Source: Solirubrobacterales bacterium
GTDB taxonomy: Bacteria > Actinomycetota > Thermoleophilia > Solirubrobacterales > JBBDJG01
Assembly: GCA_038330145.1 (NCBI GenBank)
Contig: JBBQNR010000001.1
Location: 10,500 to 74,499, forward strand
DNA length: 64,000 bases
Reading direction: 5' to 3'
Shown here: piece by piece, positions 1 through 64,000 of the stretch
How positions within the stretch are numbered: the first letter of the stretch is position 1
Layout of the letters: each line of letters starts with the position of its first letter
Notes under the pieces: model-generated
Database searches by the model: none
What the model was told of the DNA's origin: nothing
The model's input: the letters and a program-made list of their open reading frames with translations, nothing else
Made by a program: the position numbers and the translations under genes

Positions 1-146
1 CGCGGATTGTGTGCGAGAGCAGCCATCGACAACCGCTGGTGCTGCAACTGCCGCTGCTTATGCAGCGCCGCTACGGCGACACGTTGATCACGATCCATCG
101 CCTCGACGCCGGCAAGGCGACAGAAGGAGCTTCGCTTGAAGGCTGA
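1..146 (+). CDS. 3' end of a probable 16S rRNA methyltransferase RsmD-like gene (partial, runs off the window)
   Basis: Frame 3 reads ...RIVCESSHRQPLVLQLPLLMQRRYGDTLITIHRLDAGK... and ends at TGA 144-146. The C-terminal 'YGDT.I.I' pattern and the position directly upstream of coaD fit rsmD. Confidence 0.4.
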   Translation, partial: RIVCESSHRQPLVLQLPLLMQRRYGDTLITIHRLDAGKATEGASLEG

Positions 147-153
147 CGACGTC

Positions 154-645
154 ATGGTCGCCGTCTGTCCCGGCTCGTACGACCCCGTCACCAACGGCCA
201 CCTCGACATCATCGAGCGAGCGGCCAACGTCTTCCCGCGATTGATCGTGGGAGTCGTGAACCAGCCGGTGCGCAAGCAGGAGACGCTCTTCACGGCCGAG
301 GAACGGCAGCAATTTATCCTGCAAGCCACGCAAAAACTTGGGAACGTGGAGGTGGAGGTGTTTGATACCCTCCTGGTCGATTTTGCCCGCAGGCATGGTG
401 CGCGAGCGCTCGTGAAGGGCCTGCGTGCGATCTCGGACTTCGAGTACGAGTTCGAGATGAACCAACTCAACAGAAAGCTAGCGCCGGAAATCGAGAGCGT
501 ATATTTGATGGCATCGCCCCAATACAGCTTCCTCAGCTCCAGTGGCGTCAAGGAGATCGCCATCTTCGGGGCGAGCGTGGCCGACCTGGTGCCTGCCCCA
601 GTGGCAGACGCGTTACAGGACCGGCTCTCGAGAGCCAAGGACTGA
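154..645 (+). CDS. coaD: Phosphopantetheine adenylyltransferase
   Basis: MVAVCPGSYDPVTNGHLDIIERA... is the canonical CoaD N-terminus (PGSFDPxTxGH), and the length is typical. A TTG at 136 is an alternative start. Confidence 0.9.
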   Translation: MVAVCPGSYDPVTNGHLDIIERAANVFPRLIVGVVNQPVRKQETLFTAEERQQFILQATQKLGNVEVEVFDTLLVDFARRHGARALVKGLRAISDFEYEFEMNQLNRKLAPEIESVYLMASPQYSFLSSSGVKEIAIFGASVADLVPAPVADALQDRLSRAKD

Positions 646-673
646 ATCTAGAAATTACGGCCTGGAGGCCTTT

Positions 674-1141
674 GTGGACGTTCTCGTACTGATAGACAAG
701 CTCGACGACCTGGTGCACAGCGCCAAGCCGGTTCCCCTTACCGATCAGGTTCGCGTGGACCGCGAGGAGATCTACGACCTCCTCGACCAGATGCGGGCGA
801 CGATCCCCGAGGAGATCAAGCAGGCTCGCTGGATCGTGAAGGAGCGCCAGGAGATGCTGGCCGAGGCCACGCGCGCGGCGGAGCGGATCGGGACGGAGGC
901 TCGCGACCCGCAGCAGCGGCTCGTCTCACAGGTGGAGATAACCCGCGAGGCCGAGCGCGCGGCTGAGGAAATCGTCGAGGACGCGAATGCGCGTGCCCGT
1001 GAGATCCGCCTCGGCGCGGAGGACTACGCCGACGAGATCCTCAACACGCTGGAGATCAACCTCCAGAAGTTCCTTGCCGCCGTGCAGCGCGGGCGTGACC
1101 GCCTCGCCGGACGCGAGCAAGAGCCGGCCGAAGTCGGCTAG
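674..1141 (+). CDS. Coiled-coil hypothetical protein (E/R/A-rich, ATP-synthase-b/DivIVA-like helical character)
   Basis: A GTG at 674 lies in frame inside track ORF 542..1141, just after the coaD stop. The high-GC3 frame encodes long heptad-like E/R/A stretches. No specific family recognised. Confidence 0.5.
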   Translation: MDVLVLIDKLDDLVHSAKPVPLTDQVRVDREEIYDLLDQMRATIPEEIKQARWIVKERQEMLAEATRAAERIGTEARDPQQRLVSQVEITREAERAAEEIVEDANARAREIRLGAEDYADEILNTLEINLQKFLAAVQRGRDRLAGREQEPAEVG

Positions 1142-1299
1142 TACTTCACCGGCGGTCTCAGCAGCCGGGGGCGCCAGCAGCGCTTGCCGCACTGGGGGCA
1201 CCTGCGGCCGAAGCGCTGGCCGGGCTTGCCGCAGCGCGAGCAGTCGGGTCCGAGCAGGTCTCCCTCGGGCTTGACGATGTGTTGCGGTGCCACCTCCAT
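1138..1299 (-). CDS. Small (53 aa) zinc-ribbon protein candidate
   Basis: MEVAPQHIVKPEGDLLGPDCSRCGKPGQRFGRRCPQCGKRCWRPRLLRPPVKY has CxxC...CxxC spacing and strongly G/C-biased third positions. It fills the otherwise empty 230-bp gap before the ABC operon. Its stop shares the palindrome CTAG with the stop of the convergent gene. Confidence 0.4.
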   Translation of the reverse strand: MEVAPQHIVKPEGDLLGPDCSRCGKPGQRFGRRCPQCGKRCWRPRLLRPPVKY

Positions 1300-1371
1300 A
1301 CCGTAGCCGCGCCCGCGCGCTCGGTGCGGAACGTCCCACAGCGGGCTCGGGACACCCTTTAGGATCTGCCC

Positions 1372-2358
1372 GTGGCGGCAATCGAGATTCGCGGGCTGGA
1401 GCGCCGTTTCTCCGGCGGTGTGGTTGCCGTCGCCGGCATAGACCTGGAGGTTGCCGAGGGCGAGATCTACGCTTTCCTCGGCCCCAACGGCGCCGGCAAG
1501 ACGACCACGGTGCGCATGCTGACCACCCTCCTGCGTCCGACGGGTGGGCACGCGATCGTCGCCGGCCACGACGTCGTGCGGGAGGCCGCCGACGTTCGGC
1601 GCTCGATCGGCGTGGCTCTGCAGGAGGCGGCGCTCGATCCGCTCATGACGGGCCGCGAGCTGATGCACCTGCAGGCGACTCTGCACGGCATTCCCCGTAA
1701 CGACGGCGTGCGGCGCAGCACCGCACTGCTCAATCGGGTCGGCCTGACACAGGCCGCCGATCGCCGCATCGGGACCTACTCGGGAGGCATGCGACGCCGG
1801 CTCGACCTCGCCACCGCTCTCGTGCACGACCCCAACGTCCTGTTCTTGGACGAGCCGACCACGGGCCTGGACCCGGTCAGTCGCAGGGCGATCTGGGAAG
1901 AGGTCCGAAAGCTCAACGACGAGGGCACCACCGTCTTCCTCACCACCCAATACCTGGAGGAGGCGGACCAGCTCGCTGATCGCGTCGGCATCATCGACGA
2001 CGGGCGCATGGCGGCGGAGGGAACTCCGGCGTTGCTCAAGGCGCAGGTTGGCCGGCCGCGCCTCGAGCTGACTCTGGTGACCGGCGTCAACAGCGAGCAC
2101 ACCCGCGCTGTGGAGGTGCTGGCGCGCTTCGGCGAGCCGCTGCCCTCCAAGAACGGCATGCTGATGGTGAGCCTGGAGAGAGGAGCCAGCGACATCGCAC
2201 TTGTCGTTCGCGCGCTCGACGAGGCCGGGCTGGGCGTCGAGACCCTGAACCTGGTGCAGCCCTCGCTGGACGACGTCTTCGTGGAGAAGACCGGCCGTCA
2301 CCTCGAGGGAGCGGATAAGCAGCCCGCCGCCGAGACGGGCGTCGGCGCCGAGCAGTGA
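1372..2358 (+). CDS. ABC transporter ATP-binding protein (DrrA/ABC-2 exporter type)
   Basis: Walker A GPNGAGKTT, signature YSGGMRRRL and Walker B LFLDEPTTGLD are present. GTG start. Confidence 0.9.
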   Translation: MAAIEIRGLERRFSGGVVAVAGIDLEVAEGEIYAFLGPNGAGKTTTVRMLTTLLRPTGGHAIVAGHDVVREAADVRRSIGVALQEAALDPLMTGRELMHLQATLHGIPRNDGVRRSTALLNRVGLTQAADRRIGTYSGGMRRRLDLATALVHDPNVLFLDEPTTGLDPVSRRAIWEEVRKLNDEGTTVFLTTQYLEEADQLADRVGIIDDGRMAAEGTPALLKAQVGRPRLELTLVTGVNSEHTRAVEVLARFGEPLPSKNGMLMVSLERGASDIALVVRALDEAGLGVETLNLVQPSLDDVFVEKTGRHLEGADKQPAAETGVGAEQ

Positions 2359-3143
2359 GAGGGCGCCTGGTCTGGAACCTTCGTGTCGTGGCGGCGCTCG
2401 GCCGCCGCTCGGTGATGCAGGCCTTCCGCCGTCCGCAGTTTCTGGCGCCGATCATCGTCTTCCCGTCGCTGTTTCTGGCCGTCAACACCGGCGGCGCCGG
2501 CCGCGCCGTCGACCTGCCGCAGTTCCCGCAGGTGCACGGCTTCCTCGACTTCCAGCTCGCGGGCGCGATGCTTCAGTCCACCATGCTGGCGGGCGTCAGC
2601 GGCGCGATCGCGCTCGCGATGGACATCGAGATCGGCTTCGTGGACCGCCTGATCGCGGCGCCGATCGCGCGCTCGTCCTTCGTGCTCGGGCGTCTGGTGG
2701 CGACGGGGATGCTGGGGATGATCGCCGGCATCTGGTTCATCGCGGTCGGCCTGGTGTTCGGAGCGCACATCGCGGGCGGCGTGATGGGCGCGCTGGTGGT
2801 GATCGCGATGGTGGCGCTGAATGCGCTCGCCTGGGGCACCGTCGGTGCCGCCCTGGCACTTAAGAGCGGGCGCGCGAGCGTTGCCCAGGGCGTGTTCCCG
2901 CTCGTGTTCGTGATCCTCTTCCTGTCGTCGGCCTTCTTCCCGCGTGGGCTCCTGCTGGAGCCCGCGCAGACGATCGCCGACTGGAACCCGATGAGCCTGA
3001 TCGCCGAGGGCCTTCGCGATCCGATCATCTCGGGGCTTTCGTTCGGATCGACGATGAAGGGGCTGGGAGGAATCGCAATCGTCGCCGCCATCGGCACGGC
3101 GCTCAGCATGTGGGGCCTGCGCGCAAGGCTGCGGGCCGGATGA
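2355..3143 (+). CDS. ABC-2 type transporter permease
   Basis: Six hydrophobic segments, and the start is a GTGA overlap with the stop of the upstream ATPase gene (GTG 2355-2357 / TGA 2356-2358). Confidence 0.8.
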   Translation: MRGRLVWNLRVVAALGRRSVMQAFRRPQFLAPIIVFPSLFLAVNTGGAGRAVDLPQFPQVHGFLDFQLAGAMLQSTMLAGVSGAIALAMDIEIGFVDRLIAAPIARSSFVLGRLVATGMLGMIAGIWFIAVGLVFGAHIAGGVMGALVVIAMVALNALAWGTVGAALALKSGRASVAQGVFPLVFVILFLSSAFFPRGLLLEPAQTIADWNPMSLIAEGLRDPIISGLSFGSTMKGLGGIAIVAAIGTALSMWGLRARLRAG

Positions 3144-3913
3144 CCGCGCTGCGCGGAGACCTGACCATGACCTGGGCGTTGATGCGGCGCGGCGTCAACG
3201 AACTGCTGCGCGTGCCGGCGGCGGGCATCCCGGGCATCCTCGCGCCGACGATCTTCATGGTCGGCCTGACGGCCGTCTTCGGCAGCCTGACGCTGCTGCC
3301 GGGCTTCACGACAGACGACTACATCACCTTCATCCTCCCGGTCGGGTTCCTGCAGGGCGCCGGCTTCACCGGGGCCGCCACCGGGGTGAACCTGGCGCGC
3401 GACATCGAGCTGGGCTGGTTCGACCGCCTGCTGGCGTCGCCCGCTCCGCGCGGCGTGCTGCTTGCCGGAACGGTCCTGTCGGCCAGCCTGCGCACCGTGC
3501 TGCCGTTCTCGCTGCTGATGATCGTCGGACTTTCGCTGGGAGCCGAGTTCCCCGGCGTCGACGGCCTGCTGCTTGCGCTCGCGATCGCAGCGGTGTTCGC
3601 GGCGGTGGCCGCTTCCTACGCGGTCACGCTCGCGCTCAAGTTCCGCACCCAGGCTGCGGCGCCGCTGATGCAGGCGGGCGTCTTCATGGCCGTCCTCTTC
3701 ACCAGCGCGTACGCGCCCGAGCCGCTGCTGACCGGCTGGCTCAAGGACGTGGCCGCGGTCAACCCGGTGACGCTCATCCTCGATGCCGTCCGCCAGGGGT
3801 TCGTGGGCGGCGTCACCTGGTCGGACACCTGGCCGGGGCTGCTGGCCCTGGCCGGTCTCGCGGCGGTAGTGGTCGCGCTGGCGATGCGCGGCCTGAGTCG
3901 CACCTCCGACTAG
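3140..3913 (+). CDS. ABC-2 type transporter permease (second subunit)
   Basis: ATGA overlap at 3140-3143 with the preceding permease. Polytopic hydrophobic protein. A GTG at 3110 is an alternative start. Confidence 0.8.
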   Translation: MTALRGDLTMTWALMRRGVNELLRVPAAGIPGILAPTIFMVGLTAVFGSLTLLPGFTTDDYITFILPVGFLQGAGFTGAATGVNLARDIELGWFDRLLASPAPRGVLLAGTVLSASLRTVLPFSLLMIVGLSLGAEFPGVDGLLLALAIAAVFAAVAASYAVTLALKFRTQAAAPLMQAGVFMAVLFTSAYAPEPLLTGWLKDVAAVNPVTLILDAVRQGFVGGVTWSDTWPGLLALAGLAAVVVALAMRGLSRTSD

Positions 3914-3983
3914 CGCACCCAGAGGTTGCCACGGCCGGGAAACGGTCCCCGAACGGCGCCGGGGCGGGTCTAACATTGGCTCG

Positions 3984-4502
3984 ATGCCTCAGCTCGCCGA
4001 CACGCTCAACATCGACAACCTCAACCTGCGCTCCGGCGCGGGCACGCGCTTCGACGCCGAGCTGCGGATCGAGCCGCTGCAGGCGGCAGGGCAGAAATAC
4101 CACGTGGTGGGCTGCAGGGTCGACGCTCGCGTCGACGTCTCTCGCACGAGCTCCGGGTACGCCTTCAAGCTTCGCTTTGAAGCCGAGCTGGAGGGACCGT
4201 GCATGCGCTGCCTGGCCGATGCGCGTCCCCTGATCGAGGTCGAGGCTCGCGAGGTCGAGCAGCCGGGAGAGGCGGAGGACTTCCACAGCCCCTACTTCGA
4301 GGACGGCGTGCTGGAGCTGGCAGGCTGGGCGCGTGACGCGCTGGTCCTGGCGCTGCCACCGCGGCTGCTCTGCCGCGACGACTGCCGCGGCCTCTGCTCG
4401 GTCTGCGGCGTCAGCCTCAACGATGCCGACCCCACCGAGCACAGGCACGAGAGCGATATCGACCCGCGCTGGGCCAAGCTGGGCGAGCTGAAGCTGGAAT
4501 AA
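3984..4502 (+). CDS. yceD: YceD/DUF177 family protein (23S rRNA accumulation protein)
   Basis: C-terminal CRDDCRGLCSVCGVSLN...DPRWAKLGELK matches the DUF177 cysteine motif. It sits in the classic position immediately upstream of rpmF. Confidence 0.85.
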   Translation: MPQLADTLNIDNLNLRSGAGTRFDAELRIEPLQAAGQKYHVVGCRVDARVDVSRTSSGYAFKLRFEAELEGPCMRCLADARPLIEVEAREVEQPGEAEDFHSPYFEDGVLELAGWARDALVLALPPRLLCRDDCRGLCSVCGVSLNDADPTEHRHESDIDPRWAKLGELKLE

Positions 4503-4555
4503 CGCACGGGCCGCGGGAATCAGTGATCTAGCCCTCACCGCTATCCTTCCCGGCC

Positions 4556-4771
4556 ATGGCGGTACCAAAGCAAAAGCAATCCAGCGCCCGGCGGGACAAG
4601 CGGCGCGCGAACCACAAGATCTCGGCACCGACCTACAACCAGTGCCCCCAGTGCCACTCGCCGCGTCTGCCGCACCGTGTGTGTCCGGAATGCGGCTATT
4701 ACGGCAAGCGTCAGGTCGTGACGCCGGCCGCTTCCTCCCCCGAGGGGGAACCGTCGCAACAGTCGCAGTAG
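4556..4771 (+). CDS. rpmF: 50S ribosomal protein L32
   Basis: MAVPKQKQSSARRDKRRANHK...CPQCHSPRLPHRVCPECGYY is the canonical L32 N-terminus plus zinc ribbon. Confidence 0.9.
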   Translation: MAVPKQKQSSARRDKRRANHKISAPTYNQCPQCHSPRLPHRVCPECGYYGKRQVVTPAASSPEGEPSQQSQ

Positions 4772-5844
4772 ACGCGCTCGGCGCCGACCTCGGAGTCGCA
4801 GAGGTTGTGTCGGGGGCGGCCGCCGCCGCTCGCGCCGGTACGCGCTGCGTCGTCTACGGCCCTCTGGCAGAGATGGAGCAGGCTCTCGGCGCAGAGGCCC
4901 CCGGCTCGCTGGAGCTCGTCGACGCCCCGTTTACGATCGCCAACGACGACGAGCCGGCTCGGGCGGCGCGCTCGATGACCGAGGCGTCGGTCGTGCAGGC
5001 CGCCAAGTCGGTCGCCGAAGCCCGCGCCGACGCGCTGGTAAGCGCGGGGTCCACGGGCGCCGCGCTGGCGGCATCTCTTCTGCACGTCAAGCGCATGCCG
5101 GGAGTCTTTCGGCCCGCGATCGCCGTGCCGCTGCCGCTGCCGGGCGGCACCGTGGTCCTGCTCGACGTCGGCGCCAACGTCGAGGTGCGGGCCGAGCACC
5201 TGATCCAGTTCGCCCACATGGGCGCGGCCTTCAGCGAGCGGGTGCTCGGCGTGCCGCGGCCCCGGGTCGGGCTGCTGTCGGTGGGGGAGGAGCCGGGCAA
5301 GGGCACCGCGACGGTCGTGGAAGCGCACCAGCGGCTGGCGCAGGGCGAGCTCGAGTTCGCGGGCAACGTCGAGGGCGACGACGTTCCGCAGGCGGCCGTG
5401 GACGTGGTCGTCACGGACGGCTTCACGGGCAACGTGGCGCTGAAGCTGATGGAGGGGACGTCGCGCTCGCTGACCGGCGCCATCTCGCAGGCCGCCCGCT
5501 CTGGCCCGCTGTCGGCGATCGGGGGGCTGCTGCTGAAGCCGAAGCTGTCCAAGCTGCGCGACCGCATCGACCCAGAGCGCGTGGGCGGCGCCTACCTGCT
5601 GGGGCTGCGGAGACTGGTGGTGATCTGCCACGGCCGCTCCAGCCGGCGCGCGATCCAGAATGCGATCGAGCTGGCCGCGCGCGGCGTCGAGCAGCAGGTG
5701 GTGGACCGCACCGCCGAAGGGCTGTCGCGGTCCGGCGCGCTGAGAGGTTCGAACGAACAACCCTTCGCCGAGGCCTCACCGGATGGGCCGGCGGAGACGC
5801 CATCCGCGTCCGCGACCGCTGATAGCTTGGAAGTTCAGCAATGA
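4690..5844 (+). CDS. plsX: Phosphate acyltransferase PlsX
   Basis: VAVDALGADLG... matches the PlsX 'AVDAMGGD' N-terminus, with FTGNVALK downstream. The only canonical start that keeps this motif is ATG 4690, which lies 82 nt inside rpmF. Confidence 0.85.
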   Translation: MRLLRQASGRDAGRFLPRGGTVATVAVDALGADLGVAEVVSGAAAAARAGTRCVVYGPLAEMEQALGAEAPGSLELVDAPFTIANDDEPARAARSMTEASVVQAAKSVAEARADALVSAGSTGAALAASLLHVKRMPGVFRPAIAVPLPLPGGTVVLLDVGANVEVRAEHLIQFAHMGAAFSERVLGVPRPRVGLLSVGEEPGKGTATVVEAHQRLAQGELEFAGNVEGDDVPQAAVDVVVTDGFTGNVALKLMEGTSRSLTGAISQAARSGPLSAIGGLLLKPKLSKLRDRIDPERVGGAYLLGLRRLVVICHGRSSRRAIQNAIELAARGVEQQVVDRTAEGLSRSGALRGSNEQPFAEASPDGPAETPSASATADSLEVQQ

Positions 5845-6116
5845 ACGACCTGCCGGCCGCCAGTCGAGACGAAGTGTTCGCCCTCGTTCGGGGTCATCTG
5901 TCCCAGGAGCTCGGGATGGACTCCTCCGGCATCGAGGAGGGCACCCGCTTCAAGGAGGATCTCGAGGCGGACTCCCTCGACCTCGTGGAGCTGGTGATGG
6001 AGCTGGAAGATCGCTATGGCATCCGGATCACCGACGAAGAGGCGGAGCGGATAGAGACTGTCGGCCAGGCGATCGATTTCGTCCTCTCACACGCCCCCGC
6101 CAATTCTTCCCCCTGA
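5841..6116 (+). CDS. acpP: Acyl carrier protein
   Basis: The LEADSLDLVELVMELEDRYGIRITDEE phosphopantetheine-attachment motif (DSLD) is present. ATGA overlap with plsX. Confidence 0.9.
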   Translation: MNDLPAASRDEVFALVRGHLSQELGMDSSGIEEGTRFKEDLEADSLDLVELVMELEDRYGIRITDEEAERIETVGQAIDFVLSHAPANSSP

Positions 6117-6739
6117 GCGATCAGCTGAGTCAACTCCGGGCTCTGCTCGACGAGCTGCCCGGCGACCTTTCGAGGCAGGCGTTCTCGCACGCCTCCTGGG
6201 TCGACGACCGCGCGGCTTCCTACGAGCGCCTGGCGTTCCTCGGCGACAGCGTCCTCAACCTGGCGATCTCGACAGCACTGTTTCCGCGCTTCAAGCGCCA
6301 CACGGCCGGGCGCCTGACCAAGATCCGGGCGCAGACGGTCAGCAGGCGCTCCTGCGTGGAGGTGGCTCGGGCGCTGGGCGTTCCCGACCGCATGCGGGCG
6401 ATCGCGCCGTCGGGCCAGCCGCACCTGATCGAGGCGCCGATCGCGTCCGAGAGCGTGCTGGCGGAGACGGTGGAGGCCGCGATCGGCGCCTGCTTCCTCG
6501 AGTTTGGGTTCGAGCGCACGGCGGAGGCGGTCGCCGAGGCCTTCGAGCAGCAGATAGAGGTCGCGATCGACACCATGTTCGACTACAAGAGCGAGCTGCA
6601 GGAGCGGCTTGCGCAACGCGGCGAGCTCGTGACCTACACGGTCATCGACGAGCAGGGCCCGCCGCACGACCGCCGCTTCGAGACGGTCGCCGAGGTGGAG
6701 GGGCGCCGGCTCGGCGCCGGCCTTGGCAAGAGCAAGTAG
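6113..6739 (+). CDS. rnc: Ribonuclease III, ending at an in-frame TAG inside the dsRNA-binding domain
   Basis: ERLAFLGDSVLNL RNase III signature, with the dsRBD beginning at DYKSELQERL. No ATG/GTG/TTG follows acpP, and the first plausible start is CTG 6113, nested in the acpP TGA. The ORF stops at TAG 6737-6739, but the frame continues with ESEQEAAREALEELGGK to TGA 6791-6793. Confidence 0.85.
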   Translation: MSDQLSQLRALLDELPGDLSRQAFSHASWVDDRAASYERLAFLGDSVLNLAISTALFPRFKRHTAGRLTKIRAQTVSRRSCVEVARALGVPDRMRAIAPSGQPHLIEAPIASESVLAETVEAAIGACFLEFGFERTAEAVAEAFEQQIEVAIDTMFDYKSELQERLAQRGELVTYTVIDEQGPPHDRRFETVAEVEGRRLGAGLGKSK

Positions 6740-6838
6740 GAATCCGAGCAGGAGGCGGCCCGCGAAGCGCTCGAGGAGCTCGGAGGAAAGTGACGCCGGC
6801 GTCGAATCAGACGGTGACTTTGGGGGTCGAGCGCTGAC

Positions 6839-9800
6839 ATGTACATGAAGTCGATCATGCTGAAGGGCTTCAAGTCGTTCCCTGATCGCACGCAGCTCAC
6901 GTTCGGCCCCGGCGTGAGCGTGATCGTCGGACCCAACGGCAGCGGCAAGTCGAACATCACCGACGCGGTGCTGTGGGCACTCGGCGAGCAGAGCGCTCTG
7001 GCGGTGCGCGGCCAGACGATGCAGGACGTCATCTTCGCCGGCAGTGACGCCGCGCGCAGCCGCAGTTCGGCCGACGTCGAGATCGTGATCGACAACTCCG
7101 ACGGCCAACTCAACTCCGAGTTCTCCGAGCTGGCGATCACGCGCCACATCGATCGCAGCGGCGAGGGCGTCTACCGGTTGAACGGTGCGCGCTGCCGGCT
7201 CGTCGACGTGATGGAGGTTCTCTCCGACAGCGGTCTCGGCAAGGAGATGCACTCGGTGATCAGCCAGGGGCGCGTCGAGGGGATCATCCACTCGAAGCCC
7301 GTAGATCGCACCGCGCTGATCGAGGAGGCCGCCGGCCTCAGCAAGCACCGCAAGCGCCGCCGCCGCGCCCAGCTGAAGCTCGAGCGCACGCAGGACAACC
7401 TCGACCGTGCGCTGGACGTCGAGCGCGAGGCGCGCTCACGGCTGCGTCCGCTGAAGCGACAGGCCGAGGCGGCAGAGCTGCATGCGCGGCTCGAGCGTCA
7501 GGGCCTTGAATTGCGCGGCCGCCTCACCCAGGAGAGCCTGCGTCTGGTGCGCGAGGAGCTCTCGGCGGCCGAGTCCGCTGCGACCGGGGCACGCCGCCGG
7601 CGCGACGAGCTGGAGGCCGAGCAGAGTGCCGTCGCCCATCGCCGCGAGCAGACCGAGCGCAACCTCGCTCAGCACGGCCACGACCGCGAGCAGCTCTCGT
7701 CGCGGTTGTATGCGGCGCGTTCCGCCGCAGAGCGGATCTCGATCCGGCTCGAGTCCGTGCGCGCCACCGAGGCGACCATCGCCGGCCGGCTGCAGCGAGC
7801 GCGGCGCCTGCTGGATCAGCCGCGAGAGGAAGAGGCCGGTGGCGGAACGCTCGCCGAGCTGGAGGCCGAGCTGGCGCAGCTTGAGATCGAGCGCGACTCG
7901 CGCCTGGCCTCGGAGCTTGCGGACGTGGAGGCCGAGCGCCGCGAGGCCGAGGCTCAGGGTGCCAGGCTTGCGGGAGAAGGCGACGCCCGCGCCGCCGAGC
8001 TCGAGCAGGCCGAGACGGCGGTCGCGCAGGCACGGCAGCGGCTGCGGGAGGCCAGCGACCGTGAACAGGCCGCAGCGCGGGTCCAGGCCGGGCTCGAGGT
8101 GGATCTGGAGCGCCTGATCGCCCGCCAGCGGCTCACCGGCGCCGGCACAGGCCCAGCGCTGGCGGACGCGATCCAGGTCGACGACGGTTATGAGTCGGCC
8201 GTCGCAGCGGCCCTCGGTGGGCGGTTGAGCGCACAGCTCGCAGAGGACCTGCCCGGCGCCGCCAGGACGGTCGCGGGCCGGGGCGACCAGGGTGGGCGCG
8301 CTCTCGTCATGGGGGGCGCCGTACCTCGCAACTCGGGCCGGCCACCGCAGCCGGGCGCGCAACGGCTACTGGATCACCTGCATGCGGACGACGGCATCCG
8401 CGAGCTGCTCGTGCGGTTGCTTGCCGACGCCTGGGTCGTCGAGCGCATCGAAGGCCTGCCGGACGATTTCGAGGGCATCGCGGTCACGCTCGAGGGCACG
8501 GCCTACCACGGGGCTCTGCGTCAGGTGCGGCGCCTGCCGGCCGGCGGCGCCCAGGATGCCCTGGCTGCGCGTAGCCGTCGTGAGGAGGTCGAGGCAGAGC
8601 TTGGCCGCGCCACCGCCGAGCTGGAGCGAGCGCGCTCGGAGAATGAGCAGGCCACCGCACAGCTGGCCTCCGGAGAGCAGCAGCGCGAGCAGCTCGAGGG
8701 CGAGCTGCGGGAGCTGAGAAGGCAGCGCGAGGAGCAGGTCGAGCGTGCCCGGCGAGCGGATTGGCTGATTGAGCAGCGACGCGAGCTCGGCAGCGGCCCC
8801 GCCGACGTGCGCCGCCGCGAGCTGGCCGGGCAGGTCGAGGTCGAGCGCCGCCTGGCCGAGACCCTGGCCCGCGGCCAGGCGGAGCAGGCCGCACGCCGGC
8901 GAAGGGTCGAGGCCGCGGCCGAGCGCGACGAGGCGCTCCTGCCTACGGCAGGGCAGCTGATCCGCGCGCTGGAGCAAGCGCTGGCAGCGACTCGTGGCCG
9001 GCTGTCACAGCTGGAAGAGGAGCTTCAGGCCGACGAGGCCGTCGGACAGCAGCAGGCGGCCGAGCTACGCCGCCTGGCCCAATCCGAATACGAGCTTCAG
9101 GCGCGGCTGCGCGAGGCCTCCGAGGCGCTCACGCAGGAGGAGGTGCGTGTCGCCCAGATCCGCGACCGGGAGTCCACGACGGCTGCTGAGCTGACGGGCA
9201 TCTCGCAGCTTCTCGGCGGTGAGGTCGAGGATCAGGGCCCGCTGGCCGAGGAGGAGCGGATCGAGGTCGAGGCGCGCGTGGAGAGGCTCGAGCGCCGGCG
9301 CGAGCGCATCGGCCCCGTGAATCCGCTGGCCGAGAACGAGTACAAGGAGGCGGTCGAGCACGTCGACGAGCTCGAGGGCCAGCGCAAGGACCTCGAGTCC
9401 GCGCTCTCTGAGCTGCGCGGGCTGATCCGCGAGACTGACCGGCGCATCAGGGAGGCCTTCGAGGAGACGTTCGAGATCGCCGCGCGCAACTTTGAGGAGA
9501 TGGTCCAGCACCTGTTCCCCGGCGGACGGGGCAAGCTGCGCCTCGTGAAGCCGCAACGGCCGCGCGTGGTGCTCGGCGGCGCCGAGGCGCCTGATGACGA
9601 GCCCGTGGCCGAGGAGGGTCTCGGCGCCGCGCCGGAGCCGGGCGCCGGTGAGGCCACGGCCGAGTCCGTCGCGGATATGGCCGACCCCAAGGACGATACG
9701 CCGGGCGTGGAGATCGAGGTCACTCCCGCCGGCAAGTCCACCAAGCGCCTGTCACTGCTTTCGGGCGGCGAGAAGTCGCTGGTCGCGCTCGGCTTCCTGT

Positions 9801-10144
9801 TCGCCGTCTTCCTCGCGCGGCCGTGCCCCTTCTACATCCTGGACGAGGTCGAGGCCGCGCTCGACGATCGCAACATCGATCGCTTCCTGGACCTGGTGCG
9901 CCGCTACTCGGAGCGCTCGCAGTTCATCGTCATCACCCACCAGCGCCGCACGATGGAGGCCGCCGACGTCCTCTACGGCGTCAGCATGGGCAGCGACGGC
10001 ATCTCGAAGGTCGTCTCGCGCCGCCTCGGCGACGCCGGGCCTGGTGAGAGCGAGCAGCAGAGCGACGATTCCCAGCAGCCGAGCGACGATTCCCCACAGG
10101 AACAGCCCGGCGAGTCGCAGGAGCGGCTGACCGAGGCGGCATGA
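6839..10144 (+). CDS. smc: Chromosome partition protein SMC
   Basis: N-terminal GPNGSGKSNITDA Walker A, long coiled coils, a hinge, and C-terminal LSGGEKSL...FYILDEVEAALD. Confidence 0.95.
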   Translation: MYMKSIMLKGFKSFPDRTQLTFGPGVSVIVGPNGSGKSNITDAVLWALGEQSALAVRGQTMQDVIFAGSDAARSRSSADVEIVIDNSDGQLNSEFSELAITRHIDRSGEGVYRLNGARCRLVDVMEVLSDSGLGKEMHSVISQGRVEGIIHSKPVDRTALIEEAAGLSKHRKRRRRAQLKLERTQDNLDRALDVEREARSRLRPLKRQAEAAELHARLERQGLELRGRLTQESLRLVREELSAAESAATGARRRRDELEAEQSAVAHRREQTERNLAQHGHDREQLSSRLYAARSAAERISIRLESVRATEATIAGRLQRARRLLDQPREEEAGGGTLAELEAELAQLEIERDSRLASELADVEAERREAEAQGARLAGEGDARAAELEQAETAVAQARQRLREASDREQAAARVQAGLEVDLERLIARQRLTGAGTGPALADAIQVDDGYESAVAAALGGRLSAQLAEDLPGAARTVAGRGDQGGRALVMGGAVPRNSGRPPQPGAQRLLDHLHADDGIRELLVRLLADAWVVERIEGLPDDFEGIAVTLEGTAYHGALRQVRRLPAGGAQDALAARSRREEVEAELGRATAELERARSENEQATAQLASGEQQREQLEGELRELRRQREEQVERARRADWLIEQRRELGSGPADVRRRELAGQVEVERRLAETLARGQAEQAARRRRVEAAAERDEALLPTAGQLIRALEQALAATRGRLSQLEEELQADEAVGQQQAAELRRLAQSEYELQARLREASEALTQEEVRVAQIRDRESTTAAELTGISQLLGGEVEDQGPLAEEERIEVEARVERLERRRERIGPVNPLAENEYKEAVEHVDELEGQRKDLESALSELRGLIRETDRRIREAFEETFEIAARNFEEMVQHLFPGGRGKLRLVKPQRPRVVLGGAEAPDDEPVAEEGLGAAPEPGAGEATAESVADMADPKDDTPGVEIEVTPAGKSTKRLSLLSGGEKSLVALGFLFAVFLARPCPFYILDEVEAALDDRNIDRFLDLVRRYSERSQFIVITHQRRTMEAADVLYGVSMGSDGISKVVSRRLGDAGPGESEQQSDDSQQPSDDSPQEQPGESQERLTEAA

Positions 10145-10785
10145 CCTCGGGCGCGGGCGGCGCCATTGTCGCCCACGGCCCCAGCGCATCTGCGCGCTTC
10201 TCGCTCAGCTTCGACGACGGCCCCAGCCCCTGCACCGAGCGGCTGCTCGATCTGCTGGCCGGCAGCGCAGTGAAGGCAACCTTCTTCATGGTCGGCAGCC
10301 AGCTTCTGCGCGAGCCGGAGATCGGCGCGCTGGTGCGCGACGCCGGTCACGAGATCGGCGTGCACTCGATGGAGCACCTCGACCACGCGGAGGTCGGCCG
10401 CGAGGCCTCTGTCGCCGACGTCGTCGAAGGCGCGGCGACGATCGAGCAGACGCTGGGCGTGGCTCCACGCCTGTTCCGCGCCCCCTACGGGCACTTCGTT
10501 CCCGGCACGCTGGCCGAGGCCGAGGCCGAGCGGGGCGGCTGGACCTGCGTCCACTGGAGCGCCTGGGGCGAGGACTGGAGGGAGGGTGAGACGCGCGAGT
10601 CGATCGCCGCCCGCGTGATCGCGGACCTGCGGCCCGGCGCGATCGTGCTGTTGCACGACGGCAGGCGCGAGCAGGCGATCGAATGCGACCACGTGCTGGG
10701 CGCGGTTGAGGACGTGCTGGCGGAGGCGGGGCGGCGCGGACTGGAGCCGGTCACGGTCGGCGAGTTGCTCGGCCTCGGAAGGTAG
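10141..10785 (+). CDS. Polysaccharide deacetylase (NodB homology domain)
   Basis: FSLSFDDGPSP...ATFFMVG...HSMEH motifs are present. ATGA overlap with the smc stop. Confidence 0.8.
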   Translation: MTSGAGGAIVAHGPSASARFSLSFDDGPSPCTERLLDLLAGSAVKATFFMVGSQLLREPEIGALVRDAGHEIGVHSMEHLDHAEVGREASVADVVEGAATIEQTLGVAPRLFRAPYGHFVPGTLAEAEAERGGWTCVHWSAWGEDWREGETRESIAARVIADLRPGAIVLLHDGRREQAIECDHVLGAVEDVLAEAGRRGLEPVTVGELLGLGR

Positions 10786-10815
10786 ACGCTTCGGCCGCGC
10801 CTAGAATCCGCCGCC

Positions 10816-11805
10816 ATGGCCAAGAGCTGGCAGGAGGTCTTCGACACCGGTAACGGGGCTGCGCCCGAGGTTGCTGCGGACGAGCCCGAGAAACAGAGTG
10901 GCTTCTTTCGCCGCCTGCGCGAGAACCTCGCGCGCAGCAGGGAGGCGCTGACCGTTGAGCTGCGCGCCAGCTTCGTCGGCACGCTCGACGACGAGACCTG
11001 GGAGCGGCTGGAGGAGGCGCTGATCTACGCCGACGTCGGCGCGCGCACTACGGCGAAGGTGGTCGAGCGGCTGGAGCAGGAGGCCGAGGAGGGTGGAATC
11101 GAGAGCGGGGAGGACCTCTCGCGCCGACTGGCCGAGACCCTCGCTCAGCTCGCCCGCGTCGGCGACGACCGAATCGACGTCTCGCACTCGCCGTCGGTGA
11201 TCCTGGCCGTGGGCGTGAACGGGACCGGCAAGACGACCACGATCGGCAAGATCGCCTGGCATCTCCAGAAGGAGATGGGCCGCTCCGTGATCATGGCCGC
11301 TGGCGACACCTACCGGGCGGCGGCCCAGGAGCAGCTCGCCGAGTGGGCGGATCGCGCCGGTTGCGAGATCGTCAGCGCGGCGCCGGGATCGGACCCGGGC
11401 GCGGTCGTTTTTGACGCCATCGAGGCCGCACGAGCACGCGGGCACGACGTCGTGATCGCCGACACGGCCGGCCGGCTGCACACGCAGGTGCCGCTGATGG
11501 AGGAGCTGTCGAAGGTGCGGCGCGTGATCGAGAAGCAGATCGAGGGAGCGCCGCACGAGACGCTCCTGGTCGTCGACGCCACCACGGGCCAGAACGGGCT
11601 GCGCCAGGCAAAGCTGTTCCAGGAGGCAGTCGAGGTCAGCGGCATCGTGCTGACGAAGCTCGATGGCACCGCAAAGGGCGGCATCGCGCTGGCGATCGCA
11701 GAGGAGCTTGGCCTGCCGGTGAAGCTGATCGGCATCGGCGAGCAGCTCGAGGACCTGCGCCCGTTCGACCCGGACGACTTCGCAAGCGCGCTACTGGAGC
11801 CGTAA
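10816..11805 (+). CDS. ftsY: Signal recognition particle receptor FtsY
   Basis: GVNGTGKTTTIGK, DTAGR and TKLDGTAKGG SRP-GTPase motifs. Confidence 0.95.
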   Translation: MAKSWQEVFDTGNGAAPEVAADEPEKQSGFFRRLRENLARSREALTVELRASFVGTLDDETWERLEEALIYADVGARTTAKVVERLEQEAEEGGIESGEDLSRRLAETLAQLARVGDDRIDVSHSPSVILAVGVNGTGKTTTIGKIAWHLQKEMGRSVIMAAGDTYRAAAQEQLAEWADRAGCEIVSAAPGSDPGAVVFDAIEAARARGHDVVIADTAGRLHTQVPLMEELSKVRRVIEKQIEGAPHETLLVVDATTGQNGLRQAKLFQEAVEVSGIVLTKLDGTAKGGIALAIAEELGLPVKLIGIGEQLEDLRPFDPDDFASALLEP

Positions 11806-11842
11806 GCGCTTCGGTACCCGGAACCTTCGGTACAGGAAAGCG

Positions 11843-11869
11843 ACCGGCCCCGAGAATGTCGGGGCCGGT
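11843..11869. terminator. Hairpin between convergent ftsY and the sulfite reductase gene
   Basis: accggccccga-gaatg-tcggggccggt forms an 11-bp perfect stem. There is no clear U tract. Confidence 0.5.
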
Positions 11870-11925
11870 ACGCGGGAGGCGGTGGAATACGGCATGTTCA
11901 AAGTGCGCGAGCGAGGGAAGGAGAC

Positions 11926-13761
11926 TCAGACCGCGCACTCACCTTCGCCGCGCTCCACCCGGTAAGCGTCCTTACGTTCCCAGTCGATGAACTGGTTCAT
12001 GTTCTCGACGCTGAACTCCACCGGCAGCGTGAGGTCCTTGACCACGCCGACGAACTCGTCGTCGCCGACGCGCTCCACGAAGTCGTTGAATGGCTCGCCG
12101 TCGTTGCGCTTCTCCTGGTAGAGCCGCACCCAGCGCTCAATCGCGTCGGGAACGCGCTTGGCCGGAAAGCGGACCTTGAGGCGCTTGGCCATCTTCACCT
12201 CGCCGCCCTCGTACTGGCCGCCGAGGTGGGCGATGTAAGCGGGCAGGTGGCGGTCGCCGACCTTGATCGAGGCGCCGTAGAAGCCGATGTTCGCGATGTG
12301 GTGCTGACTGCACCCGTTCGGGCAGCCGCTCATCTTGACGTGGATCTGCTTCGTCAGCGGGTCATCGATCTGCATCTGTTCGAGGCGCTCGCGCACGACG
12401 GTGTTGAGGCCCATCGAGCTGGTGATGCCGAGCTTGCAGCTATCGGTGCCCGGGCAGCTCACGACGTCGGTGATTTCATGCGCGCCTGCTTCGGCGAGGC
12501 CGATCTCCTTCAGGCGCAGCCAGACGTCGTAGAGGCTCTCGTTGCGGATCCAGCGCAGGACCAGGTTCTGCTGCACGCTGGTGCGGGCGTGGCCGCCGGT
12601 GAAGTCGCGCATGATCTGCGCCAGGCTGCGGAACTGATCCGGTGAGAGGTCGCCTCGGATGACACGCACCTCGGCGGTGGAGAAGCCCTGCTGCCGTTGC
12701 GGCTCCACGTTCGATGCGACCCAGCGCTCGAAGTCGCTTGCATCGCCGTTGGGGCTCGCGAAGCTCGACGGCACGGGGGGAGCGAGCGCCTCCTCGTCGT
12801 AATCGAACAGCAGCGGCTCGGGGTCGAAGTCACGCTCGTTGACCCAGTCGCCCTTCAGCTCCTCGTCCACCTGCTTGCGGAACTCGTCGATCCCGATGCG
12901 GTCGATCAGGAACTTGATGCGGGCGCGGGCACGGTTGGCGCGCAGCTCCTCCTGGCGGTTGAAGATGCGCAGCATCGCCTCGGTGACCTTGAGGTAGTCG
13001 CTCAGCGGCACGAAGTCGTAGAGGACGTGGGCAATGCGCGGCATGATCGAAGTGCCGCCGCCGGTGCGCATCTCGAAGCCCTGCACGAGCTGTCCGTCGA
13101 CCTCGCGCTCGCGCGGCAGCAGGCCGAGGTCGTGGATGCCCGTGATGGCGCGGTCCTCGTCGGTGGCCGTGAACGCCACCTTGAACTTGCGTGGCATCAG
13201 CTGGCAGACGTCGTTGCGCACGAAATAGCGCACGAACGCGCCCACATAGGGAGTGGGGTCGAAGATCTCGCCCTCGCCGACGCCCGCCCACGGGTCGCCA
13301 CTCACGTTGCGCACCGTGTTGCCGCAGGCCTCGCGGCTGGAGAGGCCGGCCTTGGACATGAGGCGGATCGCCTTGGCGGCCTCGGGTAGTGGGATGTGGT
13401 GGAACTGGATGTTCTGGCGCGTCGTGATGTGGCCCTTGACGAGCGGCGTGAAGCGCTCCGCGATCTCCGCGAAGGCGTCCATCTGGTCGGGAGTGACGCC
13501 GCCGAAGGGAAGCTTGACCCGGATCATCTGCACGTCGGGCTGGCGCTGGCCGTAGACGCCCTGCTTGAGGCGGAAGCCGATGAACTCGCCCTCCTCGATG
13601 TCGCGCTTGATGAAGCTGTCGACGTTGGTGTCGAAGTCGTCGAACTCGCGCTCGATGATGGGGATTACTTGACCAGGGACGTTCTCGTAAACCTCGGGGT
13701 TGGTACGAGAGCCGACCCGGCCATTCGTCTTCGTCTGCGGTGGTGCCTGGACTGGCTCCAT
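11926..13761 (-). CDS. Ferredoxin-dependent sulfite/nitrite reductase (NirA/Sir family)
   Basis: Duplicated nitrite/sulfite reductase ferredoxin-like halves. Siroheme/4Fe-4S cysteine cluster CPGTDSCKLG...SGCPNGCSQHH. AGGAGG lies 7 nt upstream of the ATG. Confidence 0.9.
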   Translation of the reverse strand: MEPVQAPPQTKTNGRVGSRTNPEVYENVPGQVIPIIEREFDDFDTNVDSFIKRDIEEGEFIGFRLKQGVYGQRQPDVQMIRVKLPFGGVTPDQMDAFAEIAERFTPLVKGHITTRQNIQFHHIPLPEAAKAIRLMSKAGLSSREACGNTVRNVSGDPWAGVGEGEIFDPTPYVGAFVRYFVRNDVCQLMPRKFKVAFTATDEDRAITGIHDLGLLPREREVDGQLVQGFEMRTGGGTSIMPRIAHVLYDFVPLSDYLKVTEAMLRIFNRQEELRANRARARIKFLIDRIGIDEFRKQVDEELKGDWVNERDFDPEPLLFDYDEEALAPPVPSSFASPNGDASDFERWVASNVEPQRQQGFSTAEVRVIRGDLSPDQFRSLAQIMRDFTGGHARTSVQQNLVLRWIRNESLYDVWLRLKEIGLAEAGAHEITDVVSCPGTDSCKLGITSSMGLNTVVRERLEQMQIDDPLTKQIHVKMSGCPNGCSQHHIANIGFYGASIKVGDRHLPAYIAHLGGQYEGGEVKMAKRLKVRFPAKRVPDAIERWVRLYQEKRNDGEPFNDFVERVGDDEFVGVVKDLTLPVEFSVENMNQFIDWERKDAYRVERGEGECAV

Positions 13762-13847
13762 GGACGTGCCTCCTGGCTGCTTCCGGGTTGGGCCAATATA
13801 GCAAAAACCCGGGCGGAATTAGGGTATTTCGCTCTACGCCAGGCCGA
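13762..13847 (-). promoter_or_regulatory. AT-rich promoter candidate for the sulfite reductase gene
   Basis: The minus strand reads ...cccgggtttttGcTATATTggcccaacccgg..AGGAGGcacgtccATG. This is a TGnTATATT-like extended -10 (plus coordinates 13795-13803) within the only AT-rich patch of the interval. Confidence 0.3.
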
Positions 13848-15326
13848 TCAGCGGCTCGCGGCACGGCGCGCGACCGCCAGCTCCCTCGCCACCGCCTCGC
13901 GCTGGTTCGGTATGGCAAGCCGGCGTTCCAGCAGGGGGATTGCCTCGGCCGGACGCCCGCTAAGGCGCAGCGAGCGGCCCAGGTTGTAGAGCGCATAGGC
14001 GTAGGTGAGGTCGCGACTGCCGGAGGGGAACGCGGCCACGGCCTTCTGGAGGACGGGGATCGCCTGGTCGTAGCGCCCGGCCCGCATGAGCCCGAAGCCC
14101 TCGTCGTTGAGGCTGGAGGCGTCGGCGGCGGCCACCTGACCGGTGCTCGCTGGCGTCGGGGTCGCAGCCGGCTGGCCCCCGTCCCGCTGCTGCGATGCCT
14201 TGGATGCGCGATCGGCGGCCGAACGGTCCGCCTGCTTGCCGCCGGCCCCCGAACCACCGTCGCCACCGGTCAGGGCCGATGCGGCCAGCAGTCCGGCGGC
14301 GATCGCCGCCACCACGAAGGCCGCAACCGGCAGCCAGCGACGAAGGTCGCGCCCGGGGGAATCGTAGGTCGAGAGCGGCGGCTGGATCGTTGGCGTGGCT
14401 CGCGAGGGCGCCGCCTGCGGCCGGACGTCCGGCTCTTCCTCAGCCGCGGGAAGCGTGGGCAGCCCGAGCGCGCCTGCGAGCGCAGCGACGAGGGCGGTTG
14501 CGCTTGGCCAGCGCTCGCCGGGATCCTTCGCCAGGCCACGCATGACGACGGCATCGACGATCGGGGACAGCGACGGCACGCGCCGGCTGGGCAGCTCCGG
14601 GTCCTCCTCGAGGTGGCGACGCGCCTGCTCGACGAAGCCCCCGCCGCCATAGGGCCGCGTGCCGGTCAGGAGCTCGAGGGCAACCAGCGCGAGCGAATAT
14701 CGATCGCTGGCGGGGCTGCCCGACTCACCGCGTGCCTGCTCGGGCGAGATATACGCGGCTGTCCCCAGCAGCTCGCCGCTGCGGGTGAGCTGTTTCTCGT
14801 AGGCGGCACGGGCGATGCCGAAGTCAGCGATCACGAGCCGCCCGCGGTCGTCGAACAGCAGGTTGCCGGGCTTCACGTCGCGATGCACGACTCCCTGCTC
14901 GTGGGCGAAGTCCAGCGCCGAAGCCGCCTGGCGCAGCCACGGGATCCACTGCCGCGGCGAGATCCGCCTGCCCGGGTCGAGCCGCTCTGCAAGCGTCCCG
15001 CCGGGCAGGTACTCCATCACTATGTGGGGGCGACCGTCGTGCTGGCCGACGTCGAAGATCGTGATCACGTTCGGGTGGCCGGAGAGGCCGGCAGCGGTGC
15101 GCGCCTCGCGCTCGAAGCGCTCGACCAGCTGCGGGTCCACGGCAAGGTTGTCCGCCAGCAGCTTGACCGCCACCTGGCGGCCGAGCAGCTCGTCCTGCGC
15201 CAGCCAGATCGAGCTCATGCCACCGGCCGCGAGGCGACGCAGGGGACGGTAGCGGGAGGGAAGGGACACCGCCGGCTGCTCGGCCCGGCCCTGTCCTGCC
15301 AGCGTCCTGGTCACTTCCGTGTCCAC
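13848..15326 (-). CDS. Ser/Thr protein kinase with proline-rich linker, TM segment and C-terminal TPR-like repeats
   Basis: VAVKLL, HRDVKPGNLLF, DFGIAR and ISPEQ kinase subdomains are present. The C-terminus reads GRYDQAIPVLQKAV...YALYNLGRSLRLSGR. GTG start. Confidence 0.9.
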   Translation of the reverse strand: MDTEVTRTLAGQGRAEQPAVSLPSRYRPLRRLAAGGMSSIWLAQDELLGRQVAVKLLADNLAVDPQLVERFEREARTAAGLSGHPNVITIFDVGQHDGRPHIVMEYLPGGTLAERLDPGRRISPRQWIPWLRQAASALDFAHEQGVVHRDVKPGNLLFDDRGRLVIADFGIARAAYEKQLTRSGELLGTAAYISPEQARGESGSPASDRYSLALVALELLTGTRPYGGGGFVEQARRHLEEDPELPSRRVPSLSPIVDAVVMRGLAKDPGERWPSATALVAALAGALGLPTLPAAEEEPDVRPQAAPSRATPTIQPPLSTYDSPGRDLRRWLPVAAFVVAAIAAGLLAASALTGGDGGSGAGGKQADRSAADRASKASQQRDGGQPAATPTPASTGQVAAADASSLNDEGFGLMRAGRYDQAIPVLQKAVAAFPSGSRDLTYAYALYNLGRSLRLSGRPAEAIPLLERRLAIPNQREAVARELAVARRAASR

Positions 15327-15382
15327 GCAAGCCCCTTACCCGCGATCGGGGTGATCGCAACAGGCGCCTATGCTTTACACCG

Positions 15383-16717
15383 ATGTTCGAGACCCTCTCC
15401 GACAAGCTCCAGGGCGTGCTCTCCGACGTTCGCTCGCGCGGCAAGCTGAGCGAGGACGACGTCAACAAGGCGATGCGGGAGATCCGGCTCGCCCTGCTCG
15501 AGGCCGACGTCAACTTCAAGGTCGTGAAGCAGTTCACCGCCACGCTCAAGGAGAGGGCGATGGGCCGGGAAGTGCTGGACAGCCTCAATCCCGGCCAGCA
15601 GGTCGTCAAGGTCGTCAACGAGGAGCTGACCACGCTGATGGGCGAGGCGTCCCGAGAGATCACATTCGCCCCCAACCCGCCGACGGTGATCCTGATGGCG
15701 GGGCTGCAAGGGTCGGGCAAGACGACGGCATGCGGCAAGCTCGCCCGCCTCTTGCGCGAGGAGAAGGGCAAGGACGTGGCGCTGGCGGCCTGCGACGTCT
15801 ACCGGCCGGCGGCCGTCGAGCAGCTCGTGAAGGTCGGGGAGCAGGCCGGAGCGACCGTGTACGAGCAGGGGACCGACCGCGACCCGCGCGACATCGCCGA
15901 GTACGCGCTCGACCAGGCCAAGCGCGAGGGCAAGGACGTTCTGATCGTGGACACCTCCGGCCGGCTTCACATCGACGAGGATCTGATGAAGGAGCTGGCC
16001 GACATCAAGAAGCGGGTCAAGCCACACAACGTGCTTCTGGTCGTCGACGCGATGACCGGTCAGGACGCCGTCAACGTCGCCGAGCAATTCGCCGAGACGG
16101 CACAGTTCGACGGAGTCGTGATGACGAAGCTCGACGGCGACTCACGCGGCGGCGCGGCGCTCTCGATCAAGTCGGTCACCGGCAAGCCGATCCTGTACGC
16201 GTCGACCGGCGAGAAGCTGGCCGAGTTCGAGCCCTTCCACCCGGACCGCATGTCGTCGCGCATCCTCGGCATGGGCGATGTGCTGTCGTTCATCGAGAAG
16301 GCAGAGAAGGCCGTCGACGCGGACCGCGCGGAGGAGCTCGAGCGCAAGATCCGCAAGCAGCAGTTCGGCTTCGACGACTTCCTCGACCAGATGAAGCAGC
16401 TGCGCCGCATGGGCCCGATCGGCAACATGCTCGGGATGCTGCCGGGCTTCGGCCAGCTGAAGCAGCTGAAGTCGGCCAAGTTCGACGAGCGCGAGCTAGA
16501 CCGTGTCGAGGCGATCGTGACCTCGATGACACCCGAGGAGCGCCGCAACCCGAAGCTGATCGACGGATCGCGCCGCAAGCGGATCGCTGCCGGTTCAGGA
16601 ACGTCGGTGCAGGCCGTCAATCAGCTCATCAAGCAGTTCGGCCAGATGCAGAAGATGATGCGCCAGCTGCAGTCGGGCAAGATGCCCTCGATCGATCAGC
16701 TGACGCAGGGCCTGTAA
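15383..16717 (+). CDS. ffh: Signal recognition particle protein Ffh
   Basis: [14 protein letters not shown] and [14 protein letters not shown] motifs plus a methionine-rich M domain. Confidence 0.95.
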
Positions 16718-16761
16718 GGTTTGGCGCCGGCTTTTCCGCAATACGACAGAGGAACGAGACT

Positions 16762-17004
16762 TTGGCTGTAACGATCAGACTGACCCGCGTGGGCGCCCGC
16801 AACAACCCGATCTGGCGCGTCGTCGCGGCCGACCGGCGTTCGCCGCGCGATGGGCGCTTCCTCGAGGTGCTTGGGCAATACAACCCGCAGACGGAGCCGT
16901 CGACCATCGAGCTCGACGAGGAGGGCATCCGCAAGTGGCTCAGCAAGGGAGCTCAGCCGAGCCAAACGGTCAAGAGGCTGCTGAAGGCAAAGGGCATCGC
17001 CTGA
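16762..17004 (+). CDS. rpsP: 30S ribosomal protein S16
   Basis: (M)[44 protein letters not shown] start with GAGGAA upstream. It occupies only the last 243 nt of track ORF 15370..17004. Confidence 0.9.
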
Positions 17005-17234
17005 AGGAGCTGCTCGAGTTCCTCGCAAAGACGCTGGTCGACAACCCAGACCAGGTTGAGGTTCGCGAGTATGACGAGGACGACGACACGATCGTGTTCG
17101 AGCTGATCGTGGCCGACGAGGACCGCGGCAAGGTGATCGGCCGCGAGGGCCGCACCGCCAAGGCGCTGCGCTCCGTCCTCAAGGCCGGCGGTCTCAAGGA
17201 CGGCAAGCGGGTGCTCGTCGAGATCGTCGACTAG
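17001..17234 (+). CDS. KH domain RNA-binding protein (YlqC/UPF0109 family)
   Basis: (L/M)[20 protein letters not shown]...[20 protein letters not shown] aligns from its first residue with family members that begin MKEL. That residue is CTG 17001, nested in the rpsP TGA. The alternative start ATG 16935 would overlap rpsP by 70 nt. Confidence 0.8.
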
Positions 17235-17265
17235 GCGGGCGTAGCGTGCGGCTACGCGACCTCCT

Positions 17266-17943
17266 ATGAACATCGACGTATTCACGCTGTTCCCGGAATG
17301 GTTCAACTGGTTCCGTGGCCAGCGACACGTGGTGAACGGGCTGAGGCTCGGCCACCAGCTTCGGTTCTTCAACTACCGTGACACGACGCCGCTCTCTCAC
17401 GGGCAGGTCGACGACACGCCATATGGCGGCGGCGCCGGCATGGTGATCAGGGTCGACGTCGTCGACGCCGCCCTGGATGCGGTCTACGGCCCCGAGCGGA
17501 GGCCGTCGCCGTCCGCGCGCACGGTGCTCCTGACGCCTTCCGGGCGCCCGTTCGACGACCCGGTCGCGGACGAGCTGGCGGGGCTGGAGCGGCTCACGCT
17601 GCTCTGCGGCCGCTACGAGGGCGTCGACGAGCGGGTGCGCGAGAACCTCGCCGACGACGCGATCTCGATCGGGCGCTACGTGCTCTCGGGCGGCGAGCTG
17701 CCGGCGATGGTCATCGCCGACGCGGTGCTGCGCAAGCTGCCGGGCACGCTCGGCAGTGAGGAGAGCGCCCTGGAGGAGTCGTTCTCGCCGGCCCTGGAGG
17801 GTGGCCCGGAGTACCCGCATTACACGCGCCCGGCGAGTTACCGCGACTGGGAGGTTCCGGAGGTCCTGCTATCGGGCGATCATGCCCGCATCCGCAGCTG
17901 GCGACTGGAGCGCAGCGCCGCTCGCAGCGACCCTCAGGGCTGA
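17266..17943 (+). CDS. trmD: tRNA (guanine37-N1)-methyltransferase
   Basis: [13 protein letters not shown]..., YGGGAGMV, and RYEGVDERV...[17 protein letters not shown]. Confidence 0.95.
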
Positions 17944-18038
17944 CTGGCTGGGCGCGGGGGTCCGCTAACATCACCGCTCCCGCCGGTACTTCTCGCGCCA
18001 GACGCCCAGAGACTCTCCGGCCACGTGCCTCCGAATTC

Positions 18039-18764
18039 ATGAGCGAGCTGATCCAGAGCATCGAGCGCCGTCAGTTGCGCCGGGACATCCCGCGCTTCCG
18101 TGAGGGTGACCGTGTTCGGGTCCACTTCCAGGTGATCGAGGGAACCCGGCGCCGGACGCAGGTTTTCGAAGGGGTCGTGATTCGGCTCCAGGGTGCCGGC
18201 TCCCGGCGCACGTTCACGGTCCGAAAGCTCTCCTTCGGGATCGGCGTCGAGCGGACATTCCCGCTCCACTCGCCCAAGGTAGAGAAGATCGAGATCGCAG
18301 CGCGAGGGGACGTGCGAAGGGCCAAGCTCTACTACCTGCGTGGCCGCATCGGCCGCCGGGCGCGCGTTCGAGAGCGGCGTGACGTCGGCCCGGAGGGGTT
18401 CATGTACGTCGGGCCCGACGACGCGGAGGCGCCGGGGGCCGATGGCGCGGAGGCGCCAGGAGTCGACGGTGCGGAAGCCGCGGAGGCGATGGAGGTGGTT
18501 GAGTCCGCGGACGACGGAGCCGCTGCCGCTGCGCCCGCCGAGGTCACCGAGCCCGAGGCAGACGCAGAACAGCAGCCGGTAGCCGAACCGGCGGCAGAAG
18601 CGGAAGCAGAGCAGCAGCCGGTAGCCGAACCGGAGCAGCAGCCCCAGGCGGAGGGGGACCAGGCCGCCGACCAGGTCGACGCTGACGGCGCGGCCGAGTC
18701 GCAGGAGGAGCAGCCTACGACCGAGCCGGACCAGCCCGAGGTCGAGACCGAGGAAAAGGGCTAG
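18039..18764 (+). CDS. rplS: 50S ribosomal protein L19 with a long acidic C-terminal extension
   Basis: The first ~115 aa are canonical L19 ([27 protein letters not shown]...RRAKLYYLR). About 125 further aa follow, rich in A/E/D/P/Q with internal repeats. Confidence 0.9.
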
Positions 18765-18766
18765 CC

Positions 18767-19390
18767 CTGGCGGAGAACGAGGGTCACCAGGCCCGCAGAA
18801 GCGGGCACCGGTCGCTGATCGAGCTGGTACTGATCGTGGCCGCGGCGCTCGGCTTCGCGCTACTGATCCAGGCGTTGCTCGTGAAGCCATACCGGATTCC
18901 GAGCGAGTCGATGGTGCCGACGCTCGCCGTCGGCGAGAGAGTGCTGGTGAGCCGGATCAACTACCGCATCGGAGACCCGGATCGGGGCGATGTCGTCGTT
19001 TTCCACCCGCCAAAGGGCGCCGATGGCAACCAGTGCGGGGTCACCCACCCGCCGGACCAGCCCTGCCCGCGCCCGACCCCGACCCGCTCAGGGCTCAACT
19101 TCATCAAGCGCATCGTCGCCGTGCCTGGCGATACGCTCTCGATCCAGAACGGTCACGCGGTCGTCAACGGCAAGGTGCAGAAGGAATCCTTCACGAGGCC
19201 CTGCATGGACGGCGTCGGCCAGTGCACCTATCCGCGCGCGATCAAGATTCCGCCGGACCACTTTTTTATGATGGGCGACAACCGTGGGGAAAGTGACGAC
19301 AGCCGCTTCTGGGGACCGGTCCCAAGAAAATGGATCATCGGCCAAGCCTTCCTCTCATACTGGCCGCCCCGAAAGATCGGCTTCCTCTAA
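18767..19390 (+). CDS. lepB: Signal peptidase I
   Basis: IPSESMVPTL catalytic Ser box, GDVVVF, KRIVAVPGD and GDNRGESDDSR are present. The TM helix (SLIELVLIVAAALGFALLIQALLV) begins upstream of the first GTG (18836). The likely start is therefore an upstream CTG (18767, 18815, 18824 or 18830), and the 5' end is uncertain. Confidence 0.8.
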   Translation: MAENEGHQARRSGHRSLIELVLIVAAALGFALLIQALLVKPYRIPSESMVPTLAVGERVLVSRINYRIGDPDRGDVVVFHPPKGADGNQCGVTHPPDQPCPRPTPTRSGLNFIKRIVAVPGDTLSIQNGHAVVNGKVQKESFTRPCMDGVGQCTYPRAIKIPPDHFFMMGDNRGESDDSRFWGPVPRKWIIGQAFLSYWPPRKIGFL

Positions 19391-19442
19391 CGGCGCCGGC
19401 CGAGGCTCCAAGCCCCGAAGGCGGACAGCCCGCAGGCTGTTC

Positions 19443-20057
19443 GTGTTCGACCGGGCATTGGAGTCGCGCTACGTCGCCGGTGCCGACGAGGCCGGTCGCG
19501 GCAGCCTGGCCGGCCCGCTGGTCGCGGCCGCTGTGCTGTTCGACTACCAGCGGCTGACCACCAAGGAGGTTCGCGCACTGACGCGCCTCGACGACTCGAA
19601 GGTGCACGACGCCGAGGCCAGGGAGGAGCTCTATCCGCTCGTGGTGAGGACAGCGACCAAGGTCGCGGTGACCTCGCGTTGCGCGCGCGGCATCGACGAG
19701 CGCGGACTGCACGTGACCAACCTGGCCGCACTGCGCGACTGCCTTGCCCAGGTCGCCGTGCCGGGCACCGTCTGCCTCGTGGACGGCTTCCGCGTCGCCG
19801 ACCTCGATCACCGGCAGCAGGCCGTGATCGACGGAGACGCGCGCAGTGCCGCGATCGCGGCCGCGTCTGTGATCGCGAAGGTGACGCGGGACCGCTATAT
19901 GATGCGTGCCGCGGAGGAGCTGCCCGGCTGGCACTTCCACACAAACGTCGGCTACTCGACCCCGGAGCATCGCGACGCCATCCAGGAGCGCGGCATCAGC
20001 TCGCTGCACCGCCGCTCGTTTCAATCGGTCGCATACCAGCAGCTCGCGATCGAGTAA
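19443..20057 (+). CDS. rnhB: Ribonuclease HII
   Basis: GADEAGRGSLAGPLVAAAV catalytic motif, DDSK, and GYSTPEH. GTG 19443 is the first start after the lepB stop. The track ORF begins at 19284, inside lepB. Confidence 0.85.
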   Translation: MFDRALESRYVAGADEAGRGSLAGPLVAAAVLFDYQRLTTKEVRALTRLDDSKVHDAEAREELYPLVVRTATKVAVTSRCARGIDERGLHVTNLAALRDCLAQVAVPGTVCLVDGFRVADLDHRQQAVIDGDARSAAIAAASVIAKVTRDRYMMRAAEELPGWHFHTNVGYSTPEHRDAIQERGISSLHRRSFQSVAYQQLAIE

Positions 20058-20176
20058 ACGGCGGTCTCCGGAACCGCCATGCGGTGTCCTCGGTCGAGCC
20101 TGTACTGACCACGACAGGCTCTCTCTCCCTGTGTCCTTGCCTGGCGGCCCCGGTAGCCGCGCCGTTTCCTGGCGAC
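20056..20176. repeat. Copy A of an unclassified structured intergenic element (second copy at 36760-36875)
   Basis: About 80% identical to 36760-36875 over ~120 nt. It contains the hairpins ggcggt-ctccgg-aaccgcc and gagcctgt-actgaccacg-acaggctc. It fills the entire gap between the rnhB stop and the yraN stop. Confidence 0.7.
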
Positions 20177-20184
20177 TACTGTGG

Positions 20185-20571
20185 CTAGAACGCCGACTCG
20201 ATGTGCTCCATCCCCAGCAACCTGCCACCGGGTGACAGGGTCACGCCGATGGCATCGAAGCGCACGGTCCTGAAGGGGACGGTTCCCGAGCGCTCGCCCA
20301 TCCAGGCCCGTGCCAGCCTTCTGATCTTGGTCCGCTTCGCGTGCCTGACCGACTCGAGCGGATATGCCGGTCCTCTGCCACCAGGCCGTCGGGCGACCAG
20401 CGTCTTGACCTCACAGAAGACGAGCGTTTCCCCGCGGCGGGCGATGACGTCCAGCTCGCCTTCGCGCGTGCGGTAGTTGCGCTCGACGATCCGGTAGCCG
20501 CCGGCCTCGAGCCGCTCGGCGGCCAGGCGCTCGCCGATGCGGCCGATGGTGGTGCGGCGGTCTGGGGACAT
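20185..20571 (-). CDS. yraN: YraN family (UPF0102) endonuclease-like protein
   Basis: GERLAAERLEAGGYRIVERNYRTREGELDVIARRGETLVFCEVKT matches the family core. Confidence 0.85.
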   Translation of the reverse strand: MSPDRRTTIGRIGERLAAERLEAGGYRIVERNYRTREGELDVIARRGETLVFCEVKTLVARRPGGRGPAYPLESVRHAKRTKIRRLARAWMGERSGTVPFRTVRFDAIGVTLSPGGRLLGMEHIESAF

Positions 20572-20714
20572 GCGGCGAAGTTACGCATCCGCACGTCGCG
20601 GTTGTTGCAAGCAATGTCACTGATGTGTGCGGCAGCCGGCGGTTTCACAGACGCGTGCGTCGTTCGTTGCAGCGCTCGTGAGTTAGCTGAGCCGTCGCCG
20701 CCTACGGTCCGGCG

Positions 20715-22259
20715 ATGCTTGCTCGTGCGGCAACCTTCGCGCTGATCGGTGTCGACGCCGTCGACGTCACCGTCGAGGCGGACATCCATCCCGGCCTGCC
20801 CGCGTTCACGATCGTCGGCCTGCCGGACGCGGCCGTTCAGGAGTCGCGCGAGCGCGTGCGGGCAGCGTTGGTCAACAGTGAGTTCGAGTTCCCGTTGCGG
20901 CGGATAACGGTCAACCTCGCGCCGGCCGATTTCAGAAAGGCGGGTCCCGGATTCGACCTCGCGCTGGCGGGCGCCGTGCTGGCCGCCAGCGGTCAGGTGT
21001 CAAGCGATCCGCTGGACCGCTACGCCCTCTGCGGGGAACTCGGCCTCGACGGCTCGATCCGGCCGGTGCGCGGAGCGCTGGCGTTCGCCGACCGGGCGCA
21101 TCGGTCCGGGCGTGAGGGTCTGGTGATCGCGGCCGCCAATGCGGCCGAGGCCTCGCTGGTCGACGGCCTCGAGGTCGTGGGCGTGGAGACCGTGCGCCAG
21201 CTGGCAGACTTTCTCGCCGGCGGCTGGCGGCCGCCAAGAATCCACGTCGACGCCAAAGCGATGCTCGAGGCGGGGCATGAGCAGCAAGTCGATCTAGCTG
21301 AGGTCCGTGGGCACCACTCGCTCAAGCGTGCGCTGGAGGTGGCGGCGGCCGGGGGTCATCACATGCTGATGATCGGGCCGCCCGGCAGCGGCAAGTCGAT
21401 GCTCTCGCGCCGCATGCCCACGATCCTGCCTCCGCCGACGTTCGACGAGGCGCTGGAGGCGACGCGAGTGCACAGCGTCGCGGGCCTGCTCGGCGGTGAG
21501 GCGCTGATCGCCAGGCGACCGTTCAGGGCGCCGCATCACTCGATCTCGAGCGCAGGCCTTGTCGGCGGCGGCGTGCCTCCGTCGCCCGGTGAGGCGAGTC
21601 TCGCCCACAACGGCGTCCTGTTCCTCGACGAGCTGGCGGAGTTTCCGCGGCCCGCGCTCGAGGCGCTCAGGCAGCCGCTCGAGCAGGGGTCAATCTCGCT
21701 TACGCGAGCTCAGCGGACCGTCACCTTTCCGATGCGGTTCTCCCTACTCGCCGCCACCAATCCCTGTCCGTGTGGCAACTTCGGCGCCGCGAGGAGGGAA
21801 TGCAGTTGCCATCCGAGCGCAATTCACCGCTACCTCTCCAAGCTCAGTGCGGCGCTGGTCGACCGCATCGACGTCATGGTGCGGGTCGACCCGCCGTCGC
21901 GCCAGGAGCTGATGTCCGATCAGGCGGCGCCCTCCTCGGCCGAGGTGCGCGCCCGGGTCGTCGCGGGCCGCGCCCGCCAGAGCGAGCGCCTGGCCGGAAG
22001 CCGCGCTCGCTGCAACGCCGACATGACCACCGCGCAGGCGCGCCGTCACTGCCGTCTACCACGCGCTGCGATACGGGCGCTCGAGCTTGCACTCGACCGT
22101 GCTCTTCTGACCCCACGTGGCCACGGCCGCGTCTTGCGTGTCGCGCGCACGCTGGCGGATCTCGACGGGCGGGAGGGGATCGAGCGCAAAGATGTGACGG
22201 AGGCGATCGGATACAGGGATTCGCGCGTAGTGCATGCGAGCGAATGGATCGCCGCCTGA
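20715..22259 (+). CDS. comM: Mg-chelatase-like ATPase ComM/YifB
   Basis: N-terminal Lon-like domain followed by Walker A GPPGSGKSM and NGVLFLDELAEF. The C-terminal part of the protein is also present. Confidence 0.9.
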   Translation: MLARAATFALIGVDAVDVTVEADIHPGLPAFTIVGLPDAAVQESRERVRAALVNSEFEFPLRRITVNLAPADFRKAGPGFDLALAGAVLAASGQVSSDPLDRYALCGELGLDGSIRPVRGALAFADRAHRSGREGLVIAAANAAEASLVDGLEVVGVETVRQLADFLAGGWRPPRIHVDAKAMLEAGHEQQVDLAEVRGHHSLKRALEVAAAGGHHMLMIGPPGSGKSMLSRRMPTILPPPTFDEALEATRVHSVAGLLGGEALIARRPFRAPHHSISSAGLVGGGVPPSPGEASLAHNGVLFLDELAEFPRPALEALRQPLEQGSISLTRAQRTVTFPMRFSLLAATNPCPCGNFGAARRECSCHPSAIHRYLSKLSAALVDRIDVMVRVDPPSRQELMSDQAAPSSAEVRARVVAGRARQSERLAGSRARCNADMTTAQARRHCRLPRAAIRALELALDRALLTPRGHGRVLRVARTLADLDGREGIERKDVTEAIGYRDSRVVHASEWIAA

Positions 22260-23386
22260 AGGCGGAGCGAGTGCCGCCGGCCACCGGGTTCACGGCCTGC
22301 GACCGATGCCTGCGACGTTCCGCCCTGCTGGCGGCGATGGCGCACTTCGTCGCCCGCTCCCTGGACGCGAGCCGCAAGGTCCCGCTCCTGCTCGCGCTTC
22401 CCGACGATCAGTTCGTCGCCGCCGTCGGTGGAGAGGACAGCCGGCAGGCGCTCGGTGTGCTCCAAGGCTTCGACGCCGCGCGTGCTCGCCGCGACGCGAG
22501 CGACGCCGGTCTGGTGGCGTTGTGCCATCACGACGAGCGCTTTCCGAAGTGCCTGATACCGAGCGCCGATACTCCGCGCCTGCTCTATCTGGCCGGTGAC
22601 GTCCGCCTGCTCGGATTGCTCGACGAAACGCCCGCTGTGGCGCTGGTCGGCTCGCGCAGAGCGACCGGCTACGGGCTCGAGGTGGCGCACGCGCTCGGCA
22701 GGGAGCTGGGCGCCTGCCAGGTGCCGGTCGTCAGCGGCATGGCGCTGGGCGTCGATTCTGCCGCCCACGAGGGGGCGCTCGAGGGCGGCGGCCCGACGGT
22801 CGCGGTGTTGGCCGGCGGCGCCGACGTGCCTTACCCGAGCAGCAAGCGGCGGCTCTACCGGCGCATCGTCGAGCGGGGGCTGGTGGTCGCCGAGCTACCA
22901 CCGGGGTTCGGCCCGCTGCGCTGGTGCTTTCCCGCCCGCAACCGGATCATGGCGGGGCTGTCCGCCATGACGGTGGTGGTCGAAGGGGCCGCGGGCTCCG
23001 GCTCCCGCATCACGGCCCAGTTCGCCGCTGACCTCGGCCGTGAGGTGGGGGCGGTCCCGGGGCAGGTCACCTCACGACTGGCGCAGGGACCCAACGCGCT
23101 GCTGGCCGACGGGGCCTGCGTCGTGCGCAGGGCCACGGACATTCTCGATGCGCTCTACGGTGCCGGCCACCCGTCGGCGGGCGAGCGGCCGCAGCCGCGA
23201 CCGCTGCCCGACCTCGAGCCTCGCCTGGCCGAGCTGCTGGCCGCTGTCGAGGGCGGCGCCGCCAGCGTGGACCGGATCGCACGCTCGCCGCAGGAGACGG
23301 CGGAGGTGATGGCGGGCCTGGGCGAGCTGGAATTGATGGGCCTGCTGAGTCGTGCGCCTGACGGCAGCTACGTGCGCCGAGCGTGA
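22244..23386 (+). CDS. dprA: DNA processing protein DprA (Smf)
   Basis: LVGSRRATGYG...VVSGMALGVDSAAHEGAL...VVEG..GSGS is a DprA Rossmann core. ATG 22244 overlaps the comM end by 16 nt. Confidence 0.9.
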   Translation: MDRRLKAERVPPATGFTACDRCLRRSALLAAMAHFVARSLDASRKVPLLLALPDDQFVAAVGGEDSRQALGVLQGFDAARARRDASDAGLVALCHHDERFPKCLIPSADTPRLLYLAGDVRLLGLLDETPAVALVGSRRATGYGLEVAHALGRELGACQVPVVSGMALGVDSAAHEGALEGGGPTVAVLAGGADVPYPSSKRRLYRRIVERGLVVAELPPGFGPLRWCFPARNRIMAGLSAMTVVVEGAAGSGSRITAQFAADLGREVGAVPGQVTSRLAQGPNALLADGACVVRRATDILDALYGAGHPSAGERPQPRPLPDLEPRLAELLAAVEGGAASVDRIARSPQETAEVMAGLGELELMGLLSRAPDGSYVRRA

Positions 23387-23997
23387 GGAGTCGCCGCCTC
23401 GACAGCTTCCCGGTGCCCGTAGATCCTCGGCAGGAAGAACTGGAAGTTGCCGACCTCCTCGACGTTGTGCTGCAACCAGGCATTGCCGACCTCGAGCGGG
23501 AAGAGGCGCTTGCGCGCGAGTGCGTTCAGCAGCCGGCCGATCAACGGCAACCTGGAGCCGACGATCAGGCGCGAGCGGTAGAGAGTTCCTTCCGGCGTCG
23601 CGGTGAACGTGTGTTGAAGATCGGCGACGCGGATCCCGAACCGGCGCACGACAAGACGCAGCCCCGACTCGTCCATCTGCTTCACGCGTGCGCGCGTGCT
23701 GGTCACCTTGGGGCCGATGCGCTCCTGTATCAGCACCTTTGCTCCTCTGCTGACGCCGGGCGCACGGTCGAGCGGCCGTCGACGGATGGAGACGCGCACG
23801 TGATCGCGCGGATGCCAGATCCGGTACATCGACACCAGCTCGCCCTTCCACTCCAATCGCGCGAACGGGAAAACTCGAAACCACCACACCAGCATCTCCG
23901 GGGTCACACCCGCGATCAGCTCGTGTTCGATGCGGTACTCCGTGCGACCGTCGGGGAGCTGGTCGACGCTCGTGCGCGCGCTGGAGACGTCCTTCAT
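23368..23997 (-). CDS. Conserved hypothetical protein (possibly Bet v1 / DAPG-hydrolase-like; weak recollection only)
   Basis: A 209-aa frame with high GC3 contains GVTPEMLVWWF...YRIWHPRDHVRVS. It is the 3' 630 nt of track ORF 23368..24882, the rest of which is antisense to thiD. The start is uncertain, since upstream TTG/CTG codons are possible. Confidence 0.55.
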   Translation of the reverse strand: MKDVSSARTSVDQLPDGRTEYRIEHELIAGVTPEMLVWWFRVFPFARLEWKGELVSMYRIWHPRDHVRVSIRRRPLDRAPGVSRGAKVLIQERIGPKVTSTRARVKQMDESGLRLVVRRFGIRVADLQHTFTATPEGTLYRSRLIVGSRLPLIGRLLNALARKRLFPLEVGNAWLQHNVEEVGNFQFFLPRIYGHREAVEAATPHARRT

Positions 23998-24064
23998 CTC
24001 CCAGGTGATGGGCAGCGGGGGAGGTACCTCCAGGTCGAACAAGGCGCGACGTATTCTGACTGCG

Positions 24065-24898
24065 GTGAACACGACACGTACACAGACACCGCGAGTGCTG
24101 GCGATCGCCGGCTCGGACTCTGGCGGAGGGGCGGGCATCCAGGCCGACCTCAAGGCCTTTGCTCGCTGCGGGGTGCACGGGATGACCGCGATAACGGCGG
24201 TCACCTGGCAGAACACGGTGGCGGTCGACGGCGTGACCACGATTCCGCCCGAGGCGATTCTCGGACAGGTACGGGCGGTGGCCACCGATATCGGCGTCGA
24301 TGCGGTCAAAATCGGCATGCTGGGAACCGCCGTGACGATCGAGGCGGTCGCGACCGCACTCGACCTCCTGCCGGGGGTCCCGGTCGTGCTGGATCCCGTG
24401 ATGGTGGCCGAGAGCGGCGCAACGCTGCTCGATCCACCCGCCCATGATGCCCTTGTCCGGACGCTGTTGCCGCGCGCGACCGTCGTCACTCCCAATCTGC
24501 AGGAGGCCCGAGTGCTGAGCGGCCTCGAGGGCGAGGGCACATCTGCCGCCGACGCGGAGGCGCTTGCCCGAGCCGTCCGGTCCCTCGGCGCGGCGGTCGT
24601 CGTGGTCACCGGCGGCCACGACGACGACGACAAACAGGCGACCGACCTCTTCTTCGACGGTGAGCGTGTTGTGACGATCAGCGGCCCGCGTCGCGCCGCG
24701 GGCGCGTCGCACGGCTCCGGATGCACGCACTCCTCCGTGCTGGCGGCCCAGCTCGCGCTTGGGCTCGATCCGCTGGAAGCAGCTCGGGTGGCGAAGCGGA
24801 TCGCCGCCGAGGCGGTCCGCGACGGGCTGCGCGACCTCGGCACGGGTGCGGGGCCGGTCGACGTCATCGGGCTGCGCCGCATCCGGGCCGAGAGCTGA
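24065..24898 (+). CDS. thiD: Hydroxymethylpyrimidine/phosphomethylpyrimidine kinase
   Basis: RVLAIAGSDSGGGAGIQADLKAF...KIGML...GTGCT-like GSGCTHSS. Start uncertain (GTG 24065, or GTG/ATG at 24005/24008). Confidence 0.85.
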   Translation: MNTTRTQTPRVLAIAGSDSGGGAGIQADLKAFARCGVHGMTAITAVTWQNTVAVDGVTTIPPEAILGQVRAVATDIGVDAVKIGMLGTAVTIEAVATALDLLPGVPVVLDPVMVAESGATLLDPPAHDALVRTLLPRATVVTPNLQEARVLSGLEGEGTSAADAEALARAVRSLGAAVVVVTGGHDDDDKQATDLFFDGERVVTISGPRRAAGASHGSGCTHSSVLAAQLALGLDPLEAARVAKRIAAEAVRDGLRDLGTGAGPVDVIGLRRIRAES

Positions 24899-24923
24899 AT
24901 GCGCCTCTGACATAATCCGGGTC

Positions 24924-25172
24924 ATGAGGTTCCTGCGCTTGATGCCGGGCAGGGGAGAGGTCGTGCTGGCCGAGGGCGATCCCCAGCTGTCCGATGACGA
25001 GTTGAGGCTGGTGGAGGAGTTTCGTCGCCAGCTCGACCTGGGAATGTGGGCGGCCGTGCCGATCGAGCAGGGTGCGACCGGGCGCCGTGAGGCCGTGATG
25101 GTGAAGGACTTCGCCGACGTGCCGCGCGACGCCGAACGAGTGATCTTCTTTCCCCGCGCCGCCGGCGGCTAG
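24924..25172 (+). CDS. Hypothetical protein (82 aa)
   Basis: ATG 24924 lies inside track ORF 24759..25172, just after the thiD stop. The coding-like GC3 is the only support, and no family was recognised. Confidence 0.45.
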   Translation: MRFLRLMPGRGEVVLAEGDPQLSDDELRLVEEFRRQLDLGMWAAVPIEQGATGRREAVMVKDFADVPRDAERVIFFPRAAGG

Positions 25173-25201
25173 CGGTGCTGGGGCGCTAGGCCGCACGAGC
25201 C

Positions 25202-25861
25202 GTGTCGACGGCGGCGTTCAGCATCCTCGCGCTGATGGCGATTGCCCTTATCGCCTACATGGCGCTCGGCCGCGCGCGCGAGATGGTTCGCAGCCGGCCG
25301 CGACCGCAGCAAAGGCGGCCGGCGGGCGGCACCATCGACCCTGGCAGCGAGCGCCGCGCCGAGCGGCGGGCCCGGGCACTGCTGAAGTCGATCGTGAACC
25401 GGGAGGAGTGGGAGATGTACCGGGACCTTGGGTTCATCCGGGTCCTCGGCCAGACCCCGGACGGCCGCGACGGCCCGGCCGGGTACGGATACCTGATCTA
25501 TCCACACAAGCCGATCGTGGCGTACCTGCCCGAGTCCAACAGCCTGTTGAGCGAATACTGCGTCGAGTTCCGCGACCCCGAGGCCCCCTACGGCCCCAAG
25601 CTGCCCGATTCCGACGACGTGCTGGCGAAGTGGATGATGATCAAGGCCGAGGAGCACAAGCTGATCCAGGACGCCAACATGCACCTTCCCGGGCGACAGC
25701 TCGACCCGCAGCAGGTTCGCCGCGACCTCTGGCGGCTGGCGGAATGGGAGCGTGTGCGCAACCGCCCCTCCGCGCGAGTCAGCCGGAGCGGCAGAGACGC
25801 CGCAATCAAGGGCGGTGACATTGTCGCGGTGAACACGGTGTCGGAGACGCAGGCTCAATGA
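25202..25861 (+). CDS. Hypothetical membrane-anchored protein (219 aa)
   Basis: N-terminal TM helix ([19 protein letters not shown]) followed by a soluble domain. The stop overlaps the ilvD start (ATGA). Confidence 0.6.
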
Positions 25862-27531
25862 GGACCGACGTTCGCAGCCGCAGCCGCGCGCTGGTCGAGG
25901 GACCCGACCGCGCAGCCGCGCGTTCCTACCTCTATTCGATCGGGCTCAGTGACGAGGACCTGCAGAAGCCGATCATCGGAGTAGCGAACACGTGGATCGG
26001 GACGATGCCGTGCAACTTCCATCTGCGACGGCTGTCGGCGAAGGTGATGGAGGGAATACGCGAGGCCGGCGGCACGCCGATGGAGTACAACACGATCGCG
26101 ATCTCGGACGGCATCACGATGGGGACCGAGGGCATGAAGACGTCGCTCGTCAGCCGTGAGGTGATCGCGGATTCGATCGAGCTCGTCGCACGCGGCCATC
26201 TGTTCGACGGCGTGGTCGCGCTGTCGGGCTGTGACAAGACGATCCCGGGCACGGTGATGGCGCTGGCGCGCGTCGACGTGCCTTCGTTGATGCTCTACGG
26301 CGGATCGATAGCGCCGGGGCGCTTCAACGGCCGCGACGTCACGATCCAGGACGTCTTCGAGGCCGTCGGTGCCCACGCCGCCGGCAGCATCGACGACGAG
26401 GAGCTGTCCCGGCTCGAGCACGCCGCCTGCCCGGGGGCAGGCGCCTGCGGCGGCCAGTTCACGGCCAACACGATGGCGACCGCCTTCGAGGTGATGGGGA
26501 TCTCGCCCATGGGCAGCGCGATGGTCCCTGCGATGGACCCGCGGAAGGACGAGGTCGCGCGGGAGGCCGGGCGGCTGGTCATGAAGCTGCTGGATTGGAA
26601 CCTGCGCCCGAGCGACATCATCACCAAGGACTCGATCGAGAACGCGATCGCCGCCATCGCGACGACCGGAGGCTCGACCAACGGCGTGCTGCATCTGCTC
26701 GCCCTCGCCCACGAAGCCGGGGTCGACCTCGAGCTGGAGGACTTCGACCGGGTCAGCTCCCGCACACCCCTGCTCGCGGACCTCAAGCCGGGCGGGCGCT
26801 ACGTCGCGACGGACCTCTACCGCGCCGGCGGCGTGGCGCTGGTCGCAAACCGCCTGCTGGAGGCCGGGCTTCTGAACGAAGCCGAGCAGACCGTCACCGG
26901 TCGCACGATCGGCGAGGAGGCTGCGGACGCGGACGAGGCTCCCGGCCAGGAGGTGATTCGCCCACTCGACGACCCGCTCAAGGAGACCGGCGGCCTCGTG
27001 ATCTTGCGCGGCAACCTGGCCCCCGAGGGCTGCGTGGTCAAAGTGGCCGGCCACGAGCGCACCCTCCATCGCGGCCCGGCGCGCGTGTTCGAGTCCGAGG
27101 AGGAGGCGATGGAGGCGGTCACGGCCGGCGAGATCAAGGAACACGACGTGCTGGTGATCCGCAACGAGGGACCGAGTGGCGGCCCCGGCATGCGCGAGAT
27201 GCTCGCGGTCACGGCCGCGCTGGTCGGCGAGGGCCTGGGCGAATCGGTCGCCCTGCTCACCGACGGCCGCTTCTCAGGTGCGACCCACGGTCTGATGGCC
27301 GGGCACGTCGCGCCCGAGGCGCCTCGCGGTGGTCCGATCGCGGCGCTGCGCGACGGCGACGAGATCGTGTTCGACATCGAGCGCCGCAGGCTCGACGTCG
27401 ACATTCCCGAGCGCGAGATCTCTGCGCGATTGGAGCACTACGAGCCACCGCCGCCGAAATACGAGAAGGGCGTGATGGCGAAGTACGCCCGCCACGTGTC
27501 CTCGGCATCCGAGGGCGCGATCACCCGCTAG
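25858..27531 (+). CDS. ilvD: Dihydroxy-acid dehydratase
   Basis: PIIGVANTW...[13 protein letters not shown] and [11 protein letters not shown] motifs. 557 aa. Confidence 0.95.
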
Positions 27532-27628
27532 TGCGAGCGGGCTGCCGCCTACGCGGGCTCTTTGGAACACCAGGCCGCCTTCGGCGGACAACCTAAAGGC
27601 GCGTGAGCCCGCTGCGCCGCTGCGGCGG

Positions 27629-28570
27629 CTACGCGGTCTCTTCTAGAAATTCTTCCAGCAGCGCGTTGAAGCGCCCGGGGCGCTCGACCATAGCCAGGTG
27701 GCCGGTGTCCTCGAAGATCACCTTGCGCGCGCCGGGGATCAGGCGCTCGTACTCGTCGGCGTCGGCGACCGAAACGATCTCGTCGTGGTCTCCCCACACG
27801 ATCAGCGTCGGGCAGGAGACGTCCGGCAGGCGCTCTCCGTAGTCGTAATCGAACATCGCCTCCAGCGCGTCGAAGAAACCGGGCTTGCCCGCGCCACTGG
27901 CAACCTCGTAGATGAGCTCCGGAGCGATGCGGTCCGGGTGTCTCACGACCCTGTAAAGCAGTCGACGGCGAAGGCCGGGCCGGCGTACGACCTCTTCGCG
28001 ACGCGCCACCGTCGCGGCGGCGATGAGCTGGAACATGCGTGCTCCGCGCAGCAACCTGCGGCCCCAGCGCTCGTGCCACTCATGCAGCGTCGGCCCGCCG
28101 GCGGCGTTGACGAGCACCAGCTTCTCCACCCGGCTTGGATGGCTGATCGCGGTCTCCGCCGCAATGAAGCCACCCATCGAATTGCCAACCACTGACGCCC
28201 GGTCTACACCGATCTCGCCCAGGAAGGCGTCCATGAAGCGGCCGTAGCCGGGCATGCTGATGTCCTCCTGCGGCAGCTCAGACTCGCCGAAGCCGGCCAG
28301 GTCGACCGCGATCACGCGGTGGCTGCGCGAGAAGTAGGGGATGTTCTCGAGCCAGTTCTGCCAGCAGCCCGCCAGCCCGTGTATGAACACCAGCGGCGAT
28401 CCGGTTCCCATCTCGACGTAGTTGACCCGGGAGCCGTGCACGACGAGCGAGCGCAGGTGCTGTCGCCAATCGACTTCCAGCCATGCGGAGTGGGGTGGGG
28501 ATCCGTAGTCATCCGGCTGCGGCACAGCCGAAGCAGTTCCTGGAGCTGGTCCTCGTGCGGTGGTCGTCAT
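27629..28570 (-). CDS. Alpha/beta hydrolase fold protein
   Basis: The HG oxyanion motif VFIHGLAG and the nucleophile elbow GNSMGG are present, with a C-terminal His in GHLAMVE. Confidence 0.85.
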   Translation of the reverse strand: MTTTARGPAPGTASAVPQPDDYGSPPHSAWLEVDWRQHLRSLVVHGSRVNYVEMGTGSPLVFIHGLAGCWQNWLENIPYFSRSHRVIAVDLAGFGESELPQEDISMPGYGRFMDAFLGEIGVDRASVVGNSMGGFIAAETAISHPSRVEKLVLVNAAGGPTLHEWHERWGRRLLRGARMFQLIAAATVARREEVVRRPGLRRRLLYRVVRHPDRIAPELIYEVASGAGKPGFFDALEAMFDYDYGERLPDVSCPTLIVWGDHDEIVSVADADEYERLIPGARKVIFEDTGHLAMVERPGRFNALLEEFLEETA

Positions 28571-28628
28571 CCGTCCCCTGGTAGCCAGTCTAGTGGCATG
28601 CCCGCGGCGGCCGCCAGCGAGGAGTCAC

Positions 28629-29360
28629 TCAGGCGTAGCCCATCCGTTCCAGCAACGGGATCTCGTGGATCTGCGGCGGCTGGAGGTGGTCCCAGAGCAC
28701 TCCGCGCGGCCGCTTCGCCACATGCTCGATCTCGATCGCCGCCCGAGGTGTGACGATCAGGTCGACGGGGATGTCGTGATCGGTCTTGAAGAGGGCCTCG
28801 CGCAGGATCTGGGTTGGGTGGACCGTGGTCGCGATCAGGGTCTTCTCCGAGACCTTGCGCGTCTCGGCCAGCAGCGCGTACTCGAGGTCCGAGAAGCCGC
28901 CCCCCTTGCCCACGCGCTCTCCCTCCAGGTTGACCGCGACCGACCCGGTCAGGATCAGATCCAGCTTCGGGACCTGCTCGAGGTCGATCACCCTCCCGTG
29001 CCTCAGGGCTCCCTTGATCGTCGCCGCCTCGCGCAGCTGCTTCTTGGTCAGCTTGGCCGGGTCGAGCAACCGAAAGGGGTGCTCCTCCCGCAATCGCGGG
29101 ACGGCCATTACCAGCGTCTTGCCCTGCTCCAGGGCCAGTCGCCGGGCATGGGTCTGCGGCGCGTCCGGGTTGGCCTTGATCGCCTTCGCGCGCTTCCAGG
29201 CGCCGTGCCGGGCGAGCAGCTCGGCGGCGCTCTTGGCGTCGGCGAAGTTCGGAATCCGCCCCTGGGCACCCGGGAAGCGTGAGACACCCTCGCGGTCCAT
29301 CGCCGTCCACACCGAGCGGCGGATGGCGTCCTTGGTCCTCACGCAGTCAATCCTATCCAT
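28629..29360 (-). CDS. 5-formyltetrahydrofolate cyclo-ligase family protein
   Basis: A 243-aa frame from ATG 29360 contains ...GKGGGFSDLEYALL...DIPVDLIVTP, a layout typical of the family. The remainder of track ORF 28629..29711 lies upstream of this ATG. Confidence 0.65.
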   Translation of the reverse strand: MDRIDCVRTKDAIRRSVWTAMDREGVSRFPGAQGRIPNFADAKSAAELLARHGAWKRAKAIKANPDAPQTHARRLALEQGKTLVMAVPRLREEHPFRLLDPAKLTKKQLREAATIKGALRHGRVIDLEQVPKLDLILTGSVAVNLEGERVGKGGGFSDLEYALLAETRKVSEKTLIATTVHPTQILREALFKTDHDIPVDLIVTPRAAIEIEHVAKRPRGVLWDHLQPPQIHEIPLLERMGYA

Positions 29361-29396
29361 GCTTTCGGCGAACAAACGCCCGTAGAATCGCGCGGG

Positions 29397-30530
29397 ATGG
29401 AGAAAACAAACCCGGCAACGGCCGAGCCGAGCGACGACACCCCTTCGCCCGGGCGGCGGATACTCGTCACCGGCCTGGCCACGTACTGGGGCGGTCGCCT
29501 TGCACAGGCGCTCGAGCAGGACGCGGGGGTCGAGGTCATCGTCGGGGTCGATTCGCGTGACCCGGCCTGCGAGCTGCACCGCACCGAGTTCGTTCGCGTC
29601 TCCAATCAGCACGCCCTGATCCGGCGCATCGTGCAGGCCGCGCAGATCGACACCGTCGTCGACACGCGGCTGGTTGTCGACTCCGCTACGACGGCGCCGC
29701 GGTTGGCGCACGAGAACAACGTGATCGGCACGCTCAACATCCTCGCCGCCTGTTCCGAGGCCGATTCACCCGTGCGCAAGCTCGTCTTCAAGAGTTCGGC
29801 GCACTACTACGGATCGAGCCGCGACGACCCGGCGTTCTTCACCGAGGAGATGAAGCGGGCGCACGCACCCGATACCGCGATCGAGCGTGACGTCGTCGAG
29901 GCCGAGGCCTCTGTGCTGGACTTCAGCGACAAGAGCCCGGACACGACCGTGACGGTGGTGCGCTTCTCGAACGTGCTCGGATCGGGGCTGGAGACCTCGC
30001 ACTCGCGTGTGCTCTCGCTGCCCGCGGTGCCGATGGTGCTCGGGTTCGATCCGCGCTACCAGTTCATACACGTGGACGATGTCGTCGCGGCGCTCGCCTA
30101 CGCCGTCGATAACGACCTCCCCGGCATCTACAACGGGGCGGCCGACGGAGTGCTGGCGCTGTCCGAGGTGATCGGCGTGCTCGGCAAGCGTTCGCTGCCG
30201 CTGCTGCCGCCGGTCGCGACCGGCCTTGCGACCATGCCCATGAAGAGGCTCGGCATCCCGGTCACGCCCGAGATGGTGAACCAGCTCCGCTACGGGCGTG
30301 GCCTGGACAACCGCAAGCTGAAGGCTGCCGGCTTCGCCTACGAGCACACCACGCGCGAGACGGTGCTGGCGTTTGCGGAGCACCTGCGGCTGCGGTCGGT
30401 GATGAAGGGGGTCAACGAGCCCTACCAGTACGAGAAGGAGGTCGAGGACTTCCTGCGCTGGAGCCCGAGCGTGACGCAGCGCCGGCGGCCGGGGGAGAAG
30501 CCGACCTGGGGAGCCGCCGACACGATCTGA
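29397..30530 (+). CDS. NAD-dependent epimerase/dehydratase family protein
   Basis: ILVTGLATYWGGRL Rossmann motif and an SDR-extended fold pattern (YxxxK region). Confidence 0.8.
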   Translation: MEKTNPATAEPSDDTPSPGRRILVTGLATYWGGRLAQALEQDAGVEVIVGVDSRDPACELHRTEFVRVSNQHALIRRIVQAAQIDTVVDTRLVVDSATTAPRLAHENNVIGTLNILAACSEADSPVRKLVFKSSAHYYGSSRDDPAFFTEEMKRAHAPDTAIERDVVEAEASVLDFSDKSPDTTVTVVRFSNVLGSGLETSHSRVLSLPAVPMVLGFDPRYQFIHVDDVVAALAYAVDNDLPGIYNGAADGVLALSEVIGVLGKRSLPLLPPVATGLATMPMKRLGIPVTPEMVNQLRYGRGLDNRKLKAAGFAYEHTTRETVLAFAEHLRLRSVMKGVNEPYQYEKEVEDFLRWSPSVTQRRRPGEKPTWGAADTI

Positions 30531-30623
30531 CCCTCCGCGGGTAGAGGGTTGTATGGAGTTCCGGCGAACGGGCTCGGTACTCTCTTTGCAGGGGATTTCA
30601 GTGACGATGCAACTGGAGGTTGC

Positions 30624-31664
30624 GTGCTTTCGAAGCGCCAGGCTGCGCTAGCCATCTATGGAACGGCCGCCTGCGTGGCCGTGCTGGCCGCGAGCGCGCT
30701 CGCCTACGACACCGCCCGCAACGACATGATCGCCGACGGCGTCACTGTCGCCGGGGTCGACGTCGGAGGCCTCAACCGCGGTGTTGCGGAGAAGCGGCTG
30801 AGCGAGCGGCTCTCCGGGCGCCTCGAGCGCCCCGTCAGCGTCAGGGTGGCGGGCCGCCGGATCCGGCTGACCGCAAATCGCGCCGACATGGTTGCCGACG
30901 TCAAGAGGATGGCGGACGACGCTGTCGAGGAGAGCCGCAACGGTGGCCTACCGGGACGGGTCTGGCGCGACCTCACGAGTGGCAGCGTTCGCAGGGACGT
31001 GCCGGCAAGAGTTCACTACTCGCAGCTCGCGGTACGTGGCTTTGTCAACCGCGTCGCTCGCTCGGTCGACCGCGAGCCGCGCGATGCCAAGGTGGAGTTC
31101 GCCACCGCCAGCCTTCCCGCCGTCCCGGCGCAGACGGGTCTCAAGCTTCGGTCGCGGCGCCTGCGTGGCCTGATCGAGGCCGCCATACAACGCCCGACCG
31201 GCCGGCTGGTCAGAGGCCAGGTCAAGGTTGTGCAGCCGAAGGTCACGACGGAGGATCTGTCCGGCAAGTACCAGTACGTCGTCACCGTCGACAGGCCCAA
31301 CTTCAGACTGCGCTTCTTCAAGGACCTCAAGCTGGCCAAGACCTACAAGATCGCGGTCGGGCAGGCCGGGCTCGAGACTCCGGCCGGCCTCTACCACGTG
31401 CAGGACAAGGCCGTGAACCCGTCCTGGCACGTGCCCACGAGTGCCTGGGCGGGCAAGCTGGCCGGCAAGGTCATACCCCCGGGGCCCGACAATCCGATCA
31501 AGGCGCGCTGGATGGGCATCTACGCCGGCGCCGGCATCCATGGCACCGCCGACGTCGGCTCGCTCGGCACGGCGGCCTCCCACGGCTGCATCCGGATGGC
31601 GATACCCGATGTCGAGGAGCTCTACGACAAGGTCCCCGTCCAGACCCCGGTCTTCATCCAGTAG
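30624..31664 (+). CDS. L,D-transpeptidase (YkuD domain) with N-terminal membrane anchor
   Basis: C-terminal YkuD motif: GIHGT...SHGCIRM. GTG 30624 has GGAGG 4-5 nt upstream. TTG 30549 is an alternative start. Confidence 0.85.
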   Translation: MLSKRQAALAIYGTAACVAVLAASALAYDTARNDMIADGVTVAGVDVGGLNRGVAEKRLSERLSGRLERPVSVRVAGRRIRLTANRADMVADVKRMADDAVEESRNGGLPGRVWRDLTSGSVRRDVPARVHYSQLAVRGFVNRVARSVDREPRDAKVEFATASLPAVPAQTGLKLRSRRLRGLIEAAIQRPTGRLVRGQVKVVQPKVTTEDLSGKYQYVVTVDRPNFRLRFFKDLKLAKTYKIAVGQAGLETPAGLYHVQDKAVNPSWHVPTSAWAGKLAGKVIPPGPDNPIKARWMGIYAGAGIHGTADVGSLGTAASHGCIRMAIPDVEELYDKVPVQTPVFIQ

Positions 31665-31756
31665 ATCGAGCCGAGGCCAAAGGCTCGCGGGCGCAGGCGG
31701 CGAATAGGGCTTAGTCGGCGGCCTGCGCACCGGGCGCGGCCGGCGCCACGCCCACC

Positions 31757-32734
31757 TTGGCCGCCAGTACTGAAAAAGATCCCCCCTCGAAGGCCGAGTC
31801 CCCCTCGGCCACTCCACCCGAGCTGCCGCCGGCCTGGCGCAGGGCGCTGAGCAGTTTCGACCGCTCGCTCCAGACGCACGGCATGGCGGAGCGCACGCGC
31901 CACGCCTACGGCTGCGACCTGGGCGAGTTCGCGGCCTGGGCCGCGGAGCAGCGCCTGAAGCCGGGTCAGGTGCGCTATCGCGGGCTGCGGCTCTATGCCG
32001 CCCGCCTCTCCGGCGGGGCCGCCGACGGTGGGCGCGGATTGTCGAAGCCCACGGTTGCCCGCAAGCTTGCGGCTATTCGCACGTTCTTCAGATATATGGT
32101 CGAAAGAGAAGAGTTGGACCAGAACCCCGCCGATCTCGTCTCCTCGCCGCGCAGGCCGCGCAAGCTGCCTCGCCTCATGAAACCGGACGAGGTCGCGGCG
32201 CTGCTGGACCGCATTCCCGCCCGCACGCCCCTGGAGCTGCGCGACCGCGCGCTGTTCGAGCTCGCCTACTCCTGCGGCCTTCGCTGCGAGGAGATAGTGA
32301 ACCTCGACGCCGGGTCGATGGACTTCGACGCCGAGGAGCTGCGGGTGGTCGGCAAGGGCACCAAGACGCGCATCGTCCCGGTCGGCGAGCCGGCCCAGCG
32401 TGCCCTCGAGCGCTACCTGGCCAGGGGGCGGCCCGAGCTGGCCGGCCGCAGCGACGAGCCGGCGCTGTTCGTCTCCAAAAGTGGGCGCAGGCTTTCACCC
32501 TCGGACGTGCGCCGCCGCCTCTCCTCCTGGCTGCGCAACGCGGGCCTCTCGAGCGCCGTTTCACCACACACCTTGCGCCACTCGTTCGCCACTCATCTGC
32601 TCGAAGGAGGGGCCGACCTGCGGACGATCCAGGAGCTGCTAGGCCATTCAAGCGTGTCAACCACTCAGGTCTACACTTGGGTCGAGTCGGGTAGGCTGCG
32701 CTCCCAGTACGCGCGGAGCCACCCCCGCGCGTAA
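31757..32734 (+). CDS. xerC: Tyrosine recombinase XerC/XerD
   Basis: ARKLAAIRTFFRYM N-terminal SAM-like domain, catalytic R...HTLRHSFATHLLEGGADLRTIQELLGHSSVSTTQVY. TTG start, 5' end uncertain. Confidence 0.9.
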   Translation: MAASTEKDPPSKAESPSATPPELPPAWRRALSSFDRSLQTHGMAERTRHAYGCDLGEFAAWAAEQRLKPGQVRYRGLRLYAARLSGGAADGGRGLSKPTVARKLAAIRTFFRYMVEREELDQNPADLVSSPRRPRKLPRLMKPDEVAALLDRIPARTPLELRDRALFELAYSCGLRCEEIVNLDAGSMDFDAEELRVVGKGTKTRIVPVGEPAQRALERYLARGRPELAGRSDEPALFVSKSGRRLSPSDVRRRLSSWLRNAGLSSAVSPHTLRHSFATHLLEGGADLRTIQELLGHSSVSTTQVYTWVESGRLRSQYARSHPRA

Positions 32735-32740
32735 ATTTCC

Positions 32741-33523
32741 ATGGACACCAGCATCAAGGCAACCGAGCTCCGGGAAATCTGGACGCGGTACAAGTCGAAC
32801 GGAGACGAGAAGGCAAGAGAGCGCCTTGTGCTCGCGTACTCGCCGCTCGTCAAGTTCGTCGCGGGCCGCATGTCCAGCGGCCTGCCGGCCCACATCGAAG
32901 AGTCCGATCTGATCTCGTACGGGCTGCTTGGACTGATCGGCGCGATCGAGCGCTTCGAGCCCGAGCGAGAGATCAAGTTCGAGACCTTCGCCGTCGCGCG
33001 CATCAAGGGCTCGATCATCGACGAGCTGCGCTCGCTGGACTGGGTTCCGCGCTCAGTGCGGGCCAAGGCGCGCGAGATCGAAGGGGCAAACGTCAAGCTC
33101 GAGCGAGAGCTGGGGCGGACACCGACGGACTCCGAGGTGGCCGACGCACTTGGTGTTACCAGCGACGAGTTCCAGGAGAGCCTGCTCCAGATCTCCAACT
33201 CGTCCGTCGTCGCTCTCGACGAGCTGTGGGCGGTCTCCGACGCCAGCGGCGACCAGGTGTCGCTGCTCGACACGATGAAGGACCCCAGCGCGGTGGACCC
33301 CGCCCGCGAGCTTGGCGTCAGCGAGCTGAAGGACCGGCTGGCAAACGCGATCTCACGCCTGCCAGAGCGTGAGAAGCTCGTCGTGGCCCTCTACTACTAC
33401 GAGAACCTGACGCTGCGAGAGATCGGCGAGGTGCTCGGAGTGACTGAGTCGCGCGTCTCGCAGCTTCACACCAAGGCAGTGCTGCGTCTGAAAGCACGCC
33501 TCCAGAGCGAAGACGGCGAATAG
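32741..33523 (+). CDS. whiG: RNA polymerase sigma factor, WhiG/FliA (sigma-28) family
   Basis: Closely parallels Streptomyces WhiG along its whole length (YSPLVKFVAGR, IKFETFAVARIKGSIIDELRSLDWVPRSVR, LTLREIGEVLGVTESRVSQLHTKA). Confidence 0.9.
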   Translation: MDTSIKATELREIWTRYKSNGDEKARERLVLAYSPLVKFVAGRMSSGLPAHIEESDLISYGLLGLIGAIERFEPEREIKFETFAVARIKGSIIDELRSLDWVPRSVRAKAREIEGANVKLERELGRTPTDSEVADALGVTSDEFQESLLQISNSSVVALDELWAVSDASGDQVSLLDTMKDPSAVDPARELGVSELKDRLANAISRLPEREKLVVALYYYENLTLREIGEVLGVTESRVSQLHTKAVLRLKARLQSEDGE

Positions 33524-33575
33524 ACCACGCCACTAGAATCACCCTTCCGTAAGCGTCGAGGGAAGGAGGAGGCTG

Positions 33576-35669
33576 GTGGCGCACAAAGGCGCACAGCGCA
33601 TCAGGAATGTGGCGATCGTCGGTCACCGGGGGTCGGGTAAGACCTCCCTGAACGAAGCTCTGCTGTTCGAGGCAGGCGCGATCAACAGGCTCGGCGCCGT
33701 CGCCGACGGCTCGACCGTCTCGGATTCGGAGCCCGACGAGGTCGAGCGCGAGATGTCGATCTCGGCCAGCCTCTCCTCGTTCGAGCACGACGATCGCAAG
33801 ATCAACCTGATCGACACTCCCGGCGAGCCCAGCTTCGTGGCCGACTCGCTGGCCGCTCTGAGCGTCTGCGACAGCGCCGTCTTCGCCGTCAACGGTGTGA
33901 TGGGGGTTGAGGTCACGACCGAGCGCCTCTGGGAGCGCGCGGACGAGCTGGGCCTGGCTCGCCTCTTGTTCGTCAACATGCTCGACCGCGAGCGCGCCGA
34001 CTTCTTCCGCGCCCTGGACGCGCTCAAGGACGCGTTCGGTCCCCATGTCGTCGCTACCGAGATTCCGATCGGCTCGGAGCACGAGACGCGCGGCATCGTC
34101 GACCTGATCGACATGAAGGCGTACCAGTACGACGGCGCGGGCCGCGGCAACTCGACCGAGATCGACGTTCCCGACGAGGTTCGCGGGCAGGCCGACTCCT
34201 ACCGCGAGAAGCTGATGGACGAGGTGGCTGAGAACTCCGACGAGTTGATGGAGCGCTACCTGGAGGGCGAGGAGATTTCGCACGACGAGATCGTCAACGC
34301 GCTCAAGGAAGGCGTCACGCACGGCACGATCTTCCCGGTCACCTGCGGTATCGCGACCAAGAACTTCGGCACCGACCGCCTTCTGGACGCGCTCGTCAAC
34401 GACCTGCCCTCGCCGGCCCGCAAGGGCGCGGTCATCGCTCGCAACGCCGACGGCAACGACGTCGAGATCGAGCCCGACGACAACGGTGAGGTGATCGCCT
34501 ACGTCTTCAAGACCCTGGCCGATCCCTTCGCCGGGCGCATCAACCTGTTCCGCCTCTACTCCGGTGTGCTGAAGGGCGACTCGCAGGTGACCAACGTGCG
34601 CGCCCACAGCAAGGAGCGGGTTGGACAGCTGCTGATGCATCAGGGCAAGGAAACCCAGCAGGCATCCGAGTTCGGAGCCGGCGACATCGGTGCTGTCGCG
34701 AAGCTGAAGGAGACGCACACCGGCGACGTGCTCGCGGGCAAGGACACGAAGGTCTCGTTCCCGCCGCTGCAGCTTCCGGCCGCCGTGATGGCGTTCGCAA
34801 TCGAGCCCAAGTCGAAGGGCGACGAGGAGAAGGTCTCGACGGCGCTGCGCAGGCTGCAGGACGAGGACCCGACGCTCGACTTCCATCGCGACCCGCAGAC
34901 CGGCGAGCAGATCATCGCCGGCCTCTCGCAGGTCCACGTGGAGGTGATCGTCGATCGCATGAAGCGGCGCTTCGGCGCCGAGGTGACCCTTAAGCCGCCG
35001 CGGGTTCCATACCGCGAGACGATCAAGAGCAAGGCCAAGGCCCAGGGCCGTTACAAGAAGCAGACCGGTGGCCGTGGCCAGTTCGGCGACTGCCACATCG
35101 AGCTGGAGCCGCAGCAGCACGGCGCCGGCTTCGAGTTCGTCAACCGCATCAAGGGCGGCGTGATACCGGGCAGCTTCATCCCGGCGGTCGAGAAGGGGGT
35201 GCGCGAGGCGATGCAGCTTGGAGTCGTGGCCGGCTACCCGATCCATGACGTCAAGGTCACGCTCTACGACGGCTCCTTCCACTCCGTCGACTCCTCCGAG
35301 ATGGCATTCAAGATCGCCGGCTCGATGGCGTTCAAGAAGGCAGCCGAGCAGGCGCAGCCGACGCTGCTGGAGCCGATCATGCAGGCGCGGGTGGTGGTGC
35401 CCGAGGACGGGGTCGGCGACGTGATCGGGGATCTCAACGGCCGCCGCGGCCGGCCTCTGGGCATGGAGCCGAAGGGCTCGATGACCGAGATCAAGGCTGA
35501 GGTGCCGATGGCGGAGATGCTGAGCTACGCCCCCGACCTGCGCTCGATCACCGGCGGCCGCGGCGACTACACGATGGAGTTCCTGCGCTACGAGGAGGTG
35601 CCCCAGCACCTGGCGCAGAAGGTGATCGCCTCGGCCCAGCAGGAGGAGGAAGCGGCTGCCAAGGCGTGA
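33576..35669 (+). CDS. Elongation factor G paralogue (EF-G2-like)
   Basis: GHRGSGKTS G1 motif, DTPG, and NMLD (NKxD variant), with domains II-V present. GTG start with GGAAGGAGGAGG upstream. It is not located in an str operon. Confidence 0.9.
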   Translation: MAHKGAQRIRNVAIVGHRGSGKTSLNEALLFEAGAINRLGAVADGSTVSDSEPDEVEREMSISASLSSFEHDDRKINLIDTPGEPSFVADSLAALSVCDSAVFAVNGVMGVEVTTERLWERADELGLARLLFVNMLDRERADFFRALDALKDAFGPHVVATEIPIGSEHETRGIVDLIDMKAYQYDGAGRGNSTEIDVPDEVRGQADSYREKLMDEVAENSDELMERYLEGEEISHDEIVNALKEGVTHGTIFPVTCGIATKNFGTDRLLDALVNDLPSPARKGAVIARNADGNDVEIEPDDNGEVIAYVFKTLADPFAGRINLFRLYSGVLKGDSQVTNVRAHSKERVGQLLMHQGKETQQASEFGAGDIGAVAKLKETHTGDVLAGKDTKVSFPPLQLPAAVMAFAIEPKSKGDEEKVSTALRRLQDEDPTLDFHRDPQTGEQIIAGLSQVHVEVIVDRMKRRFGAEVTLKPPRVPYRETIKSKAKAQGRYKKQTGGRGQFGDCHIELEPQQHGAGFEFVNRIKGGVIPGSFIPAVEKGVREAMQLGVVAGYPIHDVKVTLYDGSFHSVDSSEMAFKIAGSMAFKKAAEQAQPTLLEPIMQARVVVPEDGVGDVIGDLNGRRGRPLGMEPKGSMTEIKAEVPMAEMLSYAPDLRSITGGRGDYTMEFLRYEEVPQHLAQKVIASAQQEEEAAAKA

Positions 35670-35688
35670 CGCCGCTGCCGCGCCCGTC

Positions 35689-36453
35689 GTGAACGAGGAG
35701 AGCAGGCAGCTGAAGGGAATCGACGAGCACCTCGTCTGCGACGTCTGTGGGCGCACGATGCTGAAGGGCGAGCGCCCTGAGATCTACCTGGCGCCGTCGC
35801 GGGAGCGGAAGCTGGTCTGTTCGCTCTGCGCCACGCGCGCGCAGAAGGAGGGCTGGATCAGGGAAGCCGCCGGCCCCGACACTCCGGTGCAACCGCCGCG
35901 CCCCAGCGATCGCCGGCGCCTGTTCAGGCGCAGGCGGGCCAGGCCCGACGAGCCGGTCGCACCGGCGCTCGAGGACGGGGCCGGCTTTTCCTCAGAGGTA
36001 CAGGCCGACGCCGACGACGCCGACCGGTCGCAAGATCGCGGGCGGCTGGGCGAGCGCGCGACGCGCCCTCGCTCGCCGCGGCAGGTCAGGGCCGTTCCCA
36101 CCAACGCGCAGCTCAAGATCGAGCGGGCGGTGGAGCTCTTCAACGACTCCGAGCACCGCCGCACCGTTGCCGGCATAGCGCGCACGCTCGGGTCTCCGCA
36201 GGTGAGCGCGTGCACCTCCAGCGTCTCGGCCGCGAGGGTGCTGCTGACCGTGGCCTGGGAGCTGTCGTGGTACCAGTTCGCGATCGACCTTTCCGACACC
36301 AGGGAGCCGGTTCGCCTGCACGGTCGGGGGCACGAGCTGACCGAGCTGCCCTCGAAGGTGAGGAGATGGAATGCCCACGCGGCCGACGACGGCAGGATCG
36401 AGGTCGAGGCCGTGGAAAGTTTGGATGGCGAACCCCCGGAGGAGGGCCTATAG
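35689..36453 (+). CDS. Hypothetical protein with N-terminal zinc-ribbon (CDVC...CSLC)
   Basis: A 254-aa GTG-initiated frame with high GC3. No family recognised. Confidence 0.55.
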   Translation: MNEESRQLKGIDEHLVCDVCGRTMLKGERPEIYLAPSRERKLVCSLCATRAQKEGWIREAAGPDTPVQPPRPSDRRRLFRRRRARPDEPVAPALEDGAGFSSEVQADADDADRSQDRGRLGERATRPRSPRQVRAVPTNAQLKIERAVELFNDSEHRRTVAGIARTLGSPQVSACTSSVSAARVLLTVAWELSWYQFAIDLSDTREPVRLHGRGHELTELPSKVRRWNAHAADDGRIEVEAVESLDGEPPEEGL

Positions 36454-36521
36454 TGGCGGTCCGGCTCTGGGTGGCTGCTTCAGCCGGTCTGTTGTTCTTT
36501 TAGCCTGTTTGGGTTGGTGAG

Positions 36522-36734
36522 ATGATCTACTGCGTAATACCGAAAGCGCTCTCCAGCGAGCTGTTCGACAAGCTGCGGGAGTACTACAGCAACGATCCCA
36601 ACGTGGAGGTCATCATCGACCGCCGCGAGGCGAGCCGGCGCAGCCGCGGCAGCACGGGTGGGGGCAAGCGCGAGCTGCGCGATCGCCGTCGCCGCCGGGC
36701 GCAGGGCAGCTTCCTCAAGATCGACGCCGCCTAG
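36522..36734 (+). CDS. Small hypothetical protein (70 aa) with an Arg-rich tail
   Basis: MIYCVIPKALSSELFDKLREYYSNDPNVEVIIDRRE followed by an R/G-rich tail. High GC3 after an AT-rich leader. Confidence 0.5.
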   Translation: MIYCVIPKALSSELFDKLREYYSNDPNVEVIIDRREASRRSRGSTGGGKRELRDRRRRRAQGSFLKIDAA

Positions 36735-36897
36735 TGGCCCTTCTCAAAACGTTTCACCGGGAACGGCGGCCTCCGGGGCCGCCATGCGGCGTCCTCGGTC
36801 GACCCTGCACTGACCAGTACAGGGTCTCCCTGCGTCCTTGCCTGGCGGCCCCGGGCGCCTCGCCGTTCCCCGGCGAACGTTCCGAGAAGGCCCACTA
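36730..36897. repeat. Copy B of the structured element, extended by ~38-bp terminal inverted repeats
   Basis: The core 36760-36875 is homologous to 20056-20176. The outer arms ctagtggcccttctcaaaacgtttcaccgggaacggcg / cgccgttccccggcgaacgttccgagaaggcccactag pair almost end to end. The element fills the gap between the small ORF and the RNase HI gene. Confidence 0.7.
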
Positions 36898-36904
36898 GCC
36901 CCGC

Positions 36905-37330
36905 TTGGGCGGCCACGACCGCGTCGTCGTCTACGTCGACGGCGGTGCTCGCCGCAATCCGGGGCCGTCCGGCGTCGGGGTGGTGATCACGGACCCCGAC
37001 GGCACCGAGCTGGCGCGGGCCAACGATTACATCGGCGTCGCCACCAACAACGCCGCCGAGTACCGGGCGCTGCTGCTCGGGCTGGAGCGGGCGCGGAAGC
37101 TGGGCGCGCGCGAGGTCGAGGTCGTCAACGACTCCCAGCTGGTGGCGCGCCAGGTCACGGGCCAGTACCGGGTCAAGAGCGCCGACCTGCGCCCCCTGTT
37201 CGAACAGGCGCGAGAGGCGCTGGGCGAATTCGAGCGCTGGACGGTTCGCTCGGTTCCGCGCGAGCAGAACGAGCTCGCCGACGGGCTGGTCAACGAGGCC
37301 ATCGACGCGGGAGCCAGCACCACGGATTGA
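36905..37330 (+). CDS. rnhA: Ribonuclease HI family protein
   Basis: VYVDGGARRNPGPSGVGVVI...NNAAEYRALLLGLERA...VVNDSQLV...NELADGLVNEA contains the DEDD core residues. TTG start. Confidence 0.85.
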   Translation: MGGHDRVVVYVDGGARRNPGPSGVGVVITDPDGTELARANDYIGVATNNAAEYRALLLGLERARKLGAREVEVVNDSQLVARQVTGQYRVKSADLRPLFEQAREALGEFERWTVRSVPREQNELADGLVNEAIDAGASTTD

Positions 37331-37462
37331 AGGACCGGCGGAAGGGCGAACAGGAGTCGCCGCGGACCAAGCTCACCCCCGGTTGCAGGCACTCCCCTAA
37401 ACTTGAGGTCGGGGGAGAAGCGGCCGACGCCGTTTTCCTCCCTTTTTGTTGCGCATCGACTC

Positions 37463-37942
37463 ATGCCTCGTAACGATCCAAGCTCGACAGGCGGACTCTT
37501 CATCGGCCGGCGGCCGGGGACGGCGCCGATGCGCTATCGCGACCGAAAGCCGAGCGATGCCCCGCCGTCGCGGCGCAAGATGGACAGCATCCTCGCCGCC
37601 GCGATCCTGGTGCTCGAGACCCTGGTGCTGGCGACGATGTGGGGCCCCCAGCCGGCCGGGTGGCTCTGGGTCGGCTCACAGATCGATTACCAGACCGGCA
37701 ACGTGGCGCTCGGCCTTCTGGCGGCCTTCGCCGGCATGGTGACGACGATCATGCTCACCCTCAGCATCGCGATGCGCCTGGACCGCGCCTGGAAGCTCGT
37801 CCGCCGCGCGGCAGGCCACGACCAGAAGGACGGCGCACTCGAGCGCATCTTCGTCGTCAGCATGGTTATCGGAGGCACCCTTTTCGCCGGCTGGCTGCTC
37901 GTGATCGAGGGACCGGGACCGTCGTTCTCCCCGAGCCAGTAG
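37463..37942 (+). CDS. Hypothetical membrane protein (3-4 TM segments)
   Basis: Hydrophobic segments ILAAAILVLETLVLATMW, VALGLLAAFAGMVTTIMLTLSIAM and IFVVSMVIGGTLFAGWLLVI. Start uncertain (ATG 37463 or 37523). Confidence 0.55.
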   Translation: MPRNDPSSTGGLFIGRRPGTAPMRYRDRKPSDAPPSRRKMDSILAAAILVLETLVLATMWGPQPAGWLWVGSQIDYQTGNVALGLLAAFAGMVTTIMLTLSIAMRLDRAWKLVRRAAGHDQKDGALERIFVVSMVIGGTLFAGWLLVIEGPGPSFSPSQ

Positions 37943-37972
37943 GAAGCTGCCCGAACGGGTAGCGAGGAAGCG

Positions 37973-39118
37973 ATGGGACTGCTCGACTACTACCGGGAGT
38001 ACGACGACATGGGGGAGAGCGAGTACAACGCTCTGCTGCGTGATCGGCGTGCGCGCGAGAAGGCGCTCGCGCTGCAGGAGGTGCCGCTGCTCGATCTCTC
38101 GGGCACCGAGTGGCCGGAGTTCCCGAGCGCCGACATCGTGCAGGCATCCGTGTACACGGCGCGTGGTCGCATCAACGGCTATCCGGACCAGCACGCGACG
38201 GCGGTGCGGCGAGCACTGGCCGAGCGCCACTACATCAAGGCCGATCAGATCGTGCTCGGCAACGGGGCCACCGAGCTGCTTCAGACGGCCGCCTACCTGC
38301 TGCTCTCGAGGGGGGACGAGCTGGTCACCCCCTGGCCGAGCTACTCGCTCTACCCGCTGATCGCTCTACGCGCCGGCGCCCGGCCGATGCCGGTCGACGT
38401 CTCGGCCGAGGGCGGCGACTCCGACGCGTTGCTCGCGGCCGTCGGCGAGCGAACCCGCGTGCTCGCGCTCTGCAATCCGAACGACCCGACCGGCACGTAC
38501 ATGGGCTCAGGCGCCGTGGGCGACCTGCTGTCGCGGCTGCCGGAGCACGTGCACGTGCTGCTCGACGAGGCCTACATCCAGTTCCAGGACGTGGAGGAGG
38601 AGGACTCGTGCCTGCGCCTGGTCGAGGCCTTCCCGCGCCTGCTGGTGTTCCGCACCTTCTCGAAGGCCTACGGGCTGTCCGGTCTGCGGGCGGGCTACGT
38701 GGTCGGCTCGCCCAGCGCGGCGTCGCTGCTGGGATCGCTGGCGCCGGTCCGCGGCGTCAATGCACTCACCCAGGCCGCAGTGGTGCAGACGCTGCGGGTG
38801 GGAGACGCCGACATCGACAAGCGGCGCCGGATGGTGGTCGAGCAGCGCGGGCGGCTGGTGGAGGGGCTGCGGGAGCTGCCCGTCGAGGCGGCGCCGTCAC
38901 AGACCAACTTCCTCTGGCTGCGTGCCCACGACATCGGAGGCAACGAGCTGGCCGATCGGCTCGAGCGGGCGCGCGTGCGCGTCGCGCCGGGCGGCCCGCT
39001 GGGCGACGACGATCACGTTCGCGCCGCGATCGGCAACGCCGCAGCGACGGAGCGCCTGCTGTGGGCGCTGAGGCAGGCCGTCGAGACAACGCCCGGCGGT
39101 GACGGCAGGGCGCAATAG
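37973..39118 (+). CDS. Class I/II aminotransferase, histidinol-phosphate aminotransferase-like
   Basis: YPD...LGNGATELL, NPNDPTG, and the FSKAYGLSGLRAGY PLP-lysine motif. Confidence 0.85.
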   Translation: MGLLDYYREYDDMGESEYNALLRDRRAREKALALQEVPLLDLSGTEWPEFPSADIVQASVYTARGRINGYPDQHATAVRRALAERHYIKADQIVLGNGATELLQTAAYLLLSRGDELVTPWPSYSLYPLIALRAGARPMPVDVSAEGGDSDALLAAVGERTRVLALCNPNDPTGTYMGSGAVGDLLSRLPEHVHVLLDEAYIQFQDVEEEDSCLRLVEAFPRLLVFRTFSKAYGLSGLRAGYVVGSPSAASLLGSLAPVRGVNALTQAAVVQTLRVGDADIDKRRRMVVEQRGRLVEGLRELPVEAAPSQTNFLWLRAHDIGGNELADRLERARVRVAPGGPLGDDDHVRAAIGNAAATERLLWALRQAVETTPGGDGRAQ

Positions 39119-39121
39119 CTC

Positions 39122-39532
39122 GTGTCGGAGAGCGAGGTGTCGGGGAACGTGGAGCTCGTGAGGCAGGCGTACGAGGGCTTCAACAGCGGAGGGGCGGAGG
39201 GCACGGTGCCCTACCTACACTCGGACGTGATCTGGGATGAGTCGAATCTGCCTGCCCGGTCGCCGGGTGTCTTTCATGGCCATGACGGCCTGCGTGCGCT
39301 CGAGCGTGACAACGCGGAGCTGTGGCGGGAGATCCACACGGAGATCGACGAGTTGGTCGACGTCGGCAACAGCGTCGTGGCCCTCGTGCGGGTGAAGGGG
39401 CGCGGCAGGTTCACCGGCGAGGCTGTGGAGCTTGCTATCGCGCAGGTCTGGGAGATATCCGGCGATCGTGTCGCGCGCGTGACGCTCTACCTCGATCGCC
39501 ACCAGGCGCTCGAGGTCGCGGGCGCACAGTAG
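39122..39532 (+). CDS. SnoaL-like / NTF2-fold protein
   Basis: 136 aa with the NTF2-like pattern NVELVRQAYEGFN...VWEISGDRVARVTLYLDRHQALEVAG. Paralogue of 43418..43831. Confidence 0.65.
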   Translation: MSESEVSGNVELVRQAYEGFNSGGAEGTVPYLHSDVIWDESNLPARSPGVFHGHDGLRALERDNAELWREIHTEIDELVDVGNSVVALVRVKGRGRFTGEAVELAIAQVWEISGDRVARVTLYLDRHQALEVAGAQ

Positions 39533-39603
39533 CGAGGACGGGCGGGCCGCGGTGCCGCCGCGGGCGGGTGGCGTCCGCCGCCAACTGAATACTTGCGTGG
39601 TCC

Positions 39604-40230
39604 ATGGCGCCCGGGAAGGCATCTGAGGAGAGCTCGAACGGACTCGGCGGGTTGCTGCTCGCGCCCGCCTCGCCCTGGAAGTGGGAGCTCGACGACAGCG
39701 GAAGGCCGAAGTGGATCCCCGCGCCGCTGGGCTCGAGCTGGGCGACGGTGTTCGAGTGGGACGTGGGCTTCGGCACGATCCTGAAGATGAGCATGCCGGC
39801 GTTCAATCGCAGCGCGCAGATGGGCAATGGCAACGGTGATGCCGCCGCCGCAAGACAGGCGGCGGGGCTGCGGGACCTCTACCGCTGCGACCACGACTAC
39901 ATCGTGCGCCACGTGCTGATGCCGGGCCAGCGCCGCACGGCAACGGACCGCAAGGCCGCCAAGCGCAGCATCCGGGAGGGCAGGGCGGTGCTCCACGAGC
40001 AGGGGGTGCTCCCGTGGGCCGTCTTCAAGCCCGAGATCGCGCTTCCGAAGCGCTGGTGGCGGAACGACGTCTTCCTCGTCGCACTGCGGGAATGGCAGGT
40101 GCAGCCGGTCTACGACATGGGGCAGAGCGTGATCGGCTGGGCCGCGCGCACGGCCGTGGCCGCTGCGGGCCAGGTTCAGACCCAGTTGCGCGATGCCCCG
40201 GTGAGGGTGCGCCGCGTCGTGCTGCGCTAG
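39604..40230 (+). CDS. Hypothetical protein (208 aa)
   Basis: Supported only by the intact ATG-initiated 208-aa frame in the ORF track. No recognisable motif. Confidence 0.5.
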   Translation: MAPGKASEESSNGLGGLLLAPASPWKWELDDSGRPKWIPAPLGSSWATVFEWDVGFGTILKMSMPAFNRSAQMGNGNGDAAAARQAAGLRDLYRCDHDYIVRHVLMPGQRRTATDRKAAKRSIREGRAVLHEQGVLPWAVFKPEIALPKRWWRNDVFLVALREWQVQPVYDMGQSVIGWAARTAVAAAGQVQTQLRDAPVRVRRVVLR

Positions 40231-40307
40231 CGCTACTCGCAACGGAGCAGCGTGTTTGAGCTGACGTCCGGCAGGTGGCTTGTCCTCTGTGCGCTGCCGG
40301 CGCGGAG

Positions 40308-42533
40308 ATGAGCAGCGGGCAGCAGGAGGGAGGTCGAGTGGAGTCGGGCAGTGGCCGCACACGGCGGTCGTTCCTCGCCAGGGGCGCGCTGCTGGCGCTG
40401 GGCGCCGCCGGCCCTCTCACGCGGCCCTTCGACGCCGCCCTTGCCGCCCCCGGTACGGGCGCGGAGGCGCCGGTCGCCGCGGCGGGAGGCCGCGCGCTTG
40501 CCAACTCCTCCGTCGTCCCCGGCCCGCCACTGCGGAATGCGGACTACTGGAAATTCGCCGGCTGGCTTCAACCCGCGATGGATCGCCTCTGGAACGAGGC
40601 CGACGGTGCGTACTCGACCGATACTCGCATCAACGCCTGTGCGCTGATGACGCACTCGATCGCTGCGCTCGAGGGTAACGACGGACGGGCGAGGCAGGAC
40701 GAACGCGCCAGGCGGCTGGCGGCGCGCCTGTGCGAGGCGCCACCGTTCAGGTCGGCGCGCAACGGCCGGCCCACGCGCCACACCGATCCACGCTCCGAGA
40801 GCCAGCGCCACGCTCCGGGCTGGGTGACGAACATCGCTCGCCCCGGGAGCCAGCAGCACATAACGGTCGATCCCAAGCTGGCGCGTTCGCTCTATTACGC
40901 CTGGCGTGCGCGCGCCGAGCTCAACCTGCCCGACGAGACGGTCGCCCGCATGGTCTCGCTGGTGCGATCGGTCGCCTTCTCGCCGTTCTTCCGCTATCCG
41001 AACATCCGCCTCAACCAGATCAACTTCGCGGCCGAGCTGCACGCCTGCGCGGCCAGCATGACCGGCGACTCGACGCTGCTGCGGCGGGACTACAGGCTCC
41101 AGCTCACCCGCTTCCTGAGAGGCGCCAAGCGTTCCACTTCGCCATGGCGCTACACCAACCTCGGGCCCAGCTACAGCTTCCACCGCAACCCGTTCCAGCG
41201 CCCGGGCTCACCCCAGAACATCGAGTCCAACGAGTACGCCAACATCGTGCTCGACGTCATCTACTACTACGACCAGGCCCGGCGAGCCGGGATGACGCCG
41301 CTGTCCGAGGGCCACGCTCGCACGCTGCGCGCCTGGGTGCAGCGTGCTCTGCCCGCTTACTGGACGCACAGCGGCTACCTCAACTGGGATACCGGCCTCT
41401 ACCTGTACCGCTGGCACCTGTCGCGTTACTGGGCCTGGGCGTGTCAGGGCCTGCTCGCGATCGCGACCTCGCAGAATTTCGTCGAGGACGAAGAGCGTCG
41501 CTGGGGAAAGCAGATCTTCGACCGCTCGCTGGCGCTGTACGAGCGCTACTGCAAGCGCTGGGACGATGACCGCCGCGAACCCGGCAGCAGTCTCTACGGC
41601 ATCACGACGAAGTTCAGCCAGGGACCGCACTTCGAGCTGGCGCGCTTTCAGGCGCTGGCGGCGGAGGCGGTGCTGCGCGGCCTCGGCGACAAGCCGGCGG
41701 AGGAGCCGCCGCCGCTGTATGCGTTCGATCCGCAGATCGGGCGGCTGACCGTCACCACGCCGAGCTACAACACCGCGATCATGGCGGTCAGCAACGGTGC
41801 CTTTCCCTACGGAGGAATCGAGCTGGCGCGACTTTACGACTCCCGGCAGCAGGTGGTGTCGCACATCGGCGGCCGCGCGCCTGCGGGAATGGGGATCGTG
41901 GTGCGATCCCCCGGGGGTGCCGAGGTGGCCGCATCGCAACGGCCGCGGACGGTGCTGCGACCGGGCCGGCGGCCGATCGTACTGACGCGCTCGCCGCGCG
42001 GGCCGATCCTGAAGGGAACGCGATACCCGCGCAGTCCTTACGCCGGCAAATTCAATGACCTCGAGACGAACGGGTTTGCACGCCGCGCGGGGATTGCGTT
42101 TCGAAACCGCTACCGCTTCCGCACCGATCGCATCGACGCCCACTGGACGGTCACCCGCTCGCGCACCGACGCGCTCTCGGCCGAGGCGCTGTTCCCGAGC
42201 TGGGGCGATGCCACGATCGAGGTCCACTTCCAGACCGGCGGGGTGGTGAAGCTGATGGCCGGAGCCCCTGTTCCGCACATCGATCCTGCGACGGTCCGCT
42301 ACTTCTTCGTCGACGGCAGCGAGGGCGGGTACGTGGTGGTGCCGCGGTCGGTTCCTGCCGGCTCGCAGGTGCGCCTGCTCAAGCCCTCGGAGCAGAGCTC
42401 GAACCCGCGACCGGGACCGAGCCTGGTGCTGCTGCTGGTACGGGCGACGCGCTGGAGCTCGGTCTCCCTCGACGTCACGATCGCGCCGGCCCGGGACACG
42501 GACGACGCGGCTGCGGTGGTGGGGCGGCTCTGA
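40308..42533 (+). CDS. Tat-secreted large hypothetical protein (741 aa), helical N-part plus beta-rich C-part
   Basis: Twin-arginine signal TRRSFLARGALLALGAAG. The W/Y-rich helical region (YWTHSGYLNWDTGLYLYRWHLSRYWAWACQGLL) is followed by beta-like segments. The layout resembles alpha/alpha-toroid plus beta-sandwich polysaccharide lyases/hydrolases; this is inference only. Confidence 0.65.
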   Translation: MSSGQQEGGRVESGSGRTRRSFLARGALLALGAAGPLTRPFDAALAAPGTGAEAPVAAAGGRALANSSVVPGPPLRNADYWKFAGWLQPAMDRLWNEADGAYSTDTRINACALMTHSIAALEGNDGRARQDERARRLAARLCEAPPFRSARNGRPTRHTDPRSESQRHAPGWVTNIARPGSQQHITVDPKLARSLYYAWRARAELNLPDETVARMVSLVRSVAFSPFFRYPNIRLNQINFAAELHACAASMTGDSTLLRRDYRLQLTRFLRGAKRSTSPWRYTNLGPSYSFHRNPFQRPGSPQNIESNEYANIVLDVIYYYDQARRAGMTPLSEGHARTLRAWVQRALPAYWTHSGYLNWDTGLYLYRWHLSRYWAWACQGLLAIATSQNFVEDEERRWGKQIFDRSLALYERYCKRWDDDRREPGSSLYGITTKFSQGPHFELARFQALAAEAVLRGLGDKPAEEPPPLYAFDPQIGRLTVTTPSYNTAIMAVSNGAFPYGGIELARLYDSRQQVVSHIGGRAPAGMGIVVRSPGGAEVAASQRPRTVLRPGRRPIVLTRSPRGPILKGTRYPRSPYAGKFNDLETNGFARRAGIAFRNRYRFRTDRIDAHWTVTRSRTDALSAEALFPSWGDATIEVHFQTGGVVKLMAGAPVPHIDPATVRYFFVDGSEGGYVVVPRSVPAGSQVRLLKPSEQSSNPRPGPSLVLLLVRATRWSSVSLDVTIAPARDTDDAAAVVGRL

Positions 42534-42551
42534 CGCGGTTAGGCTCGGGCG

Positions 42552-43415
42552 ATGGACCCGGCGCCTGAATCCACGTCGTCACCGCAGCGACCCGCAAGGA
42601 CGGGGGGGTCCGTGACCTTCGAGGCAGCACGATTGCTTCGGCGTTATCCGGAGGGCGTGATCGACGAAATGTCCCCTCGCGATCACATGTACAACTCCGA
42701 TCCGCCCAGCTATGCCGTCCTGGGCCAGACGGGTCTCGACATGATCAGGCTCGCCATGCTGGCCGCAGGGAAGGGGTTCGCCGACAGCATCCTCGACCTG
42801 CCGTCCGGGCACGGCCGCGTGATGAGGTATCTGAAGGCAGAGTTCCCGAAGGCGACGCTGACGGCCTGCGACATCGACCACGACGCCGTCGACTTCTGTG
42901 CCGACACCTTCGGCGCCACGCCGATCTACGGGCAGGCCAACCCGGCCGACCTGCACCTGCTCGAGGGCAACTTCGACCTGATCTGGTGTGGATCGCTGCT
43001 GAGCCACCTGGACGAGCCGCTGTGGGAGGGTTTCCTCGACGTCTTCGAGTCGGCCCTCGCCCCCGAGGGCCTGCTGCTGATAACGACCCAGGGACGGGAG
43101 ATCGCGGACCGGTTGCGCGACCCGGAGGTGAGGGACCTCTACATACGCAACGAGGACAGGCGGCAGCAGATACTGCGCGGCTTCGAGGAAACCGGGTTCG
43201 GCTACGCGGATTACGACTTCCCGGACGACTTTCGCAGCAACCTCTCACTACCCGTCAACTTCGGTATCGCGGTCGCCCAGCCGTCCCATGTCTGCTCGAT
43301 GCTCGAGCGCAGGCCGCGCCTTCGACTGATCTCGTACGTCGAGCAGGCCTGGGGTGGCCAGGACGTGATCGCCCTCCTGCATACGCGCCGCGCGGCGGGC
43401 GCCAGCGCTGGCTAG
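42552..43415 (+). CDS. Class I SAM-dependent methyltransferase
   Basis: Motif I ILDLPSGHGR followed by the acidic motif ACDID. Confidence 0.8.
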   Translation: MDPAPESTSSPQRPARTGGSVTFEAARLLRRYPEGVIDEMSPRDHMYNSDPPSYAVLGQTGLDMIRLAMLAAGKGFADSILDLPSGHGRVMRYLKAEFPKATLTACDIDHDAVDFCADTFGATPIYGQANPADLHLLEGNFDLIWCGSLLSHLDEPLWEGFLDVFESALAPEGLLLITTQGREIADRLRDPEVRDLYIRNEDRRQQILRGFEETGFGYADYDFPDDFRSNLSLPVNFGIAVAQPSHVCSMLERRPRLRLISYVEQAWGGQDVIALLHTRRAAGASAG

Positions 43416-43417
43416 CG

Positions 43418-43831
43418 ATGTCGAAGGGAGAATCGGATCTCGTACGGACCAACATCCAGGCCGCGCGTGGCGTGTATGACGGCTGGATCGACGGCGATGT
43501 GACACGGGCGCTCGAGTACCTCGATACAGAGGTCGTGTGGGAGGCGATCGCCGACGCCCCCGACGCGGGTACCTATCGCGGCCATGTAGGCGCCCGGCGC
43601 TACATGGAGGACTGGCTCAGAGACTTCGACATCAACGCGATGGACTTCGAGGAAGCCATCGATGTGGAAGACCGCCTCGTCATCGTGCAGCACGCGCGAA
43701 CGACGGGCAAAGGAAGCGGCGTCGAGACACGGCTGCACTACGCCGTCGCGTATTGGTTCCGCGACGACAGGATTGTCGAGATCAAGGAGTTCCGCACAAA
43801 GGCGGAAGCCCTCGAGGCCGCCGGCCGGTAG
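43418..43831 (+). CDS. SnoaL-like / NTF2-fold protein (paralogue of 39122..39532)
   Basis: ATG 43418 lies inside track ORF 42986..43831. NIQAARGVYDGW...YWFRDDRIVEIKEFRTKAEALEAAG has the same layout as the upstream paralogue. Confidence 0.65.
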   Translation: MSKGESDLVRTNIQAARGVYDGWIDGDVTRALEYLDTEVVWEAIADAPDAGTYRGHVGARRYMEDWLRDFDINAMDFEEAIDVEDRLVIVQHARTTGKGSGVETRLHYAVAYWFRDDRIVEIKEFRTKAEALEAAGR

Positions 43832-43883
43832 GGCAAACAAAAAGCGCCGCCCGGAGAAGGGTTGGAAACCCCGGAGCGGCGCA

Positions 43884-43957
43884 AGCGGATGATGGGACTC
43901 GAACCCACGACCTTCTGCATGGCAAGCAGACGCTCTAGCCAACTGAGCTACATCCGC
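43884..43957 (-). tRNA. tRNA-Gly (anticodon GCC)
   Basis: The reverse complement GCGGATGTAGCTCAGTTGGCTAGAGCGTCTGCTTGCCATGCAGAAGGTCGTGGGTTCGAGTCCCATCATCCGCT folds as a cloverleaf. Anticodon loop TTGCCAT, U73 discriminator, and no encoded CCA. Confidence 0.9.
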
Positions 43958-44095
43958 AGGAAGGGGCCAGTATAGCCCCGGTCTCAGCCGCCTCGCGACC
44001 CTTAGACGGATGGCCGAGCGCCGGATGATCTCGCGGCCCGGACGCTAATCTTGGGGCACCTGCCGGGGCGGCGCCGCCGTCTCCAGCTTGATCTC

Positions 44096-44167
44096 GGCGA
44101 CGTGGCGGAGTGGCTTACGCGGGGGCCTGCAAAGCCCTTTACACCGGTTCGATTCCGGTCGTCGCCT
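44096..44167 (+). tRNA. tRNA-Cys (anticodon GCA)
   Basis: GGCGACGTGGCGGAGTGGCTTACGCGGGGGCCTGCAAAGCCCTTTACACCGGTTCGATTCCGGTCGTCGCCT has acceptor GGCGACG/CGTCGCC, anticodon loop CTGCAAA and U73. Confidence 0.9.
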
Positions 44168-44461
44168 CTGGCTCCCGGGCCGCGTCCGCGTAGGCGCGCG
44201 TCGGGCTCCCGGGCCGATCTATCGACCGGTCCAGAACGGAACAGGGCCCCCAGATAGGGGGCCCCAGGTTTCCGAAAGAACGTGCCACCGGCGGCCTTTT
44301 GGGCCCGCCGACCCGTCAGTTCTTCAAGTGTGAGTCGAAAGTGACTCCACCGATGGCTAACACCAGTTCGGTCTACAAGTTGCATCGGCAGTGGTTGAGA
44401 TTCCGTTAAGTTTGGACGGCTGCCCCGCCAGACGCACCCCCGCCGAGGAAAGGGAGGATCC

Positions 44462-45457
44462 ATGAAGTACGTGATCACGGGAGGCTCCGGCTACATCGGA
44501 TCCCGCTTGGTAGAGCTACTCAGCGCTCGCGAGGACACCGAGCGCATCCTGATCACCGACATACGTCCGCCCGCCGTTCCGTGGCCCAAGACGAGCTACG
44601 TCGAGATGGACGTGCGCAACCGCGCGATGCACGCGCTGCTGGCGGCGGAGGAGCCGGATGCGCTCGTGCACCTGGCCTTCATCCTGAATCCGATCCACGA
44701 CGAGGCGACGATGTACGACATCGACGTCAACGGCACGCAGAACGTGCTCGACGCCGCCTCCGGCGCCGGAATCGAGCATCTGCTGGTCGCCTCCAGCACC
44801 ACCGCCTACGGCGCCTTCCCGGACAACCCCGTGCCGCTCACCGAGGAGCATCCGGTCAGGGGGATGCCGAACTACGAGTACGCACGCGACAAGACCGAGA
44901 TCGACCGCATGTGCCAGCTCTGGGCCGCTGAGCACCCGGACCGCCTGATGTCGATCTTCAGGCCCTGCATCGTGTTCGGCCCCAACGTCGACAACTACAT
45001 CGTGCGCTTCTGGGTCAACGCACCCTTCATCCCGTTGATCGACGGAGTCGACATGGACTTCCAGTACGTGCACGAGGAGGATGTCGTGGAGGCCGTCTCG
45101 CGCATGCTGCTGGAGCGCAAGGCCGGGATCTTCAATCTGACCGGCGACGGGGCGCTGAAGCTCTCCGAGAGCGCGGCGCTGCTGGGCCTCAAGACCCGCA
45201 AGGTTCCGTTCAGGCACTATCGCCGGCTCGCCTCGGCGTTGTGGAGGCTGCACGTGCCGCGCGCGGAGGCGCCGCCCGGGCAGCTCGACTTCTCGCGCTA
45301 TCCCTGGCTGGCGTCGAACGAGAAGGCGAAGGCCGAGCTCGACTGGCAGCCGCGAACCAGCCGCGAGACGTTTGAGGCGGCGATGCGAGCCAAGGGCAAG
45401 CTCGCGTCCAGCGCCGCCGGTGCGCCGGCACCGGATCTCGTGACGCCGGTGGCGTAG
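44462..45457 (+). CDS. NAD-dependent epimerase/dehydratase
   Basis: VITGGSGYIGSRL Rossmann motif and a YARDK catalytic YxxxK. GGGAGG upstream of the ATG. Confidence 0.85.
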   Translation: MKYVITGGSGYIGSRLVELLSAREDTERILITDIRPPAVPWPKTSYVEMDVRNRAMHALLAAEEPDALVHLAFILNPIHDEATMYDIDVNGTQNVLDAASGAGIEHLLVASSTTAYGAFPDNPVPLTEEHPVRGMPNYEYARDKTEIDRMCQLWAAEHPDRLMSIFRPCIVFGPNVDNYIVRFWVNAPFIPLIDGVDMDFQYVHEEDVVEAVSRMLLERKAGIFNLTGDGALKLSESAALLGLKTRKVPFRHYRRLASALWRLHVPRAEAPPGQLDFSRYPWLASNEKAKAELDWQPRTSRETFEAAMRAKGKLASSAAGAPAPDLVTPVA

Positions 45458-45477
45458 ACGCCGTCTACCGCTGACGT

Positions 45478-45506
45478 GCGAAGGGCCGGCATCGCCGGCC
45501 CTTCGC
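45478..45506. terminator. Bidirectional hairpin terminator between convergent genes
   Basis: gcgaagggccggc-atc-gccggcccttcgc forms a 13-bp perfect stem, followed by ttt. Confidence 0.6.
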
Positions 45507-45528
45507 TTTGGTCACGGATTCGTTTTCG

Positions 45529-47322
45529 CTACTTGCGCTCGGCTCTGAACGTCGCCTTCGTCTTGGTCGCCACACCGGTCACCGGCGTCTGCTTCACGGC
45601 GACGTTGAAGCTGCGGCTCCTGCCACGCCTCAGCAGGGAGAGCGAGCGGTTGCTGACGCGGATGGCACCCTCGCGCAGGCGCAGCGTCACCCTGCGGGCG
45701 CCACCGTTCGGCAGACCGGTCACCTTCAGCGTGCGCCGGTTCACGTACTCGAACGAGCCGCCACCCAGCGCGGCGACGCTGCCACTCGACTGGTTGAGCT
45801 TGCTGCGCACCAGCGACAGATTTCGGCTGAGCGTCACCGTCAGCTCCTTCATCTTCGGAGCGTCCGGATGCCTGCGCGTGGTCACGGTCAGCTTCGGCTT
45901 CGAGCCGGTCGGCCGGGAAAGGCCGCTGGTCACACCCGGCCCACAGGCGGCGACTGATACGTCCAGCTTGGCGTCGGCGGTCGCCTTGCCGTTCCAGCCG
46001 GTCAGCTTGGCGAACGCATTGACGGTGTTGAACTTAGACGTGGAGTCGCTGTTGAAGCAGAGGTCGTGGCGGTTCTGGAACACGCCGGTGGTCTTTCCGC
46101 CATTGAGGGCGACCGTCAGCTCCGAGACCGGCAGCTGGGGGCTGTCCGTCGTGAGCGACTGAATGATCTTGTTGTTCACGAGCTGAGTGCTGGTCTGGAT
46201 CTTCACGTGCGCCCGGCCGTAGAGGTCGAGCAGCAGTCCCGGCAACGAGCTCGAGCTCTGCTGGATCAGGTACACGGGGCCGGACAGCGGCGCGCTCAGG
46301 AACGGACTCGTCGCCGTCACGTTGCCGAAATGGGAGTTGGCGGGGCAGGCGTCGGAGTCCGCCTGCGCCTGTGTGCACAGCTTGTAGGCCGAGTTGTTCG
46401 TGTTCAGCTCCGACGGCAGCGTGATCTTCGTGAGCCTGATGTCCGCCTGGCCATTCGGTTGGGTGATCTTGACCACCACGGGGGGATAGCCGTTCAGCCT
46501 CGTGGTGCCGCGGTCGCCGACCTGGATCGAGACCGAGGGGGCGAACGCCTCCTGGTCGCATCCTGTGGTCGTGAACGAGTAGGGCGGGCCGTCCGTGAAC
46601 GCCTCGACCGCGTAGCTGTTGGCCTGTCCTGTGGAGGTGTTCGTCCCGCAGGACGTCGGGTTGCGGACGTAGCTGTTGGTCGCTCCGTTGAGCAGGAACG
46701 AGAGGCCGATGACCTGCGCGCCGCCGGGAAGCGGATTGATGTCGGAAAGCGTCCCGGTCAGCCCGTAGTCGGTCGCCCCACGCGGGGTGATCGTGAACGG
46801 GATCGAGGACACCAGCGTGGTCGCCAGCGGTGGCACCGGCGTCACAATCCCGAGGCGGCCGGGCTCGTTGCCGAGCGGAACGGCGTTGTAGACGATGCCG
46901 GCGAAGTTGCCCACCGCGTTGGTGTCGAGCCGGGAGGTGCCAATCACGCTGCCCGCGGGACAGGTCGAGCCGTAGTTGGGGGCCTGCAGATCGGCCTCAG
47001 GACACTTGGGGACCGACTCGGGGTTACCGAGCAGGCCCGGAGCGAAGTTCGTGATCGCGGTCTTGACGTCGTCGACGCCGGGGGTCGTATAGCCGAAGGT
47101 GCTGTAGGAGCCGGCGTTCGGGAACGCACCGGCCTGGAGGGTCGAGGGCCCGTCGGCCGGGACGCCGGCGGCGGGAAGGTCCGAGTTGATCTTGTAGCTC
47201 GTGATCGTGACGGCAGCTGTGCCGGTCGCGGGGATCAGGGCGCCTAAGAAAACGAGTGCGAGTGCGGATCCCAGGATCCGTCCCGCAAGTGGGCGCCGCC
47301 GGAAGCTCGGGTGCTGTGTCAC
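45529..47322 (-). CDS. Secreted hypothetical protein (597 aa), T/S/N/G-rich and beta-rich
   Basis: GTG 47322 is preceded by GGAGG at an 8-nt spacing. Signal peptide RRRPLAGRILGSALALVFLGALIPATGTAAV. Several Cys pairs occur. The upstream part of track ORF 45529..48033 crosses the tRNA-Val gene and is not coding. Confidence 0.7.
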   Translation of the reverse strand: MTQHPSFRRRPLAGRILGSALALVFLGALIPATGTAAVTITSYKINSDLPAAGVPADGPSTLQAGAFPNAGSYSTFGYTTPGVDDVKTAITNFAPGLLGNPESVPKCPEADLQAPNYGSTCPAGSVIGTSRLDTNAVGNFAGIVYNAVPLGNEPGRLGIVTPVPPLATTLVSSIPFTITPRGATDYGLTGTLSDINPLPGGAQVIGLSFLLNGATNSYVRNPTSCGTNTSTGQANSYAVEAFTDGPPYSFTTTGCDQEAFAPSVSIQVGDRGTTRLNGYPPVVVKITQPNGQADIRLTKITLPSELNTNNSAYKLCTQAQADSDACPANSHFGNVTATSPFLSAPLSGPVYLIQQSSSSLPGLLLDLYGRAHVKIQTSTQLVNNKIIQSLTTDSPQLPVSELTVALNGGKTTGVFQNRHDLCFNSDSTSKFNTVNAFAKLTGWNGKATADAKLDVSVAACGPGVTSGLSRPTGSKPKLTVTTRRHPDAPKMKELTVTLSRNLSLVRSKLNQSSGSVAALGGGSFEYVNRRTLKVTGLPNGGARRVTLRLREGAIRVSNRSLSLLRRGRSRSFNVAVKQTPVTGVATKTKATFRAERK

Positions 47323-47501
47323 AGGTCCTACCTCCTGCCCGGCCGGAAGGTCGAGCCGTTCGGATAACGCGCGTGCTGACACTTCATACCGTGTATCGGC
47401 GACGGCACCGGGCTCCTTTACGTCACCAGCCGCGGACGAACAGCCCATCCCGGCGCGATTGCACGCCAGGCCGGGCTTTCCAGGGACTAGACTCAGCCGC
47501 C

Positions 47502-47574
47502 CGGGCGCATAGCTCAGTTGGGAGAGCGCCAGCTCGACAAGCTGGAGGTCACTGGTTCGAGCCCAGTTGCGCCC
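47502..47574 (+). tRNA. tRNA-Val (anticodon GAC), with C at position 33
   Basis: GGGCGCATAGCTCAGTTGGGAGAGCGCCAGCTCGACAAGCTGGAGGTCACTGGTTCGAGCCCAGTTGCGCCCA has all four stems perfect. The anticodon loop is TCGACAA. Confidence 0.85.
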
Positions 47575-47691
47575 ACCTTCGCCCAGTCGGCCCGGGCGCG
47601 CTACAGCGGCGCCGAGCGGCGACCGATAGAGGCTCTGTTGAGCGGTGCCGCGACGACTCATGCTGAGCCGGGCAGGGCCGAGGAACAGCGC

Positions 47692-48162
47692 GTCTTCGGT
47701 GGCCGCTTCCGCGCGCTCAGCTGCCTGAAGCAGGACGGCGAGGTCGCGACCCTGCTGGGAACCGATCTCGAGTCGGGCACAGACGTCGTGATCAAGACGG
47801 CCGTCGCCGCGGCTGTTCCGCCCGGAGTCCAGACTCGCCTCGAGCACGAGGCCGAGGTGCTGGGCAGCGTCAGCAGCCCGTACCTGACGCCGCTGATCGA
47901 GGTCGGGCGCCAGGACGGCCTGCTGTACCTGGCGCATTCGCCGCTGCACCGCGTGACGCTGATCGACTTCGGCCTCTCCCGCAGCAGCAAGCTGGCGACG
48001 CCGATCCGCGAGCTTCCCGCCGGCACGGCGCACTACATGTCGCCCGAGCGGGCCGGGCTGCTCAACCGCGAGGTCGACGAGCGAGCGGACCTCTACTCCC
48101 CCCGGACCAGGACGGCAAGTGAGGGGAGGTTCGGGGGCCGCGGCGGCGAAACCGATTCATGA
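47692..48162 (+). pseudogene. Decayed Ser/Thr protein kinase fragment
   Basis: The frame reads GRFRALSCLKQDGEVATLLGTDLESGTDVVIKTA...LEHEAEVLGSV...LLYLA|HSPLHR|VTLIDFGLSRS...GTAHYMSPERA...ERADLYS. The HRDxKxxN catalytic-loop region is missing and there is no start codon. The sequence ends shortly after subdomain IX. Confidence 0.6.
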
Positions 48163-48240
48163 ACCGCTCAAGCTTGCGGTCGCGGATGGCGAGGACAGCT
48201 CGGAGGGGCCCCCGGGAGGGGCATCGGCCAGCCGCTGCAG

Positions 48241-48300
48241 GCTCTCAGTTCTTACCGGAACTTTCGCTAGCTTATGGCGTATTGATCGTTTACATTCGAT
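48241..48300 (+). promoter_or_regulatory. AT-rich promoter-like region ahead of the polysaccharide operon
   Basis: ttaccggaactttcgctagcttatggcgtattgatcgtttacattcgat is the most AT-rich stretch for kilobases. It includes a TACATT (TAnnnT) box at 48291-48296. No convincing -35 element. Confidence 0.3.
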
Positions 48301-48975
48301 GTGGCCCGCATCCCCATGAGAAGGACGACTATTCAGGCTACGGACGGCCGCTCCTTTGGCGTGGAGCCCCCCGCCGGCTATTGGGCCGTCAAGCGGCTGC
48401 TCGACATCCTCGTTTCGGGCGTGGCCCTGCTCGTGCTCGCGATTCCGATGCTCCTGATCGCCCTGCTCGTCAAGCTCGGAGACCGCTCGGCGCCGGTCTT
48501 CTTCCACCAGCAGCGCTCAGGCGTGGGAGGCCGCCGCTTCAACCTGTACAAGTTCCGCACCATGGTCAAGAACGCGGACGAGCTCAAGGAGCAGCTGCGC
48601 TCCCACAGCGTCGTCGCCTGGCCGGACTTCAGGGTCTACGACGACCCGCGCACGACCAAGATCGGTCGCTTCCTGCGCAAGGCCAGCCTCGACGAGCTGC
48701 CGCAGCTGATGAACGTGATCAGGGGCGACATGAGCCTCGTCGGGCCGCGGCCCACCAGCTTCGACGTCAGCACATATCAGCTCTGGCACACCGGGCGGCT
48801 CGAGTTTCGGCCCGGGATCACCGGCCCCTGGCAGGTGCTCGGGCGCGATTCGATGGACTTCGACGAGCGTTGCAGGCTCGAGATCAGCTTCTTCCGCCGG
48901 CCCTCGATCTGGGCCGAGCTGAAGCTGCTGGCTGCGACACTCCCTATCGTTCTACGTAGGACCGGAACCGCATGA
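48301..48975 (+). CDS. Polyprenyl-phosphate hexose-1-phosphate transferase (bacterial sugar transferase, WbaP/ExoY C-terminal type)
   Basis: [16 protein letters not shown] helix, then [27 protein letters not shown]. Confidence 0.9.
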
Positions 48976-49625
48976 GCTCACTCACCAACCTCAGCCGCTC
49001 ATTGACCACGACCGTCACGATCGCGGTCGCGACCGTGATCCTGTTCGCCGGCTTCGCCTATTCGATCGTGCGGCCGATCACGTACCAGAGCCAGGCCACG
49101 CTGGTCATGGTCCCGCAGCCGACCGATCCCAAGGACCTCGCTGGAGTGCTGGACTCGTTCCAGCGGTCGGGCACCGCCGGAACCTATGTCGAGCTGCTGG
49201 CCTCCGAGGACACACTCAAGCGGGCGGGCAACCCGCCTGTGACCGTCAAGGTCCGCTCGGTGCCCGACACCCGCGCGATCCGCCTCCTCGCCTCCGCCGA
49301 CGACCAGAACATCGTCCAGCCGGCCCTGCGGTCGCTGGTGGTGGCCGCGCAGCGCGAGCAGGACAAGCTCGTGGACATCTGGGACCTGAGAGTGCTCCAG
49401 TCGCCGACGTCTCCGGCGAAGGCGAGCACGAGCAGGAGCCTGATCCTCATGGCGACGATCCTGCTGGCATTCCTGGGCGCGCTCGCCGCCTGGACCTTGC
49501 TGCGCCGCTACGGGGTGGGTCAGCCACCGGACAGGCGCACCGCGGCCGCGGCCTCCCGGGCCGAGGCGCTGGCCGCTGCCGACTGGCTGACCAGAGAGGG
49601 CCCGCGCTACCCCACCAGCCGCTGA
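48972..49625 (+). CDS. Small polysaccharide co-polymerase (Wzz-like) candidate, two TM helices and no kinase domain
   Basis: N- and C-terminal TM helices flank a ~150-aa extracytoplasmic segment. ATGA overlap with the priming transferase gene. The assignment rests on topology and context. Confidence 0.5.
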   Translation: MSSLTNLSRSLTTTVTIAVATVILFAGFAYSIVRPITYQSQATLVMVPQPTDPKDLAGVLDSFQRSGTAGTYVELLASEDTLKRAGNPPVTVKVRSVPDTRAIRLLASADDQNIVQPALRSLVVAAQREQDKLVDIWDLRVLQSPTSPAKASTSRSLILMATILLAFLGALAAWTLLRRYGVGQPPDRRTAAAASRAEALAAADWLTREGPRYPTSR

Positions 49626-49626
49626 C

Positions 49627-51024
49627 GTGGCCGGGGGAGCGGAAACCCTCCGGTACCCCGCCGGGCGCTATCCCAACGGCGGCAACGGCAATCCCCCCGG
49701 GCCGCGCCTAGCCGCCGACCTGCTGATCCTCATCGGCGCGGTGCTGCTGGCTGCGTCGCTGCCGCTGATCGCGCTTCGCTTCCTGTCCCTGAAGCCGGGG
49801 TTGTTCCCCTTCCTGGTGGTCGGGGTCATCGGGGGCGCGTACCTGCTGCGCAATCCGCGCTGGATCGTTCCCAGCTACATCGGTCTCGTCTGGACGTCGA
49901 TCGATGCCGTCTACTTCGGCGGCCTCCCGTCGCCGATCGAGACTTCCGGAATGTTGTTGCTCGGCTTCGCCGTTTACCAGGCGGCGCTGCGCTTCGGCTA
50001 TGCCAAGGAGGTGCTGGTCGTCTGCGCCTTCCTCGTGCTGCCGCTGCTGGCCGCCGGCCTCGTGAGCCCCGACGGGATGGAGGTGCCGGTCCCGCAGCTC
50101 AAGAACATCGCCTTCCTGTTCATCGTGGCTCTGATCGTTCGCAGCATCGAGGACGTCGACCACGCCGCGATCACCCTTGCTTGCGTGGGCGTCTTCCTGG
50201 GCGCCGGCTCGATCTTCTCCGTCTTCGTGCATCCGACGCCGCTGTTCCCGCTGAAGGCGAATGACATCCCCTTCATTCCCATAACCCCGCGGGCGGCCGG
50301 GCCCGTCGGCGACCCCAACTTCTTCGCGCTCGTGATGGCCTCGCTGGTGCCGTTCGGCATGTACCTGATCGCGCGCGGGGCCAGGCGGCAGCTGCTCGGC
50401 ATCCTCTCGGTCCTGGTCGTCCTGGGCGGTGTCTTCGCCACCGGCTCGCGCGGCGGCATGATCGCCTCCGGCGCTGCCATCGTCGGCGCGGGGCTGATCA
50501 TGCCGGTCTTCCGCATCCGCGTCGCGGCGGCCACGGTCGTGATCGGAGCCATCATCGCGCTACCGCTGTTCGCGGCGCAGACTCAGGACGCCAACGCGCG
50601 CTCGGTCGAGGGCCGTTTGACCGAGAACCTGGTCGCGGTGGCGATGTTCGCCGATTACCCGGTGACCGGCGTGGGTCCGGGAATGTTCCCCGATCACTAC
50701 CGTGACTACAGCCGCAACATCGGCAACGACCCGCGCACGGAGCGCGAGGCGCACAGCCTGCCGCTTGAGGTTGCGGCCGAGCAGGGCCTGGCCGGCTTGA
50801 TCGGCTTCACGCTCGCCTTCCTGACCGTGTTCCGGTTCGCCTACGCTCGCGGGGTCTGGAGGCTGCTGATCGGCAGAACGGTGACGCTTTCGATCGTCAC
50901 CTACATGATCGCCAGTCTCTTCCTGCACGGAAGCGAGATCCGCCTGCTGTGGGTGCTGCTGGGAATGCTGCTCGGGCTCGGCTGGGCCGCCAAGGAGAAG
51001 CCGCCCAGGACGTTGCTCGGTTGA
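49627..51024 (+). CDS. O-antigen ligase/polymerase family membrane protein (Wzy-like)
   Basis: About 10-12 TM segments, and a TGSRGG motif followed by a large loop. Confidence 0.75.
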   Translation: MAGGAETLRYPAGRYPNGGNGNPPGPRLAADLLILIGAVLLAASLPLIALRFLSLKPGLFPFLVVGVIGGAYLLRNPRWIVPSYIGLVWTSIDAVYFGGLPSPIETSGMLLLGFAVYQAALRFGYAKEVLVVCAFLVLPLLAAGLVSPDGMEVPVPQLKNIAFLFIVALIVRSIEDVDHAAITLACVGVFLGAGSIFSVFVHPTPLFPLKANDIPFIPITPRAAGPVGDPNFFALVMASLVPFGMYLIARGARRQLLGILSVLVVLGGVFATGSRGGMIASGAAIVGAGLIMPVFRIRVAAATVVIGAIIALPLFAAQTQDANARSVEGRLTENLVAVAMFADYPVTGVGPGMFPDHYRDYSRNIGNDPRTEREAHSLPLEVAAEQGLAGLIGFTLAFLTVFRFAYARGVWRLLIGRTVTLSIVTYMIASLFLHGSEIRLLWVLLGMLLGLGWAAKEKPPRTLLG

Positions 51025-52106
51025 GCGCCCGGGCTGCCTGCTTCTGGGCCAGCGCCGCCGGCGCAGGCTGGGTGCTGGTCGGCTACCCGCTGGCGCTGAT
51101 GCTGCTCCCGGAGCGCCGCTGGTCGCAGGGCGACGGCGACCCGGCGGTGTCGATCCTGATCCCCGCCTACCGTGAGCGCGAGGCGCTGCGCGACAAGCTG
51201 CGCGCGCTGTCGGAGCTCGACTACCCGGCTGATCGGCTGCAGGTCATCGTCACCGTCGACGAGGACGAGGAGCTGGCCCGGATAGCGCGCGACGCGCGGC
51301 CCGACGCGACGGTGCTGTTCTCCGCCGAGCGAGCCGGCAAGGCGGCCGCCCTCAGCCGCGGCCTCGAGGCCGCCAGCGGCGACATCGTGTTGATGACCGA
51401 CGCGAACAACCTGCTCGACAGCGGCAGCGTGCGCGCCGCGGTGCGCCACTTCGCCGAGCCCGAGGTGGCCGCGGTCGCCGGGCGCAGGGGAGAGCGCGAC
51501 AGCGCCTACGATCGCTACGAGCACATGATCCGCACGCTCGAGAGCCGTTCCGGGAGCGTGGCGGCGATGTCGGGCGAGTTCATGGCGGTTCGCAAGGAGC
51601 AGTTGCCGGCCTTCCCGGAGCACGTCGTCAACGACGACTTCTGGCTGCTGTGTCACCTCGTGCGCCACGGTGGCCGTGTCGTCTACGAACCGGCGGCTTC
51701 TTCGCGTGAGGACGCCGTCCCGGTCGCGGGTGAGGTGGCGCGACGAACGCGCATGAGCGCGGGCCGCGTGATGGCGCTGTCCGAGCTGCGCGACCTGCCG
51801 CCCGGCTTCGCCTGGCGCGCGCTGTCGCACAAGTACGGGCGGTTGGCGCTTCCCTTCCTGCTGCTGGGCGCCCTGCTGGCCTCGCTGTCGCTGTCGCAGC
51901 GCCGCGGCTATCGCGCGCTGGCCGGCGCTCAGGTTGCGCTCTATGCGTCCGGTGCGCTGGCGGTCAGCGTCAGGGTCCCGCCCGGCCGTGCCGGCAGGCT
52001 GGCGCGAGCGGCGGGCCAGTTCACGCTCGGCAACGCCGCGGTCGGGCTAGGAGTCGTGCGCGGGCTGCGCGGGCGCCAGAGCGTTCACTGGGACCCCGTG
52101 CGCTGA
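51021..52106 (+). CDS. Glycosyltransferase family 2 with C-terminal TM helices
   Basis: VSILIPAYRE, a TDAN (DxD-like) motif, and a QxxRW-like region (RRTRMSAGRV). TTGA overlap with the Wzy-like gene. Confidence 0.85.
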   Translation: MSARAACFWASAAGAGWVLVGYPLALMLLPERRWSQGDGDPAVSILIPAYREREALRDKLRALSELDYPADRLQVIVTVDEDEELARIARDARPDATVLFSAERAGKAAALSRGLEAASGDIVLMTDANNLLDSGSVRAAVRHFAEPEVAAVAGRRGERDSAYDRYEHMIRTLESRSGSVAAMSGEFMAVRKEQLPAFPEHVVNDDFWLLCHLVRHGGRVVYEPAASSREDAVPVAGEVARRTRMSAGRVMALSELRDLPPGFAWRALSHKYGRLALPFLLLGALLASLSLSQRRGYRALAGAQVALYASGALAVSVRVPPGRAGRLARAAGQFTLGNAAVGLGVVRGLRGRQSVHWDPVR

Positions 52107-53287
52107 GTTTCGGCCGGGGCGTCCTGCTGGGGCGCGGAGTCGGTGTCGCGTCCCGTGATGAAATCGGCCAGGCGACGGCACTCGGCTTCCATCGTGTAAC
52201 GGCGGACGTGCCTTTGGCCGGCATCCACCATGCGCTCGCGCAGCGTCCCGTCCTGGGCCAGGCGCGAGAGCGAGTCGACGGCGGCGCCCACGTCGCCAGG
52301 CTCGATCAGCAGCGCGCTGTCGCCGATCGCCTCGGCGACGCCGCCGACGGAGGTCGCGACCACCGGCAGCGCGGCGGCCATCGCCTCCAACAGCACCTGC
52401 GGCAGGCCTTCGGTCCAGGAGACGTGCAGGAAGAAGTGCCCGGCGCGGTAGACCTCGACGAGCCCGTCGTCGATCGGCACGTGGCCCTTCAGCTCGACCA
52501 CCGACGCGACGTCGAGCTCGGCGAGGCGGCGCTCCAGGTCCTCCTCCAGCGGCCCGTCGCCGCAGACCACCAGCCTCCAGCGCGGGTCGCGCTCGTGCAG
52601 GCGGGCAATCACCTCCGCCAGCATGAGCGGGTTCTTCTCCGGGTCCAGCCGGCCGACGCTGACGATCCGCAGCTCGCCGTCGTAGGAGCGGTCGAGCTGG
52701 CCCGGATCGACGATGTCGTGGTCGCGCACGAGCGAGACCGAGATCTCGAGCAGCCGAGGCGCGGCGGCGTAGTTGCGCGCGAGCTGGGGTCCGACGACGA
52801 CGATCGGGAGCCTGCGGGCGAGCAGCCGGTAGGCGTGCTCCAGCAGGTCGCCCGCGAGGTGGATCCAGCGCTTTCCGGGCCGGCGGTTGCGAATGTACTG
52901 CGGCATGTCCTGGCGCACGCCGAGCACCACGCGCTTGCGTCTGAGGAGCGCCAGCAGCACATATGCGAGCGAGAGCGGATACGGGCCCAGCAGCCAGACG
53001 GCGTCGACGTCGCGCAGCGTTCGCCAGTAGACGCGCAGCGAGCCGGCGAAGGTGCCTGCCGCCTGCAGCGGGTTGGACGCGTCGGCATGGTAGGGCAACG
53101 GCACGAAGTCGATCTCGTCGGCGAGCCGATAGTGCGAGCGGTGGGGCTCGGGGCTGAGGCGGCCGAGCACGATCAGGCTGTCGAGCGAGCGCGCGAGCTG
53201 GCCCAGGAAGACGACGAACGCGCGCGCCGCGTAGATCGAGTCGCCGTGGCGCCAGTAGGCCTGGTCGGTGTGGACGGCGACGCGCAT
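52085..53287 (-). CDS. Glycosyltransferase family 4 (GT-B)
   Basis: A 400-aa frame from ATG 53287 contains GRLDPEKN...EGLPQVLLEAMAAALPVVATSVGG (EX7E motif). The rest of track ORF 52085..54598 is an antisense shadow. Confidence 0.85.
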   Translation of the reverse strand: MRVAVHTDQAYWRHGDSIYAARAFVVFLGQLARSLDSLIVLGRLSPEPHRSHYRLADEIDFVPLPYHADASNPLQAAGTFAGSLRVYWRTLRDVDAVWLLGPYPLSLAYVLLALLRRKRVVLGVRQDMPQYIRNRRPGKRWIHLAGDLLEHAYRLLARRLPIVVVGPQLARNYAAAPRLLEISVSLVRDHDIVDPGQLDRSYDGELRIVSVGRLDPEKNPLMLAEVIARLHERDPRWRLVVCGDGPLEEDLERRLAELDVASVVELKGHVPIDDGLVEVYRAGHFFLHVSWTEGLPQVLLEAMAAALPVVATSVGGVAEAIGDSALLIEPGDVGAAVDSLSRLAQDGTLRERMVDAGQRHVRRYTMEAECRRLADFITGRDTDSAPQQDAPAETQRTGSQ

Positions 53288-53332
53288 GCGCCGGCCAATG
53301 ATATGCCTGCGCCGTCCCGTACCATCGAATCG

Positions 53333-54517
53333 ATGACCGCGAGCCCGAGTCGCCCGATACGGGTTCACGCGCTGATCTCGTCGCTGACCTGGGGCGGTGC
53401 GGAGATGCTGCTGGCGGAGTTCGCGGCCGGCGCGCCCTCCGCCGGAATCGAGCTGTCGGTCGGCTTTCTCGAGGACCGCGACGGCAGCCCGGCGGCCGGC
53501 CGGCTGAGAGAGCGCGGGGTGGAGCCGGTGCTGGCGGCGATCAAGGGGCCGATGCCGCTGCTCAACCGGTCCGACCACCAAACCGTGCGGCGGCACCTGG
53601 CAGACGTACGGCCCGACATCCTGCACACGCACCTCGGCTACGCGGACATGCTCGGCGGCCTGGCTGCGCGCTCGCTGGGGATCCCGGCCATCTCCACCAT
53701 CCACATAATGGAGTGGCGGCGCGACCTGCGCGACACGCGCAACTTCGCAAAGGAGCGCCTGATGAGCCTCGTGAGACGGCGATACATCAAGACGGTCGTG
53801 GCGGTGTCCGACGCGGCGCGCCGTGCGTATCTCGACACCGGCTGGGACACCGAGAAGCGCGTCGTCACCGTTCACAACGGCATCGTCGCCGAGCCGAGAC
53901 CGGGCGCGGGGCGAGCGGTGCGGGAGCAACTCGGGTTGGCGCCCGACGACACGGTTGCGGTGATGCTGACGGTGCTGCGCCGGGGCAAGGGGCACGACGT
54001 CGCCACCGCCGCTGTCGCATCGCTGCGCGAGCGTTTCCCGAAGCTGAGCCTCGTGATCGCCGGCGACGGGCCCGACAGGGCCGAGATCGAGCGGCTGGCG
54101 GGGCCGCTGGGAGACGCCGCCGTGATGGCGGGTCACCGCGACGACGTGATGGCGCTCCTGGACGCCGCCGACATTCTGTTGCACCCGACGTACGTCGACG
54201 CCTTTCCGACCGCGCTGCTGGAGGCGATGGCGGTCGGCCTGCCGATCGTGGCAAGCGCGGTGGGGGGGATCCCCGAGATCGTCGACCCCGGTCGCACCGG
54301 TCTGCTGGTCGACGCGCCGCCGCAGGCCGGCCAGGTGGCCGATAGTCTCGCCCGCCTGCTCGAAGACGGCGAGCTTCGCTCCCGCCTCGGTGCAGCCGGC
54401 CGCGAGCGCTTCGAGCGCGAGTTCACCGCCGAGGCCTGGGCCGCCCGCATGCGCGGCGTTTACGAGGCGGCGATGACCCCAAACGGTGGCCCGCGCCCGC
54501 CGGTACACAATCCCTGA
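53333..54517 (+). CDS. Glycosyltransferase family 4 (GT-B)
   Basis: A 394-aa frame from ATG 53333 contains LTWGGAEM, RRGKGHD and DAFPTALLEAMAVGLPIVASAVGGIPEIV. It lies divergent from the previous GT4 gene across a 45-bp gap. Confidence 0.9.
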   Translation: MTASPSRPIRVHALISSLTWGGAEMLLAEFAAGAPSAGIELSVGFLEDRDGSPAAGRLRERGVEPVLAAIKGPMPLLNRSDHQTVRRHLADVRPDILHTHLGYADMLGGLAARSLGIPAISTIHIMEWRRDLRDTRNFAKERLMSLVRRRYIKTVVAVSDAARRAYLDTGWDTEKRVVTVHNGIVAEPRPGAGRAVREQLGLAPDDTVAVMLTVLRRGKGHDVATAAVASLRERFPKLSLVIAGDGPDRAEIERLAGPLGDAAVMAGHRDDVMALLDAADILLHPTYVDAFPTALLEAMAVGLPIVASAVGGIPEIVDPGRTGLLVDAPPQAGQVADSLARLLEDGELRSRLGAAGRERFEREFTAEAWAARMRGVYEAAMTPNGGPRPPVHNP

Positions 54518-54554
54518 CCCCGGCCGAGAATAAGGAGATGAGAAGCACGGGACC

Positions 54555-56039
54555 ATGGCTTCGAGCCGCAGCCTAGGCACCCGCACGCTCCGGGGCATGT
54601 TCTGGGCCTACGGGTCCTACGTCGGCGGACGCCTGCTGACGCTGCTGGCGACGGCGATCCTGGCGCGACTGCTGACGCCACGCGAGTTCGGCCTCGTCGC
54701 GCTGGCGATCCTGTTCATGTTCCTGCTCGAGACGCTGGCCGACCTGGGCGTCTCGCAGGCGCTGGTGATCGTGAAGGAGGAGGATGAGCTCGAGCACGCC
54801 GAGACGGTGTTCGTGTGGAGCATCGCCCTGGGAGCGGCGTTCTCGATCATCACCGCGGCGGCGAGCCCGTTGGCGGCTTCCTTCTTCGACCAGCCGGGCC
54901 TGACCGCGCTGCTTGCGGTGCTGGGACTGCGGTTCTTCATCCGTTCGATCGGGGCCACCCACTTCACGCTGGCCCAGAAGCGAATCGACTTCCGCCCACG
55001 TACCGCCGCGCAGCTGTCGGACGTGACCCTGCGCGGCCTGACCGCGATCGGCTTCGCGATCGCGGGCTTCGGGGCCTGGAGCCTGGTGCTCGGCTACATC
55101 GTGGGCAGCGTCGCGTCGACGGTGGTGCTCTGGGTGATGGTGAAGTGGCGCCCGCGCCTGAAGCCACAACGAGCTCACCTGCCCCAGCTGCTGCGCTTCG
55201 GCGGAACGCTGACCGGCCTCAACCTGTTGACCGCGATGGAGACGAATCTCGACTTCATCTTCATCGGTCGCTTTCTGACCGCCAGCGACCTGGGCCTCTA
55301 CTCGCTCGGGTTCCGGCTGCCGGAGCTTCTGATCCTCAACCTCTCGGTGGTCGCCGGCCAGGTGCTTTTCCCGGCCTTCGCATCGATCGAGCGCGAGGAC
55401 CTGAGCAGGGCGTTCAGGGTTTCGCTGCGTTACACGCTGATGATCGCGCTGCCGATGGCCGCCGGGCTTGCTGTGCTCGCGCACCCGTTCATCCTTGCCC
55501 TGTTCGGCGACCAGTGGGAGGGCTCCGTTCCCGCGATGCGGGTATTGACGCTCTACGCGCTGGCAGTCGCGATCTCGATTCCCGGGGGCACCATCTTCAA
55601 GGCGATGGGCCGTGCCGGCATCCTGCTCGTCATCGGCATGCCCGAGGCGATCCTGCTGTTCGCCGCGATCTGGACCTTCGTGGACCACGGCATCGTTGCG
55701 GTCGCGGCCTGCATGGCCGGCGTGATGGGGGCGGTGGCGCTGATAAACACGGGGCTGGCCATGGGGAAGCTGGGCGTCGGGCCGAGCGCGGTCTGGAGGC
55801 TGCTCTGGCCACCGCTGCTGGCGACGGCGGGCATGGCGGCGGTGCTGTTTCCGATCGAACGCGCGATCGACTCGCCCTGGCCGGCCCTCCTGATCGGCGG
55901 CGTCGCGGGCGGCCTGACCTATCTCGGGCTGCTGTGGCTGTTCGCTCGCGACGCGCTGATCAGGCTGCGCGACATCGCGCGCGGGCAGAACGGCGGACGT
56001 GGAGACGAAGGCACGCCGGGCACCGACGCGGTGGCCTGA
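54555..56039 (+). CDS. Polysaccharide flippase (Wzx / MOP superfamily)
   Basis: About 12-14 TM segments and an N-terminal RGMFWAYGSYVGGRLLTLLATAILARLL pattern typical of Wzx-like exporters. Confidence 0.85.
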   Translation: MASSRSLGTRTLRGMFWAYGSYVGGRLLTLLATAILARLLTPREFGLVALAILFMFLLETLADLGVSQALVIVKEEDELEHAETVFVWSIALGAAFSIITAAASPLAASFFDQPGLTALLAVLGLRFFIRSIGATHFTLAQKRIDFRPRTAAQLSDVTLRGLTAIGFAIAGFGAWSLVLGYIVGSVASTVVLWVMVKWRPRLKPQRAHLPQLLRFGGTLTGLNLLTAMETNLDFIFIGRFLTASDLGLYSLGFRLPELLILNLSVVAGQVLFPAFASIEREDLSRAFRVSLRYTLMIALPMAAGLAVLAHPFILALFGDQWEGSVPAMRVLTLYALAVAISIPGGTIFKAMGRAGILLVIGMPEAILLFAAIWTFVDHGIVAVAACMAGVMGAVALINTGLAMGKLGVGPSAVWRLLWPPLLATAGMAAVLFPIERAIDSPWPALLIGGVAGGLTYLGLLWLFARDALIRLRDIARGQNGGRGDEGTPGTDAVA

Positions 56040-56209
56040 TTCTTCGCCGCGTGGCGGGTCCGCAGGCGGGTGAGGCGATTTCAGTAGACAAGCGTTGGAC
56101 GCGCTACGCAGCCGGTCTCGGCGGTGAATTGGACGTCCGTTGGACGGTGGCAAAGATCACCCTTGAGTGGGCGCATGGGGAGTCGATGTAATTCACGGAT
56201 CGCAAATAG

Positions 56210-56310
56210 CTGCCTCCCGATAAAGGCAAACCCGTCGTAAGGCGGGGACGCAAAGCCAACGGGGCCCCCGCGAAGCATTTGCCAAGGGGTCGGCCGGGTT
56301 GCCGAAGGAA
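56210..56310 (+). promoter_or_regulatory. c-di-GMP-I (GEMM-I) riboswitch candidate
   Basis: aaaGGCAAACC-cgtc-GUAA-ggcg-GGGACGCAAAGCCaacgggg...GCCGGGUUGCCGAAGG parallels V. cholerae Vc2 GGGCAAACC-cauuc-GAAA-gagug-GGACGCAAAGCCuccgg...GCGGGGUUACCGAUGG. The GNRA-capped first hairpin is included. It lies 40 nt upstream of ATG 56350. Confidence 0.7.
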
Positions 56311-56349
56311 AAAGGCGCGGGTGGTAGCGGACCCAAGGAAGGGGAACCT

Positions 56350-57879
56350 ATGCACCACACCCACCGTGAGCACACGCTCACGAGGAGCGCCTTTGGCGGG
56401 CTTGCCGCCCTGGCCGGCATCGCGGTGCTCCTCGTCGCCCTGGCCGCATCTCTGTCGATGCCGGCAGTGGCCGGAGCGAAGGACCGCTCCTTCACCGCAG
56501 TCAAGGTGAAGCACGGAGTGGCGACTTTCAGGTTGAAGCACGTATCGCCGCGGCAGATCCGCTCGGCGCACGTCCTCGGGCCCAAGGGCACGAAGCGGCT
56601 GTCGCTGAAGCGCATCCGTCGCGCTGCCCGGCGCGGCTACCTGCGCACCAGGATCTCGCGTCACGGCAAGCACAGGCTGCACGTGAGGTCCAAGCGGGCC
56701 CGTCGCTCTGCTTGGTCGAGGCGACGTTCCAAGAAGACCGACCCGACACCGCCGCCGACGACCACACCGCCACCGACCAACACGCCACCACCGACGAACA
56801 CACCACCGCCGACCAACACGCCACCACCGACGACCACACCACCGACCGACCCGATTCTGGTGATCGAGACGCCCGATCCTCCGACTCCCCCGGAGACCGG
56901 TGCCTGCACGACTGACCTGAATCAGTTCGCTCCCGGCCAATCGCCGGCGGCATGCTGGCGGGCGTACGCGGACACGAGCCCGTTCAACCGGCTGATACCG
57001 GCCGGCGCGCGTCTCACGTCCGATTCGTCGTCGCTTGTCGCGAATCTGCGTTCGGAGGGAAGCGGGCCCAAGAGCGGCAGGGCCAACATCCCCGAGGGCG
57101 ACGACTACCACAAGAACATCTACTGGGCCCGCAGCACGGACCCGGAGTACACCGTCATCGGTGGCTCGACGACCGCACCCTACGACGTCGACGGCCGCAA
57201 GGTGCGCATGCCCGACGGAGCACGCCAGACTGCTGGCGGCGACGCCCATCTGGGCATCGTCTACAACGGCGAGGAGTGGTGCTTTTACCAGGCGTCGGTC
57301 AACCCGACGGCAAGGACGATCACCGTCAACTCCGGGCGACGGATCTCGCTCGCGGGCGACGGCCGCAACGCAGCCGCAACCTCGGCACGCTTCGGCTGTC
57401 TCGCGGGCCGCATCCGCTACCCGGAGTTCGCGGCCGGGCAGATCAACCACGCGATCTTCATGAGCGCGTCGACGACCGGCTCGGGCTTCGTCTACCCGGC
57501 ACTGAAGTCGGACGGCCCCAAGGGCGCCGGCTATCCACCGATGGGAACGCGCTTCCAGCTCGATCCGTCCTACGCGACGGATGCATGGCTGGCAGGGTTC
57601 CCGGCGTGGAAGCGGGCGATCCTGCGCGCGCTGCGTGACTACGGTGGATACCTCGGTGACACCACCAGCGGCGGCTGGACGGCGATGCCGTTCGAGTCGG
57701 AGGTCGGGTACTACTCGTTCGGCCTACCACGGCCGTTCGCAGCATATGCGAGCTCGCGTGACTCGACCGATGGCGACATCTCCCTGTCGGGAGGCACGTA
57801 CTACTTCAACCTGGCGAGCGGCGTGGACTGGTCCAGGCTGCGGGTCCTGGACCCGTGCGTCGCGCAGGGCACCTGCTAG
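56350..57879 (+). CDS. Secreted protein, paralogue 1: signal peptide, K/R-rich region, Pro-Thr linker, and unknown ~320-aa C-terminal domain
   Basis: ATG 56350 follows AAGGAAGGGG. Signal peptide LAALAGIAVLLVALAASLSMPAVAGA. The C-terminal domain shares CWR.Y.D.SPFN, GGD.H, GDG.N.AAT.ARFG.LAGRIR, INHA, YPPMGTRFQL, RDYGGYLGDTT and DPCV...TC with the genes at 58256 and 63197. Confidence 0.8.
   Translation: MHHTHREHTLTRSAFGGLAALAGIAVLLVALAASLSMPAVAGAKDRSFTAVKVKHGVATFRLKHVSPRQIRSAHVLGPKGTKRLSLKRIRRAARRGYLRTRISRHGKHRLHVRSKRARRSAWSRRRSKKTDPTPPPTTTPPPTNTPPPTNTPPPTNTPPPTTTPPTDPILVIETPDPPTPPETGACTTDLNQFAPGQSPAACWRAYADTSPFNRLIPAGARLTSDSSSLVANLRSEGSGPKSGRANIPEGDDYHKNIYWARSTDPEYTVIGGSTTAPYDVDGRKVRMPDGARQTAGGDAHLGIVYNGEEWCFYQASVNPTARTITVNSGRRISLAGDGRNAAATSARFGCLAGRIRYPEFAAGQINHAIFMSASTTGSGFVYPALKSDGPKGAGYPPMGTRFQLDPSYATDAWLAGFPAWKRAILRALRDYGGYLGDTTSGGWTAMPFESEVGYYSFGLPRPFAAYASSRDSTDGDISLSGGTYYFNLASGVDWSRLRVLDPCVAQGTC
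56746..56850 (+). repeat. Coding tandem repeat, ~5.5 copies of an 18-bp unit encoding (PPPTNT)n
   Basis: ccgccgacgaccacaccg / ccaccgaccaacacgcca / ccaccgacgaacacacca / ccgccgaccaacacgcca / ccaccgacgaccacacca. Confidence 0.85.
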
Positions 57880-57910
57880 GGCCCTCAAAACCGGACAAGA
57901 AGTAGTTCGA

Positions 57911-57940
57911 GGCGCCCGCTCCCGGAAGGGGGCGGGCGCC
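57911..57940 (+). terminator. Strong GC hairpin after secreted paralogue 1
   Basis: ggcgcccgctccc-ggaa-ggggcgggcgcc forms a ~13-bp stem with a GGAA loop, 31 nt after the stop. There is no U tract. Confidence 0.5.
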
Positions 57941-58255
57941 GCTCATTCCGCCTGTGAGCAAGATCGGCCCACATCACGCAATCCATGGCTACGCTGGGGG
58001 AGAGCAATGTCGCAAAGAGCGACTTTTCGCTCTACACCGGGGGTTTCCGGTTGTGCGTTGGTGCCCCGGGTTGACGTGTTATAGGGTGTTAGCTGTCTAG
58101 CTCTCGTGCCGTACCGCGCCATCAGCGTCCGGCGTAGGTGCGGCGGCGTCGCACTGCGGCAGGCATGAGCGATGCTCCGGCTGGGTATGGGGCAAGGACG
58201 AGTTGGCAAGCAAGCCGGCCCGAAGTTAGGGATGGCGAACGGGAAAACGGGAGGC

Positions 58256-60016
58256 ATGATGCAGGGAAGTTCACGCAGGGTGTTGAAGCCGCTGGTCGCG
58301 CTGTTGGTGCTGGTCTTGGTGGCGCTGGCCGGCGCGCCCGCGATGGCGGTGGAGGAATCGCCGCCCGTGTTGCGCCAGTTCGGCATGGAGACCGGCGACT
58401 TCTCGCGCTTCGATAAGACCGCCGCGACGGCCGGGTCGGTGACCATCGATGGCAACCGAACCTACGGCGGCGAGTACTCCGCCCACGCCCATTACGAGGG
58501 ACTCAACCGCCCCGGCTTCGCGCTGACCGCGTTCGACGTCGAGTGGGCCGGCGGTGACGACGTCTGGTACGGCGCCGGCTTCTACCTGCCCCTCACGTTC
58601 CCGGCGTCACAGCACGCGGACGTGATGCTCGTCGGCTGGGACAACCGCCCGACTTACCAGTCGGGGGCCGACTACAGCGGCGTCGTGATTGCGGCGTCCG
58701 ACCACAAGGCGTATCTGGTCAGAGGCAAGGCCGATGGGAGCCAGCGCGAGGTACTGGCTGGACCCATCGACGTTCCCCTCGGCCGCTGGTTCTTCACCGA
58801 GGTCCACCAGAGGCTCGATGGCGCCAAGGGCGTGAACGAGCTGTTCGTGGACGGCGAGCTGGAGAGCAAGTCCGACAGGCCCAACACTTACGGCCGCGCG
58901 GCCGATCAGGTGCGCTACGGGATGCTCGGCCTTCAGCAGCTGACACCGCTCGACCTCTGGTTCGACCGCGCCGTCGCGCGCAAAAGCGGCAGCGACCGCA
59001 CCTGCAACTGGGGGGTCACCGCCTCGCCCTGGATGACCGAGTCCGGCAGCTACATCGCCGCCGCCAAGCACGAGGGCGGCTACCCGGTCGGATGCTGGCG
59101 CCCGTACTCCGACGCCAGTCCCTTCAATCAGCGCATCCCCGAGGACGCCCGGGTCGACTCGGGCTCAGCCCAGATGGTGAAGCGGCTCACCGACGCCGGC
59201 ATGCCCACCGATCGTCGCGCCGGCATCGCCGATACCTCGGAGGACTTCTACAAGCCGACCTACTGGGCCCGCCCCACCGATCCGTTGGTACGCCTCAACG
59301 CGACCGGCAGCTCCCCGCAGATCGACGGCGATCTGATCCGGGTGCCGGTCGGGGCCCGCCCGGCCGGCGGCAGCGACCGTCACATGACGATCGTGCAACC
59401 GGACGGCTGGGAGTACGACCTCTGGCACGCGGAGCCGGTCTCCGGCGGAGTGCTGAGCTACAACGCCGGCCGCAAGATCCCCATCGTCGGCGACGGCCTC
59501 AACTCGGCCGCGACGGCCTCGCGCTTCGGCAACCTCGCCGGGCGGATCAGAGCGCAGGAGATGGAGGTGGGCCAGATCAACCACGCCTTCTTCATGGCCG
59601 CCTCGACGACCGCCACCACGGCCGTCTACCCGGCCGCGAAGAGCGATGGGAACAGGGACCCAGCCGCGGGCTATCCGCCGATGGGGACGCGCTTCCAGCT
59701 CCAGATCAGCGACGCGGAGCTGTCACGCTTCCCCTACTGGAAGCAGGCGGTTCTGCGCGCGTTCCGCGACTACGGCGGGTATCTCGGCGACACCACCGGG
59801 TCGCCCTGGACCTTCGCGGCGCTCGAGTCGGGCTCGTCGTACACGAGCTTCGGCCTCGAGGACCGCATGGTCACGTTCGCCCGCCAGGCGATGCAGCAAG
59901 GCCAGGGCGGAATCGACTACAGCGGTGGCATCTATTACTTCGACATCGCCTCCGGGGTCGACTGGGCGAATCGCCTGCGCGTGATCGACCCCTGCGTGAC
60001 CGAGCGCACCTGTTAG
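58256..60016 (+). CDS. Secreted protein, paralogue 2: signal peptide, ConA-like/polysaccharide-lyase-like N-domain, and the same unknown C-terminal domain
   Basis: ATG 58256 follows GGGAGG. Signal peptide LVALLVLVLVALAGAPAMA. The N-domain pattern is WYGAGFYLP...GRWFFTEVHQRL...NELFVDGEL...VRYGMLGL. The C-domain carries the motifs listed for paralogue 1. Confidence 0.8.
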   Translation: MMQGSSRRVLKPLVALLVLVLVALAGAPAMAVEESPPVLRQFGMETGDFSRFDKTAATAGSVTIDGNRTYGGEYSAHAHYEGLNRPGFALTAFDVEWAGGDDVWYGAGFYLPLTFPASQHADVMLVGWDNRPTYQSGADYSGVVIAASDHKAYLVRGKADGSQREVLAGPIDVPLGRWFFTEVHQRLDGAKGVNELFVDGELESKSDRPNTYGRAADQVRYGMLGLQQLTPLDLWFDRAVARKSGSDRTCNWGVTASPWMTESGSYIAAAKHEGGYPVGCWRPYSDASPFNQRIPEDARVDSGSAQMVKRLTDAGMPTDRRAGIADTSEDFYKPTYWARPTDPLVRLNATGSSPQIDGDLIRVPVGARPAGGSDRHMTIVQPDGWEYDLWHAEPVSGGVLSYNAGRKIPIVGDGLNSAATASRFGNLAGRIRAQEMEVGQINHAFFMAASTTATTAVYPAAKSDGNRDPAAGYPPMGTRFQLQISDAELSRFPYWKQAVLRAFRDYGGYLGDTTGSPWTFAALESGSSYTSFGLEDRMVTFARQAMQQGQGGIDYSGGIYYFDIASGVDWANRLRVIDPCVTERTC

Positions 60017-60029
60017 GGCGAAACGTTCC

Positions 60030-60057
60030 GGGACAGGTCGCCCAGGCGGCCTGTCCC
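60030..60057. terminator. Hairpin between convergent paralogue 2 and a glycosyltransferase gene
   Basis: gggacagg-tcgcccaggcgg-cctgtccc forms an 8-bp stem. Confidence 0.45.
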
Positions 60058-60071
60058 GCAATCTAGTGGCC

Positions 60072-61076
60072 CTAGCCGAGCACCTTTTCGAGCACCGCCA
60101 GTAGGCCGGCGACGTAGTTGTCGGGGCCGTAGCGGCTGAGGGCTACGGCGCGGGCGCGTTCGGTCATCCCGGCAACCTCCTGCTCGTTGGCCGGGTCCAT
60201 CACCCAGCGCAGCGCGGCGATCAGCGCAGCCGGGTCCGCCGGCGGCACGATCAGCCCGGTCCTGCCGTCCTCGACGTACTCGCGCACACCCATCGTGTCG
60301 ACGACGATCACGGGCTTGCCGAGCACCATCGCGTTCAGGTACGTCTGCTCGCCTGCGCTTCGGTCCGAGCGCCCCTGAAGCGCGACCACAACGACCACCG
60401 CGCTGCGAAACAGGCGCATGAACTCATCGTGCGGAACGCGGCCGGCGCGCACGTTCGGCGGCAGCGCTGCCAGCTGGTCGGTGGAGAGGCGGCCGGTGGC
60501 GAGCGTGAAGTCGGAGTCGATCTCGCGCGCGGCTGCGATCAGGGGGCCGTAGTCGCGGTGCGAGTCCCCACCGGCGAACACACCGCCGCCGCGGTCGACC
60601 GGCTCGGCCAGCTCCTGCTCCGAGAGCGTGTAGTAGTAGGGCGCGACGTGCACGCGCTCGGCCGCAACTCCCCACAGCTCGGGAAAGCGCTCCTGCTGCT
60701 GGGCGGAATGGACGCAGTAGTGGACGTGGGCGCCGTCCAGGAACCGGATCCCTGCTCTGGTGACGAGGCGGTCCAGCCTCGAGCCGCCGCTGCCCCAGAC
60801 GCAATCGGCGACGATCACCTTCGGCGGCCGGCGCCTGCGGCCGATCGCCGCGGCGGCGGCCAGCTCGCGCAGGGGAGAGCCGGAGCCGTTCAGGAACAGC
60901 GCCCTGTAGTCCTTGGCGGCCCGCAAAAGCCGGCGTACGAGACCCAGATTCGAGATCGCGCTCGGATCCACCATGTCGAGGCGCTCGACCCACTCGTGGC
61001 GGCGGGGGAAGTAGAGCGTCGTGAGGGCGGGCTTGCGAGGCTGCTGGGCTGCCACGTCGGTCATCTTGGCGCACAT
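60072..61076 (-). CDS. Glycosyltransferase (GT-B fold, GT1/GT4-like)
   Basis: The C-terminal half reads GEQTYLNAMVLGKPVIVVDTMGVREYVEDGRTGLIVPP (EX7E-like). The N-half is divergent. Confidence 0.7.
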   Translation of the reverse strand: MCAKMTDVAAQQPRKPALTTLYFPRRHEWVERLDMVDPSAISNLGLVRRLLRAAKDYRALFLNGSGSPLRELAAAAAIGRRRRPPKVIVADCVWGSGGSRLDRLVTRAGIRFLDGAHVHYCVHSAQQQERFPELWGVAAERVHVAPYYYTLSEQELAEPVDRGGGVFAGGDSHRDYGPLIAAAREIDSDFTLATGRLSTDQLAALPPNVRAGRVPHDEFMRLFRSAVVVVVALQGRSDRSAGEQTYLNAMVLGKPVIVVDTMGVREYVEDGRTGLIVPPADPAALIAALRWVMDPANEQEVAGMTERARAVALSRYGPDNYVAGLLAVLEKVLG

Positions 61077-61143
61077 CGGCGACCGCCCCGCTTTTCTAAA
61101 GAGGTTGGGCCTCCGGCCGAGAACTAGATAGGGCCATCCGCCT

Positions 61144-62277
61144 ATGCTTCACCAATCTGCTTCCAGCAACGCAACCGAACAACACGCCGCCCTGCCCGCT
61201 GAGCCGGCGGGTGCGCGCGTGGGCGATCTGACGCTGGAGCCAATCGACTCCTTCGAGGTCGCCCCGCAGGAGTGGGGCGGGCTCGCGGAGCGCAGCGGCA
61301 ACCTGTTCGCGACGCGCGAGTGGGCCGAGACCTGGTGGCGGCATTTCGGCGACGGAAGGCCCCTGCTGCTGACCGCCTGTCGCGGGTCGGGGGGAAGCTT
61401 GGCCGCGGTGCTTCCTCTCTACATGGCCTCCGGCCGCCCGCTGCGAACTCTGCGCTTCCTCGGGCACGGCCCCGCTGACCAGCTCGGGCCCGCCTGCGAC
61501 CCCGCCGACAGCGCCGCCGTCGCCGCCGGCCTGAAGAGCGGGTTGAAGCGGAGGCACTGGCCGTGGGACATCTTCATCGCCGAGCGCCTCAGTGGCTCCG
61601 AGCACTGGGGGTCGTTGCTCGGAGGAAAGGTGCTTCAGAAGGAGTCGAGCCCTGTCATGACCACCGGCGGCCTGGGCTGGGACGCCTACCTGGCCTCGCG
61701 CAGCTCCAACTTCCGGCAGCAGGTGACGCGCCGGGAGCGAAAGCTCGCGCGCGAGCACGAGATCCGCTACCGGCTCGCCGATCGCGACTCCTTCGAGGCC
61801 GACTTCGAGCGGCTGGTCCAGCTCCACGAGTTGCGCTGGGGAGAGCGCTCTCCTGCCTTCGTCGGCCCGCTGAAGGGCTTCCATCGCGATTTTGCCTCCG
61901 TCGCGCTCGACCGCGGCTGGTTGCGCCTGTGGTCGCTCGAGGTCGACGGCACGACGGTTGCGGCCTGGCACGGCTTTCGCTTCGGAGGCTTCGAGAGCTA
62001 CTACCAGTCGGGGCGCGATCCCGAGTGGGACAGCCACCGCGTCGGCTTCGTGCTGCTGACGCACACGATGCGCGAAGCCTTCAACGACGGCATGGGTGAG
62101 TACCGCATGCTGCGGGGAGCCGAGGCCTACAAGGACCGGTTCGCCAACGAGGATCACCACATAGAGACCTTCACGCTGGCACGTGGAGTCGGCAGGGCGG
62201 CATCCGCGCTCGGCGGCGCGGCGCGCAGGACGATGCCGGCGCGAGTCAGACGCCGGCTCGCGCGCCTCGCCGGATGA
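61144..62277 (+). CDS. GNAT-fold acyltransferase of the CelD/BcsL (FemAB-like) type
   Basis: EWGGLAERSGNLFATREWAETWWRHF...LELDGTTVAAWHGFRFGGFESYYQSGRDPEW...YRMLRGAEAYKDRF is typical of CelD-like proteins found in polysaccharide loci. Confidence 0.7.
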   Translation: MLHQSASSNATEQHAALPAEPAGARVGDLTLEPIDSFEVAPQEWGGLAERSGNLFATREWAETWWRHFGDGRPLLLTACRGSGGSLAAVLPLYMASGRPLRTLRFLGHGPADQLGPACDPADSAAVAAGLKSGLKRRHWPWDIFIAERLSGSEHWGSLLGGKVLQKESSPVMTTGGLGWDAYLASRSSNFRQQVTRRERKLAREHEIRYRLADRDSFEADFERLVQLHELRWGERSPAFVGPLKGFHRDFASVALDRGWLRLWSLEVDGTTVAAWHGFRFGGFESYYQSGRDPEWDSHRVGFVLLTHTMREAFNDGMGEYRMLRGAEAYKDRFANEDHHIETFTLARGVGRAASALGGAARRTMPARVRRRLARLAG

Positions 62278-63041
62278 GCGACGTGCTCGTCATCTGCTAC
62301 CACGCGGTGAGCGAGCGCTGGACCGCGCGGCTGTCGATCACGCCGAAGCTGCTCGAGGGCCAGCTTCGGTGGCTGCTCGACCGCGGCTACCGCGGCACGA
62401 CCTTCACCCAGGCGGTAACGGCGCCGCCCTCGGGGAGGACCGTGGCAGTCACCTTCGACGATGCCTTCCTGTCCGTGTACGAGCAGGCGTATCCGATCTT
62501 GGCCCGTCTCGGCCTTCCCGCCACCGTGTTCGTGCCGACGTCCCTGATCGGGACCGGGGAGCCGATGGCCTGGCCCGGGATAGACGAGTGGCTCGGTGGA
62601 CCCTACGAGTCCGAGCTGGTCGGCATGTCCTGGCAGCAGGCGAGCGAGCTCGCCGACGGAGGCTGGGAGATCGGCTCGCACACCCGCACGCACCCTCACC
62701 TGACCGAGTTGGACGGGGAGACGCTGGTGAAGGAGCTGGAGGGATCGCGCGATCAGCTCGAGCAGCGCCTTGGGCGCCCCTGCCCCTCGCTGGCCTACCC
62801 TTACGGCGACGTAGACGAGCGCGTGGCGCAGGCTGCCTCACAGGCGGGCTACCGGACCGCCGCCGGGCTGCCCGGGCGCCCGGAGTCCCCTGATCCGCTG
62901 CGCTGGCCGCGCGAGGGCATCTACTGGTACGACGACATTCCCAAGTTCCGGCGCAAGGTGGCACTGCCGCTGCGGCGCCTGCGCGCGTCCCGGCTGTGGC
63001 CGCTGATGTATTCCGGCCGCCGTAAATTGCGGGGCTTTTAA
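62274..63041 (+). CDS. Polysaccharide deacetylase (NodB domain)
   Basis: VAVTFDDAFLSVY, ATVFV, and GSHTRTHPHL. ATGA overlap with the acyltransferase gene. Confidence 0.85.
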   Translation: MSDVLVICYHAVSERWTARLSITPKLLEGQLRWLLDRGYRGTTFTQAVTAPPSGRTVAVTFDDAFLSVYEQAYPILARLGLPATVFVPTSLIGTGEPMAWPGIDEWLGGPYESELVGMSWQQASELADGGWEIGSHTRTHPHLTELDGETLVKELEGSRDQLEQRLGRPCPSLAYPYGDVDERVAQAASQAGYRTAAGLPGRPESPDPLRWPREGIYWYDDIPKFRRKVALPLRRLRASRLWPLMYSGRRKLRGF

Positions 63042-63196
63042 CGGCCCCGGTGGCGCGGCCCCAGGTTCCGCCCCGGTGGGGTCCAATAACGCCTGTATAC
63101 TCGCGCGCCTCGAAGCATCCGAGAAGGCACCAACTCAGGGTCCAGCGGAAATGGACCCTCGCCAGCCACACGGACGTCTTGCGCTCGCCAACCGCC

Positions 63197-64000
63197 ATGC
63201 TTCTGCTCACCGTCGCGCTCGTAACAGCGATCGCGTCTGCGGCAGTGATGCCGCCCGCGACCGCGCAGGCGGCGCCGCAGGACCCCTGCGCGCCGGCCTA
63301 CGGGTCCTTCACTGCCGGCAACTGGCCGCCCGCCTGCTGGCGGCCGTACTCGGACGCCAGCCCGTTCAACGTCCGGGTGCCACCGAACCCCACGCTCAAT
63401 CCGCGCTCGGCCCAGATCGTCCAGCGCCTGCTCGGCTTCGGGCCCCCGAACCCTGAGCGAGCCGGCCATGCGGACGGCGGCAACGACTTCGACAAGCCCG
63501 TCTACTTCGCCCAGCCCGGTGACCCCGTAGTGACTCTGAACGGCTCCGGTACCTCCCCTATCGACGGCGAGAGGATCCACGTGCCGGCGGGGGCCCGGCC
63601 CGCGAGCGGCGGCGACGCCCACATGACGATCGTGGAGTCCAACGGCTGGGAGTACGACCTCTACCAGGCCCACGAGCCCTCGGCGGGAGTGCTGAGCTAC
63701 AGCTCCGGGCGCAAGATCCGTATCGACGGCGATGGGCTCAACTCTGCCGCGACCGCCTCGCGCTTCGGCAACCTGGCCGGCAAGGTGACGGAGCCCGAGC
63801 TGCGGGCCGGAGTCATCAACCACGCGCTCGTGATGGCGATCAACTGCACGTCGGGCAGCTTCGTCTGGCCGGCGATGAAGACCGATTCCAAGTGCTCCAA
63901 CCCCACCGACGCGCCGCCGATGGGAGCTCATTTCTGGCTCGCCATGAGCGACGGCCAGATCAACGCACTGCCGGTCCCGGCGTGGAAGAAGACGATCCTG
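63197..64000 (+). CDS. Secreted protein, paralogue 3 (partial, runs off the window): signal peptide directly followed by the unknown C-terminal domain
   Basis: This ORF is not in the track because it is open at the window end. My translation from ATG 63197 is MLLLTVALVTAIASAAVMPPATAQAAPQDPCAPAYGSFTAGNWPPACWRPYSDASPFNVRVP...GGDAHMTIVESNGWEYDLYQA...GDGLNSAATASRFGNLAGKV...INHALVMA...PPMGAHFWL. Confidence 0.8.
   Translation, partial: MLLLTVALVTAIASAAVMPPATAQAAPQDPCAPAYGSFTAGNWPPACWRPYSDASPFNVRVPPNPTLNPRSAQIVQRLLGFGPPNPERAGHADGGNDFDKPVYFAQPGDPVVTLNGSGTSPIDGERIHVPAGARPASGGDAHMTIVESNGWEYDLYQAHEPSAGVLSYSSGRKIRIDGDGLNSAATASRFGNLAGKVTEPELRAGVINHALVMAINCTSGSFVWPAMKTDSKCSNPTDAPPMGAHFWLAMSDGQINALPVPAWKKTIL

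Follow-up and report, generated by a model that had tools for sequence, protein, structure and literature searches.

Two intergenic stretches of a single Solirubrobacterales contig, each lying against a gene of the RNase H type, share a sequence that differs between them by paired substitutions, and the question this locus raises is whether we are looking at a structured RNA that belongs with RNase H or at a dispersed repeat that came to lie beside such genes twice. We refer to the whole stretch of DNA analysed, 64 kb long and with a G+C content of 68.9%, as the window. Positions 20057–20175 (at copy A) and 36762–36876 (in copy B) align with 84.0% identity over 119 nt (blastn, MAFFT; E 1.2e-32), which bears out the two similar copies of the preliminary description, as well as the neighbours it named: rnhB (PF01351) by copy A and an RNase HI/RVT_3 gene by copy B. 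Blastn, nhmmer and a covariance-model search with filters off detected no third copy in the 64-kb window; the covariance model scored copy B at 94.3 bits and copy A at 66.6 bits (E 4e-11), with the next best match in the window at 12.6 bits. The rnhB gene (RNase_HII) ends at 20057, its TAA stop codon (20055–20057) adjoining copy A, and on the other side of the element lies the convergent yraN/UPF0102 gene, with its stop at 20185–20187. Upstream of copy B, a 70-aa ORF has its TAG stop (36732–36734) inside the terminal CTAG of the element, and the TTG start of the RNase HI/RVT_3 gene (36905) is located 6 nt past the CACTAG end.

The features of both copies are collected in Table 1. The fold of each copy is a single long hairpin and not the three local helices initially proposed. 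Copy B is also longer than had been noted: it is a self-palindrome over 36731–36898 (E 2.7e-22), in which the outer 3′ arm pairs with an outer 5′ arm at 36731–36760 (CTAGTGGCCCTTCTC...). The second core strand of copy A carries a 4-nt insertion relative to that of copy B. Two sets of paired substitutions given in the first description are indeed there: gaGcctg/caggCtc versus gaCcctg/caggGtc in the apical hairpin, and Aaacggcg/cgccgttT versus Gaacggcg/cgccgttC in the closing stem. The segment described as ‘hairpin 1’ (ggcggT..Accgcc) does not hold as a local hairpin and is better taken as a portion of the 5′ arm, the partner of which is the 3′ arm: in relatives such as L004 the long-range arm pairing is kept while local self-complementarity is absent at this position. 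Finally, the better-folding and structurally constrained strand is the minus strand, opposite to the orientation originally assigned (copy A, −60.1 for minus versus −56.9 kcal/mol for plus; copy B, −90.8 for minus versus −81.1 kcal/mol for plus, with z-scores of −7.9 and −5.8).

Table 1. Positions of the repeat elements and their parts in the window.
Feature	Position	Strand	Remarks
Copy A, short form, 112 nt	20056..20167	-	One imperfect hairpin, between rnhB and yraN
Copy A, core strand	20079..20097	-	Plus strand ATGCGGTGTCCTCGGTCGA, minus strand TCGACCGAGGACACCGCAT
Copy A, apical stem-loop	20098..20119	-	Sequence variable across the family, pairing kept
Copy A, second core strand	20120..20144	-	Plus strand TCTCTCTCCCTGTGTCCTTGCCTGG; minus strand includes GGCAAGGACACAGGGAG
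Copy B, long form, 168 nt	36731..36898	-	Hairpin from CTAG to CACTAG
Copy B, core strand	36784..36802	-	Plus strand ATGCGGCGTCCTCGGTCGA
Copy B, apical stem-loop	36803..36824	-	
Copy B, second core strand	36825..36845	-	Plus strand TCTCCCTGCGTCCTTGCCTGG
Copy B, outer 3′ arm	36868..36898	+	Purine-rich, Shine-Dalgarno-like GAGAAGG and terminal CACTAG
Probable arm-only remnant of a third element, core lost	3913..3985	.	CTAGCGCACCC...GGCCGGGAAACGG...; likeness judged by eye, unscored

Relatives of the two copies are numerous. A scan of species-representative genomes with a 19-base core pattern yielded four true relatives, in two Solirubrobacterales MAGs, one Gaiellaceae MAG and one Actinomycetota MAG, along with eight other matches that are chance 20-mers; one of the Solirubrobacterales elements sits at rplD|rplW and the other at tpiA|gpmI. 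A scan of metagenomes with a gapped two-block core pattern found at least 120 contigs, mostly from soil, and all but one of the matches listed are genuine elements. The 109 full-length copies compared are all distinct, differing pairwise at more than 8 of ~147 nt, and group into 56 arm clusters. The 753 kb of loci contain 8 further copies and the 64-kb window contains 2; element density is approximately one per 30–70 kb, and any per-genome copy number is extrapolated from this figure. Plasmid and phage collections gave no match, and viral contigs only two. Exact identity to the window was confined to a 1.9-kb Logan contig. Several subfamilies can occur on a single contig (L063, L121), and subfamilies are common to different contigs. 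Decayed copies exist as well: a truncated or remnant element at L113, and the arm-only remnant in the window, the orthologous sites of which carry a full element at L009 and L095. We are highly confident that the elements constitute a large family of dispersed hairpin repeats with no specific gene association. A literature search returned nothing on repeats or structured RNA in Thermoleophilia or Solirubrobacterales, and the family is apparently undescribed.

Read along the minus strand, an element consists of a 5′ arm, the core block GGCAAGGACGCAGGGAG, an apical stem-loop of 8–11 pairs, the core block GCGACCGAGGACGC(N)GC and a 3′ arm. The arms and the apical stem vary in sequence yet remain complementary (for the arms, in every copy), and the two flanking core strands are near-constant; given that both scans demanded 19–21 core bases, this constancy, and family membership with it, holds partly by construction, while the positions adjoining the pattern-forced bases are themselves at least 90% conserved. 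The two core blocks share the direct word AGGACGC and are opposed as internal loops, and they are not inverted repeats of one another. Arm-to-arm alignment, comprising 3954 Watson-Crick pairs, gave sharp arm lengths of 58–62 and ~53 nt beyond the core. The long form thus delimited is ~165 nt, the short form (~110–120 nt) is without the outer 30 nt on each side, and elements range from about 110 to 170 nt overall. Nothing is conserved outside the hairpin.

Covariation is strong. In a six-sequence comparison 17 of 41 pairs are compensatory, the core strands being constant and the helices variable. For the 109 distinct relatives, the covariation score of 0.352 (against 0.121 for shuffled alignments) was reached by none of 500 shuffles, with slid controls at no more than 0.102. 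Among these relatives, 10 of the 11 apical pairs and 4 of the 6 core-adjacent pairs change on both sides, and the original proposal that the structure evolves by compensatory change is upheld. Five predicted intra-core pairs are invariant and hence uninformative as to structure. In the predicted fold the minus-strand core would form three tandem G.A/A.G modules, GGAC facing GGAC, spaced by one or two G-C pairs; tandem GA pairs are typical of protein-binding or tertiary motifs in RNA.

Does the family accompany RNase H genes? The genes at each locus were called with a simple GC3-based caller. The 158 neighbouring proteins, drawn from more than 100 loci, are all housekeeping and fall into 111 and 114 Pfam families, with at most three members each, and no neighbour family is enriched among them. 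RNase_HII accounts for 2 of the 82 neighbours on one side, these two being the window itself and L089. The first proposal, a structured RNA with a cis-regulatory or other link to RNase H, draws on the fact that both window copies touch an RNase H-type gene and that in L089, too, rnhB is followed by an element (the two rnhB proteins are 50% identical). However, the two window copies stand on opposite sides of their genes (copy A 3′ of rnhB, copy B 5′ of rnhA), the element at L089 comes from another arm subfamily, and an RNase H riboswitch or leader is rejected since the element holds no consistent position by any one gene family. Carriage by at least 120 metagenome contigs with unenriched neighbours is the very outcome that the preliminary description had named in advance as counting against an RNase H tie; we now give such a tie almost no credence, and the RNase H neighbours of the two window copies are a coincidence. 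What the loci share is the kind of place they occupy. Orthologous loci are few, and there are thus many different sites. Convergent contexts outnumber divergent ones by 25 to 7, and copies are mostly found at gene 3′ ends. In co-directional contexts the plus (pyrimidine-core) strand is the sense strand in 38 cases versus 14. A like regional bias is seen for more distant genes.

The ends of the element fit closely into these places. YTAR tetranucleotides peak at −62/−61 and +51/+52 from the core (overall CTAG background, 0.55 per kb), and the TA/YTAR end motif, a candidate target-site duplication, is strongly position-specific at both ends, though itself palindromic. Stop codons are concentrated a few bases or less from the 5′ end of the element. 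At ~20 operon junctions the start codon of the next gene adjoins the 3′ end, with a GGAG-like tract 6–9 nt ahead of it in the 3′ terminal arm. Arm complementarity places a matching CTCC-like tract in the terminal arm on the 5′ side, and one basal stem thus holds both the stop codon and the Shine-Dalgarno sequence. Junctions abutted in this way include rplC|rplD, rplD|rplW, rplW|rplB, the position upstream of rpsC, rpsK|rpsD, sucC|sucD, tpiA|gpmI and rnhB|yraN; in the S10 ribosomal-protein operon, elements from four organisms occupy four different junctions. Stop-codon usage beside the elements, TAG enrichment included, did not differ from background (p 0.24).

Such placement could suggest a host-domesticated cis-acting mRNA module kept at each site by selection rather than by mobility and working in the plus sense in most operons, either as an intercistronic hairpin that joins stop to start and masks the downstream Shine-Dalgarno sequence until the ribosome on the upstream gene arrives, or as a processing or stability signal to which a host protein binds. 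The precise stop–start fit in essential, highly expressed operons with GGAG ahead of the start codon, the co-directional orientation bias and the conservation of the core across at least two orders all agree with this reading, as does the retention of an element at one orthologous site in L023 and L069, where the stems have undergone compensatory change. Against it, elements are also located between convergent genes and beside tRNA genes, and the four S10 junctions in four organisms look like independent insertion and not inheritance. The constrained strand is, moreover, antisense to the mRNA in these very operons. The evidence on strand bears on the other readings as well, and we consider it in full.

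The minus strand is the more stable one in 91 of 106 elements. Mismatches between the arms, a measure independent of the folding program, show the same preference: plus-strand A.C, which is G.U on the minus strand, occurs 428 times versus 222 for G.T, a bias that is retained when counted by element (72 versus 15) or by arm cluster (37 versus 10). Operons in which the plus strand has the sense of the mRNA give 92 A.C versus 44 G.T (19 versus 3 elements), and elements into which a minus-strand gene reads give 44:12. The wobble bias is thus present in every gene context, which makes it a property of the element and not of local transcription. Two simple causes of the asymmetry were considered and rejected. 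A mutational bias arising from deamination, whether of the coding strand or of the lagging-template strand, would give the opposite sign, and gene context is irrelevant; in-place selection for a weaker mRNA hairpin fails on the minus-sense elements, which show the same bias. The age of the changes is informative: within clusters, singleton states are nearly symmetric (33 G.U, 23 A.C), whereas states common to at least two copies at different loci are G.U in 57 cases and A.C in 5 (Fisher p 3e-5 versus singletons). We conclude that minus-strand pairing has been selected in the lineages that seeded new copies, while changes after insertion look close to neutral. The near-symmetry of the in-place singletons is a further point against maintenance site by site, and altogether we consider a domesticated cis-acting module unlikely.

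Selection on the minus strand could also be taken to mean that the elements are free-standing small RNA genes, each specifying a hairpin RNA of ~165 nt with GA-rich internal loops that bind a specific protein. In favour of this, the minus strand is the better-folding one and accommodates G.U pairs, its core can be read as stacked tandem G.A motifs, and in 63 of 82 cases such an RNA would have a convergent gene on its 3′ side. Yet stop and start codons abut both ends and leave no room for a promoter, neither a sigma-70-like promoter nor a U-tract terminator is seen at either window copy, conservation stops at the hairpin, and within operons antisense transcription would have to start inside essential genes. 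We regard small RNA genes as quite improbable. The covariation itself might also be a by-product of DNA symmetry: palindromic DNA can homogenise its arms without any RNA selection, as is established for quasipalindromes, and arm-to-arm correction by template switching or gene conversion would keep the palindrome symmetric with no single-stranded form being selected. While this would account for whole stem segments differing between the orthologous copies at L023 and L069, it predicts perfect Watson-Crick symmetry, not a 2:1 wobble asymmetry concentrated in shared variants, and leaves unexplained why the core, which is not palindromic, surpasses the arms in conservation. Arm correction as the explanation seems to us very improbable.

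Our preferred reading is that the elements are palindromic, non-coding, dispersed intergenic repeats of the ERIC/Correia/REPIN kind in high-GC, Thermoleophilia-like actinobacteria, and we consider this probable; the fallback offered at the outset, a REP/MITE-like repeat, is in other words the one favoured by the evidence. Several of the features by which bacterial MITEs are recognised (PMC3184786) are present: a length of 112–170 nt, where MITEs stay below about 200–400 bp, no coding capacity, many dispersed copies and a long single-strand stem-loop. Past spread is indicated by the many unrelated sites, by subfamilies shared across contigs, by the four S10 junctions and by the remnants. How the repeats would have moved is a more tentative matter. 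Spread, past or continuing, would be non-autonomous and proceed by way of a minus-strand intermediate in single-stranded form (ssDNA or RNA), in which the hairpin presents its purine-rich core to a trans-acting, probably dimeric, protein; that a single-stranded minus-strand form is recognised at the core is a possibility we hold to only tentatively. Several results weigh against recent or classical transposition. Pfam annotation of the 158 neighbours revealed no transposase or reverse transcriptase; ~750 kb of loci contain no TIR pairs 300–5000 bp apart that would mark an autonomous parent; and tblastn found no match to Y1 transposases in the loci, a weak search with approximate queries. No clean empty site was found, the sole candidate, at 3913–3985 in the window, being the remnant, and some sites look old and stable, as with the orthologous site kept in L023 and L069 and the element after rnhB in both the window and L089. 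The termini are heterogeneous and differ between subfamilies; only 16 of 114 copies have TAGTG...CACTA termini on both sides. The conserved part of the element is the centre and not the ends, in which it is unlike a classical MITE.

For repeats of this kind, the fit of the ends to stop and start codons calls for an account of how insertions are tolerated. Insertions would survive where they do little harm, that is, between a stop codon in the 5′ end of the element and the next start codon at its 3′ end. In the terminal stem the CTCC-like tract would pair with the GGAG-like tract, and a ribosome terminating upstream would open this stem, keeping the translational coupling of the downstream gene. 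Coupling maintained by the terminating ribosome is, we infer, a plausible route to tolerance; that the element ends actually preserve coupling is a real possibility, on which we would not insist.

A number of other identities were considered and set aside. A small peptide read from a conserved ATG (ATGCGGCGTCC...) is rejected, as the length and frame of the ORF differ between relatives. Self-cleaving ribozymes, K-turns and hammerheads show no match when their consensus features are compared by eye, and the Rfam models for these classes are silent. The Rfam 15 gathering scan of the window reported only three tRNAs and one c-di-GMP-I-GGC riboswitch, and E-value scans of copy A and 10 loci only chance-level matches, which agrees with the initial failure to place the element in a known RNA family. 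An intrinsic terminator is likewise dismissed: neither copy has a terminator-like site, and no T run follows the listed hairpins. As to integron attC sites, copy A ends AGTAAAC ... GTTTCCT against the R″/R′ boxes RYYYAAC ... GTTRRRY, most relatives have no AAC/GTT ends and the neighbours are housekeeping genes, not cassette arrays; the one point of resemblance is that the bottom strand is used.

The family matters in several respects. Thermoleophilia (Solirubrobacterales, Gaiellales) are abundant and little-studied soil actinobacteria, for which we found no description of repeat content, and with at least 120 contigs already identified the family offers a sequence tag for the clade in metagenomes. 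It also holds a caution for those who search for RNA motifs: a dispersed repeat can give strong covariation beside two related genes. Furthermore, it provides a tractable case for questions posed by ERIC, Correia and REPIN elements, namely what moves them and how essential operons tolerate long hairpins; the strand-specific constraint, the conserved GA-rich core and the stop/Shine-Dalgarno/start architecture of the ends are what make these questions testable. A bolder version of our reading, which we think unlikely, would see the family as what an undescribed, strand-specific system for mobilisation or RNA binding acts upon. A dimeric protein of this system would read the tandem G.A stack on the ~165-nt minus-strand hairpin (ssDNA or RNA), and the ends (stop, anti-Shine-Dalgarno, Shine-Dalgarno, start context) would have evolved so that the element can reside in essential, translationally coupled operons, S10 among them, and leave these intact. 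If true, the element would amount to a ‘stealth’ insertion between cistrons that brings its own coupling device and is conserved across Thermoleophilia orders.

Comparison with known repeats places the family among hairpin-forming elements without assigning it to any of them. An actinobacterial parallel is the MIRU: Supply et al. are said to have described, in 1997, intra-operon repeats whose ends overlap stop and start codons, an overlap that may preserve translational coupling. The likeness lies in the actinobacterial host, the intra-operon position and the ends at stop and start codons; however, MIRUs are direct tandem repeats of 40–100 bp that contain small ORFs, and are not single long hairpins. 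For ERIC, compensatory evolution of the stems was reportedly found by Wilson and Sharp in 2006. MITEs and ERIC are by definition repeats that form hairpins, lie at 3′ ends and are flanked by TA, and ERIC elements are imperfect palindromes of just over 100 nt, found in either orientation in transcribed intergenic regions and 3′ ends, across genera and with no known transposase (PMC3184786). Our family resembles ERIC/IRU in size, imperfect palindromy, intergenic and 3′-end location in either orientation, conservation across genera, TA termini, the long RNA stem-loop and the lack of a known transposase, but it shows no sequence relationship and belongs to another host phylum; it differs as well in the non-palindromic, purine-rich minus-strand core, the strand asymmetry and the ends that coincide with stop and start codons. 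Correia elements (CREE/NEMIS) are 100–160 bp, MITE-like, flanked by TA, co-transcribed and of unknown transposase, with a central IHF site (PMC3184786). Size, inverted arms, TA flanks, the existence of short and long forms, a putative functional site in the centre, presumed co-transcription with the neighbours and the lack of a known transposase are shared with our family, whereas Correia elements have conserved 26-bp TIR ends and an AT-rich centre, and ours has heterogeneous ends and a conserved centre.

REPINs consist of two conserved blocks around a covarying hairpin spacer, and their mobilisation in trans, through ssDNA and by a dimeric enzyme, has been proposed (PMC3116915). Conserved blocks around a spacer constrained only to pair, frequent compensatory changes and extragenic dispersal are common to REPINs and our family. 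The blocks of a REPIN are inverted short palindromic REPs, which ours are not, and our family adds long arms outside the blocks; no RAYT/Y1 gene accompanied it in the same weak, approximate-query search. By sequence or defining features the family is not a member of ERIC, Correia or REPIN, and it is set apart from known repeats by its non-palindromic GA-rich core, its long extra arms and its stop/Shine-Dalgarno/start ends. The two-block architecture and the strand-specific single-stranded recognition that it implies bring it closest to REPINs.

In the S10 operon, four different intercistronic junctions are occupied by the hairpin repeat in four organisms (L092, L002, L096 and L066; L-numbers denote other loci carrying the element), while in the alpha operon it sits at one junction, rpsK|rpsD, in L031. 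As judged by a rough estimate, which takes as its null about 120 sampled sites spread evenly over intergenic regions, this occupancy of ribosomal operons is approximately 8-fold above expectation.

The surroundings of copy A, which lies between rnhB and yraN, were compared with L089 (positions 2-148). There the order is rnhB, element, yraN on one strand throughout, with the yraN ATG adjoining the element end. Since yraN is convergent on rnhB in the window but lies on the same strand in L089, the gene order suggests a local inversion in the window lineage. A repeat remnant was looked for on the far side of yraN (window 20571-20715), and none was seen. Elsewhere in the window, the intergenic stretch 3913-3985 starts with CTAGCGCACCC and has GGCCGGGAAACGG inside; to the eye, it resembles a remnant of the family in which the arms are left and the core is lost. 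In both L009 and L095 a full element occupies the orthologous site, just as there lies downstream of it the gene orthologous to window gene 3984-4499.

The other window features are collected in the table. The 70-aa ORF upstream of copy B has high GC3 and no Pfam match. The riboswitch match exceeds the gathering score of 59, and the gene downstream contains 18-nt tandem repeats, ACACCGCCGCCGACGACC-like, that probably encode proline and threonine. The first two tRNA genes form a divergent pair.

Features of the window (nt)
Feature	Position	Strand	Remarks
yraN (UPF0102)	20185-20571	-	convergent on rnhB
70-aa ORF	36522-36734	+	upstream of copy B; MIYCVIPKALSSELFDKLREYY..., Arg-rich tail
tRNA gene	43884-43957	-	
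tRNA gene	44096-44167	+	
tRNA gene	47503-47575	+	
c-di-GMP-I-GGC riboswitch	56216-56307	+	67.5 bits
Region of repeats/blocks	56746-56850, 57327-63880		downstream of riboswitch
Three paralogous blocks	57327-57507, 59461-59641, 63700-63880		downstream of riboswitch

In L121 (4802-5120) a tRNA gene (4925-4995) lies between two elements of different arm subfamilies, all three sharing one orientation. In L095 (100-235) a complete element is followed by its 3' arm (GCTTGCCTCTCGCCGCGCTAAGGGCCG...) three times in tandem.

Finally, L023 2553-2601 and L069 7296-7344 are orthologous elements, with a flanking protein identity of 81%. Between the two, one stem segment shows several compensatory changes at once, CCTGGGG/CCCCAGG being exchanged between the arms, which hints that the segment was converted from other copies and did not mutate step by step.

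Follow-up and report, generated by a model that had tools for sequence, protein, structure and literature searches.

GEMM RNAs owe their name to an association with environment, membrane and motility genes, and such an element ahead of a secreted-factor gene in an exopolysaccharide (EPS) locus is what a specialist would expect and what standard Rfam annotation detects. The leader described here, which lies in a 64,000-nt stretch of DNA from a Solirubrobacterales bacterium (hereafter the window), raises the questions of which member of the GEMM clan it carries, by what step and with which sign this RNA could control the gene that follows, and what kind of protein this gene encodes. The upstream flippase gene stops at 56039 and the ATG of the next gene is found at 56350, a gap of 310 nt, as a sequence-only reading of this DNA had reported, and the GEMM-I blocks which that reading had recognized in the gap were located at 56222-56308.

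The genes around the leader include Wzz-like, Wzy_C, GT2, GT4 and flippase genes, with GT1 downstream, a set that confirms a Wzx/Wzy-type polysaccharide locus. The element is thus placed as had been proposed from the sequence, in the 5' leader of an uncharacterized protein with a signal-peptide-like N-terminus, inside such a locus. The neighbouring paralogue of the regulated gene is probably carried on a separate transcript; a weak terminator-like hairpin is found between the two genes (Table 1), and in one orthologous locus (L002) a convergent gene comes next after the orthologue of the regulated gene.

A cmscan search of the whole window with the 4227 families of Rfam 15 revealed a full-length match at 56216-56307 on the + strand (model positions 1-80 of 80), with 67.5 bits (gathering cut-off, 59) and an E-value of 8.4e-14 for 64 kb x 4227 families, which is far beyond chance. 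The top-scoring family was RF03167 (c-di-GMP-I-GGC), and one other member of clan CL00126 also exceeded its own cut-off. The aptamer ends 42 nt upstream of the ATG, on the same strand as the gene. Its helices, as aligned to the model, contain no pairs flagged as non-canonical (0), and P2 and P3 were recovered by free-energy folding as well. The GNRA cap attributed earlier to the first hairpin is present as GUAA on P2. P3, whose failure to form the sequence-only reading had named as an argument against the element, is modelled without non-canonical pairs; the same weight had been given to a tetraloop receptor, which is not a valid expectation, as GEMM RNAs with a GYRA tetraloop almost never have one and often have A's bulged out low in the second hairpin (Weinberg 2007, PMC1950547).

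Table 1. Features of the leader and adjacent genes, in coordinates of the 64,000-nt window.
Feature	Position	Strand	Basis or remarks
Flippase, Polysacc_synt_3	54555-56039		upstream of the leader
Promoter-like block TTGAG ... G[T/C]CGAT[G/C]NAA	56163..56194	+	conserved in alignments A1/A3, above proteins 44-48% identical; promoter role speculative
H1 5' strand (GCUGCC-U-CCCG)	56209..56219	+	MFE; last four bases, 56216-19, double as the P1 5' strand
Aptamer, c-di-GMP-I (GEMM-I)	56216..56307	+	Rfam cmscan, full model; also upstream of orthologues
P1	C56216-G56307, C56218-G56304, G56219-C56303	+	model alignment
G, equivalent of Vc2 G20	56225	+	model alignment; last unpaired junction base before P2
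P2, outer pairs	G56226-C56251, C56227-G56250	+	model alignment; followed by AAA/GAC internal loop
P2, six inner pairs	56231-36 x 56241-46	+	model alignment; GUAA loop 56237-40
P2/P3 junction, two bases	56252-53	+	model alignment
A, equivalent of Vc2 A47	56252	+	model alignment; consensus A in RF01051, G in RF03167
P3	56254-56300	+	model alignment
P3 pairs	56254-57 x 56297-300, 56260-62 x 56294-96, 56263-65 x 56289-91	+	model alignment
P3 bulges	AA 56258-59, GG 56292-93	+	model alignment
P3 terminal-loop insertion, 23 nt	56266-56288	+	only in the window, L001 and L212; own small hairpin possible
C, equivalent of Vc2 C92	56302	+	model alignment; junction base directly 5' of the P1 3' strand
Switching strand X (CGGG-U-GGUAGC)	56318..56328	+	pairs 56209-19 (H1) or, within 56314-28, 56352-65 (H2)
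Shine-Dalgarno region AAGGAAGGGG	56335..56344	+	5 nt before the ATG; invariant in alignment A4
Regulated gene, 509 aa	56350..57879	+	signal-peptide-like N-terminus, small beta domain, Pro/Thr-rich linker, ~315-aa C-terminal domain
H2 target, G of AUG and codons 2-5	56352..56365	+	RNAduplex; partner 56314-28
Weak terminator-like hairpin	58009-58023		between the regulated gene and the paralogue
Neighbouring paralogue	58172..60016	+	N-terminal polysaccharide lyase domain PF14099; C-terminal domain shared with the regulated gene

The ligand-contacting positions of this aptamer class are G20, A47 and C92 in Vc2 numbering, with a spacing of 27 nt between G20 and A47 (PMC11218506). The sequence-only reading had taken the G directly before CAAACC (56226) for G20. 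In the Rfam structure this G pairs with C56251 and the G20 equivalent is the preceding base, 56225; a G is indeed present, and as both bases are G the conclusion drawn from it is unaffected. The C that had been equated with C92 is confirmed by the model alignment. With all three identities present, the earlier expectation that c-di-GMP would be preferred over cGAMP is maintained as a prediction.

The label of the top-scoring family requires separate consideration, because RF03167 represents a variant rather than the canonical aptamer. A c-di-GMP-I-GGC variant was reportedly described by Weinberg et al. (2017, PNAS), and "GGC" refers to positions 20/47/92, with G47 as the middle letter. The only core difference between the two consensus lines is GACGC-A-AAgCc in RF01051 versus GACGC-G-AAgCc in RF03167, i.e. 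the equivalent of Vc2 A47, and the window reads GACGC-A-AAGCC, with A56252 opposite the conserved G of RF03167. The element thus has the P1/P2/P3 layout, the GNRA loop and the short receptor-less P3 of the GGC variant and lacks its defining A47->G change. A regular expression allowing A or G at position 47 was run over a collection of genomes, and among the matches listed A was found in 128/128, a number that includes the window and the previously fetched orthologous leaders. These matches, among those listed, are taxonomically broad and not specific to a subfamily, coming from Proteobacteria, Chloroflexota, Firmicutes and Actinomycetota.

The RF03167 label was also obtained for 13 of the 18 A47 loci that were scanned with Rfam (15 aptamer matches). 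One of the RNAs so labelled is the Vibrio maritimus riboswitch L069 (CACGCACAGGGCAAACC...GGGGUUGCCGAUG), which we take to be essentially Vc2 of V. cholerae; it has A47 and aligned to RF03167 with 69.7 bits, a score similar to that of the window. In its structure line RF03167 has P1 and a short P3, whereas RF01051 has no pairs in the P1 region but includes the inner receptor hairpin within P3; an RNA that forms P1 well and lacks the receptor hairpin will therefore score higher on RF03167. The label of the window aptamer is therefore model cross-talk and no evidence for a variant. That the element is nonetheless a c-di-GMP-I-GGC riboswitch with altered or unknown ligand specificity could be argued from the best score alone (67.5 bits, above the cut-off). 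This score does not discriminate, as RF03167 likewise ranks first for the Vc2-like RNA of Vibrio and at least 12 further riboswitches with A47, and the single discriminating core position holds A; we regard this reading as very improbable. Clan competition in Rfam hence tags canonical A47 c-di-GMP-I riboswitches, including the Vc2-like one of Vibrio, as "GGC", a mislabelling that could mislead automated surveys of variant riboswitches.

Very little credence can likewise be given to a GEMM-Ib riboswitch sensing 3'3'-cGAMP, a reading suggested by the GEMM-I fold common to both and by the existence of rare GEMM-I variants that sense c-AMP-GMP (PMC7266159), since position 20 is G in the window (G56225) and in all orthologous leaders. 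Variants that sense c-AMP-GMP reportedly have A at this position (Kellenberger 2015; Nelson 2015). The c-AMP-GMP riboswitches of Geobacter, which belong to GEMM-Ib and share both fold and clan with the window element, also have A20.

Comparison with the prototype places the element more precisely. Vc2 of Vibrio cholerae (RF01051, GEMM-I, upstream of tfoY/VC1722) has the same three-helix architecture, the common core GGCAAACC ... GGGACGCAAAGCC ... GGGUUxCCGA, the same G20/A47/C92 and a GNRA loop on P2. It differs in its GAAA tetraloop and in the 11-nt receptor that its P3 contains, whereas the window has GUAA, an AA bulge and a 23-nt insertion in the loop of a receptor-less P3; position 91 is A in Vc2 and G in the window, and the expression platform and the regulated gene are different too. 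The GUAA loop of the window element, its absence of receptor-like sequence and its bulged A's low in the second hairpin agree with the receptor-less GYRA subtype of GEMM, and extra bulged A's near the base of that hairpin occur in about half of receptor-less GEMM RNAs (PMC1950547). Many examples of that subtype have an intrinsic terminator overlapping the second hairpin (PMC1950547), unlike the window, where there is none and where the competing helix is directed at P1. The covariance score, the three-helix junction, G20/A47/C92, the docking module and the conserved location in a 5' leader make the element a member of GEMM-I. We consider it at least very highly probable that 56216-56307 is a canonical class-I c-di-GMP aptamer of the receptor-less GYRA-tetraloop subtype, lying in the leader of just one gene (56350-57879); as judged from its sequence, it is predicted to bind c-di-GMP and to confer ligand-dependent gene control.

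The 509-aa protein has 63 relatives in the databases, almost all of them metagenomic, and the contexts of its orthologues were fetched by exact-protein look-ups. Four relatives (P0004, P0005, P0006 and P0007) are full-length orthologues, 44-48% identical to the window protein, and two are closer, P0002 (95% identity in an alignment covering 55% of the query) and P0026 (85%, covering 24%). In all six the aptamer is found ~40 nt upstream of the start codon, and altogether there are eight aptamer-bearing orthologue loci (L001, L002/L003/L004, L005, L207, L208 and L212); the same flippase gene precedes the leader in the window, L002-L004 and L212. The orthologous aptamers are identical to that of the window at 76-79 of 79-81 positions, and the few substitutions keep the pairs (C-G to U-G in P3 of L005/L207, G-U to A-U in L207). 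Four loci (L002, L005, L207 and L208) have a short P3 loop in place of the 23-nt insertion. The aptamer has remained nearly unchanged above proteins that are 44-48% identical, which indicates that the RNA is constrained much more strongly than the protein. A match that arose by chance, or a decaying remnant devoid of function, can hardly be reconciled with an E-value of 8e-14, with this near-identity and with an expression platform that is conserved too, and we consider it exceedingly improbable.

Beyond these orthologues the association of RNA and gene disappears. The more distant homologues P0008, P0009 and P0020 have no aptamer, the GEMM core was absent by regular expression from 80 metagenome loci of homologues with 32-43% identity (among the matches listed), and tblastn of two proteins, including the regulated one, against 120 other riboswitch loci from genomes gave 0 matches among the loci listed. 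Among these homologues the aptamer is thus restricted to the orthologues, and its pairing with this gene is specific to one narrow clade.

The leader upstream of the aptamer contains one more conserved block (Table 1), whose spacing and -10-like GCCGAT resemble promoters of the sigma-28/WhiG type; a role as promoter would be speculative. A search for a sigma-70 consensus upstream of the leader found none.

How ligand binding might be translated into gene control was analysed by folding and by comparison of the orthologous leaders. No intrinsic terminator was found between the aptamer and the ATG on the + strand, which rules it out as the expression platform. In the minimum free energy (MFE) structure of 56200-56365, P2 and P3 are kept, whereas P1 is replaced by a longer helix, H1, in which GCUGCC 56209-14 pairs with GGUAGC 56323-28 and CCCG 56216-19 with CGGG 56318-21 around a U/U internal loop. 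By RNAduplex its energy is -18.9 kcal/mol in the window; the four further distinct lineages have a helix of the same architecture, with values from -18.1 to -20.4. The window H1 outperforms 98.5% of shuffled X strands and 99.7% of genomic 23-mers taken at random (98-99.7% overall). Indels in H1 occur in the internal loop alone (U, UU or UGU), and one pair exhibits a compensatory change, from U-A in the clade of the window (GCUGCC/GGUAGC) to C-G in the others (GCCGCC/GGUGGC), the only such event for H1 in a platform comparison that comprises about five independent lineages. The pairs were tabulated from RNAduplex; the MAFFT alignment A4 shifts the X strand by two columns between clades. As H1 uses the 5' strand of P1, the two helices are mutually exclusive.

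The same X strand has a second partner at the start of the coding region (Table 1), with which it can form a helix, H2, whose RNAduplex energy is -16.3 kcal/mol for the window and ranges from -14.2 to -19.3 among the six other leaders. H2 is only marginally better than shuffled sequences (p 0.05-0.14). All orthologues share the nucleotide sequence of the first codons, AUGCAC..ACC, despite the divergence of the proteins. When H1 is forced, 3-6 of the 13 nt from AUG to +12 are paired; when P1 is forced, X forms H2 and the number rises to 7-11 of 13 (7/7 leaders). Pairing of the Shine-Dalgarno region hardly differs between the two forced states (3-5 of 9 nt), and in every leader this region is flanked and overlapped by an invariant mini-stem, CCC-AAGGAR-GGG.

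In forced-helix folding without ligand, the H1 state is favoured over the P1 state by 3.7-12.6 kcal/mol. Affinities for c-di-GMP are in the pM-nM range, and ligand binding could plausibly offset a difference of this size. The unconstrained MFE structure already contains H2 when longer 3' extensions are used, or in L002/L208, so that thermodynamics alone does not give a clean two-state switch. Accessibilities in the unconstrained ensemble, with +45 nt of coding sequence, had identical values whether the aptamer was masked or unmasked.

The mechanism that we propose is a relay, in which P1 would exclude H1 and H1 would exclude H2. In the absence of ligand, the 5' flank together with the 5' strand of P1 would pair with X and form H1, P1 would be prevented, and the Shine-Dalgarno sequence and the AUG would stay largely open, so that translation would be ON. 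Binding of c-di-GMP would lock the junction and P1 and exclude H1, and the freed X would then anneal to codons 2-5 and the last base of the AUG, blocking initiation and turning translation OFF. High c-di-GMP would thereby repress a secreted, probably glycan-acting protein. The helices compete for the same strands and are conserved among the leaders; the sign of regulation and translation as the controlled step are what we infer from their placement. Taken as a whole, we give the combination of a canonical aptamer and a translational OFF switch a probability of about 0.58. OFF logic has been documented for some c-di-GMP-I riboswitches (PMC11218506).

Among characterized systems, Bc1 and Bc2 of the Bacillus cereus group resemble the window in that c-di-GMP-I aptamers stand in the leaders of genes for surface or secreted factors and motility. 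Cd1 of C. difficile is a c-di-GMP-I OFF switch. Both of these systems act by transcription termination in low-GC Firmicutes, whereas the window belongs to a genome of 69% GC, is free of terminators and is predicted to act by masking of the start codon.

The opposite sign would result if c-di-GMP released X in such a way that its GGG (56319-21) paired with CCC (56332-34), freeing the GGGG of the Shine-Dalgarno sequence from the mini-stem. Such an ON switch would make use of the mini-stem that is invariant over the Shine-Dalgarno sequence in every leader and would not depend on H2, the statistically weak element of the relay; moreover, EPS loci commonly encode glycanases needed for synthesis, and high c-di-GMP would then activate a protein required for EPS maturation. 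However, the mini-stem is no longer than 3-4 bp and is retained whichever helix is forced, and the P1-forced state pairs more, not less, of the start-codon region in 7/7 leaders, on which grounds we consider an ON switch unlikely. The biology of such loci leaves the sign unfixed, as glycanases of EPS operons may be needed for production, which favours ON, or for dispersal, which favours OFF.

Alternatively, the same aptamer and alternative folds may act, within the leader or the first part of the coding region, on termination by Rho or on the stability of the mRNA. High-GC Actinobacteria are often devoid of canonical terminators, and Rho and RNase are said to be involved in the case of an actinobacterial FMN riboswitch, both of which would fit with the lack of an intrinsic terminator here. 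The leader is G-rich, however, with no C-rich, G-poor tract resembling a rut site in evidence, and in every lineage the switching strand lies where it can pair with the region of the AUG; besides, a block of translation would itself expose the mRNA to Rho, so that an effect of this kind may be secondary. We therefore hold control at these levels to be improbable as the primary mechanism. The translational OFF switch proposed here, with its terminator-free and compact platform, can be tested by simple compensatory mutagenesis.

The protein under this predicted control begins with a basic and then a hydrophobic stretch ending in AVAGA-K, which on inspection looks like a Sec-type signal peptide. 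The Pro/Thr-rich linker is disordered, and in the AlphaFold model the C-terminal ~315 aa have pLDDT values mostly above 90. This C-terminal domain gave no match in Pfam, NCBIfam or PDB sequences, and Foldseek found nothing significant among solved structures. A copy with 50% identity makes up the C-terminal half of the downstream neighbour (58172-60016), fused there to the lyase domain, and the same fusion of lyase and C-terminal domain was also found in the database relatives P0012 and P0017. A Foldseek search of BFVD identified a protein of Gordonia phage Guillaume (E 2e-18) and a phage protein annotated with parallel beta-helix repeats (E 7e-13), PHROG 17388 ("minor tail protein") was matched at E 2e-11 and 5e-16, and tblastn gave matches in 69 Gordonia phage records. 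The C-terminal domain and a domain present in the minor tail proteins of actinophages are homologous. The alignment of the regulated protein reveals invariant acidic and His residues (D252, D264, D298, H300, E359, H367, D437 and E449), which are compatible with an enzyme. The fusion to a lyase, the homology to phage tails and the invariant residues together suggest that the regulated protein binds or degrades a surface glycan.

A more far-reaching possibility, which we put forward tentatively and regard as doubtful, is that the C-terminal domain represents a previously unrecognized family of secreted glycan depolymerases and the regulated protein a c-di-GMP-repressed enzyme of matrix remodelling or dispersal. 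If this were true, it would link the depolymerases of phage tails and the turnover of bacterial biofilms under the direct control of a second-messenger RNA. The riboswitch itself connects, in a high-GC lineage that has been little studied, an uncharacterized family of secreted proteins with c-di-GMP signalling, and offers a handle on the function of this family.

Canonical A47-bearing c-di-GMP-I riboswitches, in which the ligand-contacting base 47 (Vc2 numbering) is an adenine, are labelled RF03167 (c-di-GMP-I-GGC) by cmscan under Rfam clan competition. This label was given to the aptamer of the window and to 13 of the 18 A47 control loci, one of them a Vc2-like sequence of Vibrio maritimus (L069); tallies of 'GGC variants' taken from cmscan labels alone would come out inflated. 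Among the matches listed from the genome pattern scan for the riboswitch core, two c-di-GMP-I aptamers lie near each other in several genomes; the pairs in L050, L067 and L039, which are unrelated to the window, could represent tandem riboswitch arrangements.

The terminal loop of P3 contains a 23-nt insertion, found only in the window and in two orthologue loci with the same aptamer, L001 and L212. Its sequence is different in all three, and each version is able to form a small hairpin (GCGAA/UUUGC, GCAA/UUGC and GGCGA/UUGCC). Every orthologue of the regulated gene opens with AUG-CAC-(CAC)-ACC (Met-His-Thr), past which the N-termini are divergent, and this conservation at the nucleotide level is consistent with the predicted pairing of the start region with the leader (helix H2). 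L212, the locus of a close relative (ENA ERZ25039536 contig_95148), retains an intact riboswitch and is split into many short ORFs, with the flippase prediction broken into several segments and the target gene called as two parts of 381 and 125 aa, which looks like frameshift errors of long-read assembly rather than pseudogenisation.

The regulated gene and its neighbour, the lyase-fusion paralogue, have a C-terminal domain of ~315 aa in common that has neither a Pfam or NCBIfam model nor a solved structure. A homologous domain occurs in the minor tail proteins of Gordonia phages (Foldseek E 2e-18; PHROG 17388) and also in one Microcystis phage protein. Several D, H and E positions do not vary in the alignment, which suggests that the domain may be an enzyme.

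A weak terminator-like hairpin (GTCGC-AAAGA-GCGAC, then TTTTCGCTCT) is located ~130 nt 3' of the regulated gene's stop codon, which suggests that the riboswitch-controlled transcript would be monocistronic and that the paralogue would have its own promoter. Three tRNA genes are found just 5' of the polysaccharide locus, and they could mark the edge of an acquired island.

Coordinates of the features discussed (window, or locus where named)
Feature	Locus	Coordinates	Strand
tRNA gene	window	43884-43957	-
tRNA gene	window	44096-44167	+
tRNA gene	window	47503-47575	+
Promoter-like block	window	56163-56194	
Aptamer	window	56216-56307	+
P3-loop insertion	window	56266-56288	
Met-His-Thr start	window	56350-56358	
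~315-aa domain, regulated gene	window	56932-57879	
Terminator-like hairpin	window	58009-58033	
~315-aa domain, paralogue	window	59072-60016	
Fragmented locus	L212	1-13146	
Vc2-like aptamer	L069	368-455	
Identical repeats, 859 nt apart	L050	1169-1233; 2028-2092	
Near-tandem aptamers	L067	3249-3332; 3373-3456	
Near-tandem aptamers	L039	2180-2276; 2379-2472	

A TTGA-N15-G(C/T)CGAT(G/C)NAA block is conserved 5' of the leader and is kept at the aligned positions of the orthologue loci L001, L002, L005, L207 and L212. In its spacing and GCCGAT core this putative promoter resembles the sigma-28 (FliA/WhiG) type rather than sigma-70; if it is real, the regulated gene would be tied both to c-di-GMP and to a motility or development sigma factor.

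Follow-up and report, generated by a model that had tools for sequence, protein, structure and literature searches.

What is the role of three paralogous, apparently secreted proteins whose genes belong to a Wzx/Wzy polysaccharide locus in the genome of a Solirubrobacterales-like member of the Thermoleophilia, and does the domain that they share belong to any described family? The three genes, P1, P2 and P3, lie on the plus strand of the window (the whole stretch of DNA that was analysed, 64,000 nucleotides) and have in common one C-terminal domain of about 320 amino acids. The first-pass annotation had proposed this domain as a candidate for a new class of enzyme processing exopolysaccharide (EPS).

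Architecture of the paralogues and their locus

The features are as follows; genes other than P1, P2 and P3 were assigned by Pfam scan.

48286..56039, mixed strands, upstream part of the locus
48286-48975, Bac_transf
48960-49625, Wzz-like, scoring under the Pfam cutoff
49627-51024, Wzy_C
50949-52106, GT2
52085-53380, minus strand, GT4
53351-54517, GT4
54555-56039, Wzx/Polysacc_synt_3
56299..57879, plus strand, P1 gene from the ORF list, 526 aa from TTG 56299 or 509 aa from ATG 56350, GC3 0.82
56350..56478, plus strand, P1 signal-peptide-like segment (MHHTH...PAVAGA), read off the translation
56479..56736, plus strand, P1 basic N-terminal module of about 86 aa, without Pfam match (jackhmmer, alignment A4)
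56737..56904, plus strand, P1 Pro/Thr-rich linker, from the translation
56905..57876, plus strand, P1 copy of the shared domain (C203-C526), from alignment and conservation analysis
58172..60016, plus strand, P2 gene, 614 aa from 58172, probable start M29 at 58256, GC3 0.90
58256..58348, plus strand, P2 signal-peptide-like segment (MMQGSSRRVLKPLVALLVLVLVALAGAPAMA), read off the translation
58388..58966, plus strand, P2 N-terminal module, predicted jelly roll, PF14099 Polysacc_lyase (Pfam, AF2, Foldseek)
59003..60013, plus strand, P2 copy of the shared domain (C278-C614), from the AF2 model and conservation analyses
60072..63041, mixed strands, block of three genes between P2 and P3
60072-61076, minus strand, GT1-like
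61144-62277, Acetyltransf_6
62274-63041, Polysacc_deac_1
63197..64000, plus strand, P3 (alternative start TTG 63179), running past the window end at 64000; signal segment 63197-63271, domain from C31 at 63287

The setting is that of an EPS locus, as first proposed: Bac_transf, Wzy_C, GT2, two GT4, Polysacc_synt_3, Acetyltransf_6 and Polysacc_deac_1 are all found. The locus is chromosomal, and phage genes are absent from the parts of the window scanned. A search of the scanned window ORFs for uronic-acid synthesis genes, made in order to separate a lyase from a hydrolase, found none. Scanning for promoters and terminators near P1 and P2 gave nothing informative.

All three proteins begin with hydrophobic signal-like segments that, as read from the sequence, appear to end in AxA-type sites, in agreement with the signal peptides described earlier. 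Alignment A1 matches the shared domain of the paralogues throughout its length. P1 and P2 are 50% identical with E=7e-92, so that the similarity is far above chance. The motifs listed in the first-pass annotation are present, with two small deviations: P2 has GSDRH rather than GGDxH, and P1 has WCFYQ, which lacks the final L of the W(E/C)(Y/F)(D/Y)L motif. Position 56905 corresponds to a conserved Cys lying 16 residues upstream of CWR in P1.

The N-terminal parts differ as had been described, with a basic module and a PT linker in P1, a ConA-like jelly roll in P2 and no additional module in P3. The basic module of P1, unmatched in Pfam, is found again in about 70 of the 297 collected family proteins (jackhmmer within that set), and in one protein (P0296) a basic module of this type is fused to a PF14099-like domain, which there occupies the place of the unnamed domain.

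The statement that no recognisable glycanase or lyase is encoded here must be withdrawn, since the N-terminal module of P2 passes the Pfam threshold for PF14099 Polysacc_lyase (E=1.5e-9; 38.5 bits against a cutoff of 29.9; profile positions 2-207 of 210). We take PF14099 to be the family holding heparinase I (PL13) and glucuronan lyase (PL20). The AF2 model of the module (pLDDT 68, pTM 0.75) is predicted to be all-beta with 14 strands. Foldseek against the PDB likens this model to TtX122, to PL7/PL14 alginate lyases, to Cip1 and to heparinase I (TMq 0.44-0.54). By the Pfam threshold and by its modelled likeness to jelly-roll lyases and Cip1, the module is a putative lyase. It is a domain separate from the shared one, however, and PF14099 is absent from P1 and P3.

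A domain outside the named families

That the shared domain falls in no named family is borne out. P1, P2 and P3 lack any Pfam or NCBIfam match over it at E<=1, and a scan of 57 family members against Pfam at the same threshold likewise yields no family that matches it. PDB sequence-profile searches with alignment A2, and with the more diverse A5 that includes the phage branch (see below), return only noise. The AlphaFold model of the P2 domain is a compact globule of 313 residues (pLDDT 95.9, pTM 0.93), predicted to adopt a mixed beta-rich and alpha/beta fold. Foldseek of this model against the PDB gives no fold match (best TM 0.15). Fold-level similarity was found neither to the solved folds of glycoside hydrolases and polysaccharide lyases (TIM barrel, (alpha/alpha)n toroid, beta-helix, jelly roll, beta-propeller) nor to an alpha/beta or SGNH fold, and the domain matches no esterase or peptidase family.

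The family is large. It comprises 8314 cluster representatives, so conservation confined to the three copies, which would have spoken against the first reading, is excluded. Public assemblies yielded no record identical to P2, whose nearest relatives come from a Solirubrobacterales MAG (75% identity) and from metagenome fragments (about 90%). Names are of little help. Among the homologues listed (120 in one set, all 26 in another, and 10 clusters) there is no enzyme name, most being "hypothetical protein" or unnamed, and the sole domain name is NUDIX (P0084). Among the papers retrieved on Gordonia phage tail depolymerases and on AlphaFold surveys of mycobacteriophage host-binding proteins, no title or abstract points to the domain.

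Conserved residues and cysteines across the family offer more guidance. Arg159 and His170 (family numbering) are invariant in the bacterial and phage conservation analyses; over 254 domain instances, Arg159 is Arg in 249, the position being Thr in P3. Ser15, Asn18, Asp69, Asp101, Glu162, Tyr233 and Asp239 each reach 90% conservation or more across the bacterial and phage branches. In P2, the candidate active-site residues are S316, N319, D370, D402, H404, R460, E463, H471, Y534, D540 and E552, where Asp69 corresponds to D370, Asp101 to D402, Arg159 to R460, Glu162 to E463, His170 to H471, Tyr233 to Y534 and Asp239 to D540. Position 115 is Cys in P1 and Asp in 87% of members. On the alignments, this pattern looks enzyme-like.

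The disulfide once suggested between the first and the last Cys is rejected: these two do not covary, and cysteine covariation gives two local pairs instead, C307 with C313 and C7 with a Cys 13-17 residues upstream. To judge from these local pairs and the signal segments, the shared domain is exported.

Relatives in phage tails and beside carbohydrate-active modules

By hmmscan, all three proteins match PHROG 17388, "minor tail protein" (E=8.2e-17 for P2, 1e-11 for P1 and 6.6e-8 for P3). The match covers profile positions 194-424 of 702, about 235 residues, so that what is shared with the phage protein is its central domain alone. With tblastn the domain is found in 66 Gordonia phages at 25-32% identity, and Foldseek of the model against BFVD gives TM 0.70 and E=1e-21. 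The Gordonia phage minor tail proteins (Sukkupi gp23, Camerico gp27, Guillaume A0A411B1R7) are true homologues with the same core residues. In Camerico, the gene for gp27 belongs to the tail cluster, where it follows immediately after those for the tape measure protein and a minor tail protein. Of the two motifs thought to form a catalytic or metal site, the motif Asp and the INHA His are kept in 6/6 phage copies aligned, while the GGDxH histidine is not: His103 is replaced.

The phage copies also lack a signal peptide and all four cysteines. Their domain sits between an N-terminal virion-attachment region and a C-terminal domain of about 250 residues. The window proteins are without both flanking regions (alignment A3) and do not have the full-length architecture of PHROG 17388. 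Because these phage proteins carry no assigned activity, the PHROG match supplies no function. There is a likeness to phage tailspike depolymerases, in that a virion-borne domain is presumed to act on a host surface glycan. Unlike these parallel beta-helix, pectate-lyase-like enzymes, however, the shared domain does not have a beta-helix fold, although one phage protein combines it with parallel beta-helix repeats (Foldseek against BFVD).

Actinophage tail proteins often carry wall-degrading activities. It could be argued, then, that the domain attacks the cell wall or surface proteins as a peptidase or amidase, that is, a virion-associated peptidoglycan hydrolase in the phages and an autolysin-like enzyme in bacteria. 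Conserved Ser/His/Asp or His/Asp/Glu sets could make up a protease or metallo-amidase site, and one related locus encodes a sortase. We nevertheless regard this as very improbable. No peptidase family or fold is matched, the domain occurs inside loci for EPS biosynthesis, and its partners bind carbohydrate, no LysM, PG_binding or SH3b being seen among the fusion partners found. Moreover, Sukkupi encodes lysin A and lysin B as separate genes, for which reason an endolysin identity of the phage homologue is also rejected.

The association with Wzx/Wzy loci, which the first-pass annotation had suggested surveying, holds in other genomes (loci L003-L007 and L069). Among 55 Thermoleophilia loci, at least one EPS-type neighbour lies within 10 kb in 46 and at least three in 32; control neighbours over the same loci are rare (EF-G 1/55, an aminotransferase 0/55). 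The gene order between P2 and P3 is repeated in L004 and L007, whose P3 orthologues are 357 and 475 aa long. Two or three copies of the domain per locus are common. Six of the seven relatives with gene calls that were looked up are located among or next to polysaccharide genes (P0027, P0005, P0105, P0010 and the distant P0278, with P0195 beside Polysacc_deac_1); the seventh, P0164, is placed among housekeeping genes.

Could the domain modify the glycan instead of cleaving it? Such an esterase or deacylase (with a Ser15/His170/Asp triad), or an epimerase, would work alongside the neighbouring deacetylase and GNAT in tailoring the EPS. Ser15, Asn18 and His170, like several Asp and Glu residues, show little or no variation, Polysacc_deac_1 and Acetyltransf_6 are recurrent neighbours, and deacetylase domains are known from phage tail proteins. 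Yet there is no match to an esterase family or to an alpha/beta or SGNH fold, no O-acetyltransferase was detected in the scanned parts of the window, and fusions to lyase-like, GHL15 and CBM modules (see below) suit a depolymerase at least equally. Glycan modification thus seems unlikely to us.

The fusion partners predicted in the family are typical of carbohydrate-active enzymes. They include CBM60, CBM96 with fn3, and Laminin_G_3 (four proteins), and a protein of 1613 aa carries GHL15, Big_7, the shared domain, Big_13, fn3 and a dockerin. The specificity of CBM96 is for alginate (PMC9971899). Taken with the phage tail homologues, these fusions to CBM and CAZyme-type modules favour a glycan-directed role.

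They are also open to the interpretation that the catalysts are the fused modules (PF14099, GHL15, beta-helix), and that the domain itself is a large lectin without catalytic activity, an adhesin or glycan-binding module by which proteins are anchored to the EPS or the cell surface and, in phage tails, receptors are bound. The annotation of the phage homologues as minor tail proteins and the lack of detectable enzyme homology would fit. This is, in our opinion, unlikely, since about nine polar or charged residues are kept between bacterial and phage copies at 20-25% identity, which is unusual for a lectin, and since about 320 residues is large for a CBM. In addition, genuine CBMs (CBM60, CBM96) occur as fusion partners of the domain, and it often stands alone after the signal peptide (P3, P0027, P0005).

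A putative family of glycan-cleaving enzymes

The reading that we favour, if by a modest degree, is that the shared domain forms the catalytic part of secreted enzymes that cleave glycans and belong to a large, unnamed family, each acting on the polymer of its own locus; catalysis, substrate and the choice between a hydrolase and a lyase mechanism are inferred. The lack of a match to any solved structure, together with relatives in phage tail proteins and beside CBMs, suggests that the domain probably represents a novel type of polysaccharide-cutting enzyme. The candidate active site would consist of Asp69, Asp101, Arg159, Glu162, His170, Tyr233 and Asp239. In this model the three paralogues would be exported, and their substrate would be the polysaccharide that the surrounding Wzx/Wzy locus produces. 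Each would deliver the domain by a different N-terminal arrangement: a basic, possibly surface-anchoring module in P1, the PF14099 lyase-like jelly roll in P2 and no extra module in P3. In the Gordonia phage minor tail proteins, the same domain would cut the surface glycan of the host.

Several EPS loci encode a glycanase or lyase of their own, such as PslG (GH39), the hydrolase domain of PelA (GH166), BcsZ (GH8), AlgL (PL5), the C-terminal domain of PgaB (GH153), Sph3 (GH135) and Ega3 (GH114). These enzymes are exported, encoded within the biosynthetic locus, often next to a polysaccharide deacetylase, and cut the polymer of that locus. By analogy, the shared domain may play the same role, its likely jobs being to trim, release or remodel the polymer as PslG, PelA, BcsZ and AlgL do elsewhere. 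The known enzymes have (beta/alpha)8 or (alpha/alpha)n folds, however, to which the shared domain is unrelated in sequence and fold; Pfam and Foldseek would have detected such folds.

A bolder version of this proposal, to which we give somewhat less than even chances, is that the domain represents a new fold class and a new CAZy GH or PL family. It would have thousands of members, be common to EPS loci of Thermoleophilia and other bacteria and to actinobacteriophage tails, and use an Asp/Glu/His/Arg/Tyr site unlike those of solved glycosidases and lyases. In Wzx/Wzy systems its members could trim or release the finished polymer at the cell surface, and the basic module of about 75 residues would be a new surface-targeting device.

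These ideas can be tested directly, since the domain has a carrier in culture (Conexibacter sp. CPCC 205762, locus L030) and Gordonia phages are available from public collections. If the domain is a glycanase or lyase, the catalogue of carbohydrate-active enzymes gains a large family with a fold absent from the PDB. It would also explain a recurrent "hypothetical" gene, often in two or three copies, in the polysaccharide loci of Thermoleophilia, an abundant but poorly studied soil class. For the phages, it would provide a function for a widespread Gordonia virion protein, which matters for the host range of the phages and for the control of Gordonia foaming by depolymerases.

Polysaccharide locus and its paralogous genes

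The final 16 kb of the window (GC ~69%) are occupied by a Wzx/Wzy-type polysaccharide locus, as revealed by a Pfam scan. The genes for the three secreted paralogues, P1, P2 and P3, are interleaved among the polysaccharide genes, all on the + strand.

Genes of the locus (Pfam assignments, apart from P1 to P3; strand where recorded)
48286, Bac_transf
48960, Wzz-like protein (weak match)
49627, Wzy_C
50949, GT2
52085-53380, -, GT4, one of two divergent
53351-54517, GT4, second of the divergent pair
54555-56039, Wzx/Polysacc_synt_3
56299/56350-57879, +, P1
58172/58256-60016, +, P2
60072-61076, -, GT1-like gene
61144-62277, +, Acetyltransf_6 (PF13480, GNAT)
62274, Polysacc_deac_1
63197->64000, +, P3, cut by the window end

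P1, P2 and P3 alike begin with a signal-peptide-like segment and carry the shared C-terminal domain, at 43-51% identity (P1 vs P2: E=7e-92). The common domain and motifs described in the first-pass annotation are confirmed, with trivial deviations (GSD in P2, WCFYQ in P1).

Two ORFs of ~800 aa, at 52085-54598 (-) and 52208-54517 (+), overlap almost completely on opposite strands. They were rejected as full genes, being high-GC shadow ORFs of which only the C-terminal halves are real; these correspond to the two divergently transcribed GT4 glycosyltransferases. A twin-arginine-like signal, RTRRSFLARGALLALGAAG, marks a 752-aa ORF at 40275-42530 (+), which lies at the near edge of the polysaccharide gene region, ~2 kb upstream of an epimerase gene (44462). 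It has no match in Pfam or among PDB sequences and could be another unrecognised glycan-active enzyme. A ~600-aa Ser/Thr/Asn-rich ORF at 45532-47340 (-), with a hydrophobic N-terminal segment, RRRPLAGRILGSALALVFLGALIPATGTA, and no Pfam match, is located between the epimerase gene and that of the initiating sugar transferase; its gene model is uncertain because it overlaps high-GC3 + strand ORFs.

Family placement and conserved residues of the shared domain

The domain had been described as unplaceable in any named family, and this is borne out. Neither Pfam-A nor NCBIfam matches it, 57 diverse members scanned singly at E<=1 indicate no common family, and when two alignments, one of them with the phage branch included, were run as profiles against all PDB sequences, only noise came back. 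An AlphaFold2 model from a 57-sequence alignment (pLDDT 95.9, pTM 0.93) predicts a fold whose N-terminal half is rich in beta structure and whose second half is alpha/beta; Foldseek finds no counterpart for it among 350,542 PDB chains (best E=0.41, TM<=0.15).

The family is far from limited to the three copies. A word-indexed search returned 758 relatives; the 120 listed are nearly all 'hypothetical protein' or unnamed, the few named sources being Solirubrobacteraceae, Thermoleophilaceae and Actinomycetota. Searched exhaustively with an HMM, 1.84 billion cluster representatives yield 8314 at E<=1e-3, of which 4872 reach <=1e-10 and 1119 reach <=1e-30. A family with thousands of members, and apparently its fold too, is without counterpart in Pfam, NCBIfam or the PDB.

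Eleven residues (family numbering) are kept in >=95% of 254 domain instances: Ser15, Asn18, Ser31, Asp69, Asp101, His103, Arg159, Glu162, His170, Tyr233 and Asp239. When the alignment is extended to the phage branch (20-25% identity), Arg159 and His170 are invariant, and Ser15, Asn18, Asp69, Asp101, Glu162, Tyr233 and Asp239 are >=90% conserved (in P2: S316, N319, D370, D402, R460, E463, H471, Y534, D540). Of the GGDxH and INHA motifs postulated as a catalytic or metal site, the Asp of the first and the His of the second are retained in each of six aligned phage copies, whereas the His of GGDxH (His103) gives way to other residues in phages and falls outside the universal core.

Judged from residue identity, two carboxylates would suit a glycoside hydrolase. 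A lyase could use Arg, His and Tyr alongside carboxylates, and the combination of Ser, His and Asp would be consistent with an esterase or a peptidase. That the domain modifies glycans without cleaving them seems unlikely. That it is a peptidase or wall hydrolase is highly improbable; none of the Pfam, NCBIfam, PDB and Foldseek searches produced a match to a characterised family unrelated to glycans.

The paralogues are perhaps not equivalent, since P3 has T198 (63788-63790) at the Arg159 position (Arg in 249/254 domains and in all members of the diverse alignment) and P1 has C328 (57280-57282) at the Asp115 position (Asp in 87% of the family). They may thus differ in putative activity or specificity. 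The proposed disulfide between the first and last Cys is contradicted by the cysteine pattern: C307 and C313 are found together in 188 instances (3 exceptions), irrespective of C7; C7, for its part, is accompanied by a Cys 13-17 residues upstream in 195/204 instances. The pattern points to two local disulfides of the sort usual in exported proteins. All four cysteines are missing from the phage copies.

Genomic neighbourhoods and fusion partners

Among seven homologues looked up with gene calls, six lie in or beside polysaccharide genes. The window shares synteny with two of the loci, L004 and L007, whose order is GT4, GT4, Wzx, PF14099-fused copy, GT (L004 only), Acetyltransf_6, Polysacc_deac_1, P3 orthologue and epimerase. 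L003 and L005/L006 are different Wzx/Wzy loci; P0278, a distant member of the phage-like branch, has GT4, Wzy_C, WecG, DegT and deacetylase genes around it, and P0195 adjoins Polysacc_deac_1. The seventh, P0164, is among housekeeping genes. The Acetyltransf_6 GNAT is a conserved component with equivalents in L003-L007, L003 having two copies.

A genome scan with a deliberately narrow motif, hence biased to close relatives, found 55 loci. The titles of nearly all of these name Thermoleophilia (Solirubrobacterales, Thermoleophilaceae, Conexibacter); those of the remainder give just 'Actinomycetes', 'Actinomycetota' or 'bacterium'. The best is a Solirubrobacterales MAG (75% identity), and cultured Conexibacter sp. 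CPCC 205762 is included. Co-occurrence with Wzx/Wzy loci was surveyed by tblastn of the window EPS proteins within 10 kb: at least one EPS-type neighbour is present in 46/55 loci and at least three in 32/55; of two housekeeping controls, one hit a single locus and the other none. Two to three domain copies occur in 17/55 loci. A few divergent members (L067, L059-L063, L066) lie outside EPS-type loci.

The domain has the fusion partners of a carbohydrate-active enzyme. They include CBM60, CBM96 plus fn3, Laminin_G_3 (four proteins) and, in one 1613-aa protein, GHL15, Big_7, Big_13, fn3 and dockerin, the domain lying between Big_7 and Big_13. CBM96 is an alginate-specific module (PMC9971899). 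Tandem arrays also exist: P0122 (1691 aa; NCBI WGS record JRHI01) has four full-length copies and P0121 (714 aa) two, with no other Pfam domain in either.

The locus had been described as lacking any recognisable glycanase or lyase. This is incorrect, since the N-terminal module of P2 passes the PF14099 Polysacc_lyase threshold (38.5 bits vs 29.9) and its model, of moderate confidence (pLDDT 68, pTM 0.75), is a jelly roll with 14 strands. Closest to this lyase-like model in the PDB come TtX122, PL7/PL14 alginate lyases, Cip1 and heparinase I.

No partner accompanies the shared domain more often than the basic N-terminal module of P1 (56479-56736, ~75-86 aa), which has no Pfam match. It recurs N-terminally in ~70/297 collected proteins, P0105 among them, a count to be read with caution given the module's biased composition. 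In P0296 it precedes a PF14099-like jelly roll in place of the shared domain, so that the two domains are alternative cargoes behind one targeting module. The basic module may serve in surface targeting or polyanion binding, exchanged between putative catalytic cargoes. The alternative-cargo arrangement is a further hint at a catalytic role for the shared domain. That it is itself a non-catalytic binding or adhesin domain is decidedly unlikely.

Phage relatives and proposed function

Foldseek against predicted viral structures retrieves an unnamed 985-aa protein (E=1e-21, TM 0.70), a 'minor tail protein' of Gordonia phage Guillaume (E=4e-20, TM 0.70) and an uncultured-phage protein annotated with parallel beta-helix repeats (E=2e-14). 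PHROG 17388, 'minor tail protein', matches the domain at E=8e-17 (profile positions 194-424 of 702). By tblastn the domain occurs in 66 phage genomes, all Gordonia phages; the homologous proteins have no Pfam match.

Phage homologue genes (L numbers denote the collected loci)
L001 5695-7512, Sukkupi gp23
L011 1826-3862, KidneyBean gp21
L008 1877-3865, GTE8 gp09
L010 1640-3868, Damp gp9
L009 2153-3862, Pupper gp97

Camerico has the gene immediately downstream of those encoding the tape measure protein and a minor tail protein. Sukkupi, KidneyBean and GTE8 carry it upstream of their HNH endonuclease and terminase genes (the first two have lysin B just upstream of it), and Damp carries it between the portal and protease genes. 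An endolysin role was rejected, Sukkupi having separate lysin A and lysin B genes. Of the Gordonia phages examined, most have the homologue outside the tail gene cluster (upstream of HNH/terminase, between the portal and protease genes, or following the major head protein) and only Camerico has it inside; for some of them the designation 'minor tail' may lack a firm basis.

Given its context, we consider that the shared domain probably, if with modest confidence, represents a new family of exported glycan-cleaving enzymes targeting the locus's own polysaccharide. The exported proteins would cleave the polymer made by the surrounding locus, and the phage versions would be virion-borne depolymerases. 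An EPS-locus-encoded depolymerase also used by phage tails is already a well-known kind.

Deacetylase and hydrolase pairs operate in the Pel, PNAG and galactosaminogalactan systems. The recurrent pairing of the domain with Polysacc_deac_1 recalls them, by analogy. At L073 (8001-11154), a CBM96-fn3-domain protein is directly upstream of Polysacc_deac_1, with no other polysaccharide biosynthesis genes in view on the contig; the pairing may be a functional unit in its own right. As a candidate for a new carbohydrate-active enzyme family the shared domain is concrete and testable, with a function that we infer from context alone.
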